Assembly (NCBI GenBank): GCA_023402845.1 | Contig: JAEYFP010000066.1 | Span: forward strand, 5,215-69,214 | DNA from: Bacillota bacterium | Lineage (GTDB): Bacteria > Bacillota > Clostridia > Lachnospirales > Lachnospiraceae | DNA length: 64,000 nt | Direction of reading: 5' to 3' | Shown: piece by piece, positions 1 to 64,000 of the stretch | How positions within the stretch are numbered: the stretch's first letter is position 1 | Layout of the letters: each line of letters opens with the position of its first letter | Translations under genes and position numbers: made by a program | Notes under the pieces: generated by a model | Databases searched by the model: none | What the model saw: the letters and a program-made list of their open reading frames with translations, nothing else | Told to the model about the DNA's origin: nothing

Positions 1-1
1 A

Positions 2-154
2 AATTTTAGTGAAGAGCGGGTGAAAGCAAATAGATCACAGTATGACGTTTGCTCGCCGATTCTCTGCAGCTGGATAACAGAAGCTGATAAAATAACTGAG
101 AGAGCTGTAAAGTCAATAAAAGAGGAACAAATCAGCATATTTGATCTGATTTAG
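2..154 (+). CDS. 3' end of an unidentified gene entering from the left edge (partial)
   Basis: Frame 2 is open from the window edge to TAG at 152-154 (...ITERAVKSIKEEQISIFDLI*). No recognisable domain in the 50-codon fragment. Confidence 0.3.
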   Translation, partial: NFSEERVKANRSQYDVCSPILCSWITEADKITERAVKSIKEEQISIFDLI

Positions 155-173
155 AATAATTGTGGAGGGAGAT

Positions 174-224
174 TTTATTGACTCTCTCGCAGCTTTGGTA
201 TCTGCCGCAAGAGAGTCAATAAAT
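174..224. terminator. Long inverted repeat between convergent genes; possible terminator without a clean U-tract
   Basis: TTTATTGACTCTCT (174-187) pairs perfectly with AGAGAGTCAATAAA (211-224), with further GC pairs inside. It lies between the stop at 154 (+) and the mgtA stop at 242 (-). There is no T-run after the stem in either direction. Confidence 0.4.
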
Positions 225-241
225 GCCTCAAGGCAATGCGT

Positions 242-2896
242 TTATAGCCATTGCGTGTATTGCTTGATATAGTGCTTTTTTATGAGCAGAACCGCTAGAC
301 AATATCCGAGCAGAAGCAGGGCAAGCCATGGTGCGAAGGAAATCGGAAGCGGCATCATATCAATGGCGACTGCCAGGCCGCTGAATCCAACCGCGATCGC
401 TACCACTGCGACAATCGCGGTGGATAAGAGAAGCGGCAGTGACGGCTTATTCTCCAGGAAAGGAGTTTTTGCCGTGCGAATCATATGAATGATCAGTACC
501 TGAGACACCGTACCAAACACAAACCATCCGCTTTGAAACAGCGGAGCAAGGTCCGGACGGTCAGCTCCGATTGCCCACCACATAACAGAGAAGCACAGGA
601 GATCAAATATGGAACTTAAAGGCCCCATATAGGCCATGAAGGATCGAATAGAACGAGTCTCCCATTTTCGCGGCTTCTTAATATATTCTTTATCAACACT
701 GTCAAACGGTATGCCCATTTGGGAAAAGTCACACAGCAGGTTTTGCGTCAGGATCTGTACGGGAAGCATTGGCAAAAACGGCAGGAAGATGCTTGCGGCT
801 ATGATCGAAATCATGTTTCCGAAGTTGCCGCTTGCAGCCATTTTAATATATTTTACAATATTTCCGAACGTGCGGCGGCCTTCGATAACACCCTCTTCAA
901 GCACCATTAAATCTTTTTTGAGCAGGATGATATCTGCGGTTTCCTTGGCAATATCCACAGCGCTGTCCACCGAGATCCCGACATCGGCCTGCCTCAGCGG
1001 GGGCGCGTCGTTGATACCGTCGCCCATATAACCGACCGTATGGCCTGCGGTCTGGAACGCTTTTACTACCCGTTCCTTCTGCGACGGTGAAAGTTTTGCA
1101 AATAAATCACAGGTTTTTACTGCATTCAATAGTGCGTTGTCATCCATCTGCTCCAGATCGGGACCTGTTATGAGGCGAGCGGTATTCACGCCAACCTTGC
1201 CGCAAACCTTTAATGCGACGCCCTCACTGTCTCCGGTCAGCACCACGGTGCGTACGCCGTGCTTCAGAAGTGCGTTAATGGCAGTGCCGGCACTCTCCTT
1301 AGGCGGGTCAAGAAACCCTACAAAGCCAATCAAAACCATATCTTTTTCATCAGATACAGTGAAGGCACCGCTTTCGGGAACCCCACTTTTTTGTGCCACG
1401 GCAATCATCCGCAGACCTTCGGTATTATGCTTTTGATAAGTTGCCAGCACGGTATGGCGGGTTTCTTCATCCATGGGCAAAATACATCCGTTTATCTCTG
1501 CAAAAGAGGAGATTGCAATCATTTCCTCAACTGCGCCCTTTGTAATAAGCTGTCTGCATCCGCTTCGATCCGTCAGGACTACGCTCATTCTGCGGCGGGA
1601 GAAGTCAAAAGGAATTTCATCAACCCGATTGTAAGAAGCCAGAATATCCTCCAGCCCATTTTGCATAGCCCGATTGATTATGGCAATGTCTATCAGGTTT
1701 TTAAGTCCTGTCTGAAAATAGCTGTTGAGGTAAGCTTGACGCAGAATCCTGTCGTCGTTCTTGCCATGCACATCCATATATTTTTCCAGCACAATTCTAT
1801 CTTCGGTCAGTGTGCCGGTTTTATCGGTACAAAGCACATCCATTTCTCCGAACGTCTGTATTGCACCAAGGGTGCGGACAATCACCTTATGCTTAGACAT
1901 GGAAACCGCACCCTTTGCGAGAGTAGAAGTCATAATGACGGGCAGCATTTCCGGCGTGAGTCCTACTGCAATGCTCACAGCAAACAGGAGTGCACCGGGC
2001 CAGTCTTTTTTTGCGAAACCGTTAATAAAAAATACGATAGGAACCATGATCAGCATCATGCGGATCAGCAGTTTGCTGACCGAGTCTACGCCGCGTTCAA
2101 AGCTGGTCTTAGCTCTGTCGCCGGACAAAGACTTTGCCATTGAACCCAAATAAGTATTTTTGCCGGTCGCCAGGACAATTGCGGTCGCGCTGCCGCCCAC
2201 AATGTTCGATCCCATAAATCCGATGTTGCACAAATCCGTTAGTGCACGATTCTCCTCGTTCCGGATGCCGCTGAATTTTTCCACCGGGTTGGATTCCCCT
2301 GTCAAAGCCGCCTGAGCGACAAAGGTGTCCTTTGTAGTCAAAAACCGCACATCCGCAGGAACCATATCACCTGCAGAAAGCCGTACAATATCACCGGGGA
2401 CAACTTCGTCCATGGGAATCTCAGTCAGTTGTGCATTCCGCCATACATCGGCTTTATTAGAAATCATTTGAAATAATTCTTCAGCCGCAGCGTTAGAGCG
2501 CTGGCTTTGTATAAAGGCAACCAAACCAGATAAAAAAACGAGCAGTAGAATAATAACTGCGGTGAGATAATCGGGTTCTAATGATGCCACAACATCCGTA
2601 AAGTACGTGACAACCGCCACCAGCAGTAAAATGATGTTGAAAGGATTAATGACTGCTTCACGCAGTCTGTGCAATGTTGTGTTTTTGTTTCCGGTAGCAA
2701 TTATATTTTTTCCATATTCGTCCTGCCTGCTTTTGGCTTCTTCATTTGTAAGTCCTGTCTGCGCAGCAGACAGATGTTCGAACAGCTCCTCTGCTGTTAG
2801 AAGCGCATAGGAACAGAGGATGCGCTCGATTTCGTTTTGATTTCTTTGCAGCTGTCTGCCATAATTTTTTTTGTTCATGATGTTCACTGGAATCAT
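242..2896 (-). CDS. mgtA: Magnesium-translocating P-type ATPase
   Basis: 884-aa ORF with the P-type phosphorylation motif CTDKTGTLTEDR, the hinge motif MGDGINDAPPL, and N- and C-terminal transmembrane blocks typical of MgtA/MgtB. Confidence 0.92.
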   Translation of the reverse strand: MIPVNIMNKKNYGRQLQRNQNEIERILCSYALLTAEELFEHLSAAQTGLTNEEAKSRQDEYGKNIIATGNKNTTLHRLREAVINPFNIILLLVAVVTYFTDVVASLEPDYLTAVIILLLVFLSGLVAFIQSQRSNAAAEELFQMISNKADVWRNAQLTEIPMDEVVPGDIVRLSAGDMVPADVRFLTTKDTFVAQAALTGESNPVEKFSGIRNEENRALTDLCNIGFMGSNIVGGSATAIVLATGKNTYLGSMAKSLSGDRAKTSFERGVDSVSKLLIRMMLIMVPIVFFINGFAKKDWPGALLFAVSIAVGLTPEMLPVIMTSTLAKGAVSMSKHKVIVRTLGAIQTFGEMDVLCTDKTGTLTEDRIVLEKYMDVHGKNDDRILRQAYLNSYFQTGLKNLIDIAIINRAMQNGLEDILASYNRVDEIPFDFSRRRMSVVLTDRSGCRQLITKGAVEEMIAISSFAEINGCILPMDEETRHTVLATYQKHNTEGLRMIAVAQKSGVPESGAFTVSDEKDMVLIGFVGFLDPPKESAGTAINALLKHGVRTVVLTGDSEGVALKVCGKVGVNTARLITGPDLEQMDDNALLNAVKTCDLFAKLSPSQKERVVKAFQTAGHTVGYMGDGINDAPPLRQADVGISVDSAVDIAKETADIILLKKDLMVLEEGVIEGRRTFGNIVKYIKMAASGNFGNMISIIAASIFLPFLPMLPVQILTQNLLCDFSQMGIPFDSVDKEYIKKPRKWETRSIRSFMAYMGPLSSIFDLLCFSVMWWAIGADRPDLAPLFQSGWFVFGTVSQVLIIHMIRTAKTPFLENKPSLPLLLSTAIVAVVAIAVGFSGLAVAIDMMPLPISFAPWLALLLLGYCLAVLLIKKHYIKQYTQWL

Positions 2897-2940
2897 TCCT
2901 TTCTTTTTAAGAATTCCCCGGCGAATATACTTTATTGCAA

Positions 2941-3063
2941 GAACAAAAGTGTGCTTCGCTCACTCTCACGGTCAAATACTCCGGCAGCACAGCTTTTGTT
3001 CCGCGCGCGCAGCTGCCCATTAAATTTTATTATATAGGTAATTCGAAGGAATTTCCTATATAA
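2941..3063 (-). repeat. Family A structured repeat, copy A1 (hairpin H3 + GC palindrome + long hairpin H4), inside the mgtA 5' UTR
   Basis: The reverse complement aligns almost base for base with 13009-13132 and 22108-22228. H3 is TTATATAGG..CCTATATAA; H4 is GAACAAAAGCTGTGCT...AGCACACTTTTGTTC. Confidence 0.85.
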
Positions 3064-3064
3064 C

Positions 3065-3088
3065 AAAAAAGCCGCCCCAATGGACGGC
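3065..3088 (-). terminator. Intrinsic terminator (attenuator) inside the mgtA leader
   Basis: The minus strand reads GCCGTCC-ATT-GGGGCGGC followed by TTTTTT. That is a 7-bp GC-rich stem plus U6, about 170 nt upstream of the mgtA start codon. Confidence 0.7.
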
Positions 3089-3252
3089 AGCAAATACACA
3101 GGCAAGAAACCATTAGCGTAAACGCACAATGGACAACAGACTGTAATATGCAACGGTACATTGGTTAGTATTCCCGCATTGGGGGTTGAAACTGTTTCTG
3201 GGACTTCGGGGTTTACCGTCCATTGTCTCACTTCCTTTCGATTTATAAATGT
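3089..3252 (-). promoter_or_regulatory. Structured 5' leader of mgtA with alternative pairings (candidate Mg2+-responsive attenuator)
   Basis: The minus-strand 10-mer CAATGGACGG (complement of 3216-3225) is complementary both to GTCCATTGT (complement of 3126-3134) and to CCGTCCATTG, which includes the 5' arm of the terminator (complement of 3078-3087). Confidence 0.5.
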
Positions 3253-3258
3253 GACATC

Positions 3259-3287
3259 ATTGTAACAGTATAATAAGAAAAGGTCAA
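3259..3287 (-). promoter_or_regulatory. Sigma-A type promoter for the mgtA leader
   Basis: The minus strand reads TTGACC (3287-3282), a 17-nt spacer, then TACAAT (3264-3259). Confidence 0.6.
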
Positions 3288-3329
3288 TCATATCATACAG
3301 AATCTTTTTACTGATACATAAAAAATACG

Positions 3330-4931
3330 TTACCTATATTTGGACGGTGACACGCCAAACCTCTTTTTGAAGCATTTGCTGAAATAAAGAGGATCGGAAA
3401 AGCCTGCCATCTGAGCGACCTGCTGCAGGTTTTGATAGCCGCTGTCCAGATAGTTTTTTGCGGTTTCCAACTTTTTTGAAATCATATATTGAATCAATGG
3501 AATATGAATTTCCTTATGAAATTGACGACTCAAATAGTTATCATTGACATAGAGCTGAGCAGCAAGCCATTTGACGTTCAGCTCTGGGTTTGAGATGTTC
3601 TGCTCAATCAATTCCATGGTACGTTCGGCAAGCCGCCTGCCTGAGGAGATTTTTCCGGAGCGGAGATAAGTTAAAATTTTTGTATAGAAATCCAGAATAA
3701 AGCGGGTGCATTCGGCAGGCTGCATGCATTCCATGATTTCGGAAAGCGGATCAAAATATTTGCCAAACACATCGGTAAGGGAGATTTTTGTTTCATGAAG
3801 AAACATCATTCCCGTCATAATAAAATCAATTTTGAGCATATTGAAATTTTCAGCATTCATATTGGCTAGGGAATAATCGGAAAAAATTTTCTGTACATAA
3901 CCGGTAAGGGCAGGCAGAGCGTCCGTGCGAAGCAGCTTCAATAGCTGTGAACGGATACTGTCCAGATCAATGGTAGGATTTTTTGAGGTCTGCATATATT
4001 CTTCATACGAAATGATTCCTTTTTCAATGACGGACTCTGTAAATTTAGATAAAAATTTTGTATCATAATAGCAGCGGTAAATATTCTGATATCCTTTATA
4101 GGAACGGCTGTAAAATAAAGTGACCGGTAAATTAAGGTTAAACAGAAGGCTGTCGCGGATACTTTGGCAGATGGAATATGCATTGGGAGAAAAAGAGGTT
4201 TTTTCGGGCTGAATTCCGATCAGGATGTTGAGATTATAAAACCGGTCACTGAATACAACACAATCGGGATAGCTGCAGAGAGCATCCTCAATATGCTTTG
4301 TGACATTTCGTAAAAGGTCCTCAATATTATGCTTCTCTAAAATAAATTCCTGCATTGGATTGATATGGACAGAGATGATCTGAAATTCCTTCGCATGCAT
4401 GGGAAGCCGGTAAAAATCAAATTTTTCTGTCAATTGTTCCTCAGAGAGCGGCTGGCGGCCGGAAACCACCCAGTTTAAAAATTGATCCCGAATCATTTTT
4501 TCACTGAGGAGTGCTTTACTGTATAGATTAGACACATATTGGTCCTGTTCTCTGTTTTCCTCCAGCTGTGTAAGGATTTTCTGAATGAGCTCTTCAATTT
4601 TAGCGGGAATAATCGGTTTTAAAAGATAGTGGCCAACACCAATATTAAGTGCCTGCTGGGCACAGCCAAAGCTGTCATTAACGGTAAGAATAATGCAATG
4701 CATTGAGGGATACTTTTCTCTTGCCTTTTTGGCAAGTGACAGACCGTCCATGTTCGGCATATTGATATCGCAGATCATCACGTCCGGCTGATAAGCTTCC
4801 AGTTTTTGCAGTGCGGATATCCCATCCGGAGAATCGGGGAGAATTGTAAAATGGTAATTCTCCCAGTCCAGAATTTGATGAAGTCTGCGAAGAATCAGGG
4901 GATCATCGTCTACAAACATAATTTGATACAT
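3330..4931 (-). CDS. Two-component response regulator, receiver + AraC-type HTH (YesN-like)
   Basis: The N-terminal receiver is MFVDDDPLILRRL...DVMICDINMPNMDGL. The C-terminal AraC HTH is ...QVAQMAGFSDPLYFSKCFKKRFGVSPSKYR. I moved the start to the ATG at 4931, which follows AAAGGAG; the ORF track extends to 4988. Confidence 0.88.
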   Translation of the reverse strand: MYQIMFVDDDPLILRRLHQILDWENYHFTILPDSPDGISALQKLEAYQPDVMICDINMPNMDGLSLAKKAREKYPSMHCIILTVNDSFGCAQQALNIGVGHYLLKPIIPAKIEELIQKILTQLEENREQDQYVSNLYSKALLSEKMIRDQFLNWVVSGRQPLSEEQLTEKFDFYRLPMHAKEFQIISVHINPMQEFILEKHNIEDLLRNVTKHIEDALCSYPDCVVFSDRFYNLNILIGIQPEKTSFSPNAYSICQSIRDSLLFNLNLPVTLFYSRSYKGYQNIYRCYYDTKFLSKFTESVIEKGIISYEEYMQTSKNPTIDLDSIRSQLLKLLRTDALPALTGYVQKIFSDYSLANMNAENFNMLKIDFIMTGMMFLHETKISLTDVFGKYFDPLSEIMECMQPAECTRFILDFYTKILTYLRSGKISSGRRLAERTMELIEQNISNPELNVKWLAAQLYVNDNYLSRQFHKEIHIPLIQYMISKKLETAKNYLDSGYQNLQQVAQMAGFSDPLYFSKCFKKRFGVSPSKYR

Positions 4932-4945
4932 AAGAAGACTCCTTT

Positions 4946-6694
4946 TTAATAGGTTTTCGGAAACCGGATCATAACGGTTGTTCCGCATCCCTGCTTTGAT
5001 AATACTTGAAGACCGTATTCCTCTCCGAATTTCAGACGGATACGATTATGCACGTTTTGCAGTCCGAAATGTTTGGGGACGGAAATAGAACTTGGCGTAG
5101 TCAGCAGGTTTTCGATCATCTCGCCGGGGATGCCTCTTCCGTCATCAGTAATTTTAATGATGATTGTATTTTCACATGAACCGGCATCAATGGCAATCTG
5201 ACCGGGTACCGTAAGTCCCGAAAATCCATGGACAATCGTATTCTCAACAATCGGCTGCAAGAGCATCTTCAATATTTTCATCTGCTTCAGCTCCTCCTCT
5301 GCCCGGATCGTATAAGTAAAAAGCGCCGGTGTTTTAATCAGTTGGATTTCTAAGTAATCCTGAATCATCTGCAGCTCTTCCTGTATAGTGATCAGATTTC
5401 TTCCCTTGCTTAAAATCCCACGATAGTAACAGCCAAGGTGGTAAATCATCTGAAGGGCGGTCTCATTCCGGTTGTCTGTAACCAGGCTGCTGATGCTGTC
5501 CATACAATTGTATAGAAAATGAGGATTAATTTGCGCCTGCATGAGATTGAGTTCATATTCCCGCTTTTGGTTTTGCTCACTGTAAATCCGGTTTGTCAGT
5601 TCGTTAATATTATGATTCATAAGCTCAAACCGATTTGCCAAAAACCCGATTTCATCGTTGGAATGGATTGCAATGGTGAGTCCGAGATTGCCGTTTCCCG
5701 TCGCATCGGCATAGTCTGCCAGTTGAATAATCGGTCTGATTAGGCTGTTTGCAAGCAGCCTTGCAAGTAAAGCAGTGATAAACAGGACAACCATGCCGAC
5801 ACTTAATAATAAAATTGTCAGGTTGAGTGCTGTTTTATAAATATTGGAATACTGCGTGAAATAAACAACGTAGAAGTTTTCGGTCTCCGTGCTGCGTGTG
5901 AGCAGCAGATTTTTTTCATTCTCAGAAGAAAAGACGGAGGAGACACTGTTTGCGCCGATAATTTGCGCCCACATTTCAGAATCAATTGTTGTCTGTAAAA
6001 GGGAGCGGTCCTGCGAGGAAATGATATTTCCGCCACTGTCCGCAATCAAAAATGCTTCGGTATTCCCGTCTGTGACATTACGATACGCATCATAAAACAG
6101 CTCCTCTTTAATTTCAAAGGAAAGAATGCCAAGACACGCTCCGGTATCAATGTCAATCAGTGATTTCGATAGATGAAAGGCAGCAAGCCCGTCATTGTTT
6201 TTAGGAGGTCCCAGAAGAATTTTTCCATGCTGGGATGTGACTTCTTCATACAGGGCGTTCATTTCCTCAGTTGGCTTAGAAACCTTGTTCGTATTAAGGT
6301 GATAGACCTGTCCGTTGCAGGTCTGGATATATCCGCTGGAAATCAGACTGCTGATATCAATGATGTTGTAGATGGCGGCATGCATGGCGGTGGAAAACAG
6401 ATAGCTTCCGTAAGTGTTATCCGGATAGTCTGTGTTAATGGCATTTTGCAGAGCGGAGCTTGTAGAAAATGCCTTGATATTATATTTTACGTTACTGATG
6501 ATACGATCCGTCTGGTCGCTCACTAAGATCAGCTTGTCCATGGCATTCTGCATCATTTCTTCCTTTCCGTTGTGAACAATCAGCGAACTGGAAAGAATTA
6601 ATATCACAAGAATAGATAAAATATTTAACGGTAAGAAAAGCAGCAGGACTTTCTTTTTAAGAGTTAACGATTTCCAAAGCTTGTGGCGCTCCAT
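4946..6694 (-). CDS. Sensor histidine kinase, YesM-like (two TM segments, HAMP, His_kinase, HATPase)
   Basis: H-box INPHFLYNCMD and ATPase region DDGRGIPGE. The N-terminal TM is followed by an extracytoplasmic domain and a second TM. The start at 6694 follows AAAGGAG. Confidence 0.88.
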   Translation of the reverse strand: MERHKLWKSLTLKKKVLLLFLPLNILSILVILILSSSLIVHNGKEEMMQNAMDKLILVSDQTDRIISNVKYNIKAFSTSSALQNAINTDYPDNTYGSYLFSTAMHAAIYNIIDISSLISSGYIQTCNGQVYHLNTNKVSKPTEEMNALYEEVTSQHGKILLGPPKNNDGLAAFHLSKSLIDIDTGACLGILSFEIKEELFYDAYRNVTDGNTEAFLIADSGGNIISSQDRSLLQTTIDSEMWAQIIGANSVSSVFSSENEKNLLLTRSTETENFYVVYFTQYSNIYKTALNLTILLLSVGMVVLFITALLARLLANSLIRPIIQLADYADATGNGNLGLTIAIHSNDEIGFLANRFELMNHNINELTNRIYSEQNQKREYELNLMQAQINPHFLYNCMDSISSLVTDNRNETALQMIYHLGCYYRGILSKGRNLITIQEELQMIQDYLEIQLIKTPALFTYTIRAEEELKQMKILKMLLQPIVENTIVHGFSGLTVPGQIAIDAGSCENTIIIKITDDGRGIPGEMIENLLTTPSSISVPKHFGLQNVHNRIRLKFGEEYGLQVLSKQGCGTTVMIRFPKTY

Positions 6695-6886
6695 ATCGGC
6701 TCCTTTAAATGTTACTGTTTTTTGGATAACTATATTATATAATAGAATCGCATAAAAAAACACAGAGGAACAGTAAGCGTTTTGTTTTTTCCATACCAGG
6801 TCTTAAAATTCCATTCCGCCGGAGAGAAAAATGGAATAGGATACAGTTATCAGCTCTGCATGGCAGAAAAAGGAGGAAAAGAAACT

Positions 6887-8275
6887 ATGATTAAGTTGAA
6901 AAAAGGAGTATCTGTTTCGTTGGCGCTGGCAATGGTGTTATCGCTAACGGCTTGTGGAAACGGCAAAAGTCAGGCTGCGGATGACAAAACAACAGAGCCG
7001 CAGGCGCAGGAGGAAGTGCAGGAGGGCGTCGCATCCGAGACTCAGGAGGCATCCGGAGAAAAGGTGAAGCTGAACATGCTGTTCAATGATACGGATGAAA
7101 ATGTTCAGGCGGAAATGGCATATGTGATGGAGCAGCTCCCGACGGTGCTGCCAAATGTGGAAGTGGAATTAGAAATGGTGCCGGGAGATGCACAGACCTA
7201 TGAAACAAAAATCAGGACGATGATTTCCGCAGGCGGTGAAGGCCTGGATGTCTGGTGGGAGCGCGGCGGAAGCTGGGCAAGTCCGATTCTTCAGTCCGGC
7301 AGCGCATTGGCGCTGGACAGCTACCTGGAGGAAAGCGGATACTGGGATAAAGTAATTCCTTCCGCAAAGCTTCCGGCATCGGACGGACATACCTATGCAA
7401 TCCCCTTTGAAGATATTTCTTATGAAATCGTACTTTATAATAAGCAAATATTTGCTGATAATAATCTTGAGGTGCCAAAGACTGTCAGCGAACTGAAGAC
7501 GGTTGTGGAAGCATTGGCTAAAACTGATATTGTACCAATTTCCGTAGGAGCGAAGGATGGCTGGTGTGCGGCAATGATGGTGGAAGGCTTTGCTTATTCT
7601 CTTGATCCTCAGATTACAAAGAAAATCGTGGATGGAGAAGCAAAATTCTCGGATGAGCCCTATACGAAGGCATCAGAGGTTATGAAGGAATTAATGGATA
7701 TGGGCGCATTTTCCAAGAATGTGGCGCTGACAGGAATTGATGAGGCACTGCCGCTATTTGAAACAGGAAAGGCAGCAATGATGGCAAACGGTTCCTGGGC
7801 AGTTGCGTCCTGTGCCGATAAAATGGGTGAAGATTTTGGGTTTTTCTACTATCCGGTAATTAATGACAGTGATGCTGCGCTGTATGGTAAGAATTGTGCG
7901 GGCGGAGTAAAACAAAATTCCGGCATGATGGTATACGCCGGAACAGAGCATCCTGATGAGGCGGCGGCTCTGTGTCAGGCTGTGGCGGAGCTTAGATGCA
8001 AATATGTATTCGAGGAAAAAGGAAATCCATTCACGGTTTATAAGTCGGATGTGATGGGTTGGAGCAATGAGAAAGAATTTGCGGAGCCGGTAGCGCAGCT
8101 GGCTGCGGATATGCAGAGCTTTGAGTTTGTATACGGCCTGGTGCAGGATGTGATGCCTACAGCTGCCGCTTCCTCAGGAGTGATGCAGTCTACGAGCAAG
8201 TTTATGACAAATACTTCGGATTACACGGTTGCCGATTATCTGGCAGATATGGATAAGGCTGCTTTAGAAGAATAA
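6887..8275 (+). CDS. ABC transporter extracellular solute-binding lipoprotein (CUT1 sugar family)
   Basis: Signal peptide with lipobox LSLTAC-G after the start at 6887 (RBS AAAGGAGGA). Length and composition fit family 1 solute-binding proteins. It is divergent from the kinase/regulator pair. Confidence 0.85.
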   Translation: MIKLKKGVSVSLALAMVLSLTACGNGKSQAADDKTTEPQAQEEVQEGVASETQEASGEKVKLNMLFNDTDENVQAEMAYVMEQLPTVLPNVEVELEMVPGDAQTYETKIRTMISAGGEGLDVWWERGGSWASPILQSGSALALDSYLEESGYWDKVIPSAKLPASDGHTYAIPFEDISYEIVLYNKQIFADNNLEVPKTVSELKTVVEALAKTDIVPISVGAKDGWCAAMMVEGFAYSLDPQITKKIVDGEAKFSDEPYTKASEVMKELMDMGAFSKNVALTGIDEALPLFETGKAAMMANGSWAVASCADKMGEDFGFFYYPVINDSDAALYGKNCAGGVKQNSGMMVYAGTEHPDEAAALCQAVAELRCKYVFEEKGNPFTVYKSDVMGWSNEKEFAEPVAQLAADMQSFEFVYGLVQDVMPTAAASSGVMQSTSKFMTNTSDYTVADYLADMDKAALEE

Positions 8276-8289
8276 AGATTATTTTATGA

Positions 8290-8331
8290 AAAAAGCCGAG
8301 GGAAAGAGTTGTTTTCCCAAAGGCTTTTTTC
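8290..8331 (+). terminator. Intra-operon hairpin with T-run between the binding-protein and permease genes
   Basis: AAAAAAGCCGAGGGAAA...TTTTCCCAAAGGCTTTTTT. This layout is typical of partial terminators that raise the binding-protein to permease ratio. Confidence 0.55.
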
Positions 8332-8356
8332 ATAAAAAGGACAGGGGTCAATTAAC

Positions 8357-9247
8357 ATGAAAAAAGTTCTGGGAAATAAAAAAACAATATTGCTGCTGTG
8401 CTTTCCAGCCCTGCTTTTGCTTGCCGGATTTGTATTTTATCCGATCATTAATATTTTTATGATGTCACTGCAAAAGACGGACGGTCTGACACCGGCCAAA
8501 TTTATCGGATTGAAAAATTTTGTACAGCTTTTTACAGATGAGGCATTTATCAGGGCAAACACAGCCTCTTTAGGCTTATGTCTGCTGGCGGTGCTTTGCA
8601 ATGCGCTGCTGGCAATTGCGGTTTCAATTCTGCTCTGTACGCTGAATGTGCGGATTCAGAAGCTTTTGAGAACAGCGTTTGTCATTCCTCTTGTATTATC
8701 TATTTCTGTCATATCCCAGCTTTGGCTGACAATTTATCATGCAGATTGGGGAATGCTGAATACTTTTTTGGAAAAAACAGGACTTGGTTTTTTGCAGAAT
8801 GAGTGGCTGATTAATCCTAAAACAGCAATGATCTGCATTGCAATTGTAGGAATGTGGTGGATGTTTGGAATGGATCTCTTATTTTCCTATTCGGGTATTA
8901 AGGCGATTCCGGAAAGCTATTTTGAGGCGGCCCAGCTGGATGGTGCAAATTTCTGGCAGACTGTGTGGTATATTACGCTTCCGCTGCTAAGGGATGTTGC
9001 CAAAATGTGTGTGACGATTTCGGCAATAGGCGGCTTATTTACATTTCCGCAGGTATATATTATGACAGGCGGCGGTCCGGGAGATCTGACACAAACGGTG
9101 ATGATGTATATGTACCGGCAGGCATTTTCCAATCAGAGATATGGCCTGGCGGCGGCGGTCGGGATCATAGTCATACTGGAAACCTGCCTGGTGCTCGGGG
9201 TAATTGAAAGACTGTTCCAAAAAGAGAGGAGTGAGGATTTATCATGA
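8357..9247 (+). CDS. Sugar ABC transporter permease (MalF/UgpA-like)
   Basis: Six predicted TM segments and the EAA loop EAAQLDGANFWQTVWYITLPLL. Confidence 0.88.
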   Translation: MKKVLGNKKTILLLCFPALLLLAGFVFYPIINIFMMSLQKTDGLTPAKFIGLKNFVQLFTDEAFIRANTASLGLCLLAVLCNALLAIAVSILLCTLNVRIQKLLRTAFVIPLVLSISVISQLWLTIYHADWGMLNTFLEKTGLGFLQNEWLINPKTAMICIAIVGMWWMFGMDLLFSYSGIKAIPESYFEAAQLDGANFWQTVWYITLPLLRDVAKMCVTISAIGGLFTFPQVYIMTGGGPGDLTQTVMMYMYRQAFSNQRYGLAAAVGIIVILETCLVLGVIERLFQKERSEDLS

Positions 9248-10080
9248 GAATACAACATCGATGGATCAGAATTGTATTGACCGTCTTATTCGGTATTTGT
9301 GCGCTTACTTCGGTTTATCCGCTGTTTTGGATGTTTCTCAACTCCTTTAAGGATACGGCGGAAATTATGACGGGAAGCTCCTTTGGACTGCCGTCCTTTT
9401 GGAAGCTTGAGAATTATACGGATGCACTATTTAATAGAAACATCCTGAAATATTTTATGAACAGCATTCTTGTTACCGGCTTTACGCTGCTTTTGACTGT
9501 TGTTTCGTCAACGATGCTGGCTTATGCACTGACAAGAATGCGTTGGAAATGGGCGGGTAAAATCAACCGTCTGGTCGCGCTTGGAATTCTTCTGCCGTCC
9601 CAGATTGTCATTGTTCCTATTTTTATGATGCTCAGAAGCCTGCATTTAATTAATAGTCCGATTTCTCTCATTCTTACGATATCGGCATTTAATATTGCGA
9701 TGGCAACGCTGATGGCCTGCAGCTTTATGAAAGGAATTCCATATGAGATGGAGGAAGCGGCGGTTATGGACGGCGCAGGAATTTTTACGATTCTGTTTAA
9801 AATTATTGTACCGATCATACGTCCGGCTATTGCGACGATGTGTATCAACACCTTTATTAACAGCTGGAATGAATTCATTTATGCCCTGGTGTTAGTGAAC
9901 GGGGATCAGAACAAAACGCTGCCGATTGCATTGATGAATTACTCTTCTGGGAAATACGGAACAGATTATGGCGGAATGTTTGCGGCAATGGTGATTACGA
10001 GTATTCTTCCGATTTTGCTGTTTGTATTTTTCAGTAATCAGGTAGAAAAGACTTTTTCGGCAGGGGCAATTTTAAAATAG
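9244..10080 (+). CDS. Sugar ABC transporter permease (MalG/UgpE-like)
   Basis: EAA loop EEAAVMDGAGIFTILFKIIVPIIRP. A 4-nt ATGA overlap couples it to the upstream permease. Confidence 0.88.
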   Translation: MRIQHRWIRIVLTVLFGICALTSVYPLFWMFLNSFKDTAEIMTGSSFGLPSFWKLENYTDALFNRNILKYFMNSILVTGFTLLLTVVSSTMLAYALTRMRWKWAGKINRLVALGILLPSQIVIVPIFMMLRSLHLINSPISLILTISAFNIAMATLMACSFMKGIPYEMEEAAVMDGAGIFTILFKIIVPIIRPAIATMCINTFINSWNEFIYALVLVNGDQNKTLPIALMNYSSGKYGTDYGGMFAAMVITSILPILLFVFFSNQVEKTFSAGAILK

Positions 10081-10098
10081 ACAGGAGGCTGTTAAGAT

Positions 10099-12000
10099 AT
10101 GCAGATAACGTATCAGAATTATTTGGATAAAGTGTATGGGGGCTGGCTGGGTAAATGTCTGGGAGGAGCCGCCGGAGCTCCGGTGGAAGGATTTAAGAAA
10201 TTGATCTCCTATGAGCATTACAGTCAGGTGATCAGGACGGATCTTCCGAATGACGATTTGGATTTACAGCTTTTATGGCTGGAAGTCCTGAAAAAAAAGG
10301 GACCTTATATCAGCTCGAAGGATTTGGCGGATGCATGGAATGCGCAGTGCTGGTATCCATTCAGCGAATACGGCATCTTTTTAAAGAATTATGAAAGAGG
10401 GATTATGCCGCCCTACAGCGGTTCCTTTAACAATCCTGTTTTTCAGGAGGGAGAGGGCTGTCCGATCCGGTCTGAAATCTGGGGAATGGTTTTTCCGGGC
10501 GAACCCGGTCTTGCCTCCCAATATGCACATATGGATGCGGTAGTTGACCATGCAAAGGCATCCGACTGGATTGAACAATATTACTCGGCAATGGAGGCGG
10601 AAGCATTTTTTACGGAGGATGTGCAAGCCCTGATTACAGACCAGCTTCCCTATCTTCCGGCAGGTACCGATGCGAGGAATTGTGTGGAATTGATGCTGTC
10701 TGTTTATCGGGAGGATCAACATGACTGGAAGCGGGCAAGAAAGAAATTAATGAGAAAATTCGCTCATTTTGATTTTACCAATGCAATTACCAATCTTGGG
10801 ATTGTCATTTTGGCTCTTTTGTATGGAAACGGAGATCTGGATCATACAATTAATATTGCATTTCGATGCGGGTATGACACGGACTGCACCTGCGCTACGG
10901 CAGGAGCGCTCCTTGGCATTGTATTGGGGGCCGGAATGATTCCGGATGAATTAAAGCAGATGGCCGGTTCCGATTTTGTAATCGGTATTGCGGTTGACCG
11001 AAAAAATAATTCCATTTATGAGCTTGCAAAGGAAACCTGTCAGGTTGGATTAGGAATTGATCGATTAAATGGAAGGCGGATTATTCAAATCCCGGAAACT
11101 ATAGAGATTTTGGACTACATACAAAAAAGAGAAGCAATTACTATTACCGCAGACTATCAGGGAAAGCCGTCAATCGGAGCAGATGACTGCTGCAAAATAA
11201 AAATTACAGTAAAAAACAATACGGACAGCAGAGCAGAAGAGCGGCTGATCATCAGTGGTCTTCCGGAGGGCTTTTTGCTTTCCGATAATCACGTGCTTGT
11301 GATGCTGCCTGCAGGAGAAGAGCGTGCAGTGGAATTTACCTTCAGAACAGGGGAGGAGCTAAAGACCTTGGCAGAAAAAAATATTCTGAGGGTGTCGTTT
11401 GGCCAGGCGTCGGCCGGATTTGGAATTGCCGGGGCTGGCATATGGGAAGCGGTTGGGCCATATTTTGAGGCTCTGGAAAAGAAAGATCCGGAAGGGATGC
11501 CCTCTCCCCATGGAGCAGGCTGTGATCTGCCCACATTGGAATGCATGGTGAATAATGCCGTTTATTTAGATAAAACCTATCTGAATGAAGAAAATTTTTC
11601 GGCTGCATTTGCTGAGGAAGACAAAGAGCTGATAAATGCCTATGAGGATCTGATGCCCTTGGATGAAGTGTTCACCTTTAAAGGCCAGGGCTGCCTCTAT
11701 TTAAAGCAGACGCTCAAAGTAAAAGAAAATCGTGACGTGTGGGTCGTAATTGGCAATAATGACGGCTTTGCACTTTGGATCAATCAAGAGCAGGTAATGC
11801 AAAAGGATGAAATCCGTTTGTGGACACCGTACAATAATTATAAAATTGTACACCTGAACAAGGGAGATAATGAAATTGTGCTCAAGCTTCTTCGAAGGAC
11901 GGAAAGCCTGAAATTCAGTATTGGATTCCGGAAGTTTGAAGGCGAACATTTTCATAGAAAAAGATGGTATACGGATATGGAATATGTTGTTAAAAAATAA
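10099..12000 (+). CDS. ADP-ribosylglycohydrolase-family protein with ~300-aa C-terminal extension
   Basis: N-terminal half has YGGWLGKCLGGAAGAPVEG, DDLDLQLLWL and GYDTDCTCATAGALLGIVLGA, which are the ARH-fold metal-binding signature regions. The C-terminal half looks beta-rich (…NDGFALWINQEQV…GDNEIVLKLL…). Confidence 0.75.
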   Translation: MQITYQNYLDKVYGGWLGKCLGGAAGAPVEGFKKLISYEHYSQVIRTDLPNDDLDLQLLWLEVLKKKGPYISSKDLADAWNAQCWYPFSEYGIFLKNYERGIMPPYSGSFNNPVFQEGEGCPIRSEIWGMVFPGEPGLASQYAHMDAVVDHAKASDWIEQYYSAMEAEAFFTEDVQALITDQLPYLPAGTDARNCVELMLSVYREDQHDWKRARKKLMRKFAHFDFTNAITNLGIVILALLYGNGDLDHTINIAFRCGYDTDCTCATAGALLGIVLGAGMIPDELKQMAGSDFVIGIAVDRKNNSIYELAKETCQVGLGIDRLNGRRIIQIPETIEILDYIQKREAITITADYQGKPSIGADDCCKIKITVKNNTDSRAEERLIISGLPEGFLLSDNHVLVMLPAGEERAVEFTFRTGEELKTLAEKNILRVSFGQASAGFGIAGAGIWEAVGPYFEALEKKDPEGMPSPHGAGCDLPTLECMVNNAVYLDKTYLNEENFSAAFAEEDKELINAYEDLMPLDEVFTFKGQGCLYLKQTLKVKENRDVWVVIGNNDGFALWINQEQVMQKDEIRLWTPYNNYKIVHLNKGDNEIVLKLLRRTESLKFSIGFRKFEGEHFHRKRWYTDMEYVVKK

Positions 12001-12059
12001 TGTAAAAACTACTTGCTACCGGCAAACAGATGGGTTATCCTAATACAAGGGTGATTATC

Positions 12060-12533
12060 ATGGAGTCATGTAATGTAAAAGTCGTAGAGGGAAGCCCCTA
12101 TACGGAGGAAATCAAGCAGCTGATTACAGAATATACGAAGTTTCTGAATAGGGATCTTAACTTTCAGCATTTGCAGGAGGAATTGTCGGATCTGAAAATG
12201 AAATATACAAAACCAAACGGGGCGCTGTTTGCCGCGGTGGCTGAAAATGGAGAGGTGGCCGGTTGTGTGGCATTCTATCATCACAGCACTGTTCGATGCG
12301 AAATGAAGCGGCTTTATGTGAAGCCTGAATTTCGCAAGGCAAACATCGGACGGCGGCTGATTGAAGCTATTATTTTGGCTGCAAGACAGGATGGCTATCA
12401 GGAAATGGTGCTCGATACGATCAAGCCGCTCAGGAGTGCCATTCATTTGTATCGGGAGTATGGATTTGAGGAAATTCCGGCCTACTATCATAATCCGATG
12501 GAGGACGTGGTCTACATGAAGCTGGATGTATAG
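12060..12533 (+). CDS. GNAT family N-acetyltransferase
   Basis: Acetyl-CoA binding segment LYVKPEFRKANIGRRLIEAII. The start could be 12030 (ORF track) or 12060; I prefer 12060 because AGGGTG lies 5 nt upstream. Confidence 0.8.
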   Translation: MESCNVKVVEGSPYTEEIKQLITEYTKFLNRDLNFQHLQEELSDLKMKYTKPNGALFAAVAENGEVAGCVAFYHHSTVRCEMKRLYVKPEFRKANIGRRLIEAIILAARQDGYQEMVLDTIKPLRSAIHLYREYGFEEIPAYYHNPMEDVVYMKLDV

Positions 12534-12601
12534 AATCACTTATCAATAATAAAAGAAATCCGGTATTCGGTAGAGTGGTATCGGCAAAAAGGAGGAACAG
12601 T

Positions 12602-12892
12602 ATGATCAGACATATTGTAATGTGGAAATTCAAAGAGAACACAAAAAAGGAAATGCAGGAATTTTTGGACGGCTTGATGGGACTTAAGGGGCAGATCGAA
12701 GTGATTCGTCATATGGAGACGGGGGTCAGCGTAAACAGCGATAACAGCTATGATGCCGTGCTTGTCTGCGATTTTGATTCAACAGAGGATTTGAAGAGCT
12801 ACCAAAATGATCCCAGACATTTAAAGGTTGCCGGTTTGTGCAAGGAAATCCGCATATCCAGAGCCGATGTCGACTATGAAATAGAAGGCTAG
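12602..12892 (+). CDS. Dabb (stress-responsive alpha-beta barrel) domain protein
   Basis: MIRHIVMWKFKE...VLVCDFDSTEDLKSYQNDPRH is typical of the Dabb family. RBS AAAAGGAGGA precedes the ATG at 12602. Confidence 0.8.
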   Translation: MIRHIVMWKFKENTKKEMQEFLDGLMGLKGQIEVIRHMETGVSVNSDNSYDAVLVCDFDSTEDLKSYQNDPRHLKVAGLCKEIRISRADVDYEIEG

Positions 12893-12962
12893 TATATGAC
12901 AATTATAATCTGCTAAGTTGACAAATGTCAGGTTGTAAACAGAGAAAGACTGGATTAAAATT

Positions 12963-13008
12963 TAGATAGCTTCCTGTGCCGTATGGCCGGGGGCTGTCTA
13001 ATTTTTTT
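12963..13008 (+). terminator. Intrinsic terminator after the Dabb gene
   Basis: The stem TAGATAGCTTCC...GGGGGCTGTCTA has an inner GCC/GGC pairing and is followed by ATTTTTTT. Confidence 0.55.
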
Positions 13009-13132
13009 GTTATATAGGAAATTCCTTCGGATTTCCTATATAACAAAATATTATGCGCAGCTACGCGCGCGGAACAAAAGCTGCGCTGTCGGAGTAAATG
13101 ATCGCGAGAGTGGGCGAAGCACACTTTTGTTC
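13009..13132 (+). repeat. Family A structured repeat, copy A2
   Basis: H3 is TTATATAGGAAATTCC-TTCG-GATTTCCTATATAA (13010-13042). Then comes the palindrome GCGCAGCT(A)CGCGCGC. H4 is GAACAAAAGCTGCGCT...AGCACACTTTTGTTC (13072-13132). Confidence 0.85.
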
Positions 13133-13181
13133 TGTAGGATGCAAAATGTCAAGGATGTTCTATCATATGGGGGATGGGCGA

Positions 13182-14120
13182 ATGGGAGAGCGATTCAGGA
13201 AACATAAGGTTCTATTTGCAGCGTTGTATGCAGTGCTGCTGTTTGTGCTGTGGCATGGTTTTCAAAAAATAAAAAATACGTCAGATCTTATGGTCTATAC
13301 AGAAACGCAGACGGAGGAAAGCGCGGATGCAGACGAAAAGGTGAAATTTACAGGGAATAGCGGGATTGAATTTGACATTGGGAATACGGTGGAAAAGAAG
13401 CTTTGGACGCAGACGACAATTTATCCTAATAATATTCCGGATACATTTGTTATTGACGTATGTCTGCCGGAGGATTATGACGAACGCATTTCCTATCCGG
13501 TCGTGTACCTGACAGATTGTTATTGGCGCCGGGAGGATTATAAAAAAATCAGGAACCTGTATCAATCGGGGAAAACAAAAGAATTTATTTTAGTAGGGAT
13601 CGGATATCCCGACGATTATGATTTTGATACAATCAGGTCCCGTGAGTTGATTGATGATCCGGACAGCTTCCTTTCCTTGATTGTTAACGGGATTATGCCC
13701 TATGCGGAAAGCAGTTATAACATTGATGCTGCGGACAGAACGTTCTGCGGAGCTTCCTACGGCGGCTATTTTATGCTATACAGTCTGTTTCAGAGTGACG
13801 GCATTACAGAGGATGTCTTTAAGAATTATATACTTGCCAGCCCGACTTTTCAGAAAAAGAGCTACGGACAGTATCTGGCTGCTTATGAAGAAGATTACCG
13901 AAACCGCGGAAACACTGATCTAAATGCGAATGTCTATATGACTGTAGGCGCAGAAGAGAGTTTTTATTTTGTCGAGTCCTTCGGTGATTTTATTGAACAG
14001 CTTGATAGCCGGGATTACAGCGGACTGAATGTGACCTCCAAAGTTTACGAGGGAAAGGAGCATTACACGGTCTGGGTACCGACGCTGCTGGAAGGACTTG
14101 AAATGTATCTTTCTAAATAA
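13182..14120 (+). CDS. Alpha/beta hydrolase, putative esterase family, N-terminally membrane anchored
   Basis: GASYGG nucleophile elbow, and a YPVVYLTDCYW block typical of the putative-esterase (enterochelin esterase-like) family. I chose the start at 13182 (GGGGGA RBS, then MGERFRKHKVLFAALYAVLLFVLW anchor). The ORF is open from 13098, but that stretch lies within repeat A2. Confidence 0.75.
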   Translation: MGERFRKHKVLFAALYAVLLFVLWHGFQKIKNTSDLMVYTETQTEESADADEKVKFTGNSGIEFDIGNTVEKKLWTQTTIYPNNIPDTFVIDVCLPEDYDERISYPVVYLTDCYWRREDYKKIRNLYQSGKTKEFILVGIGYPDDYDFDTIRSRELIDDPDSFLSLIVNGIMPYAESSYNIDAADRTFCGASYGGYFMLYSLFQSDGITEDVFKNYILASPTFQKKSYGQYLAAYEEDYRNRGNTDLNANVYMTVGAEESFYFVESFGDFIEQLDSRDYSGLNVTSKVYEGKEHYTVWVPTLLEGLEMYLSK

Positions 14121-14176
14121 TTATACAGATTTTAACTATACAAAATCGAGATTCTTGTGCTATACTCATAGATAAG

Positions 14177-14208
14177 CGCAAACAGGCAGGGGTGACTGTC
14201 TGTTTGCG
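14177..14208 (+). promoter_or_regulatory. Hairpin in the azlC upstream region (terminator of the esterase gene or leader attenuator)
   Basis: CGCAAACAG (14177-14185) pairs with CTGTTTGCG (14200-14208) and is followed by TTATATTT. It lies downstream of an extended -10 (TGcTATACT at 14158-14166). Confidence 0.35.
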
Positions 14209-14242
14209 TTATATTTACGAAGGAAATTGGAGCAATGATGCA

Positions 14243-14956
14243 ATGAGCAAACGAAGAAAAACGGCGACACAGGCACTTAAAGCGGCGTTCCCATATACAA
14301 TCCCGATTTTTGCTGGCTTTTGGTTTTTGGGACTGACCTACGGAATCTATATGCATGCTTCCGGCTTCAGCTTTTTATATCCGATGTTTATGAGCGTACT
14401 TATTTTTGGCGGTTCTCTGGAATTTGTAGCGGTGAACCTGCTTCTGGGTGCATTCAATCCTCTGCAGGCGTTTACGATGACATTGATGATCCAGGCGCGT
14501 CATCTGTTTTACGGGATTTCCATGCTGGATAAATTTAAGGATACGGGCTGGAAAAAGCCATACTTGATTTTTGGCATGTGCGACGAGAGCTTTTCAATTA
14601 ATTACACGGCAGAAATACCGGAAAATATCGATCCGGGCTGGTTTATGTTCTGGGTCACGGCGCTTAATCATTTTTATTGGTTTTTCGGCTCGACTCTCGG
14701 CGGGGTACTAGGTCAATTTTTAAAATTCAATACAGATGGTCTGGAATTTGTTATGACTGCGATGTTTACCGTGATTTTTCTCGAACAGTGGATGAAGGAA
14801 AAAAAACATTTTTCGGCGCTGATCGGAATTGGCTGTGCACTGCTTTGCCTGATTCTGTTTGATTCGGAAGATTTCATGATCCCGACGATGGTTGCAATAC
14901 TTGGGTTTCTGACGGTCTGCAGGAAGCCGATTGAAAAGGGAGGTGGCGCCGCATGA
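14243..14956 (+). CDS. azlC: AzlC family branched-chain amino acid transport protein
   Basis: Multi-TM protein starting [23 protein letters not shown]. It is paired with a downstream AzlD-like gene through a 4-nt overlap. Confidence 0.82.
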
Positions 14957-15288
14957 CGACGATGACATTGACACAGCAGATCATAACTATCGCAGTCTGT
15001 ATTTTAGGGACGATGCTGACGCGGTTTCTCCCATTTTTCATCTTTTCAGGGAAAAAACCGGCGCCCTCCTATGTGCAGTATCTCGGGAAGGCGCTGCCGT
15101 CTGCAATTTTTGGTATGCTGATTATTTATTGCTTAAAGGATGTCAGTGTGTTTACGGGTACGCGTGCCGTTCCTGAACTGATTTCGATCGCAGTTGTTGT
15201 GGGGCTGCACCTTTGGAGAAGACAGATGCTTTTGTCCATTGCAGGCGGAACGGTATGCTATATGCTGCTGATACAATTTTTGTTCTAA
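14953..15288 (+). CDS. azlD: AzlD family branched-chain amino acid transport protein
   Basis: 111-aa hydrophobic protein, translationally coupled to azlC. Confidence 0.78.
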
Positions 15289-15312
15289 ATTGAAATAGGA
15301 AAGGGGTACCTG

Positions 15313-16041
15313 ATGAAAAATGCAATCGAAATAAAAGGACTGGGTAAAAACTATCGGGATTTTTCGCTGAAGGATATCAGTTTCAGTTTGCCGGAGGGAA
15401 GCATTCTGGGGCTTGTCGGGGAAAACGGTGCAGGAAAAAGCACGACGATCAATCTGATCATGAATGCAATTTCCCGTGACAGCGGTACGGTTACTGTGCT
15501 TGGAACAGATAATCAATCGAAGGACTTTTTGCAGGTGAAGGAGGATATTGGCGTTGTACTGGATGAGGCCTATTTTCCGGCGGTCATTTCTGCCGCAAAC
15601 GTCAACTCGATCATGAAATATACCTATCGAAACTGGAATGAGCAGGAATACTTTTTATATCTGAAAAAATTTGATCTGCCGCAAAAGAAGATGTTTAAGG
15701 ACTATTCCAGAGGAATGAAAATGAAGCTGGCGATTGCTGTGGCCTTATCACACGGTTCGCGGCTTTTGGTGTTGGATGAGGCAACAAGCGGACTGGACCC
15801 AATTGTTCGGGAAGAGATACTGGATATTTTCAAGGAGTTTTCCGCAAATGCGGAACACTCTATTCTGCTGTCCTCCCACATCGTCAGCGACCTGGAGAAG
15901 CTCTGTGACTATATCGCATTTATCCACAAGGGAAAGCTGCTGTTCTGTGAGAAAAAGGAAAAGCTGCTCGAGGATTATGCGCTGTCGGAGCATACGACGC
16001 TCGAGGATATTATTCTGTTTATGGCAAGGAAAGGAGAATAG
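15313..16041 (+). CDS. ABC transporter ATP-binding protein (ABC-2 subfamily)
   Basis: Walker A GENGAGKST, signature YSRGMKMKL, Walker B LLVLDEATSGLD. Confidence 0.9.
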   Translation: MKNAIEIKGLGKNYRDFSLKDISFSLPEGSILGLVGENGAGKSTTINLIMNAISRDSGTVTVLGTDNQSKDFLQVKEDIGVVLDEAYFPAVISAANVNSIMKYTYRNWNEQEYFLYLKKFDLPQKKMFKDYSRGMKMKLAIAVALSHGSRLLVLDEATSGLDPIVREEILDIFKEFSANAEHSILLSSHIVSDLEKLCDYIAFIHKGKLLFCEKKEKLLEDYALSEHTTLEDIILFMARKGE

Positions 16042-16042
16042 C

Positions 16043-16669
16043 ATGAAGGCGTTATTAATTAAGGACTTCTATATGTTGATTAAGCAGATGAAGACTTTTA
16101 TCATCCTCATTCTGGTCTTTGCGATTATGCCCGGCACCTCTGTGACGGCATTTGCAATCGTCTACTCCGCAATGATTCCTATGACGGCAATTGCTTATGA
16201 CGAGGGATGCAAATGGAACCGGTTTGCAGCGATGATGCCCTATTCCGTAAAAATTCTTGTATTTGAAAAATATTTATTCGGCTATATCATGGTCGTTCTT
16301 GCGGCGATTCTTTCCGCGCTGTCGGAGTTGATTTCGGGTCTTGTGACAGGAGAAGGATTCAGCGTCGAAAAGCTCACGGTCATCATGGCGGTTGTTTGTG
16401 TTGCCTTGATCATGCAGGCTTTGAATCTTCCGTTTATTTATAAGCTTGGTGTGGAAAAGGGCCGTTTTGTATATCTGGCATTTTTTGTTCTTGTATTCGC
16501 TGTTCTGGGATTGTTCGAAATAAATACGGTGCCTGTGATCGGTATGCTGCCGAATATTCAAATCAGCATTCTGCTTTTGGGACTGCTTCTTTTGGCTGTG
16601 ACAATTATTTGTAATGTGGGCTCCGTTTTGTTGTCCGCACGGTTTTATGAAAAGAAAAACTACCAATAA
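16043..16669 (+). CDS. ABC-2 type transporter permease
   Basis: Starts MKALLIKDFYMLIKQMK at 16043, 1 nt after the ATPase stop, with six hydrophobic segments. The longer ORF from 15734 runs out of frame through the ATPase gene. Confidence 0.78.
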   Translation: MKALLIKDFYMLIKQMKTFIILILVFAIMPGTSVTAFAIVYSAMIPMTAIAYDEGCKWNRFAAMMPYSVKILVFEKYLFGYIMVVLAAILSALSELISGLVTGEGFSVEKLTVIMAVVCVALIMQALNLPFIYKLGVEKGRFVYLAFFVLVFAVLGLFEINTVPVIGMLPNIQISILLLGLLLLAVTIICNVGSVLLSARFYEKKNYQ

Positions 16670-16687
16670 TACAGTTGCGGGAGGAAA

Positions 16688-17314
16688 GTGCTTTTGAATG
16701 CAGTGACAATCGTTTTATTGGCGGTCGGCCTTGCGATGGACGCATTTGCGGTAGCTGTCTGCAAAGGGCTTGCCATGCAGAAGATTACGGTGAGAAAATG
16801 TCTGGTCGTCGGCGCATGGTTTGGTATTTTTCAGGCGCTGATGCCATTTACCGGCTATCTGCTGGGTACCCGGTTTGAACGGCTTATCGTGACCGCAGCA
16901 CCCTGGGCGGCGTTTGGACTGCTCGGATTCATCGGAGCAATGATGATTTGGGAGGCTCTGAGTGAAAAAGAGGAATGCGGTTGTGAGTGCGGCTCCCTGC
17001 AGAATGAGAGCGATATTCTTTCCATAAAAGAAATGTTTATGCTGGCCGTAGCAACGAGTATCGATGCGATGGCGGTAGGGGTGACGTTTGCGTGTGTACC
17101 GGTTACCATCGTGCGTGAGGGTGCCCGTCTGACCAATACGCTGCTGGCCTGCGGGACGATCGGTGTGATCACGTGTCTGCTCTCGATCCTCGGCGTGAAG
17201 ATTGGAAATGTGTTTGGTACAAAATATCAAAAGCGCGCAGTGCTTTCGGGCGGAATTCTGCTTGTGCTGCTTGGAATTAAAACATTGTTCGAGAGTATTC
17301 CCGGTTTTTTTTAA
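16688..17314 (+). CDS. mntP: Manganese efflux pump MntP
   Basis: Two repeated DAFAV/DAMAV motifs (LAMDAFAVAVCKG and SIDAMAVGVTFA) in a 6-TM protein. GTG start after GGGAGG. Confidence 0.85.
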   Translation: MLLNAVTIVLLAVGLAMDAFAVAVCKGLAMQKITVRKCLVVGAWFGIFQALMPFTGYLLGTRFERLIVTAAPWAAFGLLGFIGAMMIWEALSEKEECGCECGSLQNESDILSIKEMFMLAVATSIDAMAVGVTFACVPVTIVREGARLTNTLLACGTIGVITCLLSILGVKIGNVFGTKYQKRAVLSGGILLVLLGIKTLFESIPGFF

Positions 17315-17337
17315 GGCTGTGAAAGGAGGATAAACAT

Positions 17338-18204
17338 ATGCATGAGATTATGGCGAAGGGAATCCTGTCGGCACAAAACGGAATGAATGTTTATCGCGGC
17401 TGTCAGCATGGCTGTATTTATTGCGATGCAAGAAGCACCTGCTATCAGATGCGGCATGCTTTCGAGGATATCGAGGTTAAGAAAAATGCGCCCGAGCTGT
17501 TAGAGGATGCGCTTAGACGGAAAAGAAAAAAATGTATGATTTCCACCGGTGCAATGACAGACCCATATATTCCGCTGGAAACAGAGCTTTGTATAACAAG
17601 GAAATGCCTGGAAATTATTGACCGTTATGGATTTGGCGTGGCAATTCAGACAAAATCAAATCGAATTATGCGGGATATAGACCTGCTCAAAAGTATTCAT
17701 CAGAAATCCAAATGTGTTGTAGAAATGACATTGACGACTTACTCAGAGGAGCTGTGTAAAATCGTGGAACCGCATGTCTGCACGACGAAGGAACGGTTTG
17801 AGGTACTGAAGGCTATGCAGGCAGAGGGCATTCCTACTGTTGTGTGGCTGAGTCCGATCTTACCTTATATTAATGATACGATGGAAAACATAGAAGGAAT
17901 TCTGGATTATTGTGTCAAAGCAGGTGTCAAGGCGATCCTCTGCTTTGGAATCGGACTGACACTGCGGGAAGGGGACAGGGAATATTATTACACAATGCTG
18001 GACAGGCACTTTCCGGGGCTGAAGGAGCGGTATATCCAAAACTACGGAAATGCTTATGAACTGAATTGCCCGGACAGTGAAGTACTGATGCGGCGCGTAA
18101 GGGATACCTGCAGGGAGCATGGAATTATGCTCGGTGTAGAGAATGTCTTTTCTTATCTGCATACATACGAGGGAAAAGGCTATGAACAGATGTCCTTGTT
18201 TTGA
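17338..18204 (+). CDS. Radical SAM protein (COG1533 / SPL-like family)
   Basis: CQHGCIYC is a CX3CX2C cluster motif near the N-terminus. The 288-aa length is typical of this family. Confidence 0.75.
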   Translation: MHEIMAKGILSAQNGMNVYRGCQHGCIYCDARSTCYQMRHAFEDIEVKKNAPELLEDALRRKRKKCMISTGAMTDPYIPLETELCITRKCLEIIDRYGFGVAIQTKSNRIMRDIDLLKSIHQKSKCVVEMTLTTYSEELCKIVEPHVCTTKERFEVLKAMQAEGIPTVVWLSPILPYINDTMENIEGILDYCVKAGVKAILCFGIGLTLREGDREYYYTMLDRHFPGLKERYIQNYGNAYELNCPDSEVLMRRVRDTCREHGIMLGVENVFSYLHTYEGKGYEQMSLF

Positions 18205-18229
18205 TTTTAATTAAAATTGAGCAGACTCT

Positions 18230-18952
18230 TTAAATCCACCCGCCGTCTAATTGGATGATCTGGCCGGTAAGGTAAGTATTTCCCGTGCAGAGCTGCAGGA
18301 CAAGTGCAGCGGCTTCCTCGGGCCTTCCCATACGGTCTGCCGGTATTTCGGAAACAATTTGGGAGAGATCCTCCTCTGAAAAATTGCGGTTCATATCGGT
18401 ATCCATCATGCCGCAGGCGATTGCATTGACCTGAATTCCGCTTGGTGCCAGTTCCTTGGCGAGCGCGCGTGTGAAAGCATTCAGTCCGCCTTTGGAGGCG
18501 GAGTAGGCAACTTCCATGGAAGCACCGCAGCTTCCCCATACGGAAGAAATATTGATGATTTTTCCTGATTTTTTCTGAAGCATAAGTGGAATTGCGAGTT
18601 TTGAGCAGTAAAAGGCGGCATTTAAGTTTGTACCGATAACGGAATCCCAGCTTTCCGGAGGCATTTCGGAAAGCAGCCCGACATAGGAAATCCCCGCATT
18701 GTTCACAAGAACATCAAGCTCCGTGATTTCTTTAAACAGCAGTATGACAGCTTCATAATCGGAAAGATCGCCGATAAAAGTCTGACAGGAAATCCTGCAG
18801 TCTTTTTTTAATTCCTCCGCAAGTATGGTCAGCTCTGTTTCGGAATGTCTGCAGGCGAGTATCAAATCATAGCCCTGTGCGGCAAATACCTTTGCGATGG
18901 CTTTTCCGATACCGCGTGATGCACCGGTGACAAGGGCAGTTCGTTTTTTCAT
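18230..18952 (-). CDS. SDR family oxidoreductase (FabG-like)
   Basis: TGASRGIGKAIA cofactor motif, NNAG, and the YSASK catalytic motif. The start at 18952 follows GGAGGA. Confidence 0.85.
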   Translation of the reverse strand: MKKRTALVTGASRGIGKAIAKVFAAQGYDLILACRHSETELTILAEELKKDCRISCQTFIGDLSDYEAVILLFKEITELDVLVNNAGISYVGLLSEMPPESWDSVIGTNLNAAFYCSKLAIPLMLQKKSGKIINISSVWGSCGASMEVAYSASKGGLNAFTRALAKELAPSGIQVNAIACGMMDTDMNRNFSEEDLSQIVSEIPADRMGRPEEAAALVLQLCTGNTYLTGQIIQLDGGWI

Positions 18953-19169
18953 GTTAATTCCTCCGCAATGATAAAAAATCAATCAATTACAACTGTCAAT
19001 CATAAAAGAGTACGAGCTTAGTATACTATTATATATAGAAGAAATGCAATACAAAGCAGGGGAAGCAATTGAAATAACAGAAAATTAATGGTAAACTGAA
19101 TTCGTATCCGCTGTTTGAGGGAAAATGGGAGATAGTATTTAAAACGGAGAAAACAGGAGGAAAAGAAAA

Positions 19170-20090
19170 ATGGGAGAATTATATGATGTAATCATTGTAG
19201 GTTCCGGCCCTGCGGGAATGACGGCAGCAATCTATTCCAAAAGAGCGGAATTGAAGACATTGCTGATAGAGAAAAATTATATGGGCGGGGGACAGGTACT
19301 GAACACGTATGAAGTGGATAATTTTCCGGGCTTTCCGGGAATCAATGGCTTTGACCTGGGGATGAAATTTTCGGAGCATGTAGATAAAATGGGAGTGGAA
19401 CGGCTGGAAACGGAAGTTCTGGGGATGGATCTTTCGGGGGCTGTCAAGATAATCGAGACGGAGAAGGGCACCTTTGAAACGAAGACAGTCATTCTGACGA
19501 GCGGCAATTCCCCGCGCAAGCTTGCCGTGCCGGGTGAGGAACAGTTTGCGGGGATGGGTGTTTCCTACTGTGCGACATGTGACGGTGCATTTTTTAAAAA
19601 CAAGGTAACGGTCGTGGCCGGCGGAGGAGACGTGGCCGTGGAGGATGCAATATTTTTGGCACGCGGTTGTACGAAGGTCTATTTGATACATCGCCGGAAT
19701 GAGCTCAGAGCGGCAAGGATTTTACAGAAGTCTCTATTTGAGACCCCTAATATTGAAGTAATCTGGGACAGTGTGGTGACGGAAATCCGGGGCGGCAATA
19801 AGGTGGAGGAAATCGTCATCAAGAATGTGAAGGATCAAACCGAGCGTATAATTAAGACAGACGGAATTTTTGTTGCTGTTGGCAATGAACCGAATGCTTC
19901 CTATATTGATATGGTAGAAACAGACAGGGGCGGTTATGTGACCGCGGCAGAGGATTGCAAGACAAGCGTGCCGGGTGTATTTGCAGCAGGTGATATCAGA
20001 AGTAAGCGCCTGCGCCAGATTACAACGGCTGTGGGCGACGGCGCAAATGCTGTCATGTCGGTACAGGATTATTTAATCGATATGGTATAA
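19170..20090 (+). CDS. trxB: Thioredoxin-disulfide reductase
   Basis: GSGPAGMTAAIY FAD motif, redox-active CATCDG, and a second dinucleotide motif VAGGGDVAVEDA. Confidence 0.92.
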   Translation: MGELYDVIIVGSGPAGMTAAIYSKRAELKTLLIEKNYMGGGQVLNTYEVDNFPGFPGINGFDLGMKFSEHVDKMGVERLETEVLGMDLSGAVKIIETEKGTFETKTVILTSGNSPRKLAVPGEEQFAGMGVSYCATCDGAFFKNKVTVVAGGGDVAVEDAIFLARGCTKVYLIHRRNELRAARILQKSLFETPNIEVIWDSVVTEIRGGNKVEEIVIKNVKDQTERIIKTDGIFVAVGNEPNASYIDMVETDRGGYVTAAEDCKTSVPGVFAAGDIRSKRLRQITTAVGDGANAVMSVQDYLIDMV

Positions 20091-20130
20091 ATTTACAAAC
20101 GGTTCTACCTGTTATTTTCCCATATATTTG

Positions 20131-20159
20131 GTTGACAAACATAGGTCAGTATGCTATAT
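20131..20159 (+). promoter_or_regulatory. Sigma-A promoter of the NlpC/P60 gene
   Basis: TTGACA (20131-20136), 17-nt spacer, TATATT (20154-20159). Confidence 0.6.
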
Positions 20160-20230
20160 TTTATTACAGATGTAACAAATTTGTAATAAATGCAGTTGCG
20201 TTCAGGGTATAAATATTTGGAGGTCAATTA

Positions 20231-21736
20231 ATGAGGAAAGGTGTAACGAAGGTTGCAGCATGCTGTATAGTAAGCGCGTTGGCGATGACAAGCTTTCCGG
20301 CTGTCTCGGTGGATGCGTCTTCCTTCTTTTCTTCTATTTTGCCGGCAGCAGGGGGAGCGTTGGCAACGGGAGAAGGTGTCTCAGTACGGGATATTAAGGC
20401 TGGGATTGCAAGAAGTGCGGCAAAGCAGACAGCGGCGGCAACTCATTCAGTAATCACGGGTACGAACGGTACAAGCGGTGCTGCGCTCCAGATTGGAGCA
20501 AGCTCTGTTGTAAATATACCAGAAAAGGCGGAGACGCCGGCTTCAAAGGCTGTCAGCCAGTCAGCGACAGTAAACGGTACATCCGTAGTAGGCAGTGCAT
20601 CGGAGGGAGCTCCAATCGCTGTTACGACAAATGTGGAAGCTGCAACAGCAGCCTCTGCTCCTGCGTCAGCAACAGATTCTATTTCGGAGAATAGTGCGGA
20701 AAAATCTGCGCCGGATGCGACAGTTTCGCAGAACGGAGTTTCACAGAATGCGGTTCCGTCAATCGAAATAAAACCTGAAGCGGCAGATGTGGCTGAAGGT
20801 GAAGAAGATTTATCGGGTACGATCATCGCACAGGTCAGCAATTATGTTAATGTAAGGGCAACGGCCAGCGAGGAAGGCGAAGTTGTTGGTAAACTGTATA
20901 ACAATTCCGCCGGTGAATGGTTAGGAAAAGAAGGCGACTGGTATAAAATTAAATCCGGCAACGTCGTTGGTTATGTAAAAGGCGAATATGTTGTTACGGG
21001 ACAGGCTGCGATTGAGTTGGCGGCAAAGGTAGGACATCGGGTCGCTGTAGTTGCGACAACGACATTGAAGGTTCGCGAGGAGCCCAGTATAGATGCTGCG
21101 GTTTTGGGTCTCGTGCCGAATGAAGACCGGCTGACCGTACTTGAGGAAACCGATGAGTGGTTAAAGGTATCCATTGAAGAAGGTGACGGATTTGTTTCCA
21201 AGGAATTTGTTTCTGTTACGACGGAATTTGTACAGGCTGAATCTACAGCAGAAGAGGAAGCACGTTTAAAGAAGGAAGATGACGATAGGAAGAAAGCGAA
21301 TGCAGCTGCCGCACAGGCACAGAAGAAGAACAGCAGCAGTAGCTCATCCTCATCATCGGGCAAGAGTTCTTCCTATTCCGTATCGGGAAGCGGTACAGGA
21401 TCATCGGTCGCAAATTATGCACTCCAGTTTGTAGGTAATCCGTATGTCTATGGCGGAACGAGTCTGACAAACGGAACGGACTGCTCCGGCTTTACAATGA
21501 GTGTTTATAAAAACTTTGGTGTATCTCTGCCGCACTCTTCGGGTGCACAGAGAAGTATAGGATATGATGTAGGCGGAATTCAGAATGCACAGCCGGGCGA
21601 TCTTGTATGTTATTCAGGCCATGTGGCGATGTATATCGGAAACGGTCAGATCGTACACGCAAGTACAGCTGCAACCGGCATCAAAATATCCAATGCAAGC
21701 TACCGCCAAATCCTGGCAGTCAGAAGAATTTTCTAA
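20231..21736 (+). CDS. Secreted NlpC/P60 peptidoglycan endopeptidase with SH3-type domains
   Basis: Signal peptide, Ala/Ser/Thr-rich linker, two SH3b-like repeats (VNVRATASEEGEVVGKLY and LKVREEPSIDAAVLGLV), a serine run, and a C-terminal NlpC/P60 core with DCSGFTMSVYKNFG and GHVAMYIG. Confidence 0.9.
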   Translation: MRKGVTKVAACCIVSALAMTSFPAVSVDASSFFSSILPAAGGALATGEGVSVRDIKAGIARSAAKQTAAATHSVITGTNGTSGAALQIGASSVVNIPEKAETPASKAVSQSATVNGTSVVGSASEGAPIAVTTNVEAATAASAPASATDSISENSAEKSAPDATVSQNGVSQNAVPSIEIKPEAADVAEGEEDLSGTIIAQVSNYVNVRATASEEGEVVGKLYNNSAGEWLGKEGDWYKIKSGNVVGYVKGEYVVTGQAAIELAAKVGHRVAVVATTTLKVREEPSIDAAVLGLVPNEDRLTVLEETDEWLKVSIEEGDGFVSKEFVSVTTEFVQAESTAEEEARLKKEDDDRKKANAAAAQAQKKNSSSSSSSSSGKSSSYSVSGSGTGSSVANYALQFVGNPYVYGGTSLTNGTDCSGFTMSVYKNFGVSLPHSSGAQRSIGYDVGGIQNAQPGDLVCYSGHVAMYIGNGQIVHASTAATGIKISNASYRQILAVRRIF

Positions 21737-21771
21737 AACTAAGCAGTTATCTGCGAATCCATAAAATAAAC

Positions 21772-21810
21772 GACGTCCTGAATGCTTGCATTCAAGGGCG
21801 TCATTTATTA
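21772..21810 (+). terminator. Probable terminator of the NlpC/P60 gene
   Basis: GACGTCCTGAATGC..GCATTCAAGGGCGTC is an imperfect stem followed by ATTTATTA. Confidence 0.5.
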
Positions 21811-21840
21811 TCTGTAATAGGAAAGTGTTCCTATTACAGA
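21811..21840. repeat. Perfect 13-bp stem hairpin
   Basis: TCTGTAATAGGAA-AGTG-TTCCTATTACAGA. Confidence 0.8.
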
Positions 21841-21880
21841 TAAACACTCCGTGCAGGATGCACACTCGCGCGTATAGTAG

Positions 21881-21940
21881 GATGTTGACTTTGTCAACCG
21901 CGCTCGGCGCTAGAGTTTGCCAAAGCAAACTCTTTATTCT
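21881..21940 (+). repeat. Family C modular hairpin repeat, copy C1
   Basis: GATGTTGACTTTGTCAAC-CGCGCTCGGCGC-TAGAGTTTGCCAAAGCAAACTCTTTATTCT. It is nearly identical to 22048-22107. Confidence 0.85.
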
Positions 21941-22047
21941 AGATTCATAGGAATGCAAAACAGACCGAAGCCGGCGCAGCCGGTTGAGGTGTCCTCTGAT
22001 TTGCATTCGCAGATAACTGCGAACTCCCGCCAAGAAATAAATGGTAC

Positions 22048-22228
22048 GATGTTGACTTTGTCAACCGCGCTCAGCGCGAAAAGTCTGCCAAAGCAAACTC
22101 TTTATTCTTATATAGAAATTCCTGCGGATTTTCTATATAAGAAAATTTTATGCGTAGCTGCGCGCGCGGAATAGAAGCTGTGCTGCCGAAGTATTTGGCC
22201 GAGAGAGAGCACGAAGCACACTTTTATT
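22048..22228 (+). repeat. Composite repeat: family C copy C2 fused to family A copy A3
   Basis: C2 is 22048-22107. A3 H3 is TTATATAGAAATTCC-TGCG-GATTTTCTATATAA (22108-22140). The palindrome GCGTAGCTGCGCGCGC follows. H4 is GAATAGAAGCTGTGCT...AGCACACTTTTATT (22169-22228). Confidence 0.85.
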
Positions 22229-22362
22229 TTGCATTCGCAGATAGCGGATGTTTCAATAAAAATCCCAATTTTCTCCTTGACAAATTTATCATTAGGCATC
22301 ATGCACAAAACCTAAAAAAATCTCTCAGAAAATCGAAAAAAAGGAATCTTAAATGAAAAAAG

Positions 22363-22433
22363 ATATCCACAATTTTAAAAATGGAAGAGACCGAAAAATG
22401 GACTTATACACGAAGTTGTGCACATTATCCACA
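22363..22433 (+). promoter_or_regulatory. Cluster of four co-oriented DnaA-box-like 9-mers in an AT-rich tract
   Basis: ATATCCACA (22363-22371), TTATACACG (22404-22412), TTGTGCACA (22416-22424) and a perfect TTATCCACA (22425-22433). The consensus is TTATNCACA. Confidence 0.3.
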
Positions 22434-22605
22434 TAAAAATGAAAAAAATTAAGAAATATTTTGAACAAATGTTTTGGCGAAAAATAATAAAAAGCATAAT
22501 TTGTAAAAAAATTAAAAAAAGACCATTGACAAACGCCGTCGAAATATGCTAGAGGATTTTTGGAAAACCCGCGTTTCTGAGAACGGAGTGAACAGGAACA
22601 TACCC

Positions 22606-22780
22606 GGTTACTGTTCACGGGTGACATACACGACGTGTTTTTTGTGAGTGAAGCGAAGCGAAAGTCACAGAAAACCGGAGAATTGCAGCGCCAAAACGCT
22701 ATCTTTGCGTTTTGTGTGCATTGCATAGCGTATCGCTGGTCGCGGAACTGCTGTATTTTACAGTGGAGTGAACAGTAACC
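22606..22780 (-). mobile_element. Family B MITE-like element, copy B1 (inverted relative to B2 and B3)
   Basis: Perfect 13-bp terminal inverted repeats: GGTTACTGTTCAC (22606-22618) and GTGAACAGTAACC (22768-22780). The direct repeat CATACCCG lies at both borders (22599-22606 and 22780-22787). The interior is nearly identical to 24840-25012 and 47586-47759. Confidence 0.6.
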
Positions 22781-22819
22781 ATACCCGCCCGCAAAATACG
22801 GAAATTCAGTGTAATATAA

Positions 22820-22849
22820 TTGCAAATAACTCCGGAATTGTGGTATACT
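22820..22849 (+). promoter_or_regulatory. Sigma-A promoter of hpf (extended -10)
   Basis: TTGCAA (22820-22825), 18-nt spacer ending in TGG, TATACT (22844-22849). Confidence 0.5.
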
Positions 22850-22922
22850 ATATTTACATAAAAAATGCGCGGGTTGTGTTGATTTTTAACGGACAAGCGC
22901 AGGAATGAAAGGAGTGACTGGC

Positions 22923-23450
22923 ATGGAATTTATTATTGTCGGTAAGAATATTGATGTAACGGATGGTCTTAGAAGCGCTGTAGAAGATAAAATAGGGAAG
23001 TTGGAGCGTTATTTCACACCGGATACAGAAATTCACGTAACGCTGAGTGTAGAAAAAGACAGACAGAAGATAGAGGTAACAATTCCGGTAAAGGGCAGCA
23101 TCATTCGTTCCGAGCAGGTCAGCAATGATATGTATGTATCTATAGACCTTGTCGAGGAAATCATCGAAAGACAGCTTAAGAAATATAAGAATAAGCTTGT
23201 TGACAGCAAGCATGGTGCCGGTAATTTCAAACAGGATTTCATTGATCGGGAGTACCAGGATGACGATGAGATTAAAATCGTCCGCTCCAAGAAATTTGAC
23301 ATTAAACCGATGTACCCGGAGGATGCCTGTGTACAGATGGAGCTTTTGGGACACAGCTTTTTCGTATTCTGCAATGCGGAGACGGATCAGGTCAATGTCG
23401 TATATAAGAGAAAAGGTAATACTTACGGCCTGATTGAGCCTGAATTATAA
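22923..23450 (+). CDS. hpf: Ribosome hibernation promoting factor, long form
   Basis: MEFIIVGKNIDVTDGLRSAVEDKIGKLERYF is the S30AE N-domain. The C-terminal dimerisation domain is ...MELLGHSFFVFCNAETDQVNVVYKRKGNTYGLIEPE. The start at 22923 follows a GGAG RBS. Confidence 0.9.
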   Translation: MEFIIVGKNIDVTDGLRSAVEDKIGKLERYFTPDTEIHVTLSVEKDRQKIEVTIPVKGSIIRSEQVSNDMYVSIDLVEEIIERQLKKYKNKLVDSKHGAGNFKQDFIDREYQDDDEIKIVRSKKFDIKPMYPEDACVQMELLGHSFFVFCNAETDQVNVVYKRKGNTYGLIEPEL

Positions 23451-23464
23451 GAATGACAGAAGGA

Positions 23465-23502
23465 CATGCTCCTGTGCCGAAGCTGGCATAGGAGCATTTT
23501 TG
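23465..23502 (+). terminator. Intrinsic terminator of hpf
   Basis: ATGCTCCTGTGCC-GAAGCT-GGCATAGGAGCAT followed by TTTTT. Confidence 0.8.
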
Positions 23503-23512
23503 AGCCATCAGC

Positions 23513-23546
23513 TCAAAAATGCAAATGCGCACTCGCACACAAGGAA
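23513..23546 (+). repeat. Family E direct repeat, copy 1
   Basis: TCAAAAATGCAAATGCGCACTCGCACACAAGGAA. A second copy lies at 23632-23666. Confidence 0.7.
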
Positions 23547-23631
23547 TAGGGCAGCAATGCTGCCTGTGCTCGGCGCCCAGAAAATTCAGAGGAATTTTCT
23601 GATATGAGCCAATTTATCGGGGCCCGATCGT

Positions 23632-23666
23632 TCAAAAATGCAAATAAGCACTCGCTACACAAGGAA
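23632..23666 (+). repeat. Family E direct repeat, copy 2 (supplies the mtnA ribosome-binding site)
   Basis: TCAAAAATGCAAATAAGCACTCGCTACACAAGGAA. The AAGGAAAGGA tail sits about 10 nt before the mtnA ATG. Confidence 0.7.
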
Positions 23667-23679
23667 AGGACGATAAGCT

Positions 23680-24774
23680 ATGGACAACAAAAAAAGTATT
23701 ATGGATTACGAGACGGTGGCACTTGATGAGGAAAAATGCGCCCTTGTCATTATCGACCAGACGAAACTGCCATATGAGACAGTGATGCTCACACTTACGG
23801 AGCTTAATGATATCTGGAATGCTATCTATCTGCTTCAGGTACGGGGAGCGCCGGCGATCGGCGTCGCAGCTGCCATCGGCATCTATCTGGAAGCGAAGAA
23901 AATCCAGACTGAAGATTACAAAGATTTTTACAGGCAGTTTAAAAAGGCGAAGGAGTATTTGGATACGGCACGTCCGACGGCTGTAAATTTGTCGTGGGCG
24001 TTGAACAGGATGGAACAGATTTGTATCAGGAACCGGGAAAAGCCCGTTGCACAGATTAAAGAAGCGCTTCATCAGGAGGCGCTTGAAATCAAACAGGAAG
24101 ACACCTGGGTTTGCAAAATGATCGGAGAATACGGACTCTCCCTTGTAAAGCCCGGGGATGGGCTGTTAACGCACTGCAATGCGGGACAGCTGGCGACAAC
24201 CAAATATGGAACGGCAACTGCGCCGATGTATCTTGGGCAGGAGCGGGGTTATCATTTTAAAATTTTTGCGGACGAGACAAGGCCGCTTTTGCAGGGGGCC
24301 AGGCTGACCGCTTACGAACTGAAGGAGGCGGGGCTTGATGTGACGCTGATCTGTGATAATATGTCGGCTGCCGTTATGAAAAATGGCTGGGTAAATGCAG
24401 TGTTCGTAGGCTGTGATCGTGTGGCGGCAAACGGTGACGCAGCGAACAAGATCGGCACCTCGGTTGTAGCGGCTGTCGCAAACTATTATCATATTCCGGT
24501 TTATGTCTGTGCGCCGACATCGACAATCGATTTAAGTCTCACTGACGGCAGTCTGATCCCGATTGAGCAGCGTCCGGAGGAGGAAATCACGGAGATGTGG
24601 TATGAAAGACGCATGGCGCCGGAGGGAGTCAAGGTTTTTAATCCGAGCTTTGATGTAACGGATCATGAATTGATTTCTGCCATTATCACAGAATATGGGA
24701 TTGCGCGTGCGCCTTATGAGGATTCCTTTAAGAAAATCTTTGAAAAGAAAGTGGACGCAGAAATTAACTCTTGA
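23680..24774 (+). CDS. mtnA: S-methyl-5-thioribose-1-phosphate isomerase (eIF-2B alpha/beta/delta-like family)
   Basis: 364 aa with VRGAPAIGVAAA, TRPLLQGARLTAYEL and GCDRVAANGD(A)ANKIGT blocks characteristic of MtnA. Confidence 0.88.
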   Translation: MDNKKSIMDYETVALDEEKCALVIIDQTKLPYETVMLTLTELNDIWNAIYLLQVRGAPAIGVAAAIGIYLEAKKIQTEDYKDFYRQFKKAKEYLDTARPTAVNLSWALNRMEQICIRNREKPVAQIKEALHQEALEIKQEDTWVCKMIGEYGLSLVKPGDGLLTHCNAGQLATTKYGTATAPMYLGQERGYHFKIFADETRPLLQGARLTAYELKEAGLDVTLICDNMSAAVMKNGWVNAVFVGCDRVAANGDAANKIGTSVVAAVANYYHIPVYVCAPTSTIDLSLTDGSLIPIEQRPEEEITEMWYERRMAPEGVKVFNPSFDVTDHELISAIITEYGIARAPYEDSFKKIFEKKVDAEINS

Positions 24775-24839
24775 ATCAGGTTCTTACGCAGTTTAACAGC
24801 AAGTGCTAAGCTGCGTAAGAACGGTAACGTTTTTCCTAT

Positions 24840-25012
24840 GTTACTGTTCACTCCACTGCAAAATACAGCAGTTTTGCGACCAGCAACACGCTATGCGATG
24901 CACACAAAACGCAAAGATAGCGTTTTGGCACTGCAATTCTCCGGTTTTCTGTGACTTTCGCTTCACTTCACTCACAAAAAACACGTCGCATATGTCACCT
25001 GTGAACGGTAAC
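24840..25012 (+). mobile_element. Family B MITE-like element, copy B2
   Basis: GTTACTGTTCAC (24840-24851) and GTGAACGGTAAC (25001-25012). It is flanked by the near-identical direct repeats GTTTTTCCTAT and GTTTTCCTAT. Confidence 0.6.
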
Positions 25013-25052
25013 GTTTTCCTATCATTTTTTGTAGAATCCATAGATATAGTTG

Positions 25053-25081
25053 TTGCAAATGCACATCTGCTGTGATAAAAT
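25053..25081 (+). promoter_or_regulatory. Sigma-A promoter of the butyryl-CoA operon (extended -10)
   Basis: TTGCAA (25053-25058), 17-nt spacer ending TGa, TAAAAT (25076-25081). Confidence 0.6.
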
Positions 25082-25167
25082 TATGAATGGCAACAATGAC
25101 AAAAAAATAACAATCACTGCAAAGTCCCAATTTATGGGACTTCAAACAATTTCATGGAGGTATGAAT

Positions 25168-26346
25168 ATGTCAAAAAAGGTAGTATTGGCAGGTGCCTGC
25201 CGTACCGCGATCGGTACTATGGGTGGCGCATTAAGCAAGACACCGGCTGCGGAGCTCGGTGCAATTGTAATTAAAGAAGCATTGAACAGGGCGGGAGTTG
25301 CACCGGAGGCAGTTGATCAGGTATATATGGGCTGCGTAATCCAGGCAGGTCTTGGTCAGAACGTAGCACGTCAGGCTTCCATTAAAGCGGGGCTTCCGAT
25401 TGAAGTACCGGCAGTTACGATGAATGTTGTATGCGGTTCGGGTCTGAACTGTGTGAATCAGGCTGCACAGATGATTATGGCAGGGGATGCCGATATCGTT
25501 GTAGCGGGTGGTATGGAGAATATGTCTTTGGCTCCGTATACGGTTCCTCAGGCTCGATTTGGATATAGAATGAATAACGCTACATTGGTAGATACGATGG
25601 TAAACGATGCATTATGGGATGCCTTTAACAACTACCATATGATTACAACGGCCGATAATATTTGCCGTGAATGGAATCTGACACGCGAAGAGCTTGATGA
25701 ATTTGCTCTTGATAGCCAGCAGAAGGCTTGTGCGGCACAGGAAAACGGTGCATTTGATAAGGAAATTGTACCGGTACCAGTAAAGGTTAAGAAGGAAACC
25801 GTACTGTTTACAAAGGACGAGGGTCCCCGTTCCGGTTCTACAATAGAAGGTCTTGCAAAGCTTCGCGCAATTAATCCGGACGGCTTCGTTACAGCGGGCA
25901 ATGCTTCCGGTATCAACGATGGCGCGGCAGCCATTGTCGTGATGAGCGAAGAAAAGGCAAAGGAGCTCGGCGTGAAGCCGATGGCAACCTTTACAGCAGG
26001 CGCACTTGCGGGTGTCAGACCAGAGGTTATGGGTATCGGACCTGTTGCAGCCACGCAGAAGGTATGTGCGAAAGCAGGCATGAAGGTAGAAGATTTTGAT
26101 CTGATTGAAGCAAACGAGGCATTTGCGGCACAGTCTGTCGCAGTTGGAAAGGATCTTGGTTTTGATCTGAGCAAGCTGAATGTCAATGGCGGAGCCATTG
26201 CGCTCGGACATCCGGTAGGTGCATCGGGCTGCCGTATTCTTGTTACACTGCTTCATGCAATGGAGGCGCGTGATGCAAAGAAGGGGCTTGCGACACTTTG
26301 TATCGGCGGTGGCATGGGCTGCGCGACGATCGTAGAAAGAGACTAA
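25168..26346 (+). CDS. thl: Acetyl-CoA C-acetyltransferase (thiolase)
   Basis: Active-site regions [21 protein letters not shown] and CIGGGMG. The start at 25168 is 7 nt after GGAGG. Confidence 0.93.
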
Positions 26347-26397
26347 TTTACTGTTTTGCATAAAACAGCAAATAGAACAATAAAAAGGAGAAAACGC

Positions 26398-27183
26398 ATG
26401 GAATTTGTATTGTATGAGCAGAAGGGTGCGGTAGGTAAGATTACCATCAGTCGTGAAAAGGCGCTGAACGCATTGAATTCGGCAGTTCTTGAGGAACTGG
26501 ATCAGACACTTGATGCAGTGGATTTGCAGGAAGTGAGATGCTTGATTCTGACAGGCGCAGGACAGAAGTCTTTCGTAGCCGGTGCGGATATCGGTGAGAT
26601 GAGCACGCTGACAAAGGCCGAGGGAGAGACGTTCGGCAAGAAGGGCAACGATGTGTTCCGCAAACTGGAAACATTTCCGATCCCTGTTATCGCGGCAATC
26701 AACGGATTTGCGCTTGGCGGCGGCTGTGAGATTTCCATGAGCTGTGATATCAGGATTTGTTCTGATAATGCCGTATTCGGACAGCCTGAGGTGGGCCTTG
26801 GAATTACACCCGGCTTTGGCGGTACTCAGAGACTTGCGCGTATTGTAGGCGTGGGCATGGCAAAGCAGATGATTTATACGGCGCGCAACATTAAGGCTGA
26901 CGAGGCATACAGGATTGGTCTTGTCAATGCGGTATATACGCAGGAAGAATTACTGCCGGCGGCAGAGAAGATGGCGGCAGGTATCGCAAAGAACGCGCCG
27001 ATCGCTGTTCGCAACAGTAAGAAGGCAATCAATGATGGACTTCAGGTAGATATGGACGTCGCAATTGTGGTTGAAGAGAAGCTGTTCGGTAATTGTTTCG
27101 AAACAGCAGATCAGAAATACGGAATGGAATTTTTCCTTGATAAAAATAAGGAAAAAGTAAAGGAAGCATTCAAGAACTGCTAA
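26398..27183 (+). CDS. crt: Short-chain enoyl-CoA hydratase (crotonase)
   Basis: MEFVLYEQKGAVGKITISREKALNAL..., FVAGADIGEM and AAINGFALGGGCE are crotonase-fold signatures. The start at 26398 follows AAAAGGAG. Confidence 0.9.
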   Translation: MEFVLYEQKGAVGKITISREKALNALNSAVLEELDQTLDAVDLQEVRCLILTGAGQKSFVAGADIGEMSTLTKAEGETFGKKGNDVFRKLETFPIPVIAAINGFALGGGCEISMSCDIRICSDNAVFGQPEVGLGITPGFGGTQRLARIVGVGMAKQMIYTARNIKADEAYRIGLVNAVYTQEELLPAAEKMAAGIAKNAPIAVRNSKKAINDGLQVDMDVAIVVEEKLFGNCFETADQKYGMEFFLDKNKEKVKEAFKNC

Positions 27184-27252
27184 AAAAATAATGGCGGCGG
27201 CAGAAATGCCGCCGACTATCATGAGGAAAATAAGTCTAAGGAGGACAATAGA

Positions 27253-28092
27253 ATGAAGGTTGGAGTGATCGGTGCAGGAACGATGGGTTCCGGTATTGCA
27301 CAGGCATTTGTTATGACAGACGGTTATGAAGTATGTCTTTGTGACATTAAGACGGAGTATGCAGAAGGCGGAAAGGCTAAAATCCAGAAAAATATGGATT
27401 TTCTTGTAAGCAAGGAAAAGATTGCAAAAGAAAAAGCGGATGAAATTATGAGCAGGATTTCGACAGGCTTAAACGGCATCTGCACGGACTGCGATTTGAT
27501 CATTGAGGTTGCTCTTGAGAAACTGGAAATCAAGCAGAGCATTTTCAAAGAGCTGATGGGAATTGTAAAGAAGGACTGTATGTTTGCATCCAATACATCT
27601 TCTCTTTCCATTACAAAAATCGGCGAAGGACTTGACCGGCCGATGATTGGTATGCATTTCTTTAATCCTGCAGACAGAATGAAGCTTGTTGAGGTAATCA
27701 AGGGCGAGAACACGCCGCAGGAAATGGTAGATAAGATCAAGGCGATTTCTGTTGAAATCGGAAAGACTCCTGTAGAAGTAAAGGAAGCTCCCGGTTTTGT
27801 TGTAAACAGGATTCTCATTCCGATGATCAACGAAGCAATCGGTGTATTTGCCGCAGGAACAGCATCCGCAGAGGATATTGACATCGCGATGCAGCTTGGT
27901 GCATCTCACCCGATGGGACCTCTTCACTTGGGAGATTTGGTAGGTCTTGATATCTGCCTTGCAATTATGGAAGTACTTTACACGGAGACAAAGGATGAGA
28001 AGTATGCGCCGCAGCCTCTTTTGAAGAAGATGGTAGAGGAGAAGAAACTTGGCAGAAAGACAGGCATCGGTTTCTTTGACTATTCCAAATAA
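27253..28092 (+). CDS. hbd: 3-hydroxybutyryl-CoA dehydrogenase
   Basis: VIGAGTMGSGIAQ Rossmann motif, SNTSSLSIT, and a C-terminal 3HCDH domain. Confidence 0.92.
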   Translation: MKVGVIGAGTMGSGIAQAFVMTDGYEVCLCDIKTEYAEGGKAKIQKNMDFLVSKEKIAKEKADEIMSRISTGLNGICTDCDLIIEVALEKLEIKQSIFKELMGIVKKDCMFASNTSSLSITKIGEGLDRPMIGMHFFNPADRMKLVEVIKGENTPQEMVDKIKAISVEIGKTPVEVKEAPGFVVNRILIPMINEAIGVFAAGTASAEDIDIAMQLGASHPMGPLHLGDLVGLDICLAIMEVLYTETKDEKYAPQPLLKKMVEEKKLGRKTGIGFFDYSK

Positions 28093-28157
28093 GCGGTATT
28101 GCTCTTTAACAGATCTATAACAATAAAACATATCAATTAATACGGAGGAATTAGATC

Positions 28158-29306
28158 ATGGATTTTGCATTAAGTAAAGAACATGAAATGGCCAGGACTC
28201 TTTTCAGGGATTTTGCCCAGAAGGAAGTGAAGCCATTGGCTCAGGAAGTGGATGAGACAGAAGTGTTCCCGAGAGGAACCGTTGAAAAAATGGCTAAGGC
28301 AGGATTTCTTGGAATTCCTGTACCGAAGGAGTACGGCGGACAAGGCTGTGATCCTTTGGCATACGCGATGTGCGTAGAGGAGCTTTCGAAGGTCTGCGGT
28401 ACGACAGGCGTTATTGTATCCGCACATACATCGCTTTGCTGCGATCCGATCATGGCTTACGGAACGGAAGAACAGAAGCAGAAATATTTGCCGTCTCTTG
28501 CAAAGGGTGAGAAAATCGGCGCTTTCGGCTTGACAGAACCGGGTGCCGGAACAGATGCACAAGGACAGCAGACAAAGGCTGTACTTGACGGTGATGAGTG
28601 GGTAGTCAACGGCTCCAAAATTTTTATCACAAACGGTAAAGAAGCCGATGTTTATGTTATTTTTGCCGTAACGGGAACGATTGAAAAGCGCGGCAAACTT
28701 ATTAAGGAAATCTCTGCTTTTATTGTAGAAAAGGGCACACCCGGTTTTTCCTTTGGTACAAAGGAAAAGAAGATGGGTATCCGCGGTTCTTCTACTTATG
28801 AACTTATTTTTACGGATTGCAGAATTCCGAAGGGAAATCTTCTTGGAAAAGAAGGAAAGGGCTTCGGTATTGCAATGCATACACTGGACGGTGGCCGTAT
28901 CGGTATTGCCGCACAGGCACTCGGTCTTGCTGAAGGCGCTCTTGAGAATACAATTGCATACGTAAAAGAAAGAAAGCAGTTTGGCAAGCCGATCGGCGCA
29001 TTCCAGAACACACAGTTCCAGATTGCGGATATGGCTACAAAGGTACAGGCTGCACAGCTTCTTGTATATAAGGCAGCGCTGGCAAAGGCTACACAGAAGT
29101 CTTACTCGCTTGAAGCAGCGATGGCAAAGCTTTATGCCGCAGAGGTTGCGATGGAAGTGACGACAAAGGCTGTTCAGCTTCACGGCGGTTACGGCTACAC
29201 GAGAGAGTACGACGTAGAGCGCATGATGCGTGATGCGAAGATCACGGAAATCTACGAGGGCACAAGTGAAGTGCAGAGAATGGTTATTTCAGCAAACATC
29301 ATGTAG
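28158..29306 (+). CDS. bcd: Butyryl-CoA dehydrogenase (short-chain acyl-CoA dehydrogenase)
   Basis: 382-aa ACAD with GLTEPGAGTD, QLHGGYGYTREY and EIYEGTSEVQ. It is followed by etfB and etfA. Confidence 0.92.
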   Translation: MDFALSKEHEMARTLFRDFAQKEVKPLAQEVDETEVFPRGTVEKMAKAGFLGIPVPKEYGGQGCDPLAYAMCVEELSKVCGTTGVIVSAHTSLCCDPIMAYGTEEQKQKYLPSLAKGEKIGAFGLTEPGAGTDAQGQQTKAVLDGDEWVVNGSKIFITNGKEADVYVIFAVTGTIEKRGKLIKEISAFIVEKGTPGFSFGTKEKKMGIRGSSTYELIFTDCRIPKGNLLGKEGKGFGIAMHTLDGGRIGIAAQALGLAEGALENTIAYVKERKQFGKPIGAFQNTQFQIADMATKVQAAQLLVYKAALAKATQKSYSLEAAMAKLYAAEVAMEVTTKAVQLHGGYGYTREYDVERMMRDAKITEIYEGTSEVQRMVISANIM

Positions 29307-29360
29307 GTTCAGAGGTAAATTTGAAATAGCAAACCAAACTATAAAAGGAGAGATTATACA

Positions 29361-30143
29361 ATGAAAATTGTTGTTTGTATTAAACAGGTACCTGATACAA
29401 AGGGTGGTGTCAAGTTTAATCCAGATGGAACGCTTGACAGAGCCGCTATGCTTACCATCATGAACCCTGATGACAAGGCAGGACTGGAAGCAGCACTTAG
29501 ATTAAAGGATCAGTACGGCGCAGAAGTAACTGTTGTTACGATGGGACTTCCAAAAGCAGAGGAAGTGCTTCGTGAGGCTATGGCGATGGGCGCTGATAAA
29601 GGGGTTCTTGTGACCGATCGTGTTCTCGGCGGTGCAGATACATGGGCAACATCCCAGACGATCGCGGGAGCAATCCGCAATCTGGAATATGATTTGATTA
29701 TCACGGGCCGTCAGGCAATCGATGGTGATACGGCACAGGTTGGACCGCAGATTTCCGAGCATTTGGGAATTCCGGTAATTTCCTATGCACAGAATATCAA
29801 AATCGAGGGTGACAGTGTTGTCGTAGAGCGTCAGTTTGACGACAGATATCATGTGTTGAAGGCGAAGATGCCGTGCCTGATTACGGCACTTGCCGAATTA
29901 AACGAGCCGCGTTACATGACGCCGGGCGGAATTGTTGATGCGTACAAGTCAGAAATTACCGTTTGGGGCAGAGCGGACTTAAAGGATGTGGAAGATTCCA
30001 ACCTCGGTCTGAAGGGCTCACCGACGCAGATTGCAAAGGCTTCCGATAAGGTAAGAAAGGGCATCGGTGAAAAGGTTGTTCTCGGTGCTGCGGAGTCAGT
30101 GGATTACATTATTGACAAGTTGAAGGTAAAGCATGTGATATAA
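29361..30143 (+). CDS. etfB: Electron transfer flavoprotein subunit beta
   Basis: MKIVVCIKQVPDT... is the canonical EtfB N-terminus; 260 aa. Confidence 0.92.
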   Translation: MKIVVCIKQVPDTKGGVKFNPDGTLDRAAMLTIMNPDDKAGLEAALRLKDQYGAEVTVVTMGLPKAEEVLREAMAMGADKGVLVTDRVLGGADTWATSQTIAGAIRNLEYDLIITGRQAIDGDTAQVGPQISEHLGIPVISYAQNIKIEGDSVVVERQFDDRYHVLKAKMPCLITALAELNEPRYMTPGGIVDAYKSEITVWGRADLKDVEDSNLGLKGSPTQIAKASDKVRKGIGEKVVLGAAESVDYIIDKLKVKHVI

Positions 30144-30201
30144 GGAAGCAAGGTTTAGATATTGCTTATTGCTGAAAATATAGCGAGGAAAGGTGAATGA
30201 A

Positions 30202-31245
30202 ATGAACTTGGAAGAATATAAAGGCGTATTTGTCTTTGCACAGCAGGTTGACAACAAGTTAAGCGGAATTGCATTGGAGCTTGTTGGCAAGGGCAAGGAT
30301 CTTGCAAAGGATCTGGAAACGGAAGTAACGGCAGTATTGATCGGCGATCAGGTGAAGAACCTTGCAGAGGAGCTTGCACAGTATGGTGCTGACAAGGTCA
30401 TCGTTGTGGATGATCCGGAATTAAAAGAGTACAGAACGGAGCCTTATACACATGCGCTTGCATCTGTGATTGAAAAATACAAGCCTGAAATTATGCTGGT
30501 AGGCGCAACGGCGATCGGCCGTGACTTAGGTCCGAGGGTATCCGCAAGAATTCATACAGGATTGACGGCGGATTGTACGCAGCTTGATATCGGAGATTTT
30601 CCGTTAGTTGCGATAGCGGGCAGAGAGCAGCTTCACAATCAGCTTTTGATGACACGTCCCGCATTTGGCGGAAATACGATTGCAACGATTGCTTGTCCGA
30701 ACTTCCGTCCGCAGATGGCAACGGTTCGTCCGGGCGTTATGCAGAAGGCTGCAAAGAATCCGGATGCCAAGGCTGTTGTAGAGGAATTTAATCCGGGCTT
30801 TGCTCCGAATAACAATTATGTTGAAATTATGGAAATCGTAAAAGCTGTTTCCAACGCTGCCGATATTATGGATGCAAAGGTTCTCGTATCCGGAGGCCGC
30901 GGCGTAGGCTGTACGGAAAATTTCCAGATGCTCAAAGACCTTGCAGACGCGCTCGGCGGCATGGTCAGCTGCTCTCGTGCGGTTGTGGATGCCGGTTGGA
31001 AGCCGAAGGATCTGCAGGTAGGACAGACCGGCAAGACTGTTCGCCCGAACGTATATTTTGCGGTCGGTATTTCCGGTGCAATCCAGCACTTGGCAGGTAT
31101 GGAGGAATCCGATATCATCATCGCAATCAATAAGGATGATACCGCTCCGATTTTTGATGTGGCAGACTATGGCATTGTAGGTGACTTCCATAAAATTGTG
31201 CCGATGCTGACAGAGAAGATTAAAGCTGAAATGGCAGCGAAATAA
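30202..31245 (+). CDS. etfA: Electron transfer flavoprotein subunit alpha
   Basis: C-terminal FAD-binding block YFAVGISGAIQHLAGM. The start is either the GTG at 30193 (ORF track) or the ATG at 30202; I prefer 30202 because of its spacing from GAGGAAAGG. Confidence 0.9.
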   Translation: MNLEEYKGVFVFAQQVDNKLSGIALELVGKGKDLAKDLETEVTAVLIGDQVKNLAEELAQYGADKVIVVDDPELKEYRTEPYTHALASVIEKYKPEIMLVGATAIGRDLGPRVSARIHTGLTADCTQLDIGDFPLVAIAGREQLHNQLLMTRPAFGGNTIATIACPNFRPQMATVRPGVMQKAAKNPDAKAVVEEFNPGFAPNNNYVEIMEIVKAVSNAADIMDAKVLVSGGRGVGCTENFQMLKDLADALGGMVSCSRAVVDAGWKPKDLQVGQTGKTVRPNVYFAVGISGAIQHLAGMEESDIIIAINKDDTAPIFDVADYGIVGDFHKIVPMLTEKIKAEMAAK

Positions 31246-31270
31246 GAAATCAGATACCAATGAAATAAAA

Positions 31271-31312
31271 AGAACGGACAGTACAATGATTTTGGCTGTC
31301 CGTTCTTTTTTT
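31271..31312 (+). terminator. Intrinsic terminator of the butyryl-CoA operon
   Basis: AGAACGGACAG (31271-31281) pairs with CTGTCCGTTCT (31296-31306) and is followed by TTTTTT. Confidence 0.85.
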
Positions 31313-31350
31313 GGTTTTTAAAAAAATACAAAGTCATATGCTCAAATGGA

Positions 31351-31830
31351 TTGCGGGAAGCAGACAATTATGTAATAATAAAGGGGAAAAAGCGGGTGAT
31401 GCCGCAGAAAAGAGGAGCATATCAAGTGGAAAAGGAAGTCGGATGCTTCAAGGTCTGGAAAAATAAGGACGGAAGAAGAATCATTTATTCGAAAGGAAGC
31501 GGAGTCGCAAAGGCTCATGAGATAGAGGGGCTTTATGAGACGATAGCGGAGTTTGCAAAGGAGTGGCAGGATGAAAAGGGGTGGGGTTATATCGCCTTTA
31601 TTGAAGCACTGCACCAGGTAAGTCCGAAGGGAAGTTCCCGTTATGTGAAGCTTCATGAAACGCTGGCCGGCGACGGCTGCAAATACATTGCCTATATTGA
31701 GGGCAACTCTTATGAGGTTTCCGTACAGTCCTCCAAGCATAAACAGATGTCAAATACGCCGGAGACGGAAAACAGATATTTTCCCACGGTTGATGAGGGT
31801 CTTGCTTGGCTTGAGACAAAAGGAATCTAA
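31351..31830 (+). CDS. Hypothetical protein (no recognisable domain)
   Basis: 159-aa ORF bracketed by two strong terminators. An alternative start is MPQKRG at 31399. No motif I can name. Confidence 0.45.
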   Translation: MREADNYVIIKGKKRVMPQKRGAYQVEKEVGCFKVWKNKDGRRIIYSKGSGVAKAHEIEGLYETIAEFAKEWQDEKGWGYIAFIEALHQVSPKGSSRYVKLHETLAGDGCKYIAYIEGNSYEVSVQSSKHKQMSNTPETENRYFPTVDEGLAWLETKGI

Positions 31831-31876
31831 AAAAATCCTTCCCGATGCACAGAAATGCAGGGGAAGGATTTTTTAT
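31831..31876. terminator. Bidirectional intrinsic terminator
   Basis: An A-run, then ATCCTTCCC (31835-31843), then GGGAAGGAT (31861-31869), then TTTTTT. It lies between convergent genes. Confidence 0.8.
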
Positions 31877-31904
31877 TTCATAAAAAAACGTGTATATTTT
31901 CTGT

Positions 31905-32933
31905 TTAAGCTTTCCTTTTCAAAATAAAATGCAGCTCTGAAGAAAACTCGCTTTTATCTAAGGCCAATTGCAGTTCGTCCATAAGAGGGACGAATTTTTC
32001 GGAGAAGAAAGAAGCAAATTCCTGATTGCCGGACTTTGAGAGAGAGACAGTTAAAAAGCGGTATAGATCGTTAATGTCTGAGCCAAACCGCCACTCATAA
32101 GCTATTTCAAAATCCATCTGCTCCGCCAGATAACGGACCGATTCGTTGGAAAACAGATGGGTATGCGTGCCGCCGGTATGTCGGTTGTAGCATTGCTGAT
32201 TGGCTGCCTCGAAAGCACAGCTGAAGGAAAACATAGGGACTGAAGCATATAGATACCGGATGCTTTTGTTGTCTCTGATTGCATCCAGATTTTCCTTCAA
32301 ATTAATCAAATGTTCCAATACGCCGATGGCTGAGACGATGCCGGCGTCTGTTTTCTTGATATAATCAATTGAGTCATGCAGGCCCACATGCTTGAGAATT
32401 GTTTCGCCGGCCATTGCATTGCCGTAGTCGACCTGATTTTTGGAAATCTCCACGCCGTCAGCCTGCATACCGAGCTTTTTTGCCGCAGCAACAAAATAAC
32501 CGCAGCCAGCACCGATATCAAGCAGTTTCAAATCGGAAAGCTGCTCCTGTTCCATACAGGATTTTAAAAATTCTGCCTTCGGAAGATAGATCGCAGTAAG
32601 ACGGCGGTCATATTCCTCCCGGTCCTTGGCACTGTAGTTTCTGGAATAGTCATCTTCAATATAGACCTTGCTTGCGAAGTCGTCGGTATCCTCGAATTCA
32701 CCGTTTAAATGTCCGCATCGGGCACATGGAATGTAGCCGATACCATGGCTTGTAAAAAGCGGTGCGCCGAGCTTTTCTCCGCAGATTTTACAATGGGAGC
32801 GCTTTGGCTGCGCCGAAAAAATTTTTGCCATGTCGTCCGCCATTTTAAGCATCCCATCATTATTCTCAAAAAAATTTGCTTTTAATTTATTCAGATCGCC
32901 AAATGGCTTCCCATAGTTCTTTTTACTACTCAT
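31905..32933 (-). CDS. Class I SAM-dependent methyltransferase with N-terminal zinc ribbon
   Basis: CKICGEKL...CARCGHLN is a Cys4 ribbon. LLDIGAGCGYF is SAM motif I. Confidence 0.78.
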   Translation of the reverse strand: MSSKKNYGKPFGDLNKLKANFFENNDGMLKMADDMAKIFSAQPKRSHCKICGEKLGAPLFTSHGIGYIPCARCGHLNGEFEDTDDFASKVYIEDDYSRNYSAKDREEYDRRLTAIYLPKAEFLKSCMEQEQLSDLKLLDIGAGCGYFVAAAKKLGMQADGVEISKNQVDYGNAMAGETILKHVGLHDSIDYIKKTDAGIVSAIGVLEHLINLKENLDAIRDNKSIRYLYASVPMFSFSCAFEAANQQCYNRHTGGTHTHLFSNESVRYLAEQMDFEIAYEWRFGSDINDLYRFLTVSLSKSGNQEFASFFSEKFVPLMDELQLALDKSEFSSELHFILKRKA

Positions 32934-32951
32934 TTGATATCTCCCTTGAGG

Positions 32952-33368
32952 TCAGTTTGCCTGCAGTGCCAACACTTCCTCTGCGATTTTTGCGGCATCC
33001 TCAATACAGCCGTCACAGGATCGCAAAACGCTGCCGGTTTCGATTCCCTTTAAGACTTTGCAGATGGTCGTTCCGTTTTTCTCCTGAAACTTATCAATGA
33101 TGGCCGAAGAAAGCCGATAAGTCTCAGCCTTTGTGACGGGGTTGTCGAGGGCGCCGCTGCTGTTTTTAAAGCCGGCGACCATGACAGCACCGGAAATGGC
33201 ACCGCAGGTACATTCCATGCCGCCCATGCCGAGTCCAAAGCCTTCCCCTGCCTTGAACATGATCGTCTCGTCAACTCCGACATCTTTGCAGAAAGCGCAG
33301 GCGACAGCCTGACAGCAGTTATATTTTTTTTTATGATTATCAAGTGCCTGTTGTACTCTGTCGCTCAT
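32952..33368 (-). CDS. C_GCAxxG_C_C family protein (putative redox-active protein)
   Basis: YNCCQAVACAF, the CTCGAISGAVMV core (a GCAxxG variant), and C-terminal CDGC. I chose the start at 33368 (MSDRVQQ...). Confidence 0.75.
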   Translation of the reverse strand: MSDRVQQALDNHKKKYNCCQAVACAFCKDVGVDETIMFKAGEGFGLGMGGMECTCGAISGAVMVAGFKNSSGALDNPVTKAETYRLSSAIIDKFQEKNGTTICKVLKGIETGSVLRSCDGCIEDAAKIAEEVLALQAN

Positions 33369-33401
33369 CAATACATTCCCATGCTTTCCTAAAATCAAAA
33401 G

Positions 33402-34469
33402 TTAATAGATCAGTGCTTTTTCCTCACCGTTCATAACACGTAAACCACCCTGTGCGAGGGCAAGCAGCTCGTCCTCACCCGGATATACGGTAAAAGGCGC
33501 AACCCATTCCGTTCTTGCTTTGAGCCCGGCAACGACGGCCTTGTCGTATGCGATGCCGCCGGTGACGATGATCTGATCCACATTTCCATCCAGCACACAA
33601 GCCATTGCACCGATATTCTTAGATACTTGAAGAACGAATGCATCCCTGATTTCCTTCGCATTTTCATCCCCGTCATTTACCATTTTCTCGACATCACGCA
33701 TATCATTCGTACCAAGGTAGGCATTGAAGCCTCCGTTGCCGACAATTTTTCCGTAGACTTCTTTCTCTGAATAATTGCCGGAGAAGCACATTTTAACCAA
33801 TGCGCCGGAAGGAACGCCGCCGGCTCTCTCCGGTGAAAAAGCACCGTCACCGTCAAGCGCGTTGAAAATATCAATTACCTTTCCGTTTTTATGAGGTCCT
33901 ACCGAAACACCGCCGCCCATATGTACGACGATCAGATTCAAATCTTCGTATGCCCGGCCAATTTCCTTGGCATAACGCTTTGCAACCGCCTTCTGATTGA
34001 GTGCATGGAAAATGCTGACACGGGGCAGCTCGGGAACTCCCGAATATCTGGCAATCGGTATCAGTTCATCTACAACAGTGGGATCTACAATATAAGACGG
34101 AGCATTGATGGAATCTGCAATTTCTCTTGCAAGAATGCCTCCGAGGTTAGATGCATGCTGTCCCTGCACACCAATTTTTAAATCTGCAATCAGGGCATCC
34201 GTAACCGCATACGTACCTCCCGGAATCGGCTTCAGCATACCGCCACGGCCGATAACGACATTAAGTGAGCCGATATCAAAGTTTTTCTCTTTTAATAAAT
34301 GAAGGATAATATCTTTTCTGAAATCCTTCTGCGCTACGATGGAATCATATTTTGCGATTTCCTCCGTAGGATGTCTGAGAGTCTCTTCGAACAGTAATTG
34401 TTCGTCCTCAAACACACCGATTTTCGTAGACGTGGAACCTGGGTTGATAATTAAACTCTTGATTGGCAT
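33402..34469 (-). CDS. buk: Butyrate kinase
   Basis: [16 protein letters not shown]-terminus, HASNLGG, and 355-aa acetate/butyrate kinase architecture. It lies immediately downstream of ptb. Confidence 0.92.
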
Positions 34470-34532
34470 TGTAGTTTCTCCTTTTTGTGGATTTATGTTT
34501 TTTTCTGCTGCAATTGTGTCTGTTAATGGTTT

Positions 34533-35453
34533 TTATTGGTTTTTGGACAGTTCTTCTGCCACGATGGCAGCGAGCGCAATCGAATTGACCTTCGTCTCAA
34601 ACGTATCGGAGCGGGAGGTCAGGATGACAGGAGCCTTCGTACCTGTCAAAATACAGCCGTTCTTTACCTTTGCAAGGCGGACAATCGCTTTGTATACGAG
34701 GTTGCCCGCATGGATATCCGGAAACAGAAGGATATCTGCATCACCGACGATCTTGCGGTCAAGTGCTCCCTTATGCTTTGCGGCCTCGGGATCGATTGCG
34801 AGATCAAGGGAAAGCGGTCCGTCCACGATGCAGCCGGTAATTTCACCTGCTTCGTTCATCTTTGTAAGCTGATCGGCCTCAACCGTAACTGGCATTTTGG
34901 GGTTGACAACTTCTACGGCTGCAAGAGGAGCAACCTTCGGACACGGAATACCGCACGCCTTGGCAACATCCTTCGTGTAGTTAATGATCGCAACCTTGTC
35001 CTCCAGAGTCGGATACGGCATAAAGGCAACATCCGTTAAAAACAGAAGCCGGTCGATGCCCTCAATTTCAAATACACATACGTGGGACAACGGATTTCCT
35101 GTACGGAGTCCGACTTCTTTATTCAGCACACTCTTTAAAAACATTTTGCTGTCAGTCAGGCCCTTCATGTACATGTCAGCCTTGCCGTCGTGTACGAGCT
35201 TGACCGCAGTCAGGGCCGCCTGCTCCATGTCCTTTTCGTCAATAATCTCATAGCCAGTCAAGTCTATGCTTAAGGAAGCTGCAATGCTTCGGATTTCTGT
35301 CTCATCACCCACAAGGATCGCATCCGCAATGCCGCGTGCTTTCGCTTCGCTGACAGCCTCGAGAATGGGGGCATCCTGCGCCGCTGCAACAGCAACTTTC
35401 TTTTTGCTGCACTCGGACAGCTTCTTAAGTAAATCGTCAAATGTTCTTGTCAT
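34533..35453 (-). CDS. ptb: Phosphate butyryltransferase
   Basis: ~300-aa PTA_PTB family protein (…VAVAAAQDAPILEAV…, …SRSD…). I chose the start ATG at 35453, which follows AGAGG; a GTG at 35462 is also possible. Confidence 0.9.
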   Translation of the reverse strand: MTRTFDDLLKKLSECSKKKVAVAAAQDAPILEAVSEAKARGIADAILVGDETEIRSIAASLSIDLTGYEIIDEKDMEQAALTAVKLVHDGKADMYMKGLTDSKMFLKSVLNKEVGLRTGNPLSHVCVFEIEGIDRLLFLTDVAFMPYPTLEDKVAIINYTKDVAKACGIPCPKVAPLAAVEVVNPKMPVTVEADQLTKMNEAGEITGCIVDGPLSLDLAIDPEAAKHKGALDRKIVGDADILLFPDIHAGNLVYKAIVRLAKVKNGCILTGTKAPVILTSRSDTFETKVNSIALAAIVAEELSKNQ

Positions 35454-35575
35454 CTTACGCACCTCTGATATTGTTATAAATTTTTCCCAAAACGGAATTC
35501 GTTAAAATAATAACACTTTTTAATAGGAAAATCAATTATAACTGCATTATTTACTGATTTTTAACAGAAAGGGAG

Positions 35576-35604
35576 TTGAATCCCTGTTTTAATTCTGTTA
35601 CAAT
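35576..35604 (+). promoter_or_regulatory. Sigma-A promoter of secA
   Basis: TTGAAT (35576-35581), 17-nt spacer, TACAAT (35599-35604). Confidence 0.6.
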
Positions 35605-35660
35605 ACAATTTGAGCTTTTTATAGTGGGAATCTTTCTATTTGAAAACAGGAGCGAAAAAA

Positions 35661-38225
35661 ATGAAAATTATTGATAAAATATTTGGAACTCACAGTGAAC
35701 GCGAGCTTAAGCTGATTGAGTCGCTCGTTGATAAGGTTGAGTCGCTTCGTCCCGATATGATGGCATTATCGGACGGCGCACTCAGGGATAAAACGAAGGA
35801 ATTTAAAAAGCGATACGCCGACGGAGAAACTCTGGATGATCTGTTGCCGGAGGCTTTTGCAACAGTGAGGGAAGCAGCCAGGCGGGCACTCAATATGGAG
35901 CATTACCGCGTACAGATTATCGGAGGCATCATTCTGCATCAGGGACGTATTGCAGAAATGAAAACGGGAGAAGGAAAAACACTTGTTTCGACGCTGCCGG
36001 CTTATTTGAATGCGATTGCAGGGCGTGGTGTCCATATCGTAACGGTCAACGACTATCTGGCAAAGCGTGATGCCGAGTGGATGGGACAGGTGCATGAATT
36101 TATCGGACTGACAGTCGGTGTGGTACTCAATGAAATGACTGCTGAGGAAAGAAGAACCGCTTACAATTGTGACATTACATATGTGACAAATAATGAGCTG
36201 GGCTTCGATTATCTGCGTGACAATATGGTTATTTACAAGGAGCAGCTTGTGCTGCGCGATCTGGCATATGCGATTATCGATGAGGTCGACTCCGTGCTGA
36301 TTGACGAGGCACGTACACCATTGATCATTTCCGGACAGAGCGGCAAGTCTACAAAGCTGTATGAGGTTTGCGATATTCTGGCGAGGCAGCTGAAGCGGGG
36401 CGAGGATGTCGAGGATTTGTCCAAAATGGATGCGATTATGGGTATCGAGCAAAAAGAGACCGGAGATTTCCTTGTTAATGAGAAAGACAAATTTGTGACC
36501 CTGACGGCGGAGGGTGTGGAAAAGGTTGAGAAGTTTTTCCAGATCGAAAACCTCGCGGATCCGGAGAATATCGATGTCCAGAATAATATGATCCTTGCGC
36601 TGCGTGCGCATAATCTGATGTTCCGGGATCAGGACTATGTTGTAAAGGATGATCAGGTGCTGATCGTCGATGAGTTTACGGGACGTATTATGCCGGGGCG
36701 CCGCTATTCGGACGGTCTGCATCAGGCGATTGAAGCAAAGGAGCATGTTAAGGTTAAGCGCGAGAGCAAAACGCTTGCGACGATTACGTTCCAGAACTTC
36801 TTTAATAAATTCGAGAAAAAATGCGGCATGACCGGTACGGCCCTGACGGAGGAAAAGGAATTTCGTGATATTTACGGCATGGACGTTATCGAAATCCCGA
36901 CGAATCAGCCGATTGCGAGAGTGGATTTACAGGATGCCGTTTACAAGACCAAAAAAGAAAAATTGTCTGCAATTGTGGATGAGATCGAAAAGGCCCATGA
37001 GGGCGGACAGCCGATTCTTGTCGGTACAATCACAATTGAAGCTTCCGAGGAGCTGAGTGCAATGTTAAAGCGCCGGGGAATTCCTCATAAGGTATTGAAC
37101 GCAAAATTCCATGAACTCGAGGCGGAAATTGTCGCGGATGCAGGTATTCATGGTGCAGTGACAATCGCTACGAACATGGCAGGCCGTGGTACGGATATCA
37201 AGCTCGACGAGGAATCACGGACGGCGGGCGGGTTAAAGATTATCGGTACGGAGCGCCATGAATCAAGACGTATTGACAATCAGCTGAGAGGACGTTCCGG
37301 CCGTCAGGGAGATCCGGGTGAATCCCGCTTCTTTATTTCCCTGGAGGATGATTTGATGCGTCTGTTCGGCTCCGACAGGCTGATGGAGGTATTTAATACG
37401 CTGGGTGTGCCGGAAAATGAGCAGATCGAGCATAAGATGCTCACGGGTGCGATCGAAAAGGCACAGATGAAGATAGAAAACAATAACTTCGGGATCAGAA
37501 AGAATCTGTTGGAGTATGACCAGGTCATGAACGAGCAGAGAGAGATCATTTATGCTGAAAGGCGACGTGTGCTGGACGGTGAAAGTATGCGTGACGTGAT
37601 CTTTAAGATGGCGACGGATTTTGTGGAAAATACGGTAGATATGTGTATTGGTGACGATGCAGATACGGACGAATGGGATATCCCGGAAATGAACCAGCAT
37701 CTTTTGGCGACAGTGCCCGCGCAGGAAATCAAGACACCGGATGTCCGCGGTTTAAAGAAAAATGAATTAAAGCATAAATTAAAAGAAGAGGTTGTTAAGC
37801 TTTACGAAGCAAAAGAAGCAGAATTTCCGATGCCTGAGCAGCTCAGGGAGTTGGAGCGTGTTGTTTTGCTCAAATCGATCGATAAAAAATGGATGGATCA
37901 TATCGACGATATGGAACAGCTTCGTCAGGGAATCGGCCTGCAGGCATACGGACAGCGTGATCCGCTCGTGGAGTATAAGATGACGGGCTATGATATGTTT
38001 AATTCGATGACAGACAGCATCAGTGAGGAAACGGTCCGCGTCCTGTTCCATATTCGCATCGAGCAGAAGGTGGAGCGTGAGGAAGTTGCAAAGGTGACAG
38101 GCACGAATAAGGACGAATCTCTTGGAAAGAAACCGCAGAAGCGGGAAACCGACAAGGTTTATCCGAATGATCCGTGTCCGTGCGGCAGCGGTAAGAAGTA
38201 TAAGCAGTGCTGTGGCAGGAAGTAA
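35661..38225 (+). CDS. secA: Preprotein translocase ATPase SecA
   Basis: MKTGEGKT Walker [31 protein letters not shown], and the C-terminal zinc finger [14 protein letters not shown]. The start at 35661 follows GGAG. Confidence 0.95.
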
Positions 38226-38243
38226 CAGGATAGGAGAAATTGT

Positions 38244-39371
38244 GTGGTAGAATTAGATCAGGTCAAAACCGAGTTGCTGACATATGAAGAGCCGCTGAAG
38301 GAGGTCAAGGCTTCCCTTTCACTGGCGGATAAGGAGCAGCGTGTCGAGGAGCTGGAGCGTGAGATGGAGGCGTCCGGCTTTTGGGATGATCCCGAGCGCT
38401 CTCAGAAATATGTGAAGGAGCTGAAAAATTTTAAGGATACGATTTCTCTTGTTTCCGGTCTGGAGCAGCAGTATGAGGACATCCGTATGCTTTTGCAAAT
38501 GGCCTATGAAGAAAACGATCCGGCACTCGTACCCGATATTCAGCAGGAGTTTCAGGAATTTAAAGAAACACTCGAAACGCTTCGGATCGGCACCCTGCTT
38601 TCGGGAGAATATGATAAAAATAATGCGATTTTAAGGTTAAATGCCGGCGCAGGCGGCACGGAGAGCTGCGATTGGGCCGGGATGCTGTACCGGATGTATT
38701 CACGCTGGGCGGAAAAGAAGGGTTTTTCGGTCGAAGTGCTGGACTATCTGGATGGCGATGAAGCGGGAATTAAGTCTGTTACGTTTCAGGTGAACGGTGA
38801 AAACGCCTATGGATATTTGAAATCGGAAAAGGGAGTGCACAGGCTTGTGCGAATTTCTCCGTTCAACGCACAGGGAAAACGGCAGACATCATTTGTTTCG
38901 CTGGACGTTATGCCGGATATCGAAGAGGATTTGGATATTGAGATCAACGACGATGATCTGCGTATTGATACGTACCGCAGCTCCGGTGCGGGCGGACAGC
39001 ATATTAACAAAACATCGTCCGCGATCCGTATTACGCATCTGCCGACCGGTATTGTCGTGCAGTGCCAGAATGAGCGCTCACAGCACATGAACAAGGATAA
39101 GGCAATGCAGATGCTGAAAGCAAAGCTGTATCTGCTGAAGCAGGAGGAAAATGCGGAAAAGCTGTCCGACATCCGGGGAGATATTAAGGACATTGGATGG
39201 GGCAACCAGATTCGCTCCTATGTCATGCAGCCTTATACCCTCGTCAAGGATCATCGGACAAATACGGAGGTTGCACAGACGGACAGCGTTATGGACGGAA
39301 ATATCGATCCATTTATCAATGCATATTTGAAATGGCTGAATACGGGCGGCGGTGCCCGTCAGCAGAATTAA
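38244..39371 (+). CDS. prfB: Peptide chain release factor 2 (single uninterrupted ORF)
   Basis: SPF tripeptide (ISPFNAQ) and GGQ motif (SGAGGQHINKT). GTG start 7 nt after GGAG. There is no in-frame TGA at the usual frameshift position. Confidence 0.92.
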   Translation: MVELDQVKTELLTYEEPLKEVKASLSLADKEQRVEELEREMEASGFWDDPERSQKYVKELKNFKDTISLVSGLEQQYEDIRMLLQMAYEENDPALVPDIQQEFQEFKETLETLRIGTLLSGEYDKNNAILRLNAGAGGTESCDWAGMLYRMYSRWAEKKGFSVEVLDYLDGDEAGIKSVTFQVNGENAYGYLKSEKGVHRLVRISPFNAQGKRQTSFVSLDVMPDIEEDLDIEINDDDLRIDTYRSSGAGGQHINKTSSAIRITHLPTGIVVQCQNERSQHMNKDKAMQMLKAKLYLLKQEENAEKLSDIRGDIKDIGWGNQIRSYVMQPYTLVKDHRTNTEVAQTDSVMDGNIDPFINAYLKWLNTGGGARQQN

Positions 39372-39390
39372 CAGGAAAACAGGCAGAAAT

Positions 39391-39443
39391 AATACATGTT
39401 ATGGTTACTTTGGCAAAAAGAAATCATAGCATGTATTTTTTTA
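39391..39443 (+). terminator. Probable terminator of secA-prfB
   Basis: AATACATGTTATG...CATAGCATGTAT is an imperfect stem with a long loop, followed by TTTTTTT. Confidence 0.5.
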
Positions 39444-39560
39444 TAGAACCACTTGCTTTTTTATGCGCATTATGTTACGATATCTCTCAGCGAAAGACAT
39501 GTGTACGCAGCGTGAGTACAATCAAAAACAAGTGTGTACCACATGGAGACAGGTGATGAT

Positions 39561-40004
39561 ATGACAGAGACAAGCGCGTATTATATCGTGAAGCAGAAGG
39601 CGCTTCCCGAAGTGCTTTTAAAGGTAGTCGAGGCAAAGACGATGCTGGACTCCGAGCAGGCAATGACGGTGCAGGAAGCCACGGAGCGTGTCGGAATCAG
39701 CAGAAGTTCCTTTTATAAGTATAAGGACGATATTTTTCAATTTCATGATAACACGCAGGGAAAGACGATCACACTGACATTCCAAATGGATGATAAGCCG
39801 GGATTGCTTGCGGATCTGCTGAAAATTATCGCGTCGTACGGCGCGAATATTTTAACGATTCATCAGAGTATCCCCATCAACGCCGTTGCATCTTTGAGTA
39901 TCAGCGTACAGGTGTTGCCGACGACAGGCGATGTTTCTAAAATGATCGAGAGTATGGAGCAGCAGGCAGGCGTCCATCACGTAAAGATACTTGCAAAGGA
40001 ATAG
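39561..40004 (+). CDS. ACT domain-containing protein (UPF0735 / PheB-like)
   Basis: N-terminal HTH-like segment, then an ACT fold (ITLTFQMDDKPGLLADLLKIIASYGANILTIHQ). It sits directly upstream of hom. Confidence 0.8.
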   Translation: MTETSAYYIVKQKALPEVLLKVVEAKTMLDSEQAMTVQEATERVGISRSSFYKYKDDIFQFHDNTQGKTITLTFQMDDKPGLLADLLKIIASYGANILTIHQSIPINAVASLSISVQVLPTTGDVSKMIESMEQQAGVHHVKILAKE

Positions 40005-40032
40005 AGAAAAAGAAAGAGAAAGAGGTAGGAAC

Positions 40033-41250
40033 ATGGTAAATATTGCGGTGCTAGGATATGGTACGGTCGGTTCGGGAGTTGCGGAAGTAATCCGCACAAA
40101 TCAGGACAGCATTAATAAGAAGGCGGGAAATGAGATCAACATCAAATATGTCCTTGATTTAAGAGAATTTCCGGGTGATCCCGTGCAGGATATTCTCGTT
40201 CATGATTTTGACACAATCTTAAATGATCCTGAAGTGAAGATCGTCGTGGAAGTCATGGGGGGTGTGGAACCGGCATACACATTTGTCAAAAAATCGCTGC
40301 TCGCGGGCAAGAGCGTCTGTACCTCCAACAAGGAGCTTGTTGCAAAGCACGGTCCGGAGCTGCTGCAGATCGCACGAGACGAAAATATTAATTTTTTGTT
40401 TGAAGCGAGCGTCGGCGGAGGCATTCCGATTATCCGCCCTTTGAATTCCTCGCTGACCGCGGATGAAATTCGTGAAATTACCGGTATTTTAAACGGAACG
40501 ACCAACTATATTATGAGCAAGATGTCGGATGAGGGCTGGGAATTTGAAGATGCCTTAAAGAAGGCACAGGAGCTTGGCTACGCGGAGCGCAACCCCGAGG
40601 CCGATGTGGAAGGCTATGATGCCTGCCGCAAAATTGCGATTCTATCGTCACTTGCTTTTGGCAATCATGTTGATTTTGAAGATATTTATACGGAAGGCAT
40701 CACAAAAATTACGGCGAAGGATATCGCCTATGCGAAAAAGCTCGACCGCGCGGTGAAGCTGCTGGCTTCCAGCAAGCGCGAGGGAGACAATTTTTATGCG
40801 ATGGTCGCACCGTTTCTGCTTCCGAAATCACACCCGCTGTTCAGCGTAAACGGCGTGTTTAATGCGATTTTCGTAAATGGAAATGTGCTTGGGGATGTAA
40901 TGTTTTACGGAAGCGGTGCAGGAAAGCTGCCGACTGCCAGCGCGGTCGTGTCGGATGTTGTCGATGCGACAAAGCATTTAAATAAAAATATTATGTCATT
41001 TTGGAGCAGCAGGAAGCTGGAATTGACAAGCGTAGAAAACGCGGTTAGAAGCTTCTTTGTAAGGATCAGCGGAACACCCGAACAACGCCTTTTAGAGGTG
41101 GAAGGGATTTTTGGAAAGGTAGAGCCTCTCGTACTTGAGGGAGATTCGGAGGAATTCGGGTTTGTGACGGAAAAAATGAGTGAGAAGGCATTCTCACAGG
41201 CGCTCGGAAAGCTTGACGGAGTGATTGGAAGGATTCGTTTGGAGGGCTGA
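40033..41250 (+). CDS. hom: Homoserine dehydrogenase
   Basis: NIAVLGYGTVGSGV Rossmann motif, the TSNKELVA catalytic region, and a C-terminal ACT-like domain. Confidence 0.9.
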   Translation: MVNIAVLGYGTVGSGVAEVIRTNQDSINKKAGNEINIKYVLDLREFPGDPVQDILVHDFDTILNDPEVKIVVEVMGGVEPAYTFVKKSLLAGKSVCTSNKELVAKHGPELLQIARDENINFLFEASVGGGIPIIRPLNSSLTADEIREITGILNGTTNYIMSKMSDEGWEFEDALKKAQELGYAERNPEADVEGYDACRKIAILSSLAFGNHVDFEDIYTEGITKITAKDIAYAKKLDRAVKLLASSKREGDNFYAMVAPFLLPKSHPLFSVNGVFNAIFVNGNVLGDVMFYGSGAGKLPTASAVVSDVVDATKHLNKNIMSFWSSRKLELTSVENAVRSFFVRISGTPEQRLLEVEGIFGKVEPLVLEGDSEEFGFVTEKMSEKAFSQALGKLDGVIGRIRLEG

Positions 41251-41296
41251 GCTGTTAGAGAACTACTATCAAAAAATCAGGAAGAGGATGAAGAAG

Positions 41297-42499
41297 ATGA
41301 AATATATCATTGTACTGGGCGACGGTATGGCAGATGAGCCGCTTGCAGAGCTTGGAAACAAAACACCGCTTGACTACGCGAATACACCGGCGCTCGACGC
41401 ACTTTCAAAGCTGTCCGAGCTGGGGATGGCTCATACGATACCCGAGGGCATGAAGCCGGGTTCGGATACGGCCAATTTGGCAGTACTGGGCTATGACCCG
41501 AAAAAATATTATTCAGGACGCTCTCCGCTTGAAGCATTGAGCATCGGTGCGCCGATGAAGGATACAGATATTGCGCTGCGCTGCAACATTGTGACGATTT
41601 CCGATGAGGAGCCTGTTTTTGAAGAAAAGACGATTATCGATCACAGCTCAGGAGAAATCAGCACGGAGGATGCGGCGGTTCTGCTCAATGAGGTAAGGAA
41701 GGTATTGGAAAATGAAACTTACCGATTTTATGTCGGAACGAGTTACCGTCATTGTCTGATTTGGGATCACGGAAGTGTCATAGAGCTGACGCAGCCGCAT
41801 GATGTGCTGACACAGAAAATCGGACAGTATCTGCCGAAGGATGCGCAGTTGAATGCGATGATGAGAAAAAGCTATGAAATTTTGAAGGATCATCCGATCA
41901 ATATCGAACGAAAAAAACAAGGATTAAATCCGGCCAATTGCTGTTGGTTCTGGGGTGCAGGTACAAAGCCGCTGCTTTCTTCTTTTGAAGAGAAAAATCA
42001 TAAAAGAGGAGTTATGATTTCCGCAGTGGATCTGTTAAAGGGAATCGCGATCGGCGCCGGCATGGAGGTACTTCATGTGGAGGGAGCAAACGGAGGACTG
42101 CATACGAACTACGAGGGAAAAGCAGACGCAGCCGTACAGGCTCTCTTAAAGGATGGATTTGATTTTGCCTATATCCACGTGGAAGCTCCGGATGAAATGG
42201 GACATCAGGGCAGTATAGAAAAAAAAGTGCAGGCAATTGAGTATCTGGATGAGCGGGTCATCAGGCGCGTCAGAGAGCAGATGGATGCTTCCGGCGCGGA
42301 TTACCGTCTGCTTATCATGCCGGACCATCCGACACCGATCAGGCTCAGAACCCACACGTCCAATCCGGTTCCTTATCTGCTATACGACAGTACGGCACCT
42401 CTGACAAAGAGCTGGAATTATAACGAGGCAGAAGCAGAACAGTCAGGAAATGATGTGCCGCAGGGCTATCGTCTGATTGATCATCTGTTTGAGAATTGA
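41297..42499 (+). CDS. Cofactor-independent phosphoglycerate mutase-like metalloenzyme (ApgM family); candidate non-canonical homoserine kinase
   Basis: MKYIIVLGDGMADEP... N-terminus, with GSDTANL and HVEAPDEMGH metal-site blocks of the archaeal-type iPGM family. It is wedged between hom and lysC. Confidence 0.8.
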   Translation: MKYIIVLGDGMADEPLAELGNKTPLDYANTPALDALSKLSELGMAHTIPEGMKPGSDTANLAVLGYDPKKYYSGRSPLEALSIGAPMKDTDIALRCNIVTISDEEPVFEEKTIIDHSSGEISTEDAAVLLNEVRKVLENETYRFYVGTSYRHCLIWDHGSVIELTQPHDVLTQKIGQYLPKDAQLNAMMRKSYEILKDHPINIERKKQGLNPANCCWFWGAGTKPLLSSFEEKNHKRGVMISAVDLLKGIAIGAGMEVLHVEGANGGLHTNYEGKADAAVQALLKDGFDFAYIHVEAPDEMGHQGSIEKKVQAIEYLDERVIRRVREQMDASGADYRLLIMPDHPTPIRLRTHTSNPVPYLLYDSTAPLTKSWNYNEAEAEQSGNDVPQGYRLIDHLFEN

Positions 42500-42526
42500 T
42501 TTTAATAAGGAAATGAGGAGGCAACT

Positions 42527-43735
42527 ATGCTGGTAGTAAAAAAATTCGGAGGTACATCCGTAGCAAATAAAGAAAGAATCATGAATGTGGCCAATCGCTG
42601 CATCAGGGATTACAAGGAAGGGAAAGATGTCGTTGTCGTGCTTTCTGCGATGGGAAAACAGACGGATGTTCTGATTGAGATGGCAAAGGAGATCAACCCG
42701 GCTCCGTCCAGAAGAGAAATGGATATGCTTTTGACAACAGGTGAGCAGACCTCGGTCGCCCTGATGGCGATGGCGATGGACTGCCTTGGTGTGGCGGCAG
42801 TATCGCTGAACGCCTATCAGGTGGCAATGCATACGACGAGCGCGTATAGCAATGCAAGGTTAAAAAGGATCGATACGGAGCGGATCCGCCATGAACTGGA
42901 CCAGAGAAAAATTGTTATCGTGACCGGCTTCCAGGGTGTCAATAAATATGATGATTATACGACACTCGGACGCGGCGGCTCAGATACAACGGCGGTCGCA
43001 CTTGCGGCAGCGCTTCATGCGGATTCGTGTGAAATCTTTACGGATGTGGACGGCGTTTACACGGCGGATCCGCGCATCGTGAAGAATGCGCGTAAGATGA
43101 AGGAAATTACCTATGATGAGATGCTGGATTTGGCGACACTCGGAGCAGGCGTTTTACACAACCGCTCTGTGGAGCTTGCAAAGAAATACGGGGTGCAGTT
43201 AGTAGTACGTTCAAGTTTGTCAGAAGCAGAAGGAACAGTTGTTAAGGAGGATGTAAAAGTGGAAAGAATGTTAGTGAGCGGTGTTGCAGCCGATAAAAAT
43301 GTAACAAGAATTTCAGTAGTGGGACTTGATGATAAACCGGGTGTTGCGTTTCGAATGTTTGATGCGCTTGCAAGAGCAAATATCAATGTCGATATGATCC
43401 TGCAATCTATCGGACGAGACAATTCCAAGGATATTACGTTTACCATTCCGCGTGATATGACCGACGAAGCGATGAAGGTACTCGAGGAGAAAAAGGATGT
43501 TCTCGGCGCACAGGCTGTCAAGTGCAGCACGGATGTGGCAAAGGTATCGGTAGTCGGTGCAGGGATGATGTCTAACCCCGGCGTTGCAGCAAAGATGTTC
43601 GAATGTCTTTACAATGCAAACATCAATATTAATATGATCTCCACCTCAGAAATCAGGGTGACGGTTCTGATCGATGAAAAGGAAGTTGAGAAAGCGATGA
43701 ATGCTGTCCATGATATTTTCGGCTTGGAGGATTAA
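42527..43735 (+). CDS. lysC: Aspartate kinase
   Basis: VVKKFGGTSV N-terminus, GRGGSDTTAVALAA, and two C-terminal ACT domains. Confidence 0.92.
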   Translation: MLVVKKFGGTSVANKERIMNVANRCIRDYKEGKDVVVVLSAMGKQTDVLIEMAKEINPAPSRREMDMLLTTGEQTSVALMAMAMDCLGVAAVSLNAYQVAMHTTSAYSNARLKRIDTERIRHELDQRKIVIVTGFQGVNKYDDYTTLGRGGSDTTAVALAAALHADSCEIFTDVDGVYTADPRIVKNARKMKEITYDEMLDLATLGAGVLHNRSVELAKKYGVQLVVRSSLSEAEGTVVKEDVKVERMLVSGVAADKNVTRISVVGLDDKPGVAFRMFDALARANINVDMILQSIGRDNSKDITFTIPRDMTDEAMKVLEEKKDVLGAQAVKCSTDVAKVSVVGAGMMSNPGVAAKMFECLYNANININMISTSEIRVTVLIDEKEVEKAMNAVHDIFGLED

Positions 43736-43740
43736 AAATC

Positions 43741-43758
43741 GAACGGAGTGAACAGTAA
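43741..43758 (-). repeat. Solo end of family B element
   Basis: GAACGGAGTGAACAGTAA is the complement of the B-element left end TTACTGTTCACTCC. An identical solo end occurs at 22581-22595. Confidence 0.6.
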
Positions 43759-43766
43759 TGCTTGGA

Positions 43767-43807
43767 AAACAGCAGTATGTATTTTTGTATACTGCTGTTT
43801 GTTTTTT
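43767..43807 (+). terminator. Intrinsic terminator of the hom-lysC operon
   Basis: AAACAGCAGTAT (43767-43778) pairs with ATACTGCTGTTT (43789-43800) and is followed by GTTTTTT. Confidence 0.8.
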
Positions 43808-43865
43808 GCGTATAATTATGGTATACTTTTCAAAATGGGCAGGGCATCCCAGGAAAGGCAGATAA

Positions 43866-44318
43866 ATGGACGAAAATCAATTTTATAATCAAAATATGCC
43901 GGAGAACAGCGAGGCGCAAACAAAGTCAAGGGCAGCAGAGGGACTGGCCAAGGCGTCAATGGTTCTGGGTATCCTGTCGATAGCGGGAGCATTTTGCTGT
44001 ATGCCGTTTGTATTCAGCGGGATCGGAATCACACTTGCGATTCTTTCAAAGGGTGCGTCAAGCTATTACTCCAGACATGCCAGAACAGGCTTGATTTGCT
44101 CTATTATCGGGCTTGTGACCTCGTTTGTTCTGACGGTTTTTATTATCGTGGTAGAAATTGTCATGCTGTTTTCCATGGCGGGTTCGGACGGTGACTTTTG
44201 GCAGAAAATCAGAAGTCAGTACGAACAGCAATATGAGGAAATGTATGGACAGGAGCTGCCTGAGGAAGTAGAAGATCTTTTTGACGGGCTGGAAGACGGC
44301 TTTCAGAATGAATTTTAG
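43866..44318 (+). CDS. DUF4190-like small membrane protein
   Basis: Two hydrophobic segments (MVLGILSIAGAFCCMPFVFSGIGITLAIL and LICSIIGLVTSFVLTVFIIVVEIV) with an acidic C-terminal tail. Confidence 0.6.
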   Translation: MDENQFYNQNMPENSEAQTKSRAAEGLAKASMVLGILSIAGAFCCMPFVFSGIGITLAILSKGASSYYSRHARTGLICSIIGLVTSFVLTVFIIVVEIVMLFSMAGSDGDFWQKIRSQYEQQYEEMYGQELPEEVEDLFDGLEDGFQNEF

Positions 44319-44371
44319 CAGTCAATATTGCTGTTATGTGCCGAATGCATCAATATAATGGGGAGAAGAAA

Positions 44372-45211
44372 ATGAAAAAGCGGAAAACATCATCGCAATT
44401 AAAATCGATGGCAAAGGAACAGTTACTCGGCAATTATGGTGTGGCAGCAGGCGCCTTTGCTATTTTATATGGAATTATTCTTGCTGTCATGATTCTCGTA
44501 TATACGGCAATATTTACGACCATCATTGCAGGAATGCTGGAGACCGGAGCGTCTGCCGCTGCAGACGAATCTATGATTTTGACGAATGGATTTACATCTC
44601 CATTGTACTATGTGGCGGTTTATGCGATTACCGCTGTGTTGAGCGCCTTGATGGGTACGCTGTTCGTCGGCTTCAGCAATGTCTGCCTGAAGATTGCACG
44701 CGGGCAGAGGCCCCGGATCTCAGACCTGTTTTATTGTTATTCCCATCATCCTGATAAAGTGATTATCATTTATCTGATCATGTATGCAGTCAGTTTAGTA
44801 CTTATGATTCCAGCGGAATTAACGAGCTACTTTACGTTTGATAACGGCGGATATACGGGAATGTCCTTTTTGCTCTGGTCGGTTTTATATATTGTCGGAC
44901 TGGTGCTTTCTGTGATATTCAGTATGATGGTATCTCAGGTCTGCTTTTTGTATCTGGACGATTCGCAGACGTCCTCTATTGACTTTTTCAAGCAAAGCGT
45001 GGAACTTATGAAGGGAAATAAGGGACGGTTGTTTTATATAACGCTGAGCCTGTTTGGGTGGTACCTGCTTGTGCTTGTTTCATGCGGGATTGCCGCGTTT
45101 TGGGTGATGCCCTATCAAAACGTTATATTAGCTGATTTTTACCGCGATCTAAAGGGCGAATTTGAAGAGCCGCAAAATAAAATAGAACCGGAAGTAGACT
45201 ATAGAATATAA
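44372..45211 (+). CDS. DUF975-like integral membrane protein
   Basis: MKKRKTSSQLKSMAKEQLLGNYG start is typical of DUF975, with multiple TM segments. The start at 44372 follows GGGGAGAAG. Confidence 0.6.
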   Translation: MKKRKTSSQLKSMAKEQLLGNYGVAAGAFAILYGIILAVMILVYTAIFTTIIAGMLETGASAAADESMILTNGFTSPLYYVAVYAITAVLSALMGTLFVGFSNVCLKIARGQRPRISDLFYCYSHHPDKVIIIYLIMYAVSLVLMIPAELTSYFTFDNGGYTGMSFLLWSVLYIVGLVLSVIFSMMVSQVCFLYLDDSQTSSIDFFKQSVELMKGNKGRLFYITLSLFGWYLLVLVSCGIAAFWVMPYQNVILADFYRDLKGEFEEPQNKIEPEVDYRI

Positions 45212-45233
45212 AAAGGAACAGGATTAGGAAAGA

Positions 45234-47576
45234 ATGGACATTATTGCAAGGCTGAAGGAAGAATTACATGTAGAAAAATGGCAGGTGGAGGCAGCTGTCA
45301 ATTTGATTGATGAGGGGAATACAATTCCGTTTATTTCCCGTTACAGAAAGGAAGTGACAGGCTCCTTAAATGATGAAGTGCTGAGAAACTTAAATGAGCG
45401 GCTGACCTATTTGAGGAATCTTGAAGAAAAAAAGGCACAGGTTCTGTCCAGTATCGGAGAGCAGGGCAAGCTGACGGAGGAATTAAAGGCACAGATACTT
45501 GCGGCTGAAACACTTGTTGTCGTGGATGATCTGTACAGGCCGTATCGCCCAAAGAGAAGAACGCGTGCAACGATTGCAAAAGAAAAGGGTCTGGAGCCGC
45601 TTGCAGAGCTGATTTATGCACAGGAAACGGGAGTGTCCGTAGAGGAAAGTGCCAAAGAATATATCAGCCAGGAAAATGGGGTTGGGACAGCAGAAGAAGC
45701 GATCGCAGGGGCAAAGGATATCATTGCGGAAATCGTTTCAGATGAAGCTGATTACAGAAGCTATATCCGTCAGGCGACGTTTGAAGCCGGAAAAATTATT
45801 TCCACTGCGAAAAATGAAAAGCAGGAATCTGTTTATGAAATGTATTATCAATTTGAGGAACCGGTCAAAAAGATCGCAGGACACCGTGTGCTCGCTTTAA
45901 ACCGCGGGGAGGCGGAGAAACTGCTCACAGTCAAGTTGGAGGCTCCCGTTGATCAGATTTTGATGTATCTGACTAAAAAGGTAATCACAAAGGATAATGA
46001 ATATACGACGCCGATTTTAAAAGAAGCAGTAGCCGATAGCTATGATCGTCTGATTGCACCCGCGATTGAGCGTGAAATCAGAAACGACTTGACGGAAAAA
46101 GCAGAAGATGGAGCCATTACTGTATTCGGAAAGAATCTGGAGCAGCTTTTGCTTCAGCCGCCGATTGCCGGTCAGGTTGTGCTTGGCTGGGATCCGGCCT
46201 TTCGTACGGGCTGCAAGCTGGCAATTGTGGATGCAACGGGAAAGGTTCTCGATACAAAGATTATTTATCCTACAGCACCCCAGTTTAAGGTTAACGAGGC
46301 AAAGACAGAATTAAAGAAGCTGATTAATAAATATCACGTCACATTGATTTCGGTTGGAAACGGGACGGCTTCCAGAGAGTCGGAAATGATCATTGTGGAG
46401 CTGCTGAAGGAGATCGATGCAAAGGTACAGTATGTGATCGTCAATGAAGCGGGGGCCTCGGTTTATTCAGCGAGTAAGCTGGCGACAGAGGAATTTCCTA
46501 ATTTTGATGTCGGACAGAGAAGCGCGGCATCGATCGCACGCCGTATTCAGGACCCGCTCGCGGAGCTTGTGAAAATCGATCCCAAATCTATCGGCGTCGG
46601 ACAGTATCAGCATGATATGAATCAGAAGAAGCTATCCGATGCACTGCAGGGCGTTGTGGAGGACAGTGTAAACAAGGTCGGTGTTGATTTGAATACGGCT
46701 TCCGCTTCGCTGCTTGAATATATTTCCGGTGTCTCCAAGGCCATTGCGAAAAATATCGTTGATTACAGGGAAAAGAACGGCCGGTTTACAAACCGTGCCC
46801 AGCTTTTAAAAGTAGCCAAGCTCGGCCCGAAGGCTTATGAGCAGGCTGCCGGATTTATGCGTATTCTGGACGGAGAGAATCCGCTGGACGGGACAAGCGT
46901 ACACCCGGAGTCCTATGAGGCGGCAAAAAAGCTGCTCGAAAAACTCGGCCTTACAATGGAGGATGTCAGGGCGGCGCAGGCACAAGCTGCAAGAGATAAA
47001 TCGGCGGCGAAAAAGATTCCTGTGAAGGAGAATCCCAAACCCGCACCAAAGCAGACCGTAATCAGAAATCAGAATACCGCAATGGGACAGGCGCTCGCGG
47101 CTGTGATGGGAACAGGCGCATTTTCGGCTGAGGAAGTACCGGTAAGAAACAATACAGCAGCATTAAATGGCAGTTCAGCCATCGGTACGCTTGAAAAGAA
47201 AATTACAAATAAGAAGATGCTTGCTCAGGAACTTGGTATCGGTGAAATTACCCTGACAGATATTCTAAGGGAGCTGGAAAAGCCTGCACGCGATCCGCGT
47301 GACAATATGCCCAAGCCGATTCTGCGCTCGGATGTGCTCGAAATGAAGGACTTAACGCCGGGCATGGTATTAAAAGGAACCGTGCGCAATGTCATTGATT
47401 TCGGTGTATTCGTAGATATCGGCGTGCATCAGGATGGGCTTGTGCATATTTCTCAGATTACCGAAAAATATATCAAGCATCCGTTAGAGGCGGTAGCGGT
47501 CGGTGATATTGTGGAAGTAAAGGTGCTGAGTGTTGATGTTCCCAAAAAGAGGATCGCACTGACAATGAAACTGTAA
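45234..47576 (+). CDS. tex: Tex-like transcription accessory protein with C-terminal S1 domain
   Basis: The N-terminal Tex block is IPFISRYRKEVTG, followed by YqgF/RuvC-like and HhH regions. The C-terminal S1 fold is GMVLKGTVRNVIDFGVFVDIGVHQDGLVHISQ. Confidence 0.9.
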   Translation: MDIIARLKEELHVEKWQVEAAVNLIDEGNTIPFISRYRKEVTGSLNDEVLRNLNERLTYLRNLEEKKAQVLSSIGEQGKLTEELKAQILAAETLVVVDDLYRPYRPKRRTRATIAKEKGLEPLAELIYAQETGVSVEESAKEYISQENGVGTAEEAIAGAKDIIAEIVSDEADYRSYIRQATFEAGKIISTAKNEKQESVYEMYYQFEEPVKKIAGHRVLALNRGEAEKLLTVKLEAPVDQILMYLTKKVITKDNEYTTPILKEAVADSYDRLIAPAIEREIRNDLTEKAEDGAITVFGKNLEQLLLQPPIAGQVVLGWDPAFRTGCKLAIVDATGKVLDTKIIYPTAPQFKVNEAKTELKKLINKYHVTLISVGNGTASRESEMIIVELLKEIDAKVQYVIVNEAGASVYSASKLATEEFPNFDVGQRSAASIARRIQDPLAELVKIDPKSIGVGQYQHDMNQKKLSDALQGVVEDSVNKVGVDLNTASASLLEYISGVSKAIAKNIVDYREKNGRFTNRAQLLKVAKLGPKAYEQAAGFMRILDGENPLDGTSVHPESYEAAKKLLEKLGLTMEDVRAAQAQAARDKSAAKKIPVKENPKPAPKQTVIRNQNTAMGQALAAVMGTGAFSAEEVPVRNNTAALNGSSAIGTLEKKITNKKMLAQELGIGEITLTDILRELEKPARDPRDNMPKPILRSDVLEMKDLTPGMVLKGTVRNVIDFGVFVDIGVHQDGLVHISQITEKYIKHPLEAVAVGDIVEVKVLSVDVPKKRIALTMKL

Positions 47577-47585
47577 ATCACGTAA

Positions 47586-47759
47586 GGTTACTGTTCACTC
47601 CACTGCTAAATACAGCAGTTCCGCGACCAGCAACACGCTATGCGATGCACACAAAACGCAAAGATAGCGTTTTGGCGCTGCAATTCTCCGGTTTTCTGTG
47701 ACTTTCGCTTCGCTTCACTCACAAAAAACACGTCGCATATGTCACCAGTGAACAGTAAT
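47586..47759 (+). mobile_element. Family B MITE-like element, copy B3
   Basis: GGTTACTGTTCAC (47586-47598) and GTGAACAGTAAT (47748-47759). It starts 10 nt after the tex stop codon. Confidence 0.6.
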
Positions 47760-47797
47760 CAAGTAAGAACGTGAAAAAAATATACTGAAAATGATAC

Positions 47798-47826
47798 TTG
47801 ACAAAATGTTAACAATGCAGTATGTT
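47798..47826 (+). promoter_or_regulatory. Sigma-A promoter of the FMN riboswitch-ribU transcript
   Basis: TTGACA (47798-47803), 17-nt spacer, TATGTT (47821-47826). Confidence 0.55.
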
Positions 47827-47857
47827 AATTACGAACAGGTACCGTTCAAAATTAAAT

Positions 47858-48040
47858 AAGGAAAATTCTTCGGGGTAGGTGTAATTCCTAGCCGGTGGTG
47901 AAGACGAAATGAGAAGCTGCTTTAAAAGCAGAGACTCATAGGCGTACAAGTCCGCGACCCGTATGTGCCAGAAAGGTGCACACGGTTGATTTGGTACAAT
48001 CCAAAACCGACAGTAAAGTCTGGATGAAAGAAGAAATGCG
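47858..48040 (+). promoter_or_regulatory. FMN riboswitch (RFN element)
   Basis: Conserved RFN blocks are present: TTCTTCGGGGTAGGTGTAATTCCTAGCCGGTGGT, AGTCCGCGACCCG, GATTTGGTACAATCCAAAACCGACAGTAAAGTCTGGATG, and a closing AGAAGAA. It lies upstream of a riboflavin transporter gene. Confidence 0.88.
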
Positions 48041-48085
48041 AACAGGCAGCGGTAGCAAAGTCACTAGTCTTTTCGAACGATTATT

Positions 48086-48118
48086 CCCCGAACATTGATT
48101 GATGTTCGGGGTTTTTTA
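48086..48118 (+). terminator. Expression-platform terminator of the FMN riboswitch
   Basis: CCCCGAACAT (48086-48095) pairs with ATGTTCGGGG (48102-48111) and is followed by TTTTTTAT. Confidence 0.85.
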
Positions 48119-48193
48119 TGCGCATCTATACATATCGAACAGGGCGTTGTATTGTCCGTGTTCGACACATTAAGAAGGAAAAGAGGAAAAAAG

Positions 48194-48949
48194 ATGAAAT
48201 TAGCAGAATTATTTGTTTCGGCAAAGGATAATCTGGCTTTTTTGGGAGTCAGTCTTGTTGTGATAATAGCGGTGTCTGCCCTTGCCGCCATATCGGAAAA
48301 TCTGATCGGGTTTAAGAGGGATGAGCGTACAAGGACGAGAAGGATCGCCTTTATCGGTATTTTCTCTGCGATAGCAGCTGTGCTTATGTACTTGGAAATT
48401 CCGCTTTGGTTTGCGCCGCCGTTTTATGAAATTGATTTCAGCGAAGTGCCGGTACTGATTTGTGCTTTTGCATACGGTCCGGTCGCCGGCGTTATCGCAG
48501 AATTTTTGAAAATTGTTCTAAAGCTGTTTTTGAAAGGAACATCGACCGCCTTTGTCGGTGATCTGGCCAATTTTATTATCGGTTGCACTATGATTCTTCC
48601 GTCTTCTATTATTTATCACGTAAAAAAGACGAGAAGAACCGCTCTTGCGGGAATGACGGCCGGCACAGCGATCATGACCGTGTTTGGAAGTGTGTTCAAT
48701 GCGGTTTATCTGCTTCCTACCTTTGCGAAGCTTTACGGAATGCCTTTGGAGGCGATCATTGGCATGGGAACGGCAGTAAACGCGGGAATTACGAACGTTA
48801 CGACGCTTGTGCTGTTTGCGGTCGTGCCGTTTAACCTGCTGAAGGGTGCAGCTGTATCCGGTATCACATTTTTGCTTTACAAAAAAATCAGTCCGGTCAT
48901 TCATGCACAGCATGAAGAAGCATTGCGCCGGCATACCGCCGAATCATAG
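48194..48949 (+). CDS. ribU: ECF transporter S component for riboflavin
   Basis: Starts MKLAELFVS... at 48194 after AAGAGGAAAA. It has a multi-TM ECF-S architecture with YLEIPLWFAPPFYEIDFSEVPVLI and is under an FMN riboswitch. Confidence 0.85.
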   Translation: MKLAELFVSAKDNLAFLGVSLVVIIAVSALAAISENLIGFKRDERTRTRRIAFIGIFSAIAAVLMYLEIPLWFAPPFYEIDFSEVPVLICAFAYGPVAGVIAEFLKIVLKLFLKGTSTAFVGDLANFIIGCTMILPSSIIYHVKKTRRTALAGMTAGTAIMTVFGSVFNAVYLLPTFAKLYGMPLEAIIGMGTAVNAGITNVTTLVLFAVVPFNLLKGAAVSGITFLLYKKISPVIHAQHEEALRRHTAES

Positions 48950-49058
48950 CAGCATCGGCTTGCAGCTCAGCCTTAAGGTGAAAATATCTTGCGGCTGGGC
49001 TGTTATGTGATTCGGAATTAATGGAAATGTGTCCTTGTGAACAGAGTCAAAATGTGCT

Positions 49059-49101
49059 AAAATATCGTCAGGCTTAGTGTTAAGTGCCGACGATATTTTT
49101 T
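49059..49101 (+). terminator. Intrinsic terminator after ribU
   Basis: AAATATCGTC (49060-49069) pairs with GACGATATTT (49089-49098), running into TTTTTT. Confidence 0.6.
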
Positions 49102-49145
49102 GAATGGATCAGAAACAGCAAAAGCTGTGGCGCAGGGTGGCCGAA

Positions 49146-49589
49146 ATGATGACAGAAACATACAGCAGAGAAGAAACTTTTGCACTTGGAAAATCGCTTG
49201 GCCTGAAAGCAAAGCCGGGCAGTATTTATACATTGACAGGTGATTTGGGGGTCGGAAAGACTGTTTTTACGCAGGGCTTTGCGGCAGGGCTTGGTATCAC
49301 AGAGCCGGTCAGCAGCCCCACATTCACGATTTTGCAGGTTTATGGGGAGGGCCGTCTTCCGTTTTATCATTTTGATGTGTATCGCATCGGCGACCTCGAT
49401 GAAATGGATGAAATCGGTTATGAGGATTGCTTCTATGGAGAGGGAGCCTGTATGATTGAATGGGCCGAATTGATTAAGGAGCTGATACCCGAGCATGCCC
49501 ATAGGATTAAAATTGAAAAAAATCTGAGTATAGGTTTGGATTACCGTTTGATCAAGATTGATGAAGAGCCGTTCGGCTACCTTCCATAA
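49146..49589 (+). CDS. tsaE: tRNA t6A37 biosynthesis ATPase TsaE
   Basis: P-loop GDLGVGKT and SPTFTI. I prefer the start at 49146 (AGGGTGG RBS) over the ORF-track start at 49104, which has no RBS and abuts the terminator T-run. Confidence 0.85.
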   Translation: MMTETYSREETFALGKSLGLKAKPGSIYTLTGDLGVGKTVFTQGFAAGLGITEPVSSPTFTILQVYGEGRLPFYHFDVYRIGDLDEMDEIGYEDCFYGEGACMIEWAELIKELIPEHAHRIKIEKNLSIGLDYRLIKIDEEPFGYLP

Positions 49590-49611
49590 AACAGAATGCG
49601 GAAAGGAAATC

Positions 49612-50316
49612 ATGAAATTACTAGCAATAGACAGCTCCGGACTTGTGGCGACTGTCGCGGTCATTGAAGAGGAGCAGATGCTTGCCGAGTATACGGTGAA
49701 TTTTAAAAAGACGCATTCTCAGACGCTCGTTCCGATGCTGAATGAGATCACACAGATGATCGAACTGGATTTATCATCGATAGATGCGATTGCGGTGGCA
49801 AAAGGCCCGGGATCCTTTACCGGACTTCGAATCGGTTCGGCGACGGCAAAAGGACTGGGATTGGCTCTTGAGAAACCGATTGTTGCGGTGCCCACGGTCG
49901 ATGCACTCAGCTATAATGTGTGGGGAACCGACATGCTCGTATGTCCGCTGATGGATGCGAGACGGGGGCAGGTATATACCGGGATTTATGCATTTGAAGA
50001 TGGAAAACATCATATTATTAAGGAACAATGTGCGATTGCGGTCGAGGAACTGTGCGAGGAATTGAATATACGTGGAAGAAAGACACTGTTTCTCGGGGAT
50101 GGCGTTCCGGTCTATCGGGAAACACTTGCAGCGCTGCTGACCGTTCCCTATGAATTTGCACCGGCCCATATGGCGAGACAGCGGGCAGGCGCGCTGGGCA
50201 TCCTTGCGATGGATTATCTAAAAGCCGGCAAAACAGAAACGGCTGCAGAACATAAGCCGGATTATCTGCGGCTTTCGCAGGCAGAGAGGGAACGAGCACA
50301 AAAACAGGGGACCTAG
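49612..50316 (+). CDS. tsaB: tRNA t6A37 biosynthesis protein TsaB
   Basis: MKLLAIDSSG..., GPGSFTGLRIG. The position between tsaE and rimI is the conserved arrangement. Confidence 0.88.
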   Translation: MKLLAIDSSGLVATVAVIEEEQMLAEYTVNFKKTHSQTLVPMLNEITQMIELDLSSIDAIAVAKGPGSFTGLRIGSATAKGLGLALEKPIVAVPTVDALSYNVWGTDMLVCPLMDARRGQVYTGIYAFEDGKHHIIKEQCAIAVEELCEELNIRGRKTLFLGDGVPVYRETLAALLTVPYEFAPAHMARQRAGALGILAMDYLKAGKTETAAEHKPDYLRLSQAERERAQKQGT

Positions 50317-50328
50317 CCAGTCTGCTAC

Positions 50329-50356
50329 AGATGCTGACTTTGTCAAACTCTTTGCT
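50329..50356 (+). repeat. Family C repeat, internally deleted copy C3
   Basis: GATGCTGACTTTGTCAA|ACTCTTTGCTC joins the first 17 nt of family C directly to its ACTCTTT end. Confidence 0.5.
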
Positions 50357-50371
50357 CGATAGGAAAATGAA

Positions 50372-50806
50372 ATGGTAAAAATAAGAGAAATGCTGGAGTG
50401 CGATGTCTCGGATGTCGCCAGGATAGAAGAAGAATCGTTTTCTATGCCATGGTCGGAAAGTGCGTTTCGTGAAATGCTTTTAAAGGATCAGATGTCCTAT
50501 CTGGTGGCAGATCTGGGCGGTCAGATTATCGGCGGCGCCGGCATCCGCAATATACTCGGCGACGCGGAGATTACAAACGTCGTTATCAAGGAAGCCTACA
50601 GACGGCACGGTTATGGAAAGCTTTTGCTGAAAACAATTATTGAAAAAGGTTTTCAGATGGGCGCAGAAGCTTTTACGCTTGAAGTACGCAAAAGCAACCT
50701 GCCGGCGATCATGCTGTATAGGAAGCTTGGTTTTACCGAGGAGGGTACCCGTAAGAATTTCTACGAAAGACCGCAGGAGGATGCCTTGATCATGTGGAAG
50801 AGATAG
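50372..50806 (+). CDS. rimI: Ribosomal-protein-alanine N-acetyltransferase
   Basis: 144-aa GNAT with RRHGYGKLLL, in conserved tsaB-rimI linkage. Confidence 0.85.
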   Translation: MVKIREMLECDVSDVARIEEESFSMPWSESAFREMLLKDQMSYLVADLGGQIIGGAGIRNILGDAEITNVVIKEAYRRHGYGKLLLKTIIEKGFQMGAEAFTLEVRKSNLPAIMLYRKLGFTEEGTRKNFYERPQEDALIMWKR

Positions 50807-50889
50807 GCACTCGATGGAGTAATTACCACTATTCAACGGAGCAGCCTGCTTGTATAATAAAAGTGACTGCTTTACAAGGAGGATAGTGT

Positions 50890-51138
50890 ATGAGAAAATA
50901 TAAGGATGATAAAAAAACAGAGCTTGCACATGTATTTTGCAATTGCTGCAAAAAAGAACTTCGCCTTGAAAATGGAATTATCAAAGAAGGCATTTATGCG
51001 GGAAATCAGGAATTCAGTTATTTTTCCAATAAGGACGGAGAACTTCATTTTTTTGATTTGTGCGAGGACTGCTACGATAAAATAACCGCGCAGTTTGAAA
51101 TTCCGATAGAAATTTTTGAAAAGAAGGAGCTGCTTTAA
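50890..51138 (+). CDS. Small zinc-ribbon protein (hypothetical)
   Basis: 82 aa with CNCC...CEDC Cys pairs. RBS AAGGAGGA lies upstream. Confidence 0.55.
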   Translation: MRKYKDDKKTELAHVFCNCCKKELRLENGIIKEGIYAGNQEFSYFSNKDGELHFFDLCEDCYDKITAQFEIPIEIFEKKELL

Positions 51139-51165
51139 ACTGTCCGCGGATAGCGAGGACTTGGA

Positions 51166-52077
51166 ATGCTGGATGTTTGTTTGCTGGGAACCGGCGGCAT
51201 GATGCCCCTGCCTTATCGATGGCTGACATCTCTTATGATGCGCTATCAGGGGGGTAGTATTTTAATTGATTGCGGGGAAGGTACGCAGATTGCCATGAAA
51301 GAAAAAGGCTGGAGTGCCAAACCGATCGATATTATCTGTTTCACCCATTATCATGCGGATCACATCGGCGGCTTGCCGGGCTTGCTGCTGACGATGGGGA
51401 ATGCAGAGAGAACAGAACCCTTGACGATGATAGGTCCCAAGGGTTTGGTTCGCGTTGTGACGGCGCTTCGCACAATCGCGCCGGAGCTTCCGTTTCCGAT
51501 CAATTTTATTGAGTTGTCGGAATCGGAGCAGACGATTTCTTTTGACGGTTTTCGGATAGAAGCCTTCCGTGTGAACCACAATATGGTCTGCTATGGTTAT
51601 AGTATGCTCATCGAGCGCGCCGGTAAGTTCAGCGTCGAGAGTGCAAAAGAGAAAAATGTTCCGCTGCAGCTTTGGAACAGGCTGCAAAAGGGAGAGAGCA
51701 TCGAACATGAGGACAGGCTTTTTACGCCGGATATGGTGTTAGGGCCGGAGAGAAAAGGTATAAAACTGACCTATTGCACCGATTCCAGACCAACGGAGCT
51801 GATTGTAAAAAGTGCGGCGAATGCGGATCTGTTCATTTGCGAAGGCATGTACGGGGAGCCGGATATGGAGCAGAAGGCAAAGGAGCATAAGCATATGACT
51901 TTTTGCGAAGCGGCGGATATGGCAAAACGCGCAAACGTGCGTGAACTTTGGCTGACGCACTACAGTCCGTCTTTAACTTATCCGAAGGAATATGTCGGAC
52001 GTGCACGGGAGATTTTTAAGGCCACACATACGGCGAAGGACGGCAGGACGACGGAACTCGACTTTGAAGAGGAGTAG
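51166..52077 (+). CDS. rnz: Ribonuclease Z
   Basis: MBL-fold motif HYHADHIGG and the N-terminus MLDVCLLGTGGMMP; 303 aa. Confidence 0.9.
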   Translation: MLDVCLLGTGGMMPLPYRWLTSLMMRYQGGSILIDCGEGTQIAMKEKGWSAKPIDIICFTHYHADHIGGLPGLLLTMGNAERTEPLTMIGPKGLVRVVTALRTIAPELPFPINFIELSESEQTISFDGFRIEAFRVNHNMVCYGYSMLIERAGKFSVESAKEKNVPLQLWNRLQKGESIEHEDRLFTPDMVLGPERKGIKLTYCTDSRPTELIVKSAANADLFICEGMYGEPDMEQKAKEHKHMTFCEAADMAKRANVRELWLTHYSPSLTYPKEYVGRAREIFKATHTAKDGRTTELDFEEE

Positions 52078-52121
52078 AATCGGTTTTTGATTCAGGTAAG
52101 AATACAGGAGGATAAAAGGAT

Positions 52122-52700
52122 TTGAAAAAGCAGAGTATCAAAAATTTTATTATATTGCTGATTGTTGCGCTGCTGATCGTTGCCAGCTTTGCTTATCTGT
52201 CCAATAGAGACCGGGTCGCCGATGAAGAAGCGGATCAGATGACGGCGGTGCAGGAAGTGCTGGCAAGAGATTTGTCTTCAAATTATCCGCCTACTCCGAA
52301 GGAAGTGCTGAAGTATTACAGTGAGATCACAAGATGCTTTTACAGTGAAGAATATTCCGGGGAGGAGCTTGTTAAGCTTGCGGAAAAATCAAGACAATTA
52401 TTTGATGAAGAGCTTCAGTCAACTCAGACGGAGGAAGAATATTTAGCAGATCTAAAAAATGAGATTACTATTTTTAAAGATGCGGATCGCTCCATTTCAA
52501 GTTATTCTGTGGCAGGCAGCGCAAACGTGGATTATTATCAATATGAGGGTGACGAGTGGGCAAAGCTTAATTGTATTTATTCCATACGCACGGAGGGAAA
52601 AATCAAACCCACCCAAGAAGAATTTCTGCTGAGAAAGGATGCGGACGGCTATTGGAAAATATTTGGCTGGAAGCTTGCCGGGGAAGAAGCAAATGAATAA
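52122..52700 (+). CDS. Hypothetical membrane-anchored protein
   Basis: TTG start after AGGAGG, an N-terminal TM ([17 protein letters not shown]), then a soluble domain. Its stop overlaps the tsaD start (ATGAATAA). Confidence 0.5.
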
Positions 52701-53715
52701 GGATATACTGATACTTGGGATTGAAAGCTCCTGTGATGAGACGGCAGCCGCGGTCATCAAAAACGGAAGGAGTGTTCTTTCGAATGTCATTTCATCGCAG
52801 ATTGACCTTCATACCTTATATGGCGGTGTCGTACCGGAAATTGCTTCGAGAAAGCATATAGAAAAGATCAATCAGGTAATTGAAGAAGCATTAAAAGAGG
52901 CCGGTATTGCTCTGCACGATTTGGATGCGATAGCAGTCACCTATGGCCCCGGACTTGTCGGTGCCCTGCTTGTCGGTGTTGCGGAGGCAAAGGCGCTCAG
53001 CTTCGCATCGGGAATTCCGCTTATTGGTGTACATCATATCGAAGGCCATATTTGTGCGAATTATATTGAGCATCCGGAGCTTAAGCCGCCGTTTCTGTCG
53101 CTTGTCGTTTCGGGCGGACATACGCATCTTGTCAAGGTGGCGGATTACGGCATTTATGAAATTCTGGGCAGGACAAGAGACGATGCGGCCGGAGAAGCGT
53201 TTGACAAGGTTGCGCGGGCGATTGGTTTAGGGTATCCTGGCGGACCGAAAATAGACCGGGTGTCCAGGGAAGGCAATCCTGAGGCGATCCATTTTCCGAG
53301 GGCAAAAGTTGAAGATAGTTTATATGATTTCAGTTTCAGCGGCTTGAAATCAGCGGTACTCAACTATTTGAACTCTTGCGAGATGAAAGGAGAGCCGATT
53401 GTCGTAAAGGATGTTGCCGCTTCATTTCAAAAGGCGGTGACCGATGTACTTGTCGGGCATTCCATTGCGGCTGTTAAAGCAAACGGTTTTCGCAAATTTG
53501 CGATTGCGGGAGGCGTTGCTTCTAATACTGCACTGCGTGCCGCAATGAAAGAAGCATGCGAAAAAGAGCAGATTACGTTTTATTATCCGTCGCCTGTTTA
53601 CTGTACCGATAATGCTGCCATGATCGGGGTTGCGGGTTATTATGAATTTATAAAAGGTGTCAGAAGCGGACTGGACCTGAATGCGGTGCCAAATTTGAAA
53701 CTGGGTGAACGATAG
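52693..53715 (+). CDS. tsaD: tRNA N6-adenosine threonylcarbamoyltransferase TsaD
   Basis: [21 protein letters not shown] metal site, GGVASN. Confidence 0.93.
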
Positions 53716-53741
53716 TTTTTAGATTGTCGAGGCTTGTCTCT

Positions 53742-54461
53742 ATGATAGAAAAAAAGAAATGTGTTGCCGTCATACTGGCGGGAGGAAAAGGAAAACGAAT
53801 GCATGCGGATACTGCGAAGCAGTATCTTTTGCTTTCCGGAAAACCGGTTTTATACTATTCCCTGAAGGCTTTCGAGGATAGCTTTATAGATGAGATCGTC
53901 CTAGTGACGGGCAAAGGAGAAGTTTCCTACTGCAGGAAGGAAATTGTGGAACGGTATGGTCTGTCCAAGGTAACGATGGTTGTGGAAGGCGGAAGGGAGC
54001 GCTATCATTCCGTCGCCGCAGGACTTTGCGCAATTACAGACTGCGACTATGTGTTTATTCATGACGGGGCGCGCCCGTTTGTGGCAGAGGAAATCCTTAT
54101 GCGCGCTTATGAGGCGGTGCAGCGCTGGGGAACCGCAATTGCGGCAATGCCTGTAAAGGATACGATCAAAATAGCAGATCATGAGGGGTTTGTGAAGGAA
54201 ACACCCAACAGAAGCAGTGTCTGGATGATGCAGACTCCGCAGGTTTTTTCTTTTTCCTCTATTAGGAAAGCATATGAAGCATTGCTTGCAAAGGAAGAGG
54301 AGCTTATGGACAACGGAATACAGATCACGGACGACGCAATGGTCATGGAAACGTTCGGTGGGGGCAGGGTCAAGCTTGTGGAGGGCAGCTATCGAAATAT
54401 CAAAATAACAACGCCGGAGGATCTTGCCATAGCGGAAGCCCTGCTTTTGAAAATACGTTAA
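53742..54461 (+). CDS. ispD: 2-C-methyl-D-erythritol 4-phosphate cytidylyltransferase
   Basis: VILAGGKGKRM, VFIHDGARPF, and TPQVF blocks. Confidence 0.9.
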   Translation: MIEKKKCVAVILAGGKGKRMHADTAKQYLLLSGKPVLYYSLKAFEDSFIDEIVLVTGKGEVSYCRKEIVERYGLSKVTMVVEGGRERYHSVAAGLCAITDCDYVFIHDGARPFVAEEILMRAYEAVQRWGTAIAAMPVKDTIKIADHEGFVKETPNRSSVWMMQTPQVFSFSSIRKAYEALLAKEEELMDNGIQITDDAMVMETFGGGRVKLVEGSYRNIKITTPEDLAIAEALLLKIR

Positions 54462-54511
54462 TTTGTGAATGTCGCCGAGATGCCAGTGAGTGAATAATTA
54501 AGGAGAAGAAA

Positions 54512-54907
54512 ATGCTGCGTGAAGGGATAAAAGGAGAAATAAGAAAAGTTGTAACAAAAGATGATACCGCAGTAGTTTATAAAAGCGGCGAGGCGGAAGT
54601 GCTTGCAACCCCCGCGATGGCAGCGCTGATGGAGGAAACAGCATGGATGAGCATTAAGCCTTATCTTGACGAGAGCGAAAGCAGCGTGGGAACAAGGCTT
54701 TGTATTACACATATCTCACCGACCCCGATTGGGATGAGCGTTGTATGCCAATCGCATCTGGTTACTATGGAAGGGAAAAAATTAGTATTTGAATTAAGGG
54801 TTGAGGATGAAAAGGGTTTGATAGGAGAAGGAACACATGAACGGGTGATTGTTGAAAAGGAAAAGTTTCAAACGAAAGCCAATAAAAAGGCGGAATCTAT
54901 AAAATGA
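54512..54907 (+). CDS. Hotdog-fold thioesterase family protein
   Basis: 131 aa. VLATPAMAALMEETAW...VGTRLCITHISPTPIG matches the pattern of the small FlK-like thioesterases. Confidence 0.7.
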   Translation: MLREGIKGEIRKVVTKDDTAVVYKSGEAEVLATPAMAALMEETAWMSIKPYLDESESSVGTRLCITHISPTPIGMSVVCQSHLVTMEGKKLVFELRVEDEKGLIGEGTHERVIVEKEKFQTKANKKAESIK

Positions 54908-54919
54908 TTCTATTTTGAA

Positions 54920-54947
54920 GGGTAGTGCATGGGCACTGCCTTTTTTA
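54920..54947 (+). terminator. Intrinsic terminator of the thioesterase gene
   Basis: GGTAGTGC-ATGG-GCACTGCC followed by TTTTTT. Confidence 0.7.
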
Positions 54948-54983
54948 TTATATAGAAAATTCCTCCGAATTTTTTATATAATA
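54948..54983 (+). repeat. Family A repeat, partial copy A4 (H3 hairpin only)
   Basis: ATTATATAGAAAATTC-CTCC-GAATTTTTTATATAAT, immediately after the terminator T-run. Confidence 0.65.
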
Positions 54984-55237
54984 AAATGCAAAAATGCAAC
55001 AAATGGATTTTAAAAGCTGAAAAGAATAAAAAATAAAAATAGATACAAGCATAATACACAAAAGAATGCAACAAATGATAAAAAATATCAATACAATTTG
55101 TGCAAAATTGCAGAAATATGCATATAAATCATCTTACTATTGTAAATGTGGCATAAATATGATATATATAATATATAAAATGCAAATATGCATTTAAACT
55201 ATTATATGTTCCAATTATGGAAAAAGGAGATGTTGTT

Positions 55238-56689
55238 ATGGCTTTACTAACGGGCGAAGAGTATATTGAGAGTATTCGCAAGATCAAAATGGAAGTCTAC
55301 ATGTTTGGAGAAAGGATTGAGAATCCGGTTGACGATCCGATTCTCAGACCATCATTAAATTCCGTCAGAATGACGTATGATCTTGCACAGGATCCTCAAT
55401 ATGCGGATCTGATGACGGTAATTTCTCCGTTCACAGGAGAAAGGATTAATCGATTTACACATATTCATCAGAACACGGAAGATTTGAAAAACAAGGTTAA
55501 GATGCAAAGGCTTTGCGGACAAAAGACGGCTGCATGCTTTCAGAGATGTGTTGGTATGGACGCATTTAATGCAGTATTTTCTACGACATTTGAAATTGAT
55601 AAAAAATACGGAACGAGTTATCATGACAATTTCAAAAAATTTATGAATTACTGTGCAACAAATGATCTTACGGTAGACGGGGCAATGACCGATCCCAAAG
55701 GAGATCGCTCCAAGGCTCCGCATGCGCAGGAAGATCCGGATATGTATTTGCGTGTTGTGGAAGTGCGTGAGGACGGTATTGTAGTTCGGGGAGCAAAGGC
55801 CCATCAGACGGGGATGTTAAACTCCCATGAAGTAATTGTAATGCCGACTATCTCAATGGGACCCGATGATAAGGAATATGCGGTTTCCTTTGCGGTTCCG
55901 CTTGATGCAAAGGGACTCTTTATGATAATCGGGCGCCAATCCTGTGATACGAGAAAGCTGGAAGGATCCCAAATGGATGTCGGGAATGCGGAATTTGGAG
56001 GCGTGGAGGCACTTACTATTTTTGATGATGTATTTGTACCGAATGACAGAATTTTTATGAATGGCGAGACAGAATTTGCCGGCATGCTTGTTGAGCGGTT
56101 TGCGGGATATCATCGCCAGTCATACGGCGGCTGCAAAGTTGGAGTTGGTGATGTTCTGATTGGCGCGGCTGCAGTTGCAGCCGAATATAACGGAGCGGCT
56201 AAGGCATCTGCTGTAAAAGATAAGCTTATTGAGATGACACACCTGAATGAAACGTTATACTGCTGCGGTATCGCTTGTTCAACAGAAGGCTATCCTACAG
56301 ACTCGGGCGCGTATATGATTGATTTGCTTCTGGCCAATGTCTGCAAGCAGAACGTAACCAGATTCCCGTATGAGATTGTGCGTCTTGCAGAGGATATTGC
56401 GGGAGGACTTATGGTTACCGCACCTTCCGAGAAGGATCTAAGAGATGAGAAGCTGGGAAAATACATAGACAAATATTTGCGTGGTGTTGCTGAAGTATCC
56501 ACTGAAAATCGTCTGCGTATTCTCAGGCTTATTGAAAACCTTGCATTGGGAACGGCGGCAGTCGGGTACCGGACAGAATCAATGCATGGGGCAGGCTCTC
56601 CGCAGGCGCAAAGGATTATGATTGCAAGGCAGGGCAACCTTGGTCTTAAAAAGGAGCTTGCAAAAAAAATAGCACATATTACGGAATGA
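55238..56689 (+). CDS. abfD: 4-hydroxybutyryl-CoA dehydratase / vinylacetyl-CoA delta-isomerase
   Basis: MALLTGEEYIESIRK... The HpaB-like fold carries an AbfD-type Fe-S ligand pattern: C-X3-C (CFQRC) and H-X6-C (HRQSYGGC). The start at 55238 follows AAAAGGAG. Confidence 0.85.
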   Translation: MALLTGEEYIESIRKIKMEVYMFGERIENPVDDPILRPSLNSVRMTYDLAQDPQYADLMTVISPFTGERINRFTHIHQNTEDLKNKVKMQRLCGQKTAACFQRCVGMDAFNAVFSTTFEIDKKYGTSYHDNFKKFMNYCATNDLTVDGAMTDPKGDRSKAPHAQEDPDMYLRVVEVREDGIVVRGAKAHQTGMLNSHEVIVMPTISMGPDDKEYAVSFAVPLDAKGLFMIIGRQSCDTRKLEGSQMDVGNAEFGGVEALTIFDDVFVPNDRIFMNGETEFAGMLVERFAGYHRQSYGGCKVGVGDVLIGAAAVAAEYNGAAKASAVKDKLIEMTHLNETLYCCGIACSTEGYPTDSGAYMIDLLLANVCKQNVTRFPYEIVRLAEDIAGGLMVTAPSEKDLRDEKLGKYIDKYLRGVAEVSTENRLRILRLIENLALGTAAVGYRTESMHGAGSPQAQRIMIARQGNLGLKKELAKKIAHITE

Positions 56690-56707
56690 TTTTTGGAGGT
56701 TGTCTCT

Positions 56708-57001
56708 ATGACAGAAATAGTTTTAAAAGAAATAGAAGAAGTATTGGACAAAAATGTAAGGCCTAATCTGGCTATGCATGGCGGCAACATCCGGGTGGTC
56801 AGTCTGGAAGAAGAAAAACTTTATTTACGTATGGTCGGGCAATGCAGCGGGTGTCCGTCGGCAAACTTAACAATGGAAAATCTGGTTAATACTGAACTTA
56901 CGGAGGCATTTCCTAAGTTGAAACAGGTGTCTTTGGTAACGGGAGTCAGCGATGCTCTGCTTTTAGAAGCAAGAGAACTGCTGAAGAAGAGAAGAAACTG
57001 A
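56708..57001 (+). CDS. NifU-like Fe-S cluster domain protein
   Basis: LDKNVRPNLAMHGGNIRVVSLEE...GQCSGCPSA is the NifU C-terminal domain CXXC signature. Confidence 0.8.
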   Translation: MTEIVLKEIEEVLDKNVRPNLAMHGGNIRVVSLEEEKLYLRMVGQCSGCPSANLTMENLVNTELTEAFPKLKQVSLVTGVSDALLLEARELLKKRRN

Positions 57002-57092
57002 AAGCCTTTGTTAAGTGCCGCGGCGCTGCTTGCGTTCGGATCGGATCATTATATTAATCAGGCAAAAGACCTGAAAAAAGTGAGGAATCGTT

Positions 57093-58397
57093 ATGAATTG
57101 GAAAGTTGAGTATGCCGATAAGCTCTGTACAGCGGATGAAGCAGTTTCCCATATCAAATCGGGGGATCGTGTTGTTGTGGCACATGCGTGCGGGGAACCG
57201 GTAATTCTTACCGACGCAATGGTTGCCGGCGCCGAGAAATATGATTTTAAGAATATTGAAGTCGTTCATATGGTTGCGATGGGAAAGGCCGGTTACTGCG
57301 CCCCGGAAATGTCAAATCGTTTCAGACATAACGGACTGTTTTTGGGGGGAACATCAAGGGCTGCGGTTGAGGAAGGAAGAGGAGATTTTACTCCTGTATT
57401 CTTTTCTGATATTCCGGAATTGTTTAGAAGCAGCCTGAAAGCGGATGTGATTTTGTTTCAGGTGAGCGAACCGGATGAGCATGGATATTGTTCTTACGGA
57501 ATATCGTGTGATTATACGAAGCCATGTGCGGAAACTGCGAAATACAGAGTGGCACAGATTAATAGAAATATGCCAAGGGTGCTGGGAGATAATTTTATTC
57601 ATATCAGTGAATTGGATTATATTGTGGCTGAGGATACGGATCTGATTCAGCTTGTGCCTCCTCAAATAGGAGAGGTCGAGAGGAAAATAGGAGAAAACAT
57701 CGCTTCGCTTGTCAGGGATGGGGATTGTCTGCAGTTGGGCATTGGTGCGATTCCGGATGCGGTACTGCTGTTTCTGAAAGGAAAGAAGAATCTGGGTATT
57801 CACTCGGAAATGATTTCGGATGGAGTAGTGGAACTGATTAATGCCGGGGTTGTCACCAATAAATGCAAACAAATTGACAAAGGACAAAGCGTAGTGACAT
57901 TTTTGATGGGAACCAAAAAACTATATGACTATGTAAGAGATAATCCAACCGTAAAAATGCTTCCGGTTGATGTAGTAAATGATCCCAGGATCATCTGCCA
58001 AAATGATAATGTGGTTTCCATTAACTCCTGTGTGGAAGTGGACTTGATGGGGCAGGTTTGCTCGGAGTCAATTGGGTTAAAACAAATTTCCGGAATCGGG
58101 GGCCAGGTCGACTTTGTTCGCGGAGCGAATATGTCAAGAGGAGGCCGTACAATCATGGCGATGCCCGCCACGGCCGCAAAGGGTAAGATTTCCAAAATTG
58201 TTCCTTTCCTGACGGAGGGCGCTACGGTAACAACTTCGCGCTGTGACGTAAATTATGTGGTGACAGAATATGGGGTTGCGCAGTTACACGGTAAAACTCT
58301 GAAGGAGCGTGCAAAGCAATTGACGGAAATTGCGGCACCGCAATTCAAGGAAAAATTAATTGAAGAATATGAAAGACGTTTCCGCTGTAACTATTAA
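57093..58397 (+). CDS. 4-hydroxybutyrate CoA-transferase (acetyl-CoA hydrolase/transferase family)
   Basis: 434 aa with LQLGIGAIPDAV, the SE.IGLKQISGIGGQVDF block and a C-terminal transferase domain. It is adjacent to abfD. Confidence 0.82.
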   Translation: MNWKVEYADKLCTADEAVSHIKSGDRVVVAHACGEPVILTDAMVAGAEKYDFKNIEVVHMVAMGKAGYCAPEMSNRFRHNGLFLGGTSRAAVEEGRGDFTPVFFSDIPELFRSSLKADVILFQVSEPDEHGYCSYGISCDYTKPCAETAKYRVAQINRNMPRVLGDNFIHISELDYIVAEDTDLIQLVPPQIGEVERKIGENIASLVRDGDCLQLGIGAIPDAVLLFLKGKKNLGIHSEMISDGVVELINAGVVTNKCKQIDKGQSVVTFLMGTKKLYDYVRDNPTVKMLPVDVVNDPRIICQNDNVVSINSCVEVDLMGQVCSESIGLKQISGIGGQVDFVRGANMSRGGRTIMAMPATAAKGKISKIVPFLTEGATVTTSRCDVNYVVTEYGVAQLHGKTLKERAKQLTEIAAPQFKEKLIEEYERRFRCNY

Positions 58398-58433
58398 AAA
58401 ATGCACCTATGTGCGTGAGAAGGAGGATTTCTA

Positions 58434-59234
58434 ATGAAACTATATATTCTTAATACAGGGTACTTGGAAACAGATAAAAATGCAGTTGTAGCATGCAGTG
58501 TAGTGGGGACAAGAAGCAATCCGAATGTCCAGAATAAATGGATTAAACTGCCGGTTATGGCATTTCTGATTGACACCGGTGATGGTTATATTTTGTATGA
58601 TACAGGAAGCAATCCGGAAGCGATGAACGGTTATTGGCAAAACCTGATGCAGGAAATTTATCCGTTATATCAAAAGGATGAAGAGAGACTTGAAAATCAA
58701 CTTGCGCTGTGCGGCGTAAAACCGGAAGATATTAAAACGGTAGTTCTTTCCCATATGCATTTGGATCATGCGGGAAATCTGCAGTTATTCCCGCACGCAG
58801 ATGTTTATGTTCCGAAGGCTGATTATTTGAATGCATTGGCTGCCGTTCATATGAATCCTGATCCTGAGACACATGGAGGGTATATTAAAGGAGATCTGGA
58901 GAGACCGGCTAAGCAATATCATCTTGTAACAGAAGATTTTGAGTTGGCTCCCGGTGTTGAAATTGTCAATTTGCCGGGACATACGGAGGGACTTCTGGGT
59001 CTGGTGCTTCATTTGGAGGGAGGAACCTTCATTATTCCTCAGGACTGTGTATATACAAGCGAAATTTATGGTCCGCCTGCAAAGGTTTCCGGCTTGTTAT
59101 TCGATTCGGTGAATTTTCTTAAGTCAATTGAAAAGGTTCGCAGCTTGGAAAAGAAATATAATGCAAAGGTCATTTTTGCGCACGATTATGAATTTTTCCA
59201 GACACTTCAACTGGCACCAAAGTTTTACGAATAG
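58434..59234 (+). CDS. MBL-fold lactonase (AiiA / N-acyl homoserine lactonase-like)
   Basis: HMHLDHAGN is an HXHXDH motif. GHTEG is present, as is a D-x-x-Y pair (QDCVYT) like the lactone-binding Asp/Tyr of AiiA, and C-terminal FAHD. Confidence 0.75.
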   Translation: MKLYILNTGYLETDKNAVVACSVVGTRSNPNVQNKWIKLPVMAFLIDTGDGYILYDTGSNPEAMNGYWQNLMQEIYPLYQKDEERLENQLALCGVKPEDIKTVVLSHMHLDHAGNLQLFPHADVYVPKADYLNALAAVHMNPDPETHGGYIKGDLERPAKQYHLVTEDFELAPGVEIVNLPGHTEGLLGLVLHLEGGTFIIPQDCVYTSEIYGPPAKVSGLLFDSVNFLKSIEKVRSLEKKYNAKVIFAHDYEFFQTLQLAPKFYE

Positions 59235-59249
59235 TTTGCAGTGACTTTT

Positions 59250-59288
59250 AATAAGCCGATTTCTTACCGGAAATCGGCTTATTATTTA
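59250..59288. terminator. Bidirectional hairpin terminator between convergent genes
   Basis: AATAAGCCGATTTC (59250-59263) pairs with GAAATCGGCTTATT (59270-59283), with A/T-rich flanks. Confidence 0.7.
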
Positions 59289-59305
59289 ACAGCTGCTGTT
59301 ACTAT

Positions 59306-59734
59306 TTATTTCAGGATAAGTGTGATGGAACCGGAAACTGCTTTTTTTTCGCAGACGGCTGATGAAACACTGAATTCATACAGCTGACTTCCGGGAGAAG
59401 AAATCAAGACCGCAGAGGTGGTTAATGTATCGCCGGGATATACGGCACGAATGAACCGCATCCGCTGAATTTGAAAGAGGAGCGGGAGACGATCTCTGTT
59501 TTCCGGTATTTCCATAAGAAGCAATGCGGCGGCCTGCGCCATGCATTCCGTGAGAAGGACGCCGGGCATGACGGGCTGTGCGGGGAAGTGGCCCCGGAAA
59601 ATATCCCAATCCGGATTGATGAAGGTGTTTGTTGTAATGGAACTCTCCGGGATCAACTCGGATACGGTATCCAGTAAGAGCATCGGTTCGCGGTGAGGCA
59701 GTTTTTTTTTGATTTCTTCTTGATTCATAATCAT
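59306..59734 (-). CDS. FabZ-like 3-hydroxyacyl-carrier-protein dehydratase
   Basis: LPHREPMLLLD and FRGHFPAQPVMPGVLLTECMAQAA are the hotdog dehydratase active-site block. Confidence 0.82.
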   Translation of the reverse strand: MIMNQEEIKKKLPHREPMLLLDTVSELIPESSITTNTFINPDWDIFRGHFPAQPVMPGVLLTECMAQAAALLLMEIPENRDRLPLLFQIQRMRFIRAVYPGDTLTTSAVLISSPGSQLYEFSVSSAVCEKKAVSGSITLILK

Positions 59735-59832
59735 GGGATATTCCTCGCTTTTATCAGATAAAATCAGTATAATATATTTTGATGATTTAGAAAAGAATGA
59801 ATGGACATATTATTAGTTTTGGAGGAAGCGGC

Positions 59833-60081
59833 ATGACAAATTTGGAAAAATACAAAAAAGTTTTAAAGAGTAATTTAGGTGCTTCGGAAGAGGAATTAAA
59901 TGATAATGACCTTGTGTATAACCGGTTTCCCAGATGGGACTCTGTCAGACATTTTGAAATCATAGCAGAGCTGGAAGAGAAATTTAGCGTTATGTTTGAA
60001 ACTCTGGATATTACCACATTCAGCAAATACAGCAAGGGAATTGAAATATTGGAGAAGCTTGGAGTTGATATGAGTCTGTAA
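59833..60081 (+). CDS. Acyl carrier protein-like protein
   Basis: 82 aa from the ATG at 59833 (RBS GGAGGAAG). A WDSV segment with Ser sits at the expected phosphopantetheine position, followed by an amphipathic helix (HFEIIAELEEKF). Confidence 0.7.
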   Translation: MTNLEKYKKVLKSNLGASEEELNDNDLVYNRFPRWDSVRHFEIIAELEEKFSVMFETLDITTFSKYSKGIEILEKLGVDMSL

Positions 60082-60140
60082 GCTTTCGGTTTATATCGTG
60101 AGGAACATAGTTAAAAGAATTAGAAGGGAGGAGAAGCCCC

Positions 60141-61553
60141 ATGATTTTTGCCATGGAAAAAAAACCTTTCGACAAAATTGCCGTATATGAAGATGCGGGC
60201 AATTTTGTTACCTATCATCAGTTATGTGAAGGGGTAACATGGTTTAAGGAGAAGGTCAGAGGCAGGAGCCTGATTTTTTGCTTGTGTCAAAACAGGGTGG
60301 GCTCTCTGATAGGATATCTTGGCGGTGTCGGCGGCGGGCATGTCGTTATAATGCTTGATTCTGAAATAGACACAAGTATGCTGGAAAATTTGTTTGATAG
60401 CTATCATCCGGATTATCTATGGGTTCCTTCCGGTAAAACGGAGCAGCTAAATGCGTTTTCATATGAAATCATATCTATGGCGTTTGGATACAGTCTTCTT
60501 TTAACAAACTGCAAAAGCTGTGACATGCATAAGGATTTGAGCTTGCTGCTGACAACATCGGGAAGTATCGGAAATCCGAAGCTTGTACGTACCAGCAAAA
60601 AAAACATAGAAGCAAATGCGGCTTCTATTGCAAATTATTTAAAATTGGGTGAAGGGGAGCGGCCTATTATGACACTTCCTATGCAATATTCTTATGGACT
60701 ATCCGTGATTAACAGTCATTTGCTGGCCGGTGCGACTCTCCTGATGACGGAAAGGAGCGTGGTGCAGCAGGAATTTTGGGATTTTCTCTCGGAAAGGCAG
60801 GCAACGAGCTTTGCGGGGGTTCCCTATACTTATGAAATGCTGAGAAGAATGAGGATAACAGAGAAAAGACTTCCGAGTGTTACATCCATGACCCAGGCCG
60901 GAGGCAAAATGCCGGAGCTGCTGCAGAAGGAGTTTGGACTGTGGGCAAAGAATCAGGGAATTCGGTTTTATATAATGTACGGACAGACGGAAGCGACGGC
61001 GCGGATGAGCTATCTTCCGTACGAGAAATGCCTTGAAAAGATTGGAAGCATCGGAATTTCGATTCCGGGCGGACGCTTTTTTATCCGGGATGAAAAAGGA
61101 AATAGAGTTGAAGAGCCGGGAGCAGATGGTGAGCTTGTTTACGAAGGAAAAAATGTTGGGTTGGGCTATGCGCAGACAAAAGAGGATTTCAATAGAGGGG
61201 ACGATTGGAAGGGAGTGCTTGCAACAGGAGATATTGCAAGGCAAGACGAGGACGGCTATTATTATATAGTAGGGAGAAAAAAGAGATTTATAAAAATTTA
61301 TGGAGTTCGGGTGGGGTTGGACGAATGTGAACAATTACTGCGAAAGCAGTATGAAGGACGGGAATTTGCATGTACCGGAAAAGATGACCACCTGGCGGTC
61401 TACACAAATGACAGAATCATACCGGAAGCGGTATGCGAAGCTCTGTCGAAAATGCTGCGCATAAGCAAAAGAGCCGTCTCCTGCGATTATATCGATGAAA
61501 TACCAAGAAATGCCGCGGGTAAAATACAATATGGTTTATTAGAAGAAAAGTGA
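60141..61553 (+). CDS. AMP-dependent synthetase/ligase (adenylating enzyme)
   Basis: Core motifs LLLTTSGSIGNPKLV (A3), YGQTEA (A5), TGDIARQDEDGYYYIVGRKKRFIKIYG (A7/A8) and PRNAAGKIQY (A10). Confidence 0.88.
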   Translation: MIFAMEKKPFDKIAVYEDAGNFVTYHQLCEGVTWFKEKVRGRSLIFCLCQNRVGSLIGYLGGVGGGHVVIMLDSEIDTSMLENLFDSYHPDYLWVPSGKTEQLNAFSYEIISMAFGYSLLLTNCKSCDMHKDLSLLLTTSGSIGNPKLVRTSKKNIEANAASIANYLKLGEGERPIMTLPMQYSYGLSVINSHLLAGATLLMTERSVVQQEFWDFLSERQATSFAGVPYTYEMLRRMRITEKRLPSVTSMTQAGGKMPELLQKEFGLWAKNQGIRFYIMYGQTEATARMSYLPYEKCLEKIGSIGISIPGGRFFIRDEKGNRVEEPGADGELVYEGKNVGLGYAQTKEDFNRGDDWKGVLATGDIARQDEDGYYYIVGRKKRFIKIYGVRVGLDECEQLLRKQYEGREFACTGKDDHLAVYTNDRIIPEAVCEALSKMLRISKRAVSCDYIDEIPRNAAGKIQYGLLEEK

Positions 61554-61572
61554 TTTATCTAAGGAGTGAAAA

Positions 61573-62664
61573 ATGTCCCCATTTGATATAAATTTTGACA
61601 GGCCGCCCTATCAGGCGCAGAAAAGAGAAAAAGACGAAACATTAACAAGACAGCTGTTGATGCTGACACAATATCATCGGGAACGCTGTGGGCAATATGA
61701 TGGGATTTTGTCGGCCTATCGATATGATGATGAAAAAGTAACTCATTACAGCGAGCTGCCCTTTTTGCCGTCCGGCCTTTTTAAGCGACTTACCCTGAGC
61801 AGTATTTCAGAAGAAGAAAGCGGGCTGAAGACTGTAACGTCATCCGGAACGACGGGGCAGCAGGTTTCAAAAATTGTTCTGGACGGAGAAACAAGAACCT
61901 TGCAGCAGCGGGCGCTTGTTTCGATAGGCAATGATTTTATAGGAAAACAGCGTATTCCCATGCTTGTCATCGACTGTGAAAAAACCGCAAAGGGGAAGAC
62001 CCATTTTTCGGCAAGAACCTCCGCCGTGCTTGGCTTTTCCCTGTTTGGGAAAAACAGAAGCTTTGCACTGGATGATCGGATGGAATTGGATATTCCCGCT
62101 ATAGAGAGATTTGTAGAATTGTATGGAAGAGAAAGGTTTCTGATTTTCGGCTTTACTTATTTGATATGGAGCTGCGTCTGTCTTGAACTGGAAACAAGAG
62201 GATTGCATATGGATCTGTCCAATGCAATCCTGATTCATGGCGGGGGCTGGAAGAAATTGCAGGCGGAAAATATTACAAGAGAGCAATTTAGGGAGAAACT
62301 ATACAAAACCTGTAATATTACGCGCGTGCATGATTATTATGGGATGGCGGAGCAGACGGGAAGCATTTTCATGGAATGTGAATATGGGCATATGCACTGC
62401 TCGGATTATTCGGGAGTTCTGCTGCGCAGGGCAAAAGATTTTACTTTATGCGAAAAAGGAGAAGCGGGTTTAATCCAGACTCTCTCGGTGCTGCCGTTAA
62501 GCTATCCCGGTCATAATATTCTGACAGAGGACGAGGGTGTTTTGCTTGGAGAGGATGATTGTAAGTGCGGAAGAAAAGGAGTCTATTTCAAGGTGCTTGG
62601 AAGAACTCGGCATGCAGAAATCAGGGGGTGCAGTGATACCTATGAAGAATCTGGAGAAAATTGA
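61573..62664 (+). CDS. LuxE-like acyl-protein synthetase
   Basis: 363 aa. LPFLPSGLFKRL and TSSGTTGQQVSKIVLD blocks plus C-terminal CxCG resemble the LuxE family as I recall it. Confidence 0.7.
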   Translation: MSPFDINFDRPPYQAQKREKDETLTRQLLMLTQYHRERCGQYDGILSAYRYDDEKVTHYSELPFLPSGLFKRLTLSSISEEESGLKTVTSSGTTGQQVSKIVLDGETRTLQQRALVSIGNDFIGKQRIPMLVIDCEKTAKGKTHFSARTSAVLGFSLFGKNRSFALDDRMELDIPAIERFVELYGRERFLIFGFTYLIWSCVCLELETRGLHMDLSNAILIHGGGWKKLQAENITREQFREKLYKTCNITRVHDYYGMAEQTGSIFMECEYGHMHCSDYSGVLLRRAKDFTLCEKGEAGLIQTLSVLPLSYPGHNILTEDEGVLLGEDDCKCGRKGVYFKVLGRTRHAEIRGCSDTYEESGEN

Positions 62665-63841
62665 ATTTATTTTTGGAAACGAAGAAATACTTTACAAGAT
62701 GGCCGAACAAAAACCGATGAAGCCGTTTTCGGATGAAGCACTTCTGTTTTTGGACAGTTTATCTGCAAGGATTCGGAGCTGTCTCGGGACAAAGGAAATG
62801 GCAGATGTCGCTGCTTTTGGATTTTGGTGCAGAAGGGCGGGAGTGATACAGAAAAAAGAGAGCTATGAAAGGCATATTGATTACAGGTTGGGAAGGGGAA
62901 TCGCACTTCATTTTGTTCCATCCAACCTGCCGGTGCTGTTCGCTTTTAGCATGGCTGCTTCTATATTGGCGGGCAATTGTGTAATTATGAGAATTCCTTC
63001 AAGGCGAAGCAGACAGGCGGAGGCCATTCTTCATTGTCTGGAGGATGTGCTGCTTGCGCTTCCCGAATGGTCCTTAAGAATCGTTTTTCTTAGATATGGG
63101 CATGAGAAGGCAATTACGGACATGTTGTCAGGGATGTGTGATATTCGGGTGATTTTGGGAGGGGATGCCTCGGTTACGGAGATAAGGAAATCGGCATTGC
63201 CGCCAAGAGCCGTTGAACTGACATTTGCCAATCGGAGTTCCGCTGCGGTTATAAAGGCATCGGAGGTCATAAAGAATTTGGATTTGGCGGATCTGTCAAG
63301 GAAATTTTATAATGATACTTATTTAAATGATCAGAATGCCTGTTCCTCTCCCGGGATTATTTACTGGCTGGGCACAAAAGGGGAGATTGAGTCCGCAAAG
63401 GAAATGTTTTGGAATGCGGTTTATGAATACGGCAGTAAAAGATATGAGGTAACACCTGTTCTGGCGATTAAAAAGTGGGAGCAGGCGGCTTGTATCGGAG
63501 CGACTGTCTGCAATACACAAATTTTTAATAATGAAAATCTGATTGTCAGAGCGGATGTTCCGATGTTGTCTGAAGAAGATTGGAATTATTTATCGCCGGG
63601 TGGCTTTTTTATAGAATCGGGAGGAGAAAGTTTGCAGGGTATTCTGCCGGTTTTGACTGAGAGGTGCCAGACCGTTACCTGCTATGGAATCTCCTGCTTG
63701 GAAATCGGAGGATTTTTTGCGGAAAATCGGGTAAGCGGAGCAGATCGTATTGTGGAATTCGGGCATGCACTGGATTTCTCTTTAATTTGGGATGGTTTTG
63801 ATCTGATCGCTTCAATGAGCAGGATGATCTCCTTTATGTGA
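62642..63841 (+). CDS. LuxC-like acyl-CoA (acyl-protein) reductase
   Basis: ~400 aa from the ATG at 62642. HFVPSNLPVLFAFSMAASILAGNCVIMRIPS and DQNACSSPG blocks resemble the LuxC family. It overlaps the luxE-like stop by 23 nt. Confidence 0.68.
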   Translation: MKNLEKIEFIFGNEEILYKMAEQKPMKPFSDEALLFLDSLSARIRSCLGTKEMADVAAFGFWCRRAGVIQKKESYERHIDYRLGRGIALHFVPSNLPVLFAFSMAASILAGNCVIMRIPSRRSRQAEAILHCLEDVLLALPEWSLRIVFLRYGHEKAITDMLSGMCDIRVILGGDASVTEIRKSALPPRAVELTFANRSSAAVIKASEVIKNLDLADLSRKFYNDTYLNDQNACSSPGIIYWLGTKGEIESAKEMFWNAVYEYGSKRYEVTPVLAIKKWEQAACIGATVCNTQIFNNENLIVRADVPMLSEEDWNYLSPGGFFIESGGESLQGILPVLTERCQTVTCYGISCLEIGGFFAENRVSGADRIVEFGHALDFSLIWDGFDLIASMSRMISFM

Positions 63842-63882
63842 CACGGTGGTGCTTTGAATTTCATGATAGGCGGAGACGATTA

Positions 63883-64000
63883 TGGAAAATATAACGATAG
63901 GAAATGATAGCTGCCTGTATTATAAAATAGAAGGGAATGGGCCGTTGTTATTATTGATCCATGGAGTGGCTTGTGACAGTAATTATTTTGACAGTGCGGT
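63883..64000 (+). CDS. Alpha/beta hydrolase (5' part only, runs off the window)
   Basis: MENITIGNDSCLYYKIEGNGPLLLLIHGVACDSNYF is a typical alpha/beta-hydrolase N-terminus with an HG oxyanion motif. A GGAG RBS lies upstream. Confidence 0.6.

Follow-up and report, generated by a model that had tools for sequence, protein, structure and literature searches.

Family A is a genuine family of non-autonomous elements, active now or until recently, whose members home to intrinsic terminators. Its copies target terminators, the boundaries of the inserted DNA have been located, and a short run inside the element (N'AAAA) is complementary to the T-tail in front of it. It is moderately probable that family A is a non-coding mobile element of about 123 nt that possesses neither terminal inverted repeats (TIRs) nor target-site duplications (TSDs), inserts in one orientation 3' of a T-tail, is moved by functions that it does not itself encode, and follows a single-strand guide logic like that of IS200/IS605.

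The window, which is the whole stretch of DNA that was analyzed (64,000 nt), was originally predicted to contain three full copies and one half copy. All of these are present, with boundaries that were moved by 1-2 bases once the empty sites had been mapped (Table 1). The predicted architecture of an AT-rich hairpin (H3), a GC palindrome (the GC box) and a long hairpin (H4) was also found. Each window copy does lie directly behind a hairpin and T-run and is co-oriented with it, with the hairpin before copy 3 being weak.

Window Copies and Anatomy of the Element

The family A consensus starts with H3 (TTATATAGGAAATTCC-loop-GGAATTTCCTATATAA). This is followed by N'AAAA, TTTTAT, the GC box (GCGCAGCTGCGCGCGCG), and H4 (GAACAAAAGCTGTGCT...AGCACACTTTTGTTC). 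Here N' is the base just 3' of H3 and N is the last base of the target. Across genera, H4 helix 2 is 97% paired and shows almost no variation. The fold of terminator plus element has a z of -7.2 as RNA and -6.8 as DNA, and in this fold the H3 helix is lengthened by the last five bases of the T-tail. The genes beside the window copies were identified through Pfam as a P-type ATPase, a Dabb protein, and an esterase. The site that is orthologous to that of copy 1 in the congener G001 (L132) is occupied too. A coding reading of family A was ruled out, as its lengths vary by non-multiples of three and it is without a ribosome-binding site. The TATAAT in H3 was ruled out as a promoter by its spacing, as judged by reading the sequence.

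Table 1. Family A copies, their docking sites, and the parts of copy 2 (window coordinates)
Feature	Position	Strand	Remarks
Family A copy 1, full length	2941-3063	-	Within the leader of a P-type ATPase (mgtA-like) gene
Docking site of copy 1, hairpin and T-run (gccgtccattggggcggc-ttttttg), directly 5'	3064-3095	-	
Family A copy 2, full 123-nt insert (TTATATAGG...CACTTTTGTTC)	13010-13132	+	Absent from G001:C37
Target of copy 2, the Dabb-gene terminator of the host, made up of a hairpin, a T-run and the last base N (G at 13009)	12963-13009	+	All of it, G13009 included, in the empty orthologous site G001:C37
H3 of copy 2, AT-rich near-perfect palindrome that begins at the element's first base	13010-13043	+	
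Guide-like CAAAA (N'AAAA) of copy 2, complementary to the T-tail TTTTG (13005-13009)	13044-13048	+	Fold and family-wide N:N' pairing
GC box of copy 2 (GCGCAGCTACGCGCGCG), short GC palindrome	13055-13071	+	Conserved in other genera
H4 of copy 2 (GAACAAAAGCTG.GCT ... AGCACACTTTTGTTC); last base of H4 is last base of element	13072-13132	+	Stem near-invariant across genera
Family A copy 3, full length; N' = G, target N = C at 22107	22108-22229	+	
Docking site of copy 3, weak hairpin (gtctgcc aaa gcaaac) and tctttattc; end of the family C repeat module	22085-22107	+	
H3-only copy, H3 and TAAAA, without GC box and H4	54948-54986	+	
Docking site of the H3-only copy, terminator hairpin, T-run and N (A at 54947)	54920-54947	+	

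Empty Sites and Mobility

One of the two readings first offered for family A was that of a small mobile element. This is borne out by presence/absence polymorphism at the orthologous terminators of a congener, where empty sites were found. Five clean pairs of empty and filled sites were identified between G000, the genome of the window, and the congener G001. The insert is 122-123 nt each time, begins with TTATATAGG, ends with GTTC or GTTA, and is placed directly 3' of a T-run and one base, N. No TSD was seen in these five pairs (0-1 nt ambiguity). There are no TIRs, as the 5' end (TTATATAGG) is not an inverted copy of the 3' end (CACTTTTGTTC). The T-run and N were ruled out as traveling parts of the element because both are host-encoded in the empty sites.

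The site of copy 2 is empty in G001:C37, with flanks that are 92-97% identical and a boundary ambiguity of 1 nt (T). The empty site reads ...ctaatttttttg/tgtagg, where the slash marks the point of insertion. The filled site reads ...tttttttg, then the insert TTATATAGG...CACTTTTGTTC, and then tgtagg. The reverse case is also found, as the G001 copies L127, L138, L154, and L143 correspond to empty sites in G000.

About 28 sites of G001 were mapped onto G000. Four are empty, eight hold the same resident, and 10 hold a resident of a different subfamily. The remainder are several decayed remnants and one site that contains a group II intron instead. Different subfamilies reside at 10 of the ~20 occupied terminators that G000 and G001 share. 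Within the genus, copy number is 0 in G004 and then at least 7, 26, and 46, up to about 100.

Docking at Intrinsic Terminators

G000 is a 4.46 Mb genome in 68 contigs with a GC content of 44%. An iterated nhmmer profile gave 128 matches, or about 100 loci once palindromic double matches were removed. Full copies number 53 and head-to-tail dimers 11, and many further copies are partial or decayed. A genome-wide census had been set beforehand as the test of whether terminators are targeted, and it shows docking far above chance. A stringent hairpin and T-run adjoins 50 of the 67 arrays with an intact 5' end. Among 19,757 random intergenic positions, 2.0% qualified under this test, and among TTTTN sites between genes the figure was 12%. 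A T-rich tail precedes 65 of these 67 arrays. Only 1 of 28 copies that are truncated at the 5' end adjoins a terminator. The gene upstream is co-oriented with the array in 48 cases and opposed in 13. Docking is not confined to G000; copies adjoin terminators in 43 of 55 cases in the genome itself, in 19 of 27 in congeners, and in 37 of 54 in other genera. The junction is base-exact in >90% of copies with an intact 5' end.

A stringent terminator-like site is present at ~529 genes of G000, and about one in ten of these sites is occupied by family A. The docked sites include regulatory terminators, namely riboswitch and leader attenuators, as well as gene ends. The copy at C14:29431 (G000:C14:29285-29560; L190:2286-2554) has a SAM riboswitch (RF00162) terminator on one side and the start codon of metK on the other. 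In the ON state, this copy must be part of the transcript. Another example is window copy 1, in the leader of the ATPase gene. Docking at such regulatory terminators argues that the terminator itself is recognized, rather than that insertions are tolerated at gene ends.

The top strand of the element is the G-rich strand (the lagging-strand template) in 87% of arrays, compared with 78% for terminators generally. There is no significant excess of replication-strand bias beyond that of terminators (p = 0.11).

Complementarity Between the T-Tail and N'AAAA

Among 136 non-tandem copies, drawn from several genera, N is the Watson-Crick complement of N' in 105, compared with 51.9 expected, where orthologous insertions across species are not fully independent. 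The chi-square p for this excess is ~2e-33, and the observed value was reached in 0 of 20,000 permutations. The first base of the element was set from empty sites and dimer junctions. For minor subfamilies, the boundary was placed by rule (start = 6 nt before AGG). Position -2 is enriched for pairing too, positions -3 to -5 are mostly T:A, and no signal is found beyond -5. The H3 palindrome continues into the flank. With the N:N' pair and the next four positions being mostly T:A, the T-tail lengthens the H3 helix by 5 bp. At locus L089, an odd tail (TTTTAATCAT) is matched by an odd ATGATAA. The pairing is not obligatory, since N and N' are mismatched in 31 of the 136 copies, including the clean insertion L127 (A opposite C).

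It is somewhat unlikely that this complementarity is made after insertion and does not represent a targeting guide. Under this explanation, the element would insert behind any terminator T-run, and template switching in the quasi-palindrome of T-tail, H3, and A-run would then produce the match. Quasi-palindrome correction is an established mutational mechanism. N differs between G000 and G001 at 4-5 of ~20 orthologous occupied sites with flanks that are 94-99% identical, so some of the complementarity could be post-insertion. At L150/C32:257200 and L131/C40, the N of each genome fits the N' of its own resident, and at L132/C41:8290, N' differs (C vs T) opposite the same N. However, the five clean empty sites all have N in place, and in four of them it already complements the copy that inserts there. 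In addition, N' is tied to subfamily markers, for example N' = C with AAAATATTAT, which indicates that N' is inherited and not set at each site. The second copies of tandems are also rich in N' = G (11 of 31, or 35%, vs ~15% overall), even though the C of GTTC that this base faces is fixed in the upstream element. Post-insertion correction in the quasi-palindrome, or repeated turnover, probably contributes to the complementarity.

Tandem Copies and Decay

Dimers join as GTTC/TTATATAGG without any spacer. In the C34 dimer, it is the downstream copy that is extra; it lies after the GTTC of the resident and is missing in G001. The element's own 3' end (the H4 hairpin and TTTTGTTC) is thus also a target, and this accounts for the zero-spacer head-to-tail tandems.

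Many short copies lack the interior of H4 but retain both termini. Where H3 is missing, the copy begins with TTTTATGCGC right behind the terminator hairpin. Such a loss of H3 would fit a deletion between the TTTTAT repeats that flank it. The H3 loop is inverted in a few copies, as is expected of a DNA palindrome.

Proposed Mechanism and the Mobilizing Enzyme

Insertion may take place on a folded single-stranded nucleic acid. The T-tail would pair with the internal A-rich guide (N'AAAA) and stack on H3. This would bring the target's 3' end and the element's first base together in a continuous helix with a nick, to be joined by an enzyme that acts in trans. Copies lie behind terminators at the ends of genes, behind attenuators of riboswitches and leaders, behind other repeats that end like a terminator, and behind the 3' end of the element itself. 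After insertion, copies would decay via deletions in and around the hairpins, and residents could be replaced at the same terminators. Both the joining step, which would be single-stranded and guide-splinted, and the class of the enzyme are inferred. The logic would be the 'peel-and-paste' of IS200/IS605, with a guide borne by the element that pairs with the target.

Family A appears to work most like an IS200/IS605-type element, and it has its niche in common with group IIC introns. The original prediction had likened it to some IS elements and to class C group II introns. This likeness is apt, as both IIC introns and IS200-like elements use the same sites. IS200/IS605, PATEs, and REP/BIME with RAYT resemble family A in possessing hairpins at both ends and no TIR or TSD (PMC5934647, PMC5027513). 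Insertion of the IS200/IS605 group is also strictly oriented and occurs 3' of a short target that is paired to an internal guide (PMC5934647, PMC5027513). IS608, for example, selects its target through pairing to a guide inside the element (PMC5934647). Together with the docking of IS200-like elements of Lachnospiraceae relatives behind terminator T-tails, this gives a proof of principle for the class of mechanism proposed here. A target-like 3' end of its own is another trait that family A shares with IS200/IS605. Family A differs in that most of its host genomes are without a Y1 or RAYT gene and in that its hairpins are flush with its ends, not subterminal. The guide of family A is 3' of the left hairpin and is a plain Watson-Crick extension of the stem, whereas the guide of IS608 is 5'.

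It is unlikely that family A is a deletion derivative (PATE/REP-like) of IS200/IS605 that is moved in trans by a Y1 HUH transposase missing from most assemblies. The hairpins at both ends, the lack of TIR and TSD, and the oriented insertion 3' of a short guide-paired target would fit such an origin. IS200-like elements of the same bacterial family also dock at the same type of site. All seven IS200-like (Y1) elements examined from Lachnospiraceae relatives (L121, L122, L123, L167, L168, L198, and L200) are directly behind a terminator hairpin and ...TTTGT. In L198, the right end of the IS is directly followed by an H4-only fragment of family A, which is outside the right-end hairpin of that IS. 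However, Y1_Tnp (PF01797) was found in only 5 of 17 element-bearing genomes. It is missing in the other 12, isolates included, and is absent from G000, G001, and G003. There has been recent turnover between G000 and G001 though neither encodes Y1. No trace of IS200-like DNA, including LE or RE fragments, was found in G000, contig ends included. The LE and RE hairpins of the resident IS200-like elements (ACCACCGG...) are unrelated in sequence to H3 and H4. TnpB was found in 0 of 10 element-bearing genomes tested.

Other candidate enzymes were also explored. The IS110 DEDD transposase (PF01548) is present in 14 of 18 genomes with family A and in 9 of 14 without it, and shows no co-distribution with the element. 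There is no shared core dinucleotide, which is the IS110 criterion, at the L127 and L138 junctions. RVT_1 is patchy; it is absent from G002, G034, and G035 and is only a fragment in Kineothrix, which has many copies of family A. Thus none of Y1_Tnp, TnpB, RVT_1, and the IS110 transposase follows the distribution of family A. An autonomous IS with the same ends (H3...ORF...H4) was not found in G000 or in 108 public loci, where no copy had an ORF at its flank. For G000, these absences are weaker than they would be in closed genomes, as it is a draft assembly with a smallest contig of 3.2 kb and most of its breaks at multi-copy IS. A 2-kb conserved block upstream of one copy was ruled out as a partner, as it is glmS. 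The multi-copy ORFs of G000 were ruled out because they are not transposases.

A sister repeat is present in G000 at C3:259480-259640 (L189) and C68:4520-4605. It has an H3-like 5' hairpin (CGTATAGGA...TCCTATACG) and ATGAAAA, the latter matching the tail TTTTCAT, and it has a different 3' module, ending with GAATCCCGCAGGCGGGATTCTTTCTTA. With an H3-like hairpin joined to another 3' module, the ATAGGA hairpin and A-run look like a shared docking module. It can be suggested tentatively, as something possible rather than probable, that family A and its sister ATAGGAA-hairpin modules represent an undescribed class of guide-bearing mini-transposons, which would home to intrinsic terminators through the pairing of a 5-nt guide, beside a flush terminal hairpin, with the T-tail. 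Their mover would be neither Y1, TnpB, nor a group II intron RT, and could be a new recombinase or a co-opted host ssDNA enzyme.

Distribution and Comparison with Named Repeats

A pattern scan identified the H4 module in >108 loci of Lachnospiraceae genomes. The hosts include Kineothrix alysoides, Maccoyibacter intestinihominis, strain 1XD42-54, and MAGs labeled Roseburia or Eubacterium. In these genomes H3 varies (for example, TGTAATAGGAAAGTGCTCCTATTACA) and extra mini-hairpins are present, with the GC box and the H4 stem being near-invariant. A covariance model of the 3' module matched in 8 of 251 Lachnospiraceae genera sampled, which is a patchy distribution.

Family A is not a member of any named family tested. 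No family was found in Rfam at gathering or permissive thresholds, where only spurious hairpin matches far below threshold were returned. No matches came from BLAST searches of phages and plasmids or from scanning viral contigs for the pattern. Neither a named family nor a paper that contains the sequence turned up in the literature, which was searched by topic and with sequence strings.

The SPRITE, BOX, and RUP repeats of Streptococcus pneumoniae are small, non-coding, and modular, and are enriched at gene 3' ends. No transposase is known for BOX or SPRITE (PMC3049150). Family A resembles these in being a small, multi-copy, modular, non-coding repeat of Firmicutes. SPRITE, however, is itself terminator-like (AAAA-stem-TTTT) and has no known empty sites, whereas family A lies behind an existing terminator and its empty sites have been mapped. 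BOX and RUP have TIRs and TSDs, and family A has neither. Classical MITEs (Correia, ERIC, bcr1, and others) are likewise small, high-copy, and intergenic, and show presence/absence polymorphism. Family A differs from these in the lack of TIRs, TSDs, and a related autonomous IS with the same ends.

It is quite improbable that family A is an RNA module, such as a second terminator, a 3'-end stabilizer, or an sRNA, that persists only in places where it helps or does no harm, so that its position would reflect selection and not targeting. As an added property of a mobile element, however, the second reading first offered, that of a transcribed 3'-UTR or sRNA module, may apply. A role of this type has been proposed for REP, SPRITE, and similar repeats (PMC3049150). 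The T-tail, H3, and A-run followed by TTTTAT do resemble a terminator, with a long hairpin and a U-run, and many G-U pairs are tolerated in the inner H4 helices. However, selection would spread the distances between terminator and element, and the junction is base-exact. Copies are also behind attenuators within 5' leaders, and their presence differs between close relatives. Covariation does not favor an RNA structure either, as the outer stem of H4 is invariant and the proposed inner helices do not exceed shuffled controls.

Other Elements at the Same Sites

Three unrelated types of element, IIC introns, IS200-like elements, and family A, were found at the same base position. That IIC introns land at intrinsic terminators was known before; in some gut Lachnospiraceae, three types of element compete for exactly one base position. 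IIC introns home to terminators in the direction of transcription, right after the T-rich tail, with short pairing to the last bases of the target (PMC4424553). Family A is similar in its sense insertion directly behind intrinsic terminators, and both use the same sites in G000. Family A differs in being only 123 nt, with no ribozyme domains, no RT ORF, and no Rfam intron match at a permissive threshold at which the true introns of G000 were detected.

Group II introns of G000 are found directly after T-tails, for example cccctttgtt/GTGTGCCCGG after metK. A multi-copy IIC-type intron (5' GTGTGCCCGGTGGGCACACG) is present at G000:C14:30880-32791 (L190) and at the contig ends C55_L and C66_L. At the C55 intron site, the orthologous terminator in G001 (L155) holds family A. 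Another group II intron (RF02003, RF00029; 431-aa RT) was identified at G000:C3:257570-259480 (L189, minus strand) within the H3 of a family A copy, as TTATATAGGA/intron/AATTCCTCCG.... This arrangement is repeated in G001:C7 (L142). It is very improbable that family A is retro-mobilized by the machinery of such introns, since this would fit the known targeting of terminators by IIC introns (PMC4424553), the shared sites, and the intron inside H3, but not the small size without ribozyme domains, the patchy RVT_1, or the precise ends and the internal deletions that keep both ends and resemble DNA slippage, not incomplete reverse transcription.

The minimal size of family A and its readable variable guide base make target choice by base pairing directly testable and provide a handle on the enzyme. 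Butyrate producers carry copies within their riboswitch and leader regions and where operons end. The copies also break assemblies and make fake ORFs that annotation pipelines will call.

Several other repeats were observed. Most of the 68 contig breaks of G000 are explained by three distinct elements of the IS110 family, one of which has at least 12 copies, and by several other IS. Internal IS110-family copies are present at C32:253877-255613, C11:35370-36995, and C51:4871-6323. Another IS (end ...GGTTAGACCCCTACCCGA-TA) interrupts H3 in a family A copy that lies a short way upstream of the window, at C41:126. An unrelated repeat of ~175 nt, family B, is present in the window at 22601-22784 (-), 24840-25011 (+), and 47587-47758 (+), with 93-96% identity. 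An FMN riboswitch (RF00050, 85 bits) was identified at 47862-48039 (+). Family C, a 37-nt direct repeat (ATGTTGACTTTGTCAACCGCGCTC.GCGC), is present at 21874-21910 and 22041-22077, upstream of copy 3. Its module is also found behind an H3-like hairpin at G000:C26:55662.

What the first reader, a model, noticed from the sequence alone, without database searches (positions are those of the whole stretch)
24840..25012. Family B: ~174-bp MITE-like element with 12-13 bp terminal inverted repeats and flanking direct repeats
Seen in sequence: three nearly identical copies lie at 22606-22780 (inverted), 24840-25012 and 47586-47759. The ends are GGTTACTGTTCAC and GTGAACAGTAACC, perfect for 13 bp in B1. 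B1 is bordered by the 8-bp direct repeat CATACCCG. B2 is bordered by GTTTT(T)CCTAT, within a longer AACGGTAACGTTTT(T)CCTAT duplication. The B3 flanks are ambiguous, with GTAAG on both sides but not abutting the ends. The interior has conserved hairpins (ACTGC-N-GCAGT and AAAACGC-AAAGATA-GCGTTTT). Two solo ends, GAACGGAGTGAACAG, occur at 22581-22595 and 43741-43755. All copies are intergenic, and three lie 6-70 nt after a stop codon (mtnA, tex, lysC). The similar peptides in ORFs 22349-22825(-) and 24803-25075(+) are translation artefacts of this repeat. Inference: this is a non-autonomous transposon whose partner transposase is not in this window.
Basis: seen in the sequence. Interest (0 to 1): 0.6.

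Follow-up and report, generated by a model that had tools for sequence, protein, structure and literature searches.

The report
Promoter-docking miniature transposon (IS66-type MITE)
The three 173-bp repeats are copies of a small gene-less jumping element that borrows the ends of an IS66-type insertion sequence of gut Lachnospiraceae. Like that insertion sequence, it lands almost exactly 39-40 bases upstream of the -35 box of ordinary promoters.

Summary
Family B has 3 copies in the window and 10 in the 4.46-Mb genome, in size classes of 173, about 123 and 48 bp. It has 12-bp terminal inverted repeats (GTTACTGTTCAC) and 8-bp target-site duplications.

The sister species G001 has precise empty sites, with one copy of the target, at 6 of the 8 orthologous sites examined. 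It also carries a copy where this genome is empty. So the element has transposed.

No transposase for it is present in this assembly. The same tips occur on 2.1-2.4-kb ISBst12-like IS66-family insertion sequences of Lachnospiraceae and other Bacillota. Five of these match GTTACTGTTCACTCC exactly. These ISs also make 8-bp duplications, so B is an orphan MITE of that clade.

One property was unexpected. The tips of B, of a sibling family C, of related MITEs in other genera and of the autonomous ISs lie 38-40 nt upstream of an outward-reading sigma-A -35 hexamer. This holds for 53 of 203 ends, against 0.36% of random positions. It explains the intergenic location and why B1 and B2 abut family C ends.

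Promoter-anchored insertion is published for TnGBS, ISLre2 and ISKra4 at 13-17 bp. I found no such report for IS66-type elements.

The parts
22607..22779 (-). Family B copy B1 (173 bp); 12-bp tips at 22607-22618 and 22768-22779
   Evidence: absent from the orthologous site of G001
22599..22606 (.). B1 target-site duplication, left copy CATACCCG (right copy at 22780-22787)
   Evidence: single CAAACCCG in the G001 empty site
22780..22787 (.). B1 target-site duplication, right copy CATACCCG
24840..25012 (+). Family B copy B2 (173 bp); tips at 24840-24851 and 25001-25012 (right tip is GTGAACGGTAAC)
   Evidence: absent from G001
24829..24839 (.). B2 flanking duplication, left copy GTTTTTCCTAT (right copy GTTTTCCTAT at 25013-25022); irregular at 10/11 bp
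   Evidence: single GTTTTCCTAT in G001
25013..25022 (.). B2 flanking duplication, right copy GTTTTCCTAT
47587..47759 (+). Family B copy B3 (173 bp); tips at 47587-47598 and 47748-47759
47579..47586 (.). B3 target-site duplication, left copy CACGTAAG (right copy CAAGTAAG at 47760-47767; 7 of 8 match)
47760..47767 (.). B3 target-site duplication, right copy CAAGTAAG
24855..24872 (+). B-specific small hairpin (ACTGC-loop-GCAGT). It is part of a 21-bp insertion relative to homologous MITEs of other genera
24905..24927 (+). Hairpin 1 (AAAACGC-AAAGATA-GCGTTTT); the stem is kept by compensatory changes in other genera
   Evidence: pairs 66/90, 70/86 and 71/85 changed on both sides
24942..24982 (+). 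Hairpin 2 (TTTTCTGTGA...TCACAAAAAA); the stem is kept by compensatory changes
   Evidence: pairs 113/139, 116/136 and 117/135
22820..22849 (+). hpf promoter TTGCAA-18-TATACT; its -35 starts 40 nt after the B1 tip
25053..25081 (+). Promoter of the thiolase/butyryl-CoA operon, TTGCAA-17-TAAAAT; its -35 starts 40 nt after the B2 tip
47798..47826 (+). Promoter of the FMN riboswitch/ribU, TTGACA-17-TATGTT; its -35 starts 38 nt after the B3 tip
22568..22599 (-). Solo left end of sibling family C (GTTCCTGTTCACTCCGTTCTCAGAAAC...). It abuts the B1 target octamer
   Evidence: present in G001, 39 nt from the same -35
24760..24828 (+). Right-end fragment of family C (hairpin CAGTTTAACAGCAAGTGCTAAGCTG plus a tip-like AGAACGGTAAC). 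It abuts the B2 duplication
43741..43759 (-). Solo left end of family C, 6 nt after the lysC stop; not at the promoter register

Best explanation
[quoted passage not shown] It has no gene of its own.

Shown:
- It has 12-bp terminal inverted repeats, and each insertion duplicates 8 bp of target.
- It has moved since this species split from its sister species G001.
- Its tips are those of a clade of 2.1-2.4-kb single-transposase IS66-family insertion sequences (ISBst12-like) found in Lachnospiraceae and other Bacillota. Those ISs also make 8-bp duplications.
- B, its sibling family C, homologous MITEs in other genera and the autonomous ISs all sit with a tip 38-40 nt upstream of the -35 hexamer of a sigma-A-type promoter that reads away from the element. 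The duplicated octamer therefore ends 30-32 nt before the -35. Either end can face the promoter.

Inferred:
- B is cut and inserted in trans by a transposase of that clade, which binds the tips and makes an 8-bp staggered cut in the target.
- The transposase, or the complex it forms, uses the promoter as a landmark. The landmark is most likely RNA polymerase holoenzyme or sigma bound to the promoter, or possibly the -35/-10 DNA itself.
- The landing octamer is regenerated next to the promoter after each insertion, so the same pad can be hit again. This is why B1, B2 and the G001 copy abut resident family C ends.
- The transposase is not in this assembly, so the copies are orphans, or their partner was not assembled.
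For: Copies and anatomy:
- There are 10 copies in size classes of 173, about 123 and 48 bp, all ending in the 12-bp tips.
- 8-bp duplications: four perfect (CATACCCG, TACAGATG, ATAATATT, AACCTTAT) and three with one mismatch.

Mobility:
- G001, whose flanks are 96-98% identical at most of these sites, has precise empty sites with one target copy at the B1, B2, C25, C26, C37 and C39 sites.
- One short copy is shared with G001, and G001 has a copy at a site that is empty here.

Partner:
- G094:C149 carries a 2308-bp IS with a 581-aa transposase. It scores 64 bits on PF03050 (cut-off 23) and 137 bits on NF033517. Its TIR is GTTACTTTTCACGGGG....
- 33 relatives have the same TIR, with perfect 8-bp duplications in at least six.
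- More distant relatives (40-59% aa) carry GTTACTGTTCACTCC (L209, L213, L215, L241, L256) or GTTACTGTTCACACC (L210, L211, L221, L238, L242, L247, L264). Perfect 8-bp duplications are seen in L221, L222, L234 and L245.
- ISDge4 of the ISBst12 group has the TIR GTAACTGCTCAGCA and an 8-bp direct repeat (PMC12898284).
- The nearest annotated plasmid relatives are 'IS66 family transposase', including one on Geobacillus pHTA426, a plasmid that ISsaga predicts to hold one ISBst12-group IS66 element (PMC8024623).

Promoter register (-35 start 38-40 nt from the tip, as a share of all outward promoter matches within 0-95 nt):
- this genome: 12 of 23;
- MITEs of other genera: 11 of 24;
- autonomous ISs: 31 of 48;
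- a uniform distribution would give 0.7, 0.8 and 1.5.
- 53 of 203 ends carry such a promoter, against 72 of 20,000 random positions.
- 8 of the 10 B copies obey the rule.
- The downstream genes are real: hpf, thiolase, ribU behind an FMN riboswitch, rpmF, rplJ and glnS.
- The promoters exist without the element in G001.
Against: - No transposase of this clade was found in this genome by tblastn with 11 queries at E 1e-3. None was found in G001, G061, G194 or G165 either. Trans-mobilisation is therefore inferred.
- MITE and IS share only the outer 15-18 nt; no sampled IS shares the interior.
- The partner transposase falls below NCBIfam's IS66 equivalog cut-off (137 against 180 bits).
- Its TIR starts GTTA, not the GTAA usual for IS66.
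- B2 has a 10/11-bp duplication rather than 8 bp, and its right tip plus flank equals the ancestral family C end.
- Several of the more distant ISs show no matching flanks (L179, L180).
- Promoters are consensus matches, not mapped start sites.
- Two B copies (C53, C39) and several family C ends do not show the promoter at 38-40 nt.
Confidence: 0.85

Rival explanations
1. The elements are MITEs of this IS clade, but the 38-40-nt register reflects selection after random insertion. On this view only copies just upstream of promoters are tolerated or useful, and the transposase does not target promoters.
For: All copies are intergenic. Insertions closer to the promoter would break it, and insertions in genes would be lost. 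No insertion assay exists, and read data could not be consulted.
Against: The register is sharp to within 1 nt across 53 ends, in many genera and upstream of unrelated genes. It is the same for 2.3-kb ISs and for 25-170-bp MITEs. Intergenic space upstream of that point is available at several sites (for example 65 nt between mtnA and B2) but is not used. The same octamer was hit twice at three promoters.
Confidence: 0.08
2. B is mobilised by a different 8-bp-duplicating family (IS6, ISL3, IS256 or IS1595), and the tip match to IS66-type elements is coincidental.
For: IS256-family genes are present in this genome, in G061 and in G194, the three genomes richest in these tips. No IS66-type partner is present in any of them.
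Against: The IS6, ISL3 and IS256 elements of those genomes have no GTTACTGTTCAC within 2 mismatches in their flanks, and the one IS256 element with recognisable inverted ends has different ones. More than 60 IS66-type elements carry the tip motif, and five match 15 of 15 nt. They also share the promoter register.
Confidence: 0.04
3. B is primarily a host-selected structured element (an insulator, an RNA or a protein-binding module) spread by recombination rather than transposition.
For: The two interior hairpins keep pairing through compensatory changes across genera. The fold z-score is -4.6.
Against: The 8-bp duplications and precise empty sites are the mark of transposition. There is no Rfam match and no promoter or terminator consensus inside the copies. 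Copy content differs between sister species. Later co-option of some copies is not excluded.
Confidence: 0.03

Closest known systems
IS66 family, single-transposase ISBst12 group (ISBst12, ISDge4, Geobacillus copies)
   Same: - The partner ISs carry a DDE_Tnp_IS66 domain.
- They have one large transposase ORF and no TnpA/TnpB.
- They make an 8-bp target duplication.
- Their TIR resembles ISDge4's GTAACTGCTCAGCA (PMC12898284).
   Different: - The transposases are longer (555-581 aa against 449 aa) and share only 25-29% identity with annotated IS66-family proteins.
- They fall below the NCBIfam equivalog cut-off.
- The tips start GTTAC, not GTAA.
- They show a strict promoter register, which I did not find described for this family in the papers searched.
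Bacterial MITEs in general (Correia, RUP, bcr1, MITEPsy1 and others; review PMC10969869)
   Same: Short, ORF-less, with terminal inverted repeats, target duplications, many copies, an intergenic location, a folded interior and dependence on a transposase in trans.
   Different: - This family derives its ends from an IS66-type element.
- It has internal tip-like repeats that give nested size classes (173, about 123 and 48 bp here; 25-27 bp in other genera).
- It sits at a fixed distance from promoters.
- A term search of that review found no mention of Firmicutes, Clostridia or Lachnospiraceae, and the library search counted no occurrence of IS66 in it.
TnGBS ICEs, the ISLre2 family and the ISKra4 group (Mutator-like p-MULT 3/4 transposases; PMC3942029)
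   Same: DDE elements that insert at a fixed distance upstream of the -35 box of sigma-A promoters. Elements with symmetric ends insert in both orientations.
   Different: - The transposase family differs (IS66-type, not Mutator-like).
- The distance from tip to -35 is 38-40 nt instead of 13-17 nt.
- Here non-coding MITEs follow the same rule.

Membership tests
MITE (non-autonomous DDE-type transposon) | Short, with no coding capacity | tested here: met
   Sizes are 48-173 bp. The ORFs across B1 and B2 are lost in G001, which lacks the element.
MITE (non-autonomous DDE-type transposon) | Terminal inverted repeats | tested here: met
   12-bp GTTACTGTTCAC / GTGAACAGTAAC in all complete copies.
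MITE (non-autonomous DDE-type transposon) | Target-site duplication of fixed length | tested here: met
   8 bp at 8 of 9 complete copies (C32 with two mismatches or an indel); B2 is irregular at 10/11 bp.
MITE (non-autonomous DDE-type transposon) | Insertion polymorphism with precise empty sites | tested here: met
   Six empty sites in G001, and one reciprocal case.
MITE (non-autonomous DDE-type transposon) | An autonomous element with the same ends | tested here: met
   ISBst12-like ISs have identical 12-15-nt tips and 8-bp duplications. Only the tips are shared.
MITE (non-autonomous DDE-type transposon) | The partner transposase is present in the same genome | tested here: not met
   tblastn with 11 transposases finds nothing in the 96.75%-complete assembly; a protein search of G001 with P0001 finds nothing either.
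IS66 family / ISBst12 group (for the partner IS) | DDE_Tnp_IS66 catalytic domain | tested here: met
   PF03050 scores 64 bits against a cut-off of 23. NF033517 scores 137 bits, below its cut-off of 180.
IS66 family / ISBst12 group (for the partner IS) | 8-bp direct repeats | tested here: met
   Perfect 8-bp duplications in L147, L150, L151, L154, L155, L158, L221, L222, L234 and L245.
IS66 family / ISBst12 group (for the partner IS) | A single transposase ORF, without the IS66 TnpA and TnpB | tested here: met
   L138 has a 581-aa ORF plus a 100-aa ORF with no Pfam or NCBIfam match.
IS66 family / ISBst12 group (for the partner IS) | TIR beginning GTAA | tested here: inconclusive
   The tips begin GTTAC. 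They are close to ISDge4's GTAACTGCTCAG.
Promoter-targeting transposons of the TnGBS/ISLre2/ISKra4 kind | Insertion at a fixed distance upstream of the sigma-A -35 box | tested here: met
   There is a peak at 38-40 nt. The distance differs from their 13-17 nt.
Promoter-targeting transposons of the TnGBS/ISLre2/ISKra4 kind | Mutator-like (p-MULT) transposase with the signature motif | tested here: not met
   The transposase is IS66-type. It gives only marginal hits to IS256/IS1249 models, at E about 1e-3.
REP/REPIN mobilised by RAYT (HUH) transposases | No target duplication; a palindromic unit with an associated RAYT gene | tested here: not met
   8-bp duplications are present. No RAYT gene was sought specifically, and none was seen next to the copies.

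The most novel reading that the evidence does not exclude
ISBst12-like IS66-family transposases of Bacillota read an active sigma-A promoter as a landmark. They integrate with single-base precision about three and a half helical turns upstream of the -35 box: the target octamer ends 30-32 nt before it, and the element tip lies 38-40 nt before it. This would be a second, independent family of promoter-anchored bacterial transposons, with a register different from TnGBS/ISLre2/ISKra4. Family B and its relatives would be natural reporters of it. The landing pad is regenerated at every hit, so elements stack at strong promoters. The published literature I could search does not describe this for IS66-type elements.
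Probability: 0.6. Interest if true: 0.72.

Novelty: new variant of a known kind. Interest (0 to 1): 0.6.

Why it matters
As a MITE the element is ordinary. It mainly helps annotation: it removes two spurious ORFs, explains the 'solo ends', and identifies a repeat that breaks Lachnospiraceae assemblies.

The wider point is the landing rule. A whole clade of IS66-type elements and their MITEs sits at one exact distance from promoters of housekeeping genes such as rplJ, rpmF, hpf and the butyrate operon.
- If the transposase really reads promoters, it offers a tractable system for studying how a DDE transposase senses RNA polymerase or promoter DNA.
- It explains how these elements persist without killing genes.
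- It gives a free, sequence-based marker of promoter positions in uncultured gut Clostridia.
- It could inspire promoter-proximal insertion tools.

Tried and rejected
- **Rfam scan of the window.** The only match is the FMN riboswitch.
- **Autonomous copy in the own genome.** Self-megablast shows no multi-copy IS. The repeats at contig ends encode no transposase. Tip pairs 0.7-4 kb apart hold no transposase.
- **G061:C20 tip pair 1.8 kb apart.** This is an unrelated IS with its own ends, inserted into a MITE.
- **IS6 (PF13610), ISL3 (PF01610) and IS256 (PF00872) as partners.** Their copies in tip-rich genomes lack the tips.
- **Canonical IS66 copies (strong PF03050 hits).** Their flanks lack the tips as element ends; two chance matches lie inside transposase genes.
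- **Solo ends in G194 next to large ORFs.** These are ordinary genes.
- **Literature search for the tip strings.** Only chance hits in animal papers.
- **Interior homology between MITEs and ISs.** None beyond 15-18 nt.
- **Promoter or terminator consensus inside B.** None found.
- **Anchor on -10 rather than -35.** Offset against spacer length is uninformative, because nearly all spacers are 17 nt.

Full report
**1. Observation**

The window holds three near-identical 173-bp copies at 22607-22779 (minus strand), 24840-25012 and 47587-47759. They are 93-96% identical to each other.

The window is contig C41:5215-69214 of a 4.46-Mb, 68-contig genome with 44% G+C. It belongs to an uncultured member of Lachnospiraceae: the best Tex matches are Lachnospiraceae MAGs at up to 80% amino-acid identity.

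The whole genome has 10 copies:
- five of 170-173 bp;
- three of 121-124 bp (C53:42063-42185, C32:126940-127063, C39:8532-8652);
- one of 48 bp (C37:42720-42767);
- one truncated copy (C31:40440-40539).

Every complete copy ends in the 12-bp inverted repeat GTTACTGTTCAC / GTGAACAGTAAC. The short classes end where the full element carries internal look-alikes of the right tip (GCGACCAGCAAC and CTGTGAC...). The three 121-124-bp copies lie at three different loci with different flanks, so that form has itself been copied.

**2. Evidence of transposition**

Flanking 8-bp direct repeats abut the tips:
- perfect: CATACCCG (B1), TACAGATG, ATAATATT, AACCTTAT;
- one mismatch: CACGTAAG/CAAGTAAG (B3), TACGATTC/TGCGATTC, GTGCTATC/GTGCTACC.

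The family occurs only in this genus among 41 relatives searched. The sister species G001 is 96-98% identical in most of the flanks. I searched it with joined flanks and then read the sites.
- At the B1, B2, C25, C26, C37 and C39 sites, G001 has no element and exactly one copy of the duplicated target. At the C37 site, for example, G001 reads ...cagcttgtATAAGGTTagct....
- The short C32 copy is shared by both genomes.
- G001 has a full copy where this genome is empty.

The element has therefore moved in both lineages since they split.

**3. A superfamily with the same tips**

The 12-mer, allowing one mismatch, occurs 54 times in this genome. Besides B there is a sibling family C. Its one complete copy is 133 bp (C7:94648-94780, target AAAAACCC), and it has many partial left or right ends.

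The 'solo ends' in the window (about 22568-22599 and 43741-43759) and the left flank of B2 (about 24760-24828) are family C pieces.

The exact 15-mer GTTACTGTTCACTCC is patchy across the family. It is found in 17 of 201 genera sampled, with up to 47 copies per genome. The reversed control gives 0 to 1.

Other genera carry homologous 100-153-bp MITEs. They also carry 25-27-bp minimal elements (tip-TCC-tip) with 8-bp duplications. Those minimal elements may be deletion products between the inner tip-like repeat and the right tip.

B differs from the other-genus MITEs by a 21-bp hairpin insertion. Across genera, two interior hairpins keep pairing through compensatory changes at six pairs. B2 folds better than every one of 200 shuffles, with z = -4.6.

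**4. The partner**

Transposases of three 8-bp-duplicating families (IS6, ISL3 and IS256) in tip-rich genomes are not flanked by the tips.

I therefore searched PF03050. This found, in G094, a 2308-bp IS with the TIR GTTACTTTTCACGGGGTGGGGAA, which matches the B tip at 11 of 12 positions. It encodes a 581-aa transposase:
- PF03050 scores 64 bits, against a cut-off of 23;
- NF033517 'IS66 family transposase' scores 137 bits, below its cut-off of 180;
- a 100-aa upstream ORF has no family match.

Thirty-three relatives in Lachnospiraceae MAGs and Acetatifactor have the same TIR, and at least six of them have perfect 8-bp duplications.

Profile-guided searches then found more distant members at 40-59% identity. 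They come from Butyrivibrio, Blautia, Anaerostipes, Mediterraneibacter, Oscillospiraceae, Erysipelotrichaceae and a Streptococcaceae MAG. Their tips are exactly those of B and C:
- GTTACTGTTCACTCC in L209, L213, L215, L241 and L256;
- GTTACTGTTCACACC in L210, L211, L221, L238, L242, L247 and L264;
- perfect 8-bp duplications in L221, L222, L234 and L245.

ISDge4 of the ISBst12 group has the TIR GTAACTGCTCAGCA and an 8-bp repeat (PMC12898284). The nearest annotated plasmid proteins are IS66-family transposases, 25-29% identical. One lies on Geobacillus kaustophilus pHTA426, a plasmid for which ISsaga predicts one IS66/ISBst12-group element (PMC8024623).

Homology between MITE and IS is confined to the outer 15-18 nt.

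No transposase of the clade is in this genome. None is in G001, G061, G194 or G165. This genome has only pieces of an IS66-family gene at C26:40214-40748, and the clade's transposases do not match it. B is thus an orphan MITE of an ISBst12-like IS66 clade. The alternative is that its partner failed to assemble.

**5. Promoter register**

A sibling note on this genome says that the three B copies end 38-40 nt before a -35 box. I tested that idea generally.

For every tip I scanned the outward flank for sigma-70-type promoters reading away from the element. A match needed at least 9 of 12 consensus positions and a 16-18-nt spacer. The table gives, for each set, how many of the outward promoter matches within 0-95 nt have a -35 start 38-40 nt from the tip.

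| Set | Ends | Matches at 38-40 nt | All matches, 0-95 nt | Expected if uniform |
|---|---|---|---|---|
| This genome | 54 | 12 | 23 | 0.7 |
| MITEs of other genera | 55 | 11 | 24 | 0.8 |
| Autonomous ISs | 94 | 31 | 48 | 1.5 |

- In all, 53 of 203 ends have such a promoter: 25 at 39 nt, 17 at 40 nt and 11 at 38 nt. The rate at 20,000 random genome positions is 0.36%.
- A few flanks are orthologous between genomes, so the number of independent sites is slightly lower than 53.
- Nothing is conserved between the duplicated octamer and the -35 box.
- Eight of the ten B copies obey the rule: B1 40, B2 40, B3 38, C25 39, C26 40, C31 39, C32 39 and C37 40 nt. Either end can face the promoter.
- The genes served are real. 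They include hpf, the thiolase/butyryl-CoA operon, ribU behind an Rfam-confirmed FMN riboswitch, rpmF, rplJ and glnS.
- The promoters are present in G001 without the element, with the single target octamer ending 31-32 nt before the -35 box.

Such precision, shared by 2.3-kb ISs and 25-170-bp MITEs across genera, points to targeting by the transposase rather than to selection.

The register also explains why B1, B2 and the G001 copy abut resident family C ends. In G001 those resident ends already lie 39-40 nt from the same -35 box. The regenerated landing octamer was therefore hit a second time.

**6. Comparison with what is known**

MITEs are well known. This one is a new family, and term searches of the 2024 review of prokaryotic MITEs turned up no mention of IS66, Firmicutes, Clostridia or Lachnospiraceae.

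Promoter-anchored insertion is published for TnGBS, ISLre2 and ISKra4. Those elements have Mutator-like transposases and insert 13-17 bp upstream of the -35 box. The authors call this unusual among prokaryotic transposases (PMC3942029). My searches found no such report for IS66-type elements.

Earlier AI notes of this scan describe ISBst12-type elements docking 6-14 nt from -35 or TATA boxes in other phyla. Those notes are unchecked leads. They agree in kind with what I find here and differ in register.

**7. Loose ends**

- B2's duplication is 10/11 bp, and its right tip plus flank equals the ancestral family C end of G001. This suggests gene conversion or an aberrant event.
- The B3 site in G001 holds a 27-bp tip-to-tip remnant at the same 38-nt register.
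- The function of the conserved hairpins is unknown.

**Verdict**

The element is a new MITE family of a known kind. Its promoter register, shared with its IS clade, is a noteworthy variant of a known targeting habit.

Noticed in passing
window 24760-24828: The last codons and the stop of mtnA (stop at 24772-24774) lie inside sequence homologous to the interior and right end of family C. The same arrangement is present in G001. An old C insertion may therefore have supplied the present 3' end of the gene.
   Followed up: partly
G001:C78:18466-19188 (L206), orthologous to window 47577-47800: At the tex-ribU site, G001 has a 27-bp tip-to-tip remnant, GTTACTGAGCGCGAAGTGAACTGTAAT. Its end is 38 nt from the same TTGACA, the same register as B3. 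It is either a deletion derivative or an independent hit on the same pad.
   Followed up: partly
L002:9052-9078, L010:4651-4677, L011:4631-4655 (G061, G165): These are 25-27-bp minimal elements made only of two tips and a 3-nt linker, flanked by perfect 8-bp duplications (CTTCATAT, CTTGTTTT, CCTGATTC). They are either the smallest mobile units or recurrent deletions between the inner tip-like repeat and the right tip.
   Followed up: partly
genome C26:109838-109867: Two tips lie head to head, 6 bp apart (GTGAACAATAAC-CTCCTG-GTTACTGTTCAC). This looks like two abutting solo ends or a circle-junction-like arrangement.
   Followed up: no
L015:2371-4215 (G061:C20): An unrelated 1.7-kb IS with its own ends (CAATGTCATTTAGATAA...) and a split transposase ORF has inserted into a MITE of this superfamily.
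   Followed up: partly
It was not analysed here.
   Followed up: no
window 47862-48039: An FMN riboswitch (RF00050, 85 bits) lies directly downstream of the promoter that B3 docks to. This confirms that the promoter is real.
   Followed up: yes
P0001 (L138:365-2107, minus strand): The IS66-type transposase gives marginal NCBIfam hits to IS1249 and IS256 (Mutator-like) models, at E about 1e-3. This may hint at a distant link to the Mutator-like families that also target promoters.
   Followed up: no

Follow-up and report, generated by a model that had tools for sequence, protein, structure and literature searches.

A four-gene cassette in the 64 kb stretch of DNA analysed here (the window) probably constitutes a module for conversion of 4-hydroxybutyrate (4HB) to crotonyl-CoA with a built-in gamma-butyrolactonase, and salvage of gamma-butyrolactone (GBL) is the role that we prefer for it. 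This lactonase is paired with 4HB genes in one operon in many bacterial phyla, so its most likely function is to feed or recycle GBL and not to destroy quorum-sensing signals.

Organization of the cassette

The genes abfD, nifU-like, 4HB CoA-transferase and MBL-fold lactonase follow one another on the + strand with gaps of 18, 91 and 36 nt (Table 1). Gene calls and sequence bore out this co-directional arrangement and the motifs cited in the initial annotation. The upstream terminator (fold -17.3 kcal/mol, z = -4.7) is followed by a U-run. At the 3' end, where a terminator had been claimed at 59250, a strong hairpin was found with a 16-bp stem (-22.6 kcal/mol, z = -7.6), although its U-tract is weak and a consensus terminator scan made no call there. 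A strong hairpin on either side thus sets the cassette apart as a unit of its own.

Table 1. Features of the cassette and its surroundings (window coordinates).
Feature	Position	Strand	Evidence
thl-crt-hbd-bcd-etfB-etfA, crotonyl-CoA sink (context, outside cassette)	25162..31245	+	NCBIfam
buk, butyrate with ATP step (context only)	33402-34469	-	Pfam Acetate_kinase family
ptb, butyryl-CoA to butyrate route (context only)	34533-35462	-	Pfam PTA_PTB
Intrinsic terminator of upstream FlK-like thioesterase gene; cassette 5' boundary	54917..54944	+	Terminator scan
AT-rich regulatory region before abfD	54945..55237	+	Repeat search, sigma-54 promoter search
abfD: 4-hydroxybutyryl-CoA dehydratase / vinylacetyl-CoA isomerase ([4Fe-4S], FAD)	55238..56689	+	Pfam HpaB_N + HpaB, 1U8V match
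Nfu/NifU C-terminal-domain protein	56708..57001	+	Pfam NifU, 79.6 bits
4-hydroxybutyrate CoA-transferase (AbfT/Cat2 type)	57093..58397	+	Pfam AcetylCoA_hydro N + C domains
MBL-fold lactonase, unnamed subfamily; proposed gamma-butyrolactonase	58434..59234	+	NCBIfam, PDB matches, genomic context
Strong cassette-ending hairpin, common to convergent FabZ-like gene	59249..59284	+	Folding
FabZ-like hotdog dehydratase	59306..59734	-	Pfam FabA; NCBIfam FabZ 111.9 bits vs cut-off 113
Second conserved operon, acp-ligase-luxE-luxC	59797..63841	+	Pfam; NCBIfam matches weak
ACP-like	59797-60081	+	Pfam
AMP-binding ligase	60141-61553	+	Pfam
LuxE-like	61573-62664	+	Pfam
LuxC-like	62612-63841	+	Pfam
alpha/beta hydrolase	start ~63882, runs past window end	+	Pfam

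AbfD, the NifU-like protein and the CoA-transferase

AbfD is similar over its full length to the Clostridium aminobutyricum enzyme (1U8V; 73% identity, E = 1e-239). Its CFQRC and HRQSYGGC motifs align to C99, C103, H292 and C299 of 1U8V, and Y296, E257 and E455 (1U8V numbering) are also present, so that seven of seven test residues are kept; we take Cys99, Cys103, His292 and Cys299 to be the [4Fe-4S] ligands and Tyr296, Glu257 and Glu455 to be active-site residues. The NifU-like protein contains a GQCSGCP motif (CSGC) and is a probable Fe-S donor for AbfD, an association noted earlier that is strengthened by the presence of nifU-like next to abfD in ~18 of 23 abfD-linked loci. The CoA-transferase has both the N and C domains of family I and is closest to characterised 4HB transferases (3EH7, 57% identity, E = 7e-161; AbfT 3GK7, 53%, E = 5e-146). 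The catalytic Glu (AbfT Glu238) is kept at position 239, and the score against the butyryl-CoA:acetate transferase model was 334, with a cut-off of 675.

A lactonase outside the named families

The HMHLDH motif of the MBL-fold protein comprises H107, H109, D111 and H112, to which H183, D204-x-x-Y207 and H250 are added. H107, H109, D111, H112, H183, D204 and H250 align to H118, H120, D122, H123, H198, D220 and H266 of AaL, and the metal ligands are invariant across 26 family members. The catalytic Tyr, Y207 (AiiA Y194, AaL Y223), lies 3 residues past the Asp ligand and is likewise invariant in the family. PDB matches were to AaL (5e-53), GcL (2e-49) and AiiB (1e-42). The best NCBIfam models were AhlS (205.5 bits, cut-off 475), AiiA (124, cut-off 375) and AttM (118, cut-off 390), every one under its cut-off, and no named equivalog score (AhlS, AiiA, AttM, AidB, YtnP) was reached. 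Judged from these matches, the protein is a member of the lactonase superfamily clade that falls outside every named family. Glyoxalase II, an identity entertained earlier, was ruled out by the lactonase-clade model and the PDB matches. The original 'AiiA-type' label is apt in that HMHLDH and Asp-x-x-Tyr are kept, but the protein is nearer AaL, GcL, AiiB and AhlS than AiiA.

With these four enzymes it shares the fold, the HXHXDH, H, D and H residues and the catalytic Tyr (~40% identity to AaL). Unlike them, it belongs to a separate subfamily, 64-89% identical within itself across phyla, that carries a TGYLETD signature and is embedded in 4HB metabolism; in the alignment, the acyl-chain hydrophobic patch of AaL, W26/F87/I237, is replaced by A17/Y76/L221. 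The substrates of AaL include gamma-lactones, GBL among them, and delta-lactones in addition to acyl-homoserine lactones (AHLs), although its KM values of 9-83 uM apply to other substrates and GBL is the exception to the low values (PMC6062542). Against a GBL assignment, the nearest characterised relatives of the MBL protein prefer AHLs. The enzyme is nonetheless best read as a gamma-butyrolactonase that would supply 4HB to AbfT and AbfD.

Linkage of the lactonase to 4HB genes

Conservation was surveyed in 53 species-level lactonase orthologues at >=64% identity. Seventeen have abfD or the transferase gene within a few kb, another 17 adjoin 4hbD, sucD, cat1 or gabT, and 19 have no 4HB gene within reach, many of these last flanks being incomplete. 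At 48-64% identity, 5 of 20 orthologues have an abfD/transferase context and 5 a 4hbD/sucD/cat1/gabT context; neither was seen in any of 7 orthologues below 48%. At loci without 4HB genes, neighbours were unrelated and non-recurring, and no competing context was found. The linkage check proposed at the outset thus gave a positive answer, with the lactonase linked to abfD and the 4HB CoA-transferase in no fewer than 22 additional species of several phyla. Two gene orders occur, both with short gaps (abfD-nifU-coaT-MBL and MBL-abfD-nifU-coaT). When all 4HB genes are counted, the linkage recurs in three gene contexts, at no fewer than 44 species-level loci drawn from several phyla.

The neighbours in the other contexts were well identified: a SucD-like protein matched C. 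kluyveri SucD (8CEI) at 1e-176, an Fe-ADH matched 'Cvir-Hbd2' at 1e-146 (other Fe-ADHs, 1e-31), and Cat1 and GabT exceeded NCBIfam cut-offs. In the lactonase tree, abfD-linked and 4hbD-linked members interleave, which argues for one family with one function. Since it adjoins sucD, 4hbD, cat1 or gabT as often as abfD, the lactonase is a general accessory of 4HB metabolism. The lack of 4hbD and sucD remarked upon in the initial annotation held throughout the window, where tblastn with 4hbD, sucD and gabT representatives gave no match and the sole match to cat1 was the cassette's own transferase (29%), but it is no hallmark of a special GBL-only route. No transporter was conserved among abfD-linked loci, in keeping with a substrate that is permeant or made internally.

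Promoters and regulator

Of 23 abfD-linked loci, 16 have a canonical sigma-54 promoter 60-100 nt upstream of whichever gene leads the operon, lactonase-first loci included. This supports predicted co-transcription of the lactonase with abfD from one promoter in many loci. In the window's own regulatory region (54945-55237) a canonical -24/-12 element was not found, and TGGCA-N6-7-TGC was absent throughout L001, L002 and L024. The region does contain TGCA-N4-TGCA(AC) repeats at 54986-54998 and 55180-55192, with related copies near 55066 and 55101; ATGCA-N2-5-ATGCA has just 3 matches in the 64 kb, 2 of them in this region. L002 and L024 retain these repeats, and repeats of the same type lie 100-215 nt upstream of sigma-54 promoters in Clostridium loci. 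In the window's lineage the PAS-AAA+ activator has lost its GAFTGA loop, which reads LLGY----MDEKSG.

The initial annotation had considered the linkage undescribed. This was too strong, as a GBL lactonase is already joined with GHB catabolism in Agrobacterium blcABC (PMC3907764), and Nie et al. (2019, BMC Genomics, PMC6615313) list the gene set itself for Clostridium under the name 'XanR' sigma-54 regulon, consisting of abfD-nifU-hyp-ach-golB and acp-caiC-luxEC together with a PAS-AAA+ enhancer-binding protein. That listing, however, is uninterpreted: its function label is 'butyrate/butanol synthesis' alone, and 'golB' was not read as a lactonase. The Clostridium loci surveyed reproduce the XanR gene set, -24/-12 promoters included. 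The window has the same genes and order except for the small Cys-rich 'hyp' gene, and differs further in having no -24/-12 promoter or regulator GAFTGA.

Proposed role and alternatives

In the scheme that we infer, as to substrate, direction of flux and source of GBL, from the observed gene identities, catalytic residues, conserved linkage and shared promoters, the cytoplasmic MBL enzyme would open GBL to 4HB. The AbfT-type transferase would then form 4HB-CoA, with CoA from acetyl-CoA or butyryl-CoA, and AbfD, its [4Fe-4S] cluster probably delivered by the operon's Nfu-type protein, would convert this to crotonyl-CoA. Products of two gene sets located 20-30 kb upstream, bcd/etf-ptb-buk and crt/hbd/thl, would take up crotonyl-CoA; the butyrate genes reported earlier are indeed in the window, with ptb and buk on the - strand. 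We favour leakage from labile 4HB-CoA as the source of GBL. As a neutral, chemically stable compound that permeates membranes, GBL would be lost from the cell; a lactonase made along with AbfT would send leaked GBL back into the pathway, and would also trap GBL diffusing in from outside. In E. coli with 4HB CoA-transferases, GBL reached up to 3.7 g/l, ascribed to spontaneous lactonisation of 4HB-CoA (PMC13500679). The initial interpretation is supported in part; given that GBL leaks from 4HB-CoA, salvage accounts for the data no less well than the entry route from GBL to butyrate that it envisaged.

The closest precedent, an aerobic one, is blcABC (attKLM) of Agrobacterium tumefaciens, in which BlcC/AttM opens GBL to 4HB and growth on GBL proceeds via GHB; BlcC/AttM also cleaves AHLs, yet supports growth on GBL only (PMC3907764). 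Both systems place an MBL-fold lactonase in one operon with 4HB-consuming enzymes. The blcABC route is oxidative (GHB dehydrogenase and succinate-semialdehyde dehydrogenase, leading to succinate), whereas the window would use CoA transfer and radical dehydration to crotonyl-CoA; both dehydrogenases were absent from the window by tblastn, although sucD-4hbD-MBL operons do contain lactonases of this family elsewhere. The window lactonase is also nearer AhlS and AaL than blc AttM (118 bits, cut-off 390), and a PAS-AAA+ activator stands in place of the repressor BlcR (PMC3907764).

It is possible, if rather doubtful, that the operon instead serves GBL or substituted gamma-lactones from outside, which would diffuse in, be trapped as 4HB and be fermented to butyrate and acetate, as an anaerobic counterpart of blcABC. 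The window and ~15 other abfD-linked loci have no nearby 4HB-forming enzyme or transporter, a dedicated PAS-domain activator controls the operon, and methanotroph loci have sucD-4hbD-MBL in the order of blcA-blcB-blcC; in the blcABC precedent, GBL acts as inducer and also supports growth (PMC3907764). However, this lactonase is also found with 4HB routes that start from succinate or GABA, where 4HB arises within the cell, and the scheme leaves the co-regulated lux-like operon without a role. We also know of no abundant natural GBL in guts or sediments.

Co-regulation with acp-ligase-luxE-luxC could mean that the true substrate is something else. Of 22 abfD-linked loci, 15 have lux genes no more than 10 kb away, as against no 4hbD/sucD-linked locus, and the two operons fall in one predicted regulon (Nie 2019, PMC6615313). 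Hotdog proteins recur too: the FabZ-like gene is found near the cassette in the closest relatives (tblastn matches L002, L024, L028, L029 and L031), and hotdog matches lie within the operon itself in Eubacterium and a Planctomycetota MAG. Both operons, the hotdog protein and the alpha/beta hydrolase could then form one undescribed pathway with its own lactone, in which a lux-like carboxylate-reducing module takes the place of cat1 and sucD and forms the 4-carbon hydroxy acid, or the lactone, from another precursor, or else all the genes serve biosynthesis starting from crotonyl-CoA. We regard this as improbable: 8 abfD-linked loci have no lux genes, among them Negativicutes loci with full flanks, the module has no alcohol dehydrogenase, and the lux-like family matches are weak and uninformative.

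Least probable is a quorum-quenching N-acyl-homoserine lactonase beside 4HB genes by chance, which the NCBI and NCBIfam label 'N-acyl homoserine lactonase family' and the proficient AHL lactonases AaL, GcL and AiiB as nearest solved relatives would favour, but which is opposed by the 4HB linkage, the promoter common with abfD, the strictly anaerobic hosts, the replaced AaL patch and the likelihood that N-acyl-homoserine, not being a 4-hydroxy acid usable by AbfT/AbfD, could not enter the pathway; the AHL variant offered in the initial annotation is unlikely on this last ground.

GBL salvage, the role we prefer, is also to be set against known 4HB fermentations. The cassette resembles the C. 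aminobutyricum AbfD/AbfT system (73% and 53% identity, catalytic residues all kept), and a nifU-like gene beside abfD is typical, as in the sucD-4hbD-cat2-nifU-abfD clusters of P. gingivalis and C. difficile. The C. aminobutyricum, P. gingivalis and C. difficile clusters are not known to include a lactonase and have 4hbD, sucD or an aminotransferase, whereas the window has a lactonase and no 4HB-forming enzyme. Counting against the proposed role, C. kluyveri, C. aminobutyricum and P. gingivalis, the classic examples of 4HB fermentation, are not known to need such a lactonase.

A literature search found no natural repair enzyme for 4HB-CoA lactonisation. In engineered 1,4-butanediol/P4HB strains, 4HB-CoA made by AbfT or OrfZ lactonises spontaneously to GBL on the g/l scale (PMC13500679). 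A natural in-operon lactonase would solve the loss of GBL as a by-product that is met in such engineered 4HB-CoA pathways.

Gene content of the window and layout of the cassette

The ORF list and the gene calls on L001, the window's own metagenomic contig, agreed on four forward-strand genes encoding AbfD, a NifU-domain protein, a 4-hydroxybutyrate (4HB) CoA-transferase of the AbfT type (coaT) and an MBL-fold protein. The initial annotation had given intergenic gaps of 18, 91 and 36 nt, which the gene coordinates reproduce, and the motifs it quoted were all found in the window proteins. Its account of the surroundings was also borne out: bcd/etf, ptb and buk are present, and tblastn detected no 4hbD or sucD homologue in the 64-kb window. 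The bcd and etf genes belong to a thl-crt-hbd-bcd-etfBA set. The same tblastn search found no gabT homologue, and the idea that a copy of any of the three is concealed in the window was rejected.

Directly 5′ of the cassette lies a gene for an FlK-like (fluoroacetyl-CoA thioesterase family) hotdog thioesterase, which has its own terminator and is not kept beside the cassette in other genomes; ispD is found 1 kb upstream of the cassette. Genes for t6A modification (tsaE, tsaB, rimI-like, tsaD) form a cluster that is broken up by another MBL-fold gene, which is RNase Z-like (303 aa) and unrelated to the one in the cassette. Its product also matches the Anti-Pycsar Apyc1 Pfam model, a label that is uninformative because many lactonase homologues are listed with this model too.

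Positions of features in the window and in related loci (locus coordinates carry an L prefix)
Feature	Position	Strand	Basis or remark
thl-crt-hbd-bcd-etfBA	25162-31245		
ptb, buk	33402-35462	-	
t6A-modification genes	49104-53715		
RNase Z-like MBL-fold gene	51166-52077		
ispD	53724-54461		
FlK-like thioesterase	54512-54907		
Terminator of FlK-like gene	54917-54944		terminator scan and fold
Region 5′ of abfD	54945-55237		TGCA-N4-TGCA(AC) at 54986 and 55180; TGGCAT at 55149
abfD	55238-56689	+	ORF list, L001 gene calls
NifU-domain gene (97 aa)	56708-57001	+	ORF list, L001 gene calls
91-nt gap	57002-57092		
CoA-transferase (434 aa)	57093-58397	+	ORF list, L001 gene calls
MBL-fold gene (266 aa)	58434-59234	+	ORF list, L001 gene calls
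Hairpin, cassette 3′ end, against convergent FabZ-like gene	59249-59284		16-bp stem, -22.6 kcal/mol, z = -7.6
FabZ-like hotdog gene	59306-59734	-	accompanies lux-like operon
ACP-like/AMP-ligase/LuxE/LuxC operon	59797-63841	+	lux-like operon
Alpha/beta hydrolase	63882-64000 (window part)	+	accompanies lux-like operon
PAS-AAA+ regulator	L001 16399-17838		~830 nt past window end
Cys-rich gene, examples	L024 8370-8660; L032 8373-8636; L052 12313-12651		
IspD-like gene and kinase fusion	~7600-10000 in L025, L040, L041, L045, L073		five Clostridia MAGs
Lactonase between kinase and regulator	~7466-11486 in L004, L006, L007, L009, L012, L061		gut Gastranaerophilales

Identities of the encoded enzymes

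AbfD matched the Clostridium aminobutyricum enzyme (1U8V) at E = 1e-239 and 73% identity, and alignment to that structure showed that the cluster ligands C99, C103, H292 and C299 are retained, together with Y296, E257 and E455. Solved 4HB CoA-transferases were the top matches of the CoA-transferase (57% identity to Porphyromonas gingivalis 3EH7); the protein is 53% identical to AbfT (3GK7) with the catalytic Glu retained, and scored well under the cut-off of the butyryl-CoA:acetate transferase model.

For the MBL-fold protein, the highest-scoring family models were the AhlS, AiiA and AttM lactonases, each under its curated cut-off. The best structure matches were the lactonases AaL (5e-53, ~40% identity), GcL and AiiB. 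A glyoxalase II or beta-lactamase identity was rejected, as the best family and structure matches were all lactonases; beta-lactamase models scored <33 bits. All seven metal ligands of AaL and its catalytic Tyr are present and are invariant among 26 family members, and the hydrophobic patch that contacts the acyl chain in AaL (W26/F87/I237) corresponds to A17/Y76/L221. No signal peptide is apparent, since the protein aligns with cytoplasmic lactonases from residue 2 on. Identity within this lactonase subfamily is unusually high, at 64-89% across phyla.

The lactonase recurs with 4HB genes across phyla

A single scan of species-representative genomes with the lactonase family alignment listed 80 loci, whose neighbours were typed by tblastn and ORF clustering. 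Among the 53 loci with at least 64% identity to the window's lactonase (its own contig left out), the gene was next to abfD or the 4HB transferase in 17, next to 4hbD, sucD, cat1 or gabT in 17, and next to neither set in 19, many of these 19 having incomplete flanks. The corresponding numbers were 5, 5 and 10 at 48-64% identity (n = 20) and 0, 0 and 7 below 48% (n = 7). The lactonase-abfD linkage, for which a conservation survey had been proposed, thus recurs beyond the window (17/53 and 5/20 loci), in two gene orders: abfD-nifU-(hyp)-coaT-MBL and MBL-abfD-nifU-(hyp)-coaT, where hyp is a small Cys-rich protein gene. As for the other neighbours, the SucD-like protein matched C. kluyveri SucD (8CEI) at 1e-176 vs. 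2e-95 for AdhE, the Fe-ADH matched ‘Cvir-Hbd2’ at 1e-146 vs. 8e-31 for other Fe-ADHs, and Cat1 and GabT exceeded NCBIfam cut-offs. Where 4HB genes are missing, the lactonase has neighbours of unrelated kinds, among them Mn-catalase, NYN nuclease, subtilase and MFS transporter genes, and another conserved context was rejected; one pair of neighbours does recur, the IspD-like and choline-kinase-like genes described below.

Cultured carriers are Faecalispora sporosphaeroides DSM 1294, Eubacterium barkeri, Clostridium puniceum, C. chromiireducens and Lucifera butyrica. Hosts overall include Clostridium spp., Faecalispora, E. barkeri, E. aggregans and Desulfosporosinus; the Negativicutes Pelosinus, Lucifera and Sporomusaceae; and Synergistaceae, Fusobacteriaceae, a Planctomycetota MAG, Gastranaerophilales, Prolixibacteraceae and Methylococcaceae. 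In the methanotrophs the order sucD-4hbD-MBL is identical to blcA-blcB-blcC, the Agrobacterium gamma-butyrolactone (GBL) operon. In a neighbour-joining tree, abfD-linked and 4hbD-linked lactonases are repeatedly interleaved; we read them as one functional family moving between 4HB gene sets.

Two local arrangements were also observed. In five Clostridia MAGs the lactonase is preceded by genes for a cytidylyltransferase of IspD type and for a nucleotidyltransferase/choline-kinase fusion; the ispD near the window's cassette may be a trace of common ancestry with this arrangement or mere coincidence. In gut Gastranaerophilales (Melainabacteria) the lactonase gene is flanked by those for a PAS histidine kinase and its response regulator, beside cat1 and divergent from sucD-4hbD; two near-identical loci assigned to Methanomethylophilaceae (L013) and Bacteroidaceae (L015) bins are probably mis-binned.

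Genes accompanying the abfD-linked loci

Of 22 loci in which the lactonase is linked to abfD, 15 also have the lux-like operon that lies downstream of the cassette in the window; it is absent from every 4hbD/sucD-linked locus. Naming it through NCBIfam was abandoned, as matches were weak and far under cut-off; the AMP-ligase and hotdog protein show a weak likeness to cispentacin AmcH and AmcE. The operon may be a source of a C4 hydroxy acid, replacing cat1, sucD and 4hbD, or may serve another purpose.

The Cys-rich gene lies between nifU and coaT in 13 of 23 abfD-linked loci. Its product (86-125 aa, motif CGGCNP...DR ... CGC..C) has no Pfam or NCBIfam match, corresponds to the ‘hyp’ of the XanR operon, a predicted sigma-54 regulon of Clostridium, and may be an additional Fe-S or maturation factor for AbfD. 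The 91-nt gap in the window holds no remnant of it and no significant structure.

A sigma-54 promoter that the window's lineage appears to have lost

Canonical sigma-54 promoters (TGGCAY-N5-TTGCT) were found in 16 of the 23 loci with abfD linkage, at 60-100 nt 5′ of the first operon gene, whether this is abfD or the lactonase, and the sigma-54 loci have an adjacent PAS-AAA+ enhancer-binding protein (EBP) with a GAFTGA or GSFTGA loop. This arrangement agrees with the computationally reconstructed XanR regulon (Nie et al. 2019, PMC6615313). In the window's clade (L001 and the related loci L002 and L024), however, the GAFTGA loop, which contacts sigma-54, is deleted or replaced (LLGY----MDEKSG), and no -24/-12 site was found throughout the locus. 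By contrast, GAFTGA or GSFTGA is retained by each of the 20 EBP copies in the 19 further loci that were checked, and every one of these loci except L053 has the canonical -24/-12 site. The Sigma54_activat score is 91 bits for the window-lineage regulator vs. 233 bits for that of Faecalispora (L010). A candidate promoter 5′ of the window's abfD was discarded: its TGGCAT lacks the -12 GC and is not kept in L002 or L024. TGCA-N4-TGCA(AC) repeats, also found upstream of Clostridium promoters, persist at two positions there. Judged from these sequences, the regulator of this lineage now appears to be sigma-54-independent.

A proposed route from GBL to butyrate

GBL is the lactone of 4HB, and we propose it as the substrate because the superfamily indicates lactone hydrolysis and the gene context indicates 4HB. 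The lactonase would open GBL to 4HB, AbfT would form 4HB-CoA, AbfD, with Nfu support, would yield crotonyl-CoA, and the genes upstream in the window would convert this to butyrate and acetate.

GBL could arise by spontaneous lactonisation of 4HB-CoA, which is documented at g/l levels when strains express 4HB CoA-transferases (PMC13500679) and would explain why the lactonase is found with 4HB pathways of any origin (succinate, GABA or unknown). Alternatively it could come from outside, for which Agrobacterium blcABC is the model (PMC3907764); that abfD-type loci have no conserved transporter or 4HB-forming enzyme speaks for this source, which we regard as a by-product capability. We favour 4HB-CoA lactonisation, with outside GBL as secondary; this is a preference, as the evidence does not separate the two. 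A purely quorum-quenching lactonase is unlikely given the recurrent 4HB gene context, the promoter common to lactonase and abfD, and the fact that N-acyl-homoserine would be of no use to AbfT or AbfD.

Prior record and significance

The initial annotation knew of no description of the linkage. Full-text literature searches found no paper tying abfD or 4HB-CoA to a lactonase or butyrolactone; the gene set itself, however, was already catalogued in the XanR regulon (Nie et al. 2019), where the lactonase was left uninterpreted. That entry and blcABC, whose continuation is aerobic and oxidative, are the nearest precedents. On comparative-genomic grounds, the predicted lactonase-4HB cassette is solid and testable. 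Much more tentatively, and doubtful as a whole, the ‘AHL lactonase’ subfamily (N-acyl homoserine lactonases), spanning Bacillota, Synergistota, Fusobacteriota, Melainabacteria, Bacteroidota and methanotrophs, might be a dedicated metabolite-repair and entry gamma-butyrolactonase of 4HB-CoA pathways, paired here with an undescribed ACP/LuxE/LuxC carboxylate-reducing module supplying the C4 hydroxy acid and with a regulator freed from sigma-54.

If the proposal is correct, a large cross-phylum family labelled as quorum-quenching N-acyl homoserine lactonases would be reassigned to metabolism in strict anaerobes. It would represent a natural answer to GBL leakage from 4HB-CoA, a loss that lowers the yield of strains engineered for 1,4-butanediol and P4HB and that could touch any 4HB-CoA pathway, and it would provide a possible route from 4HB (GHB) and GBL to butyrate in gut and sediment anaerobes.
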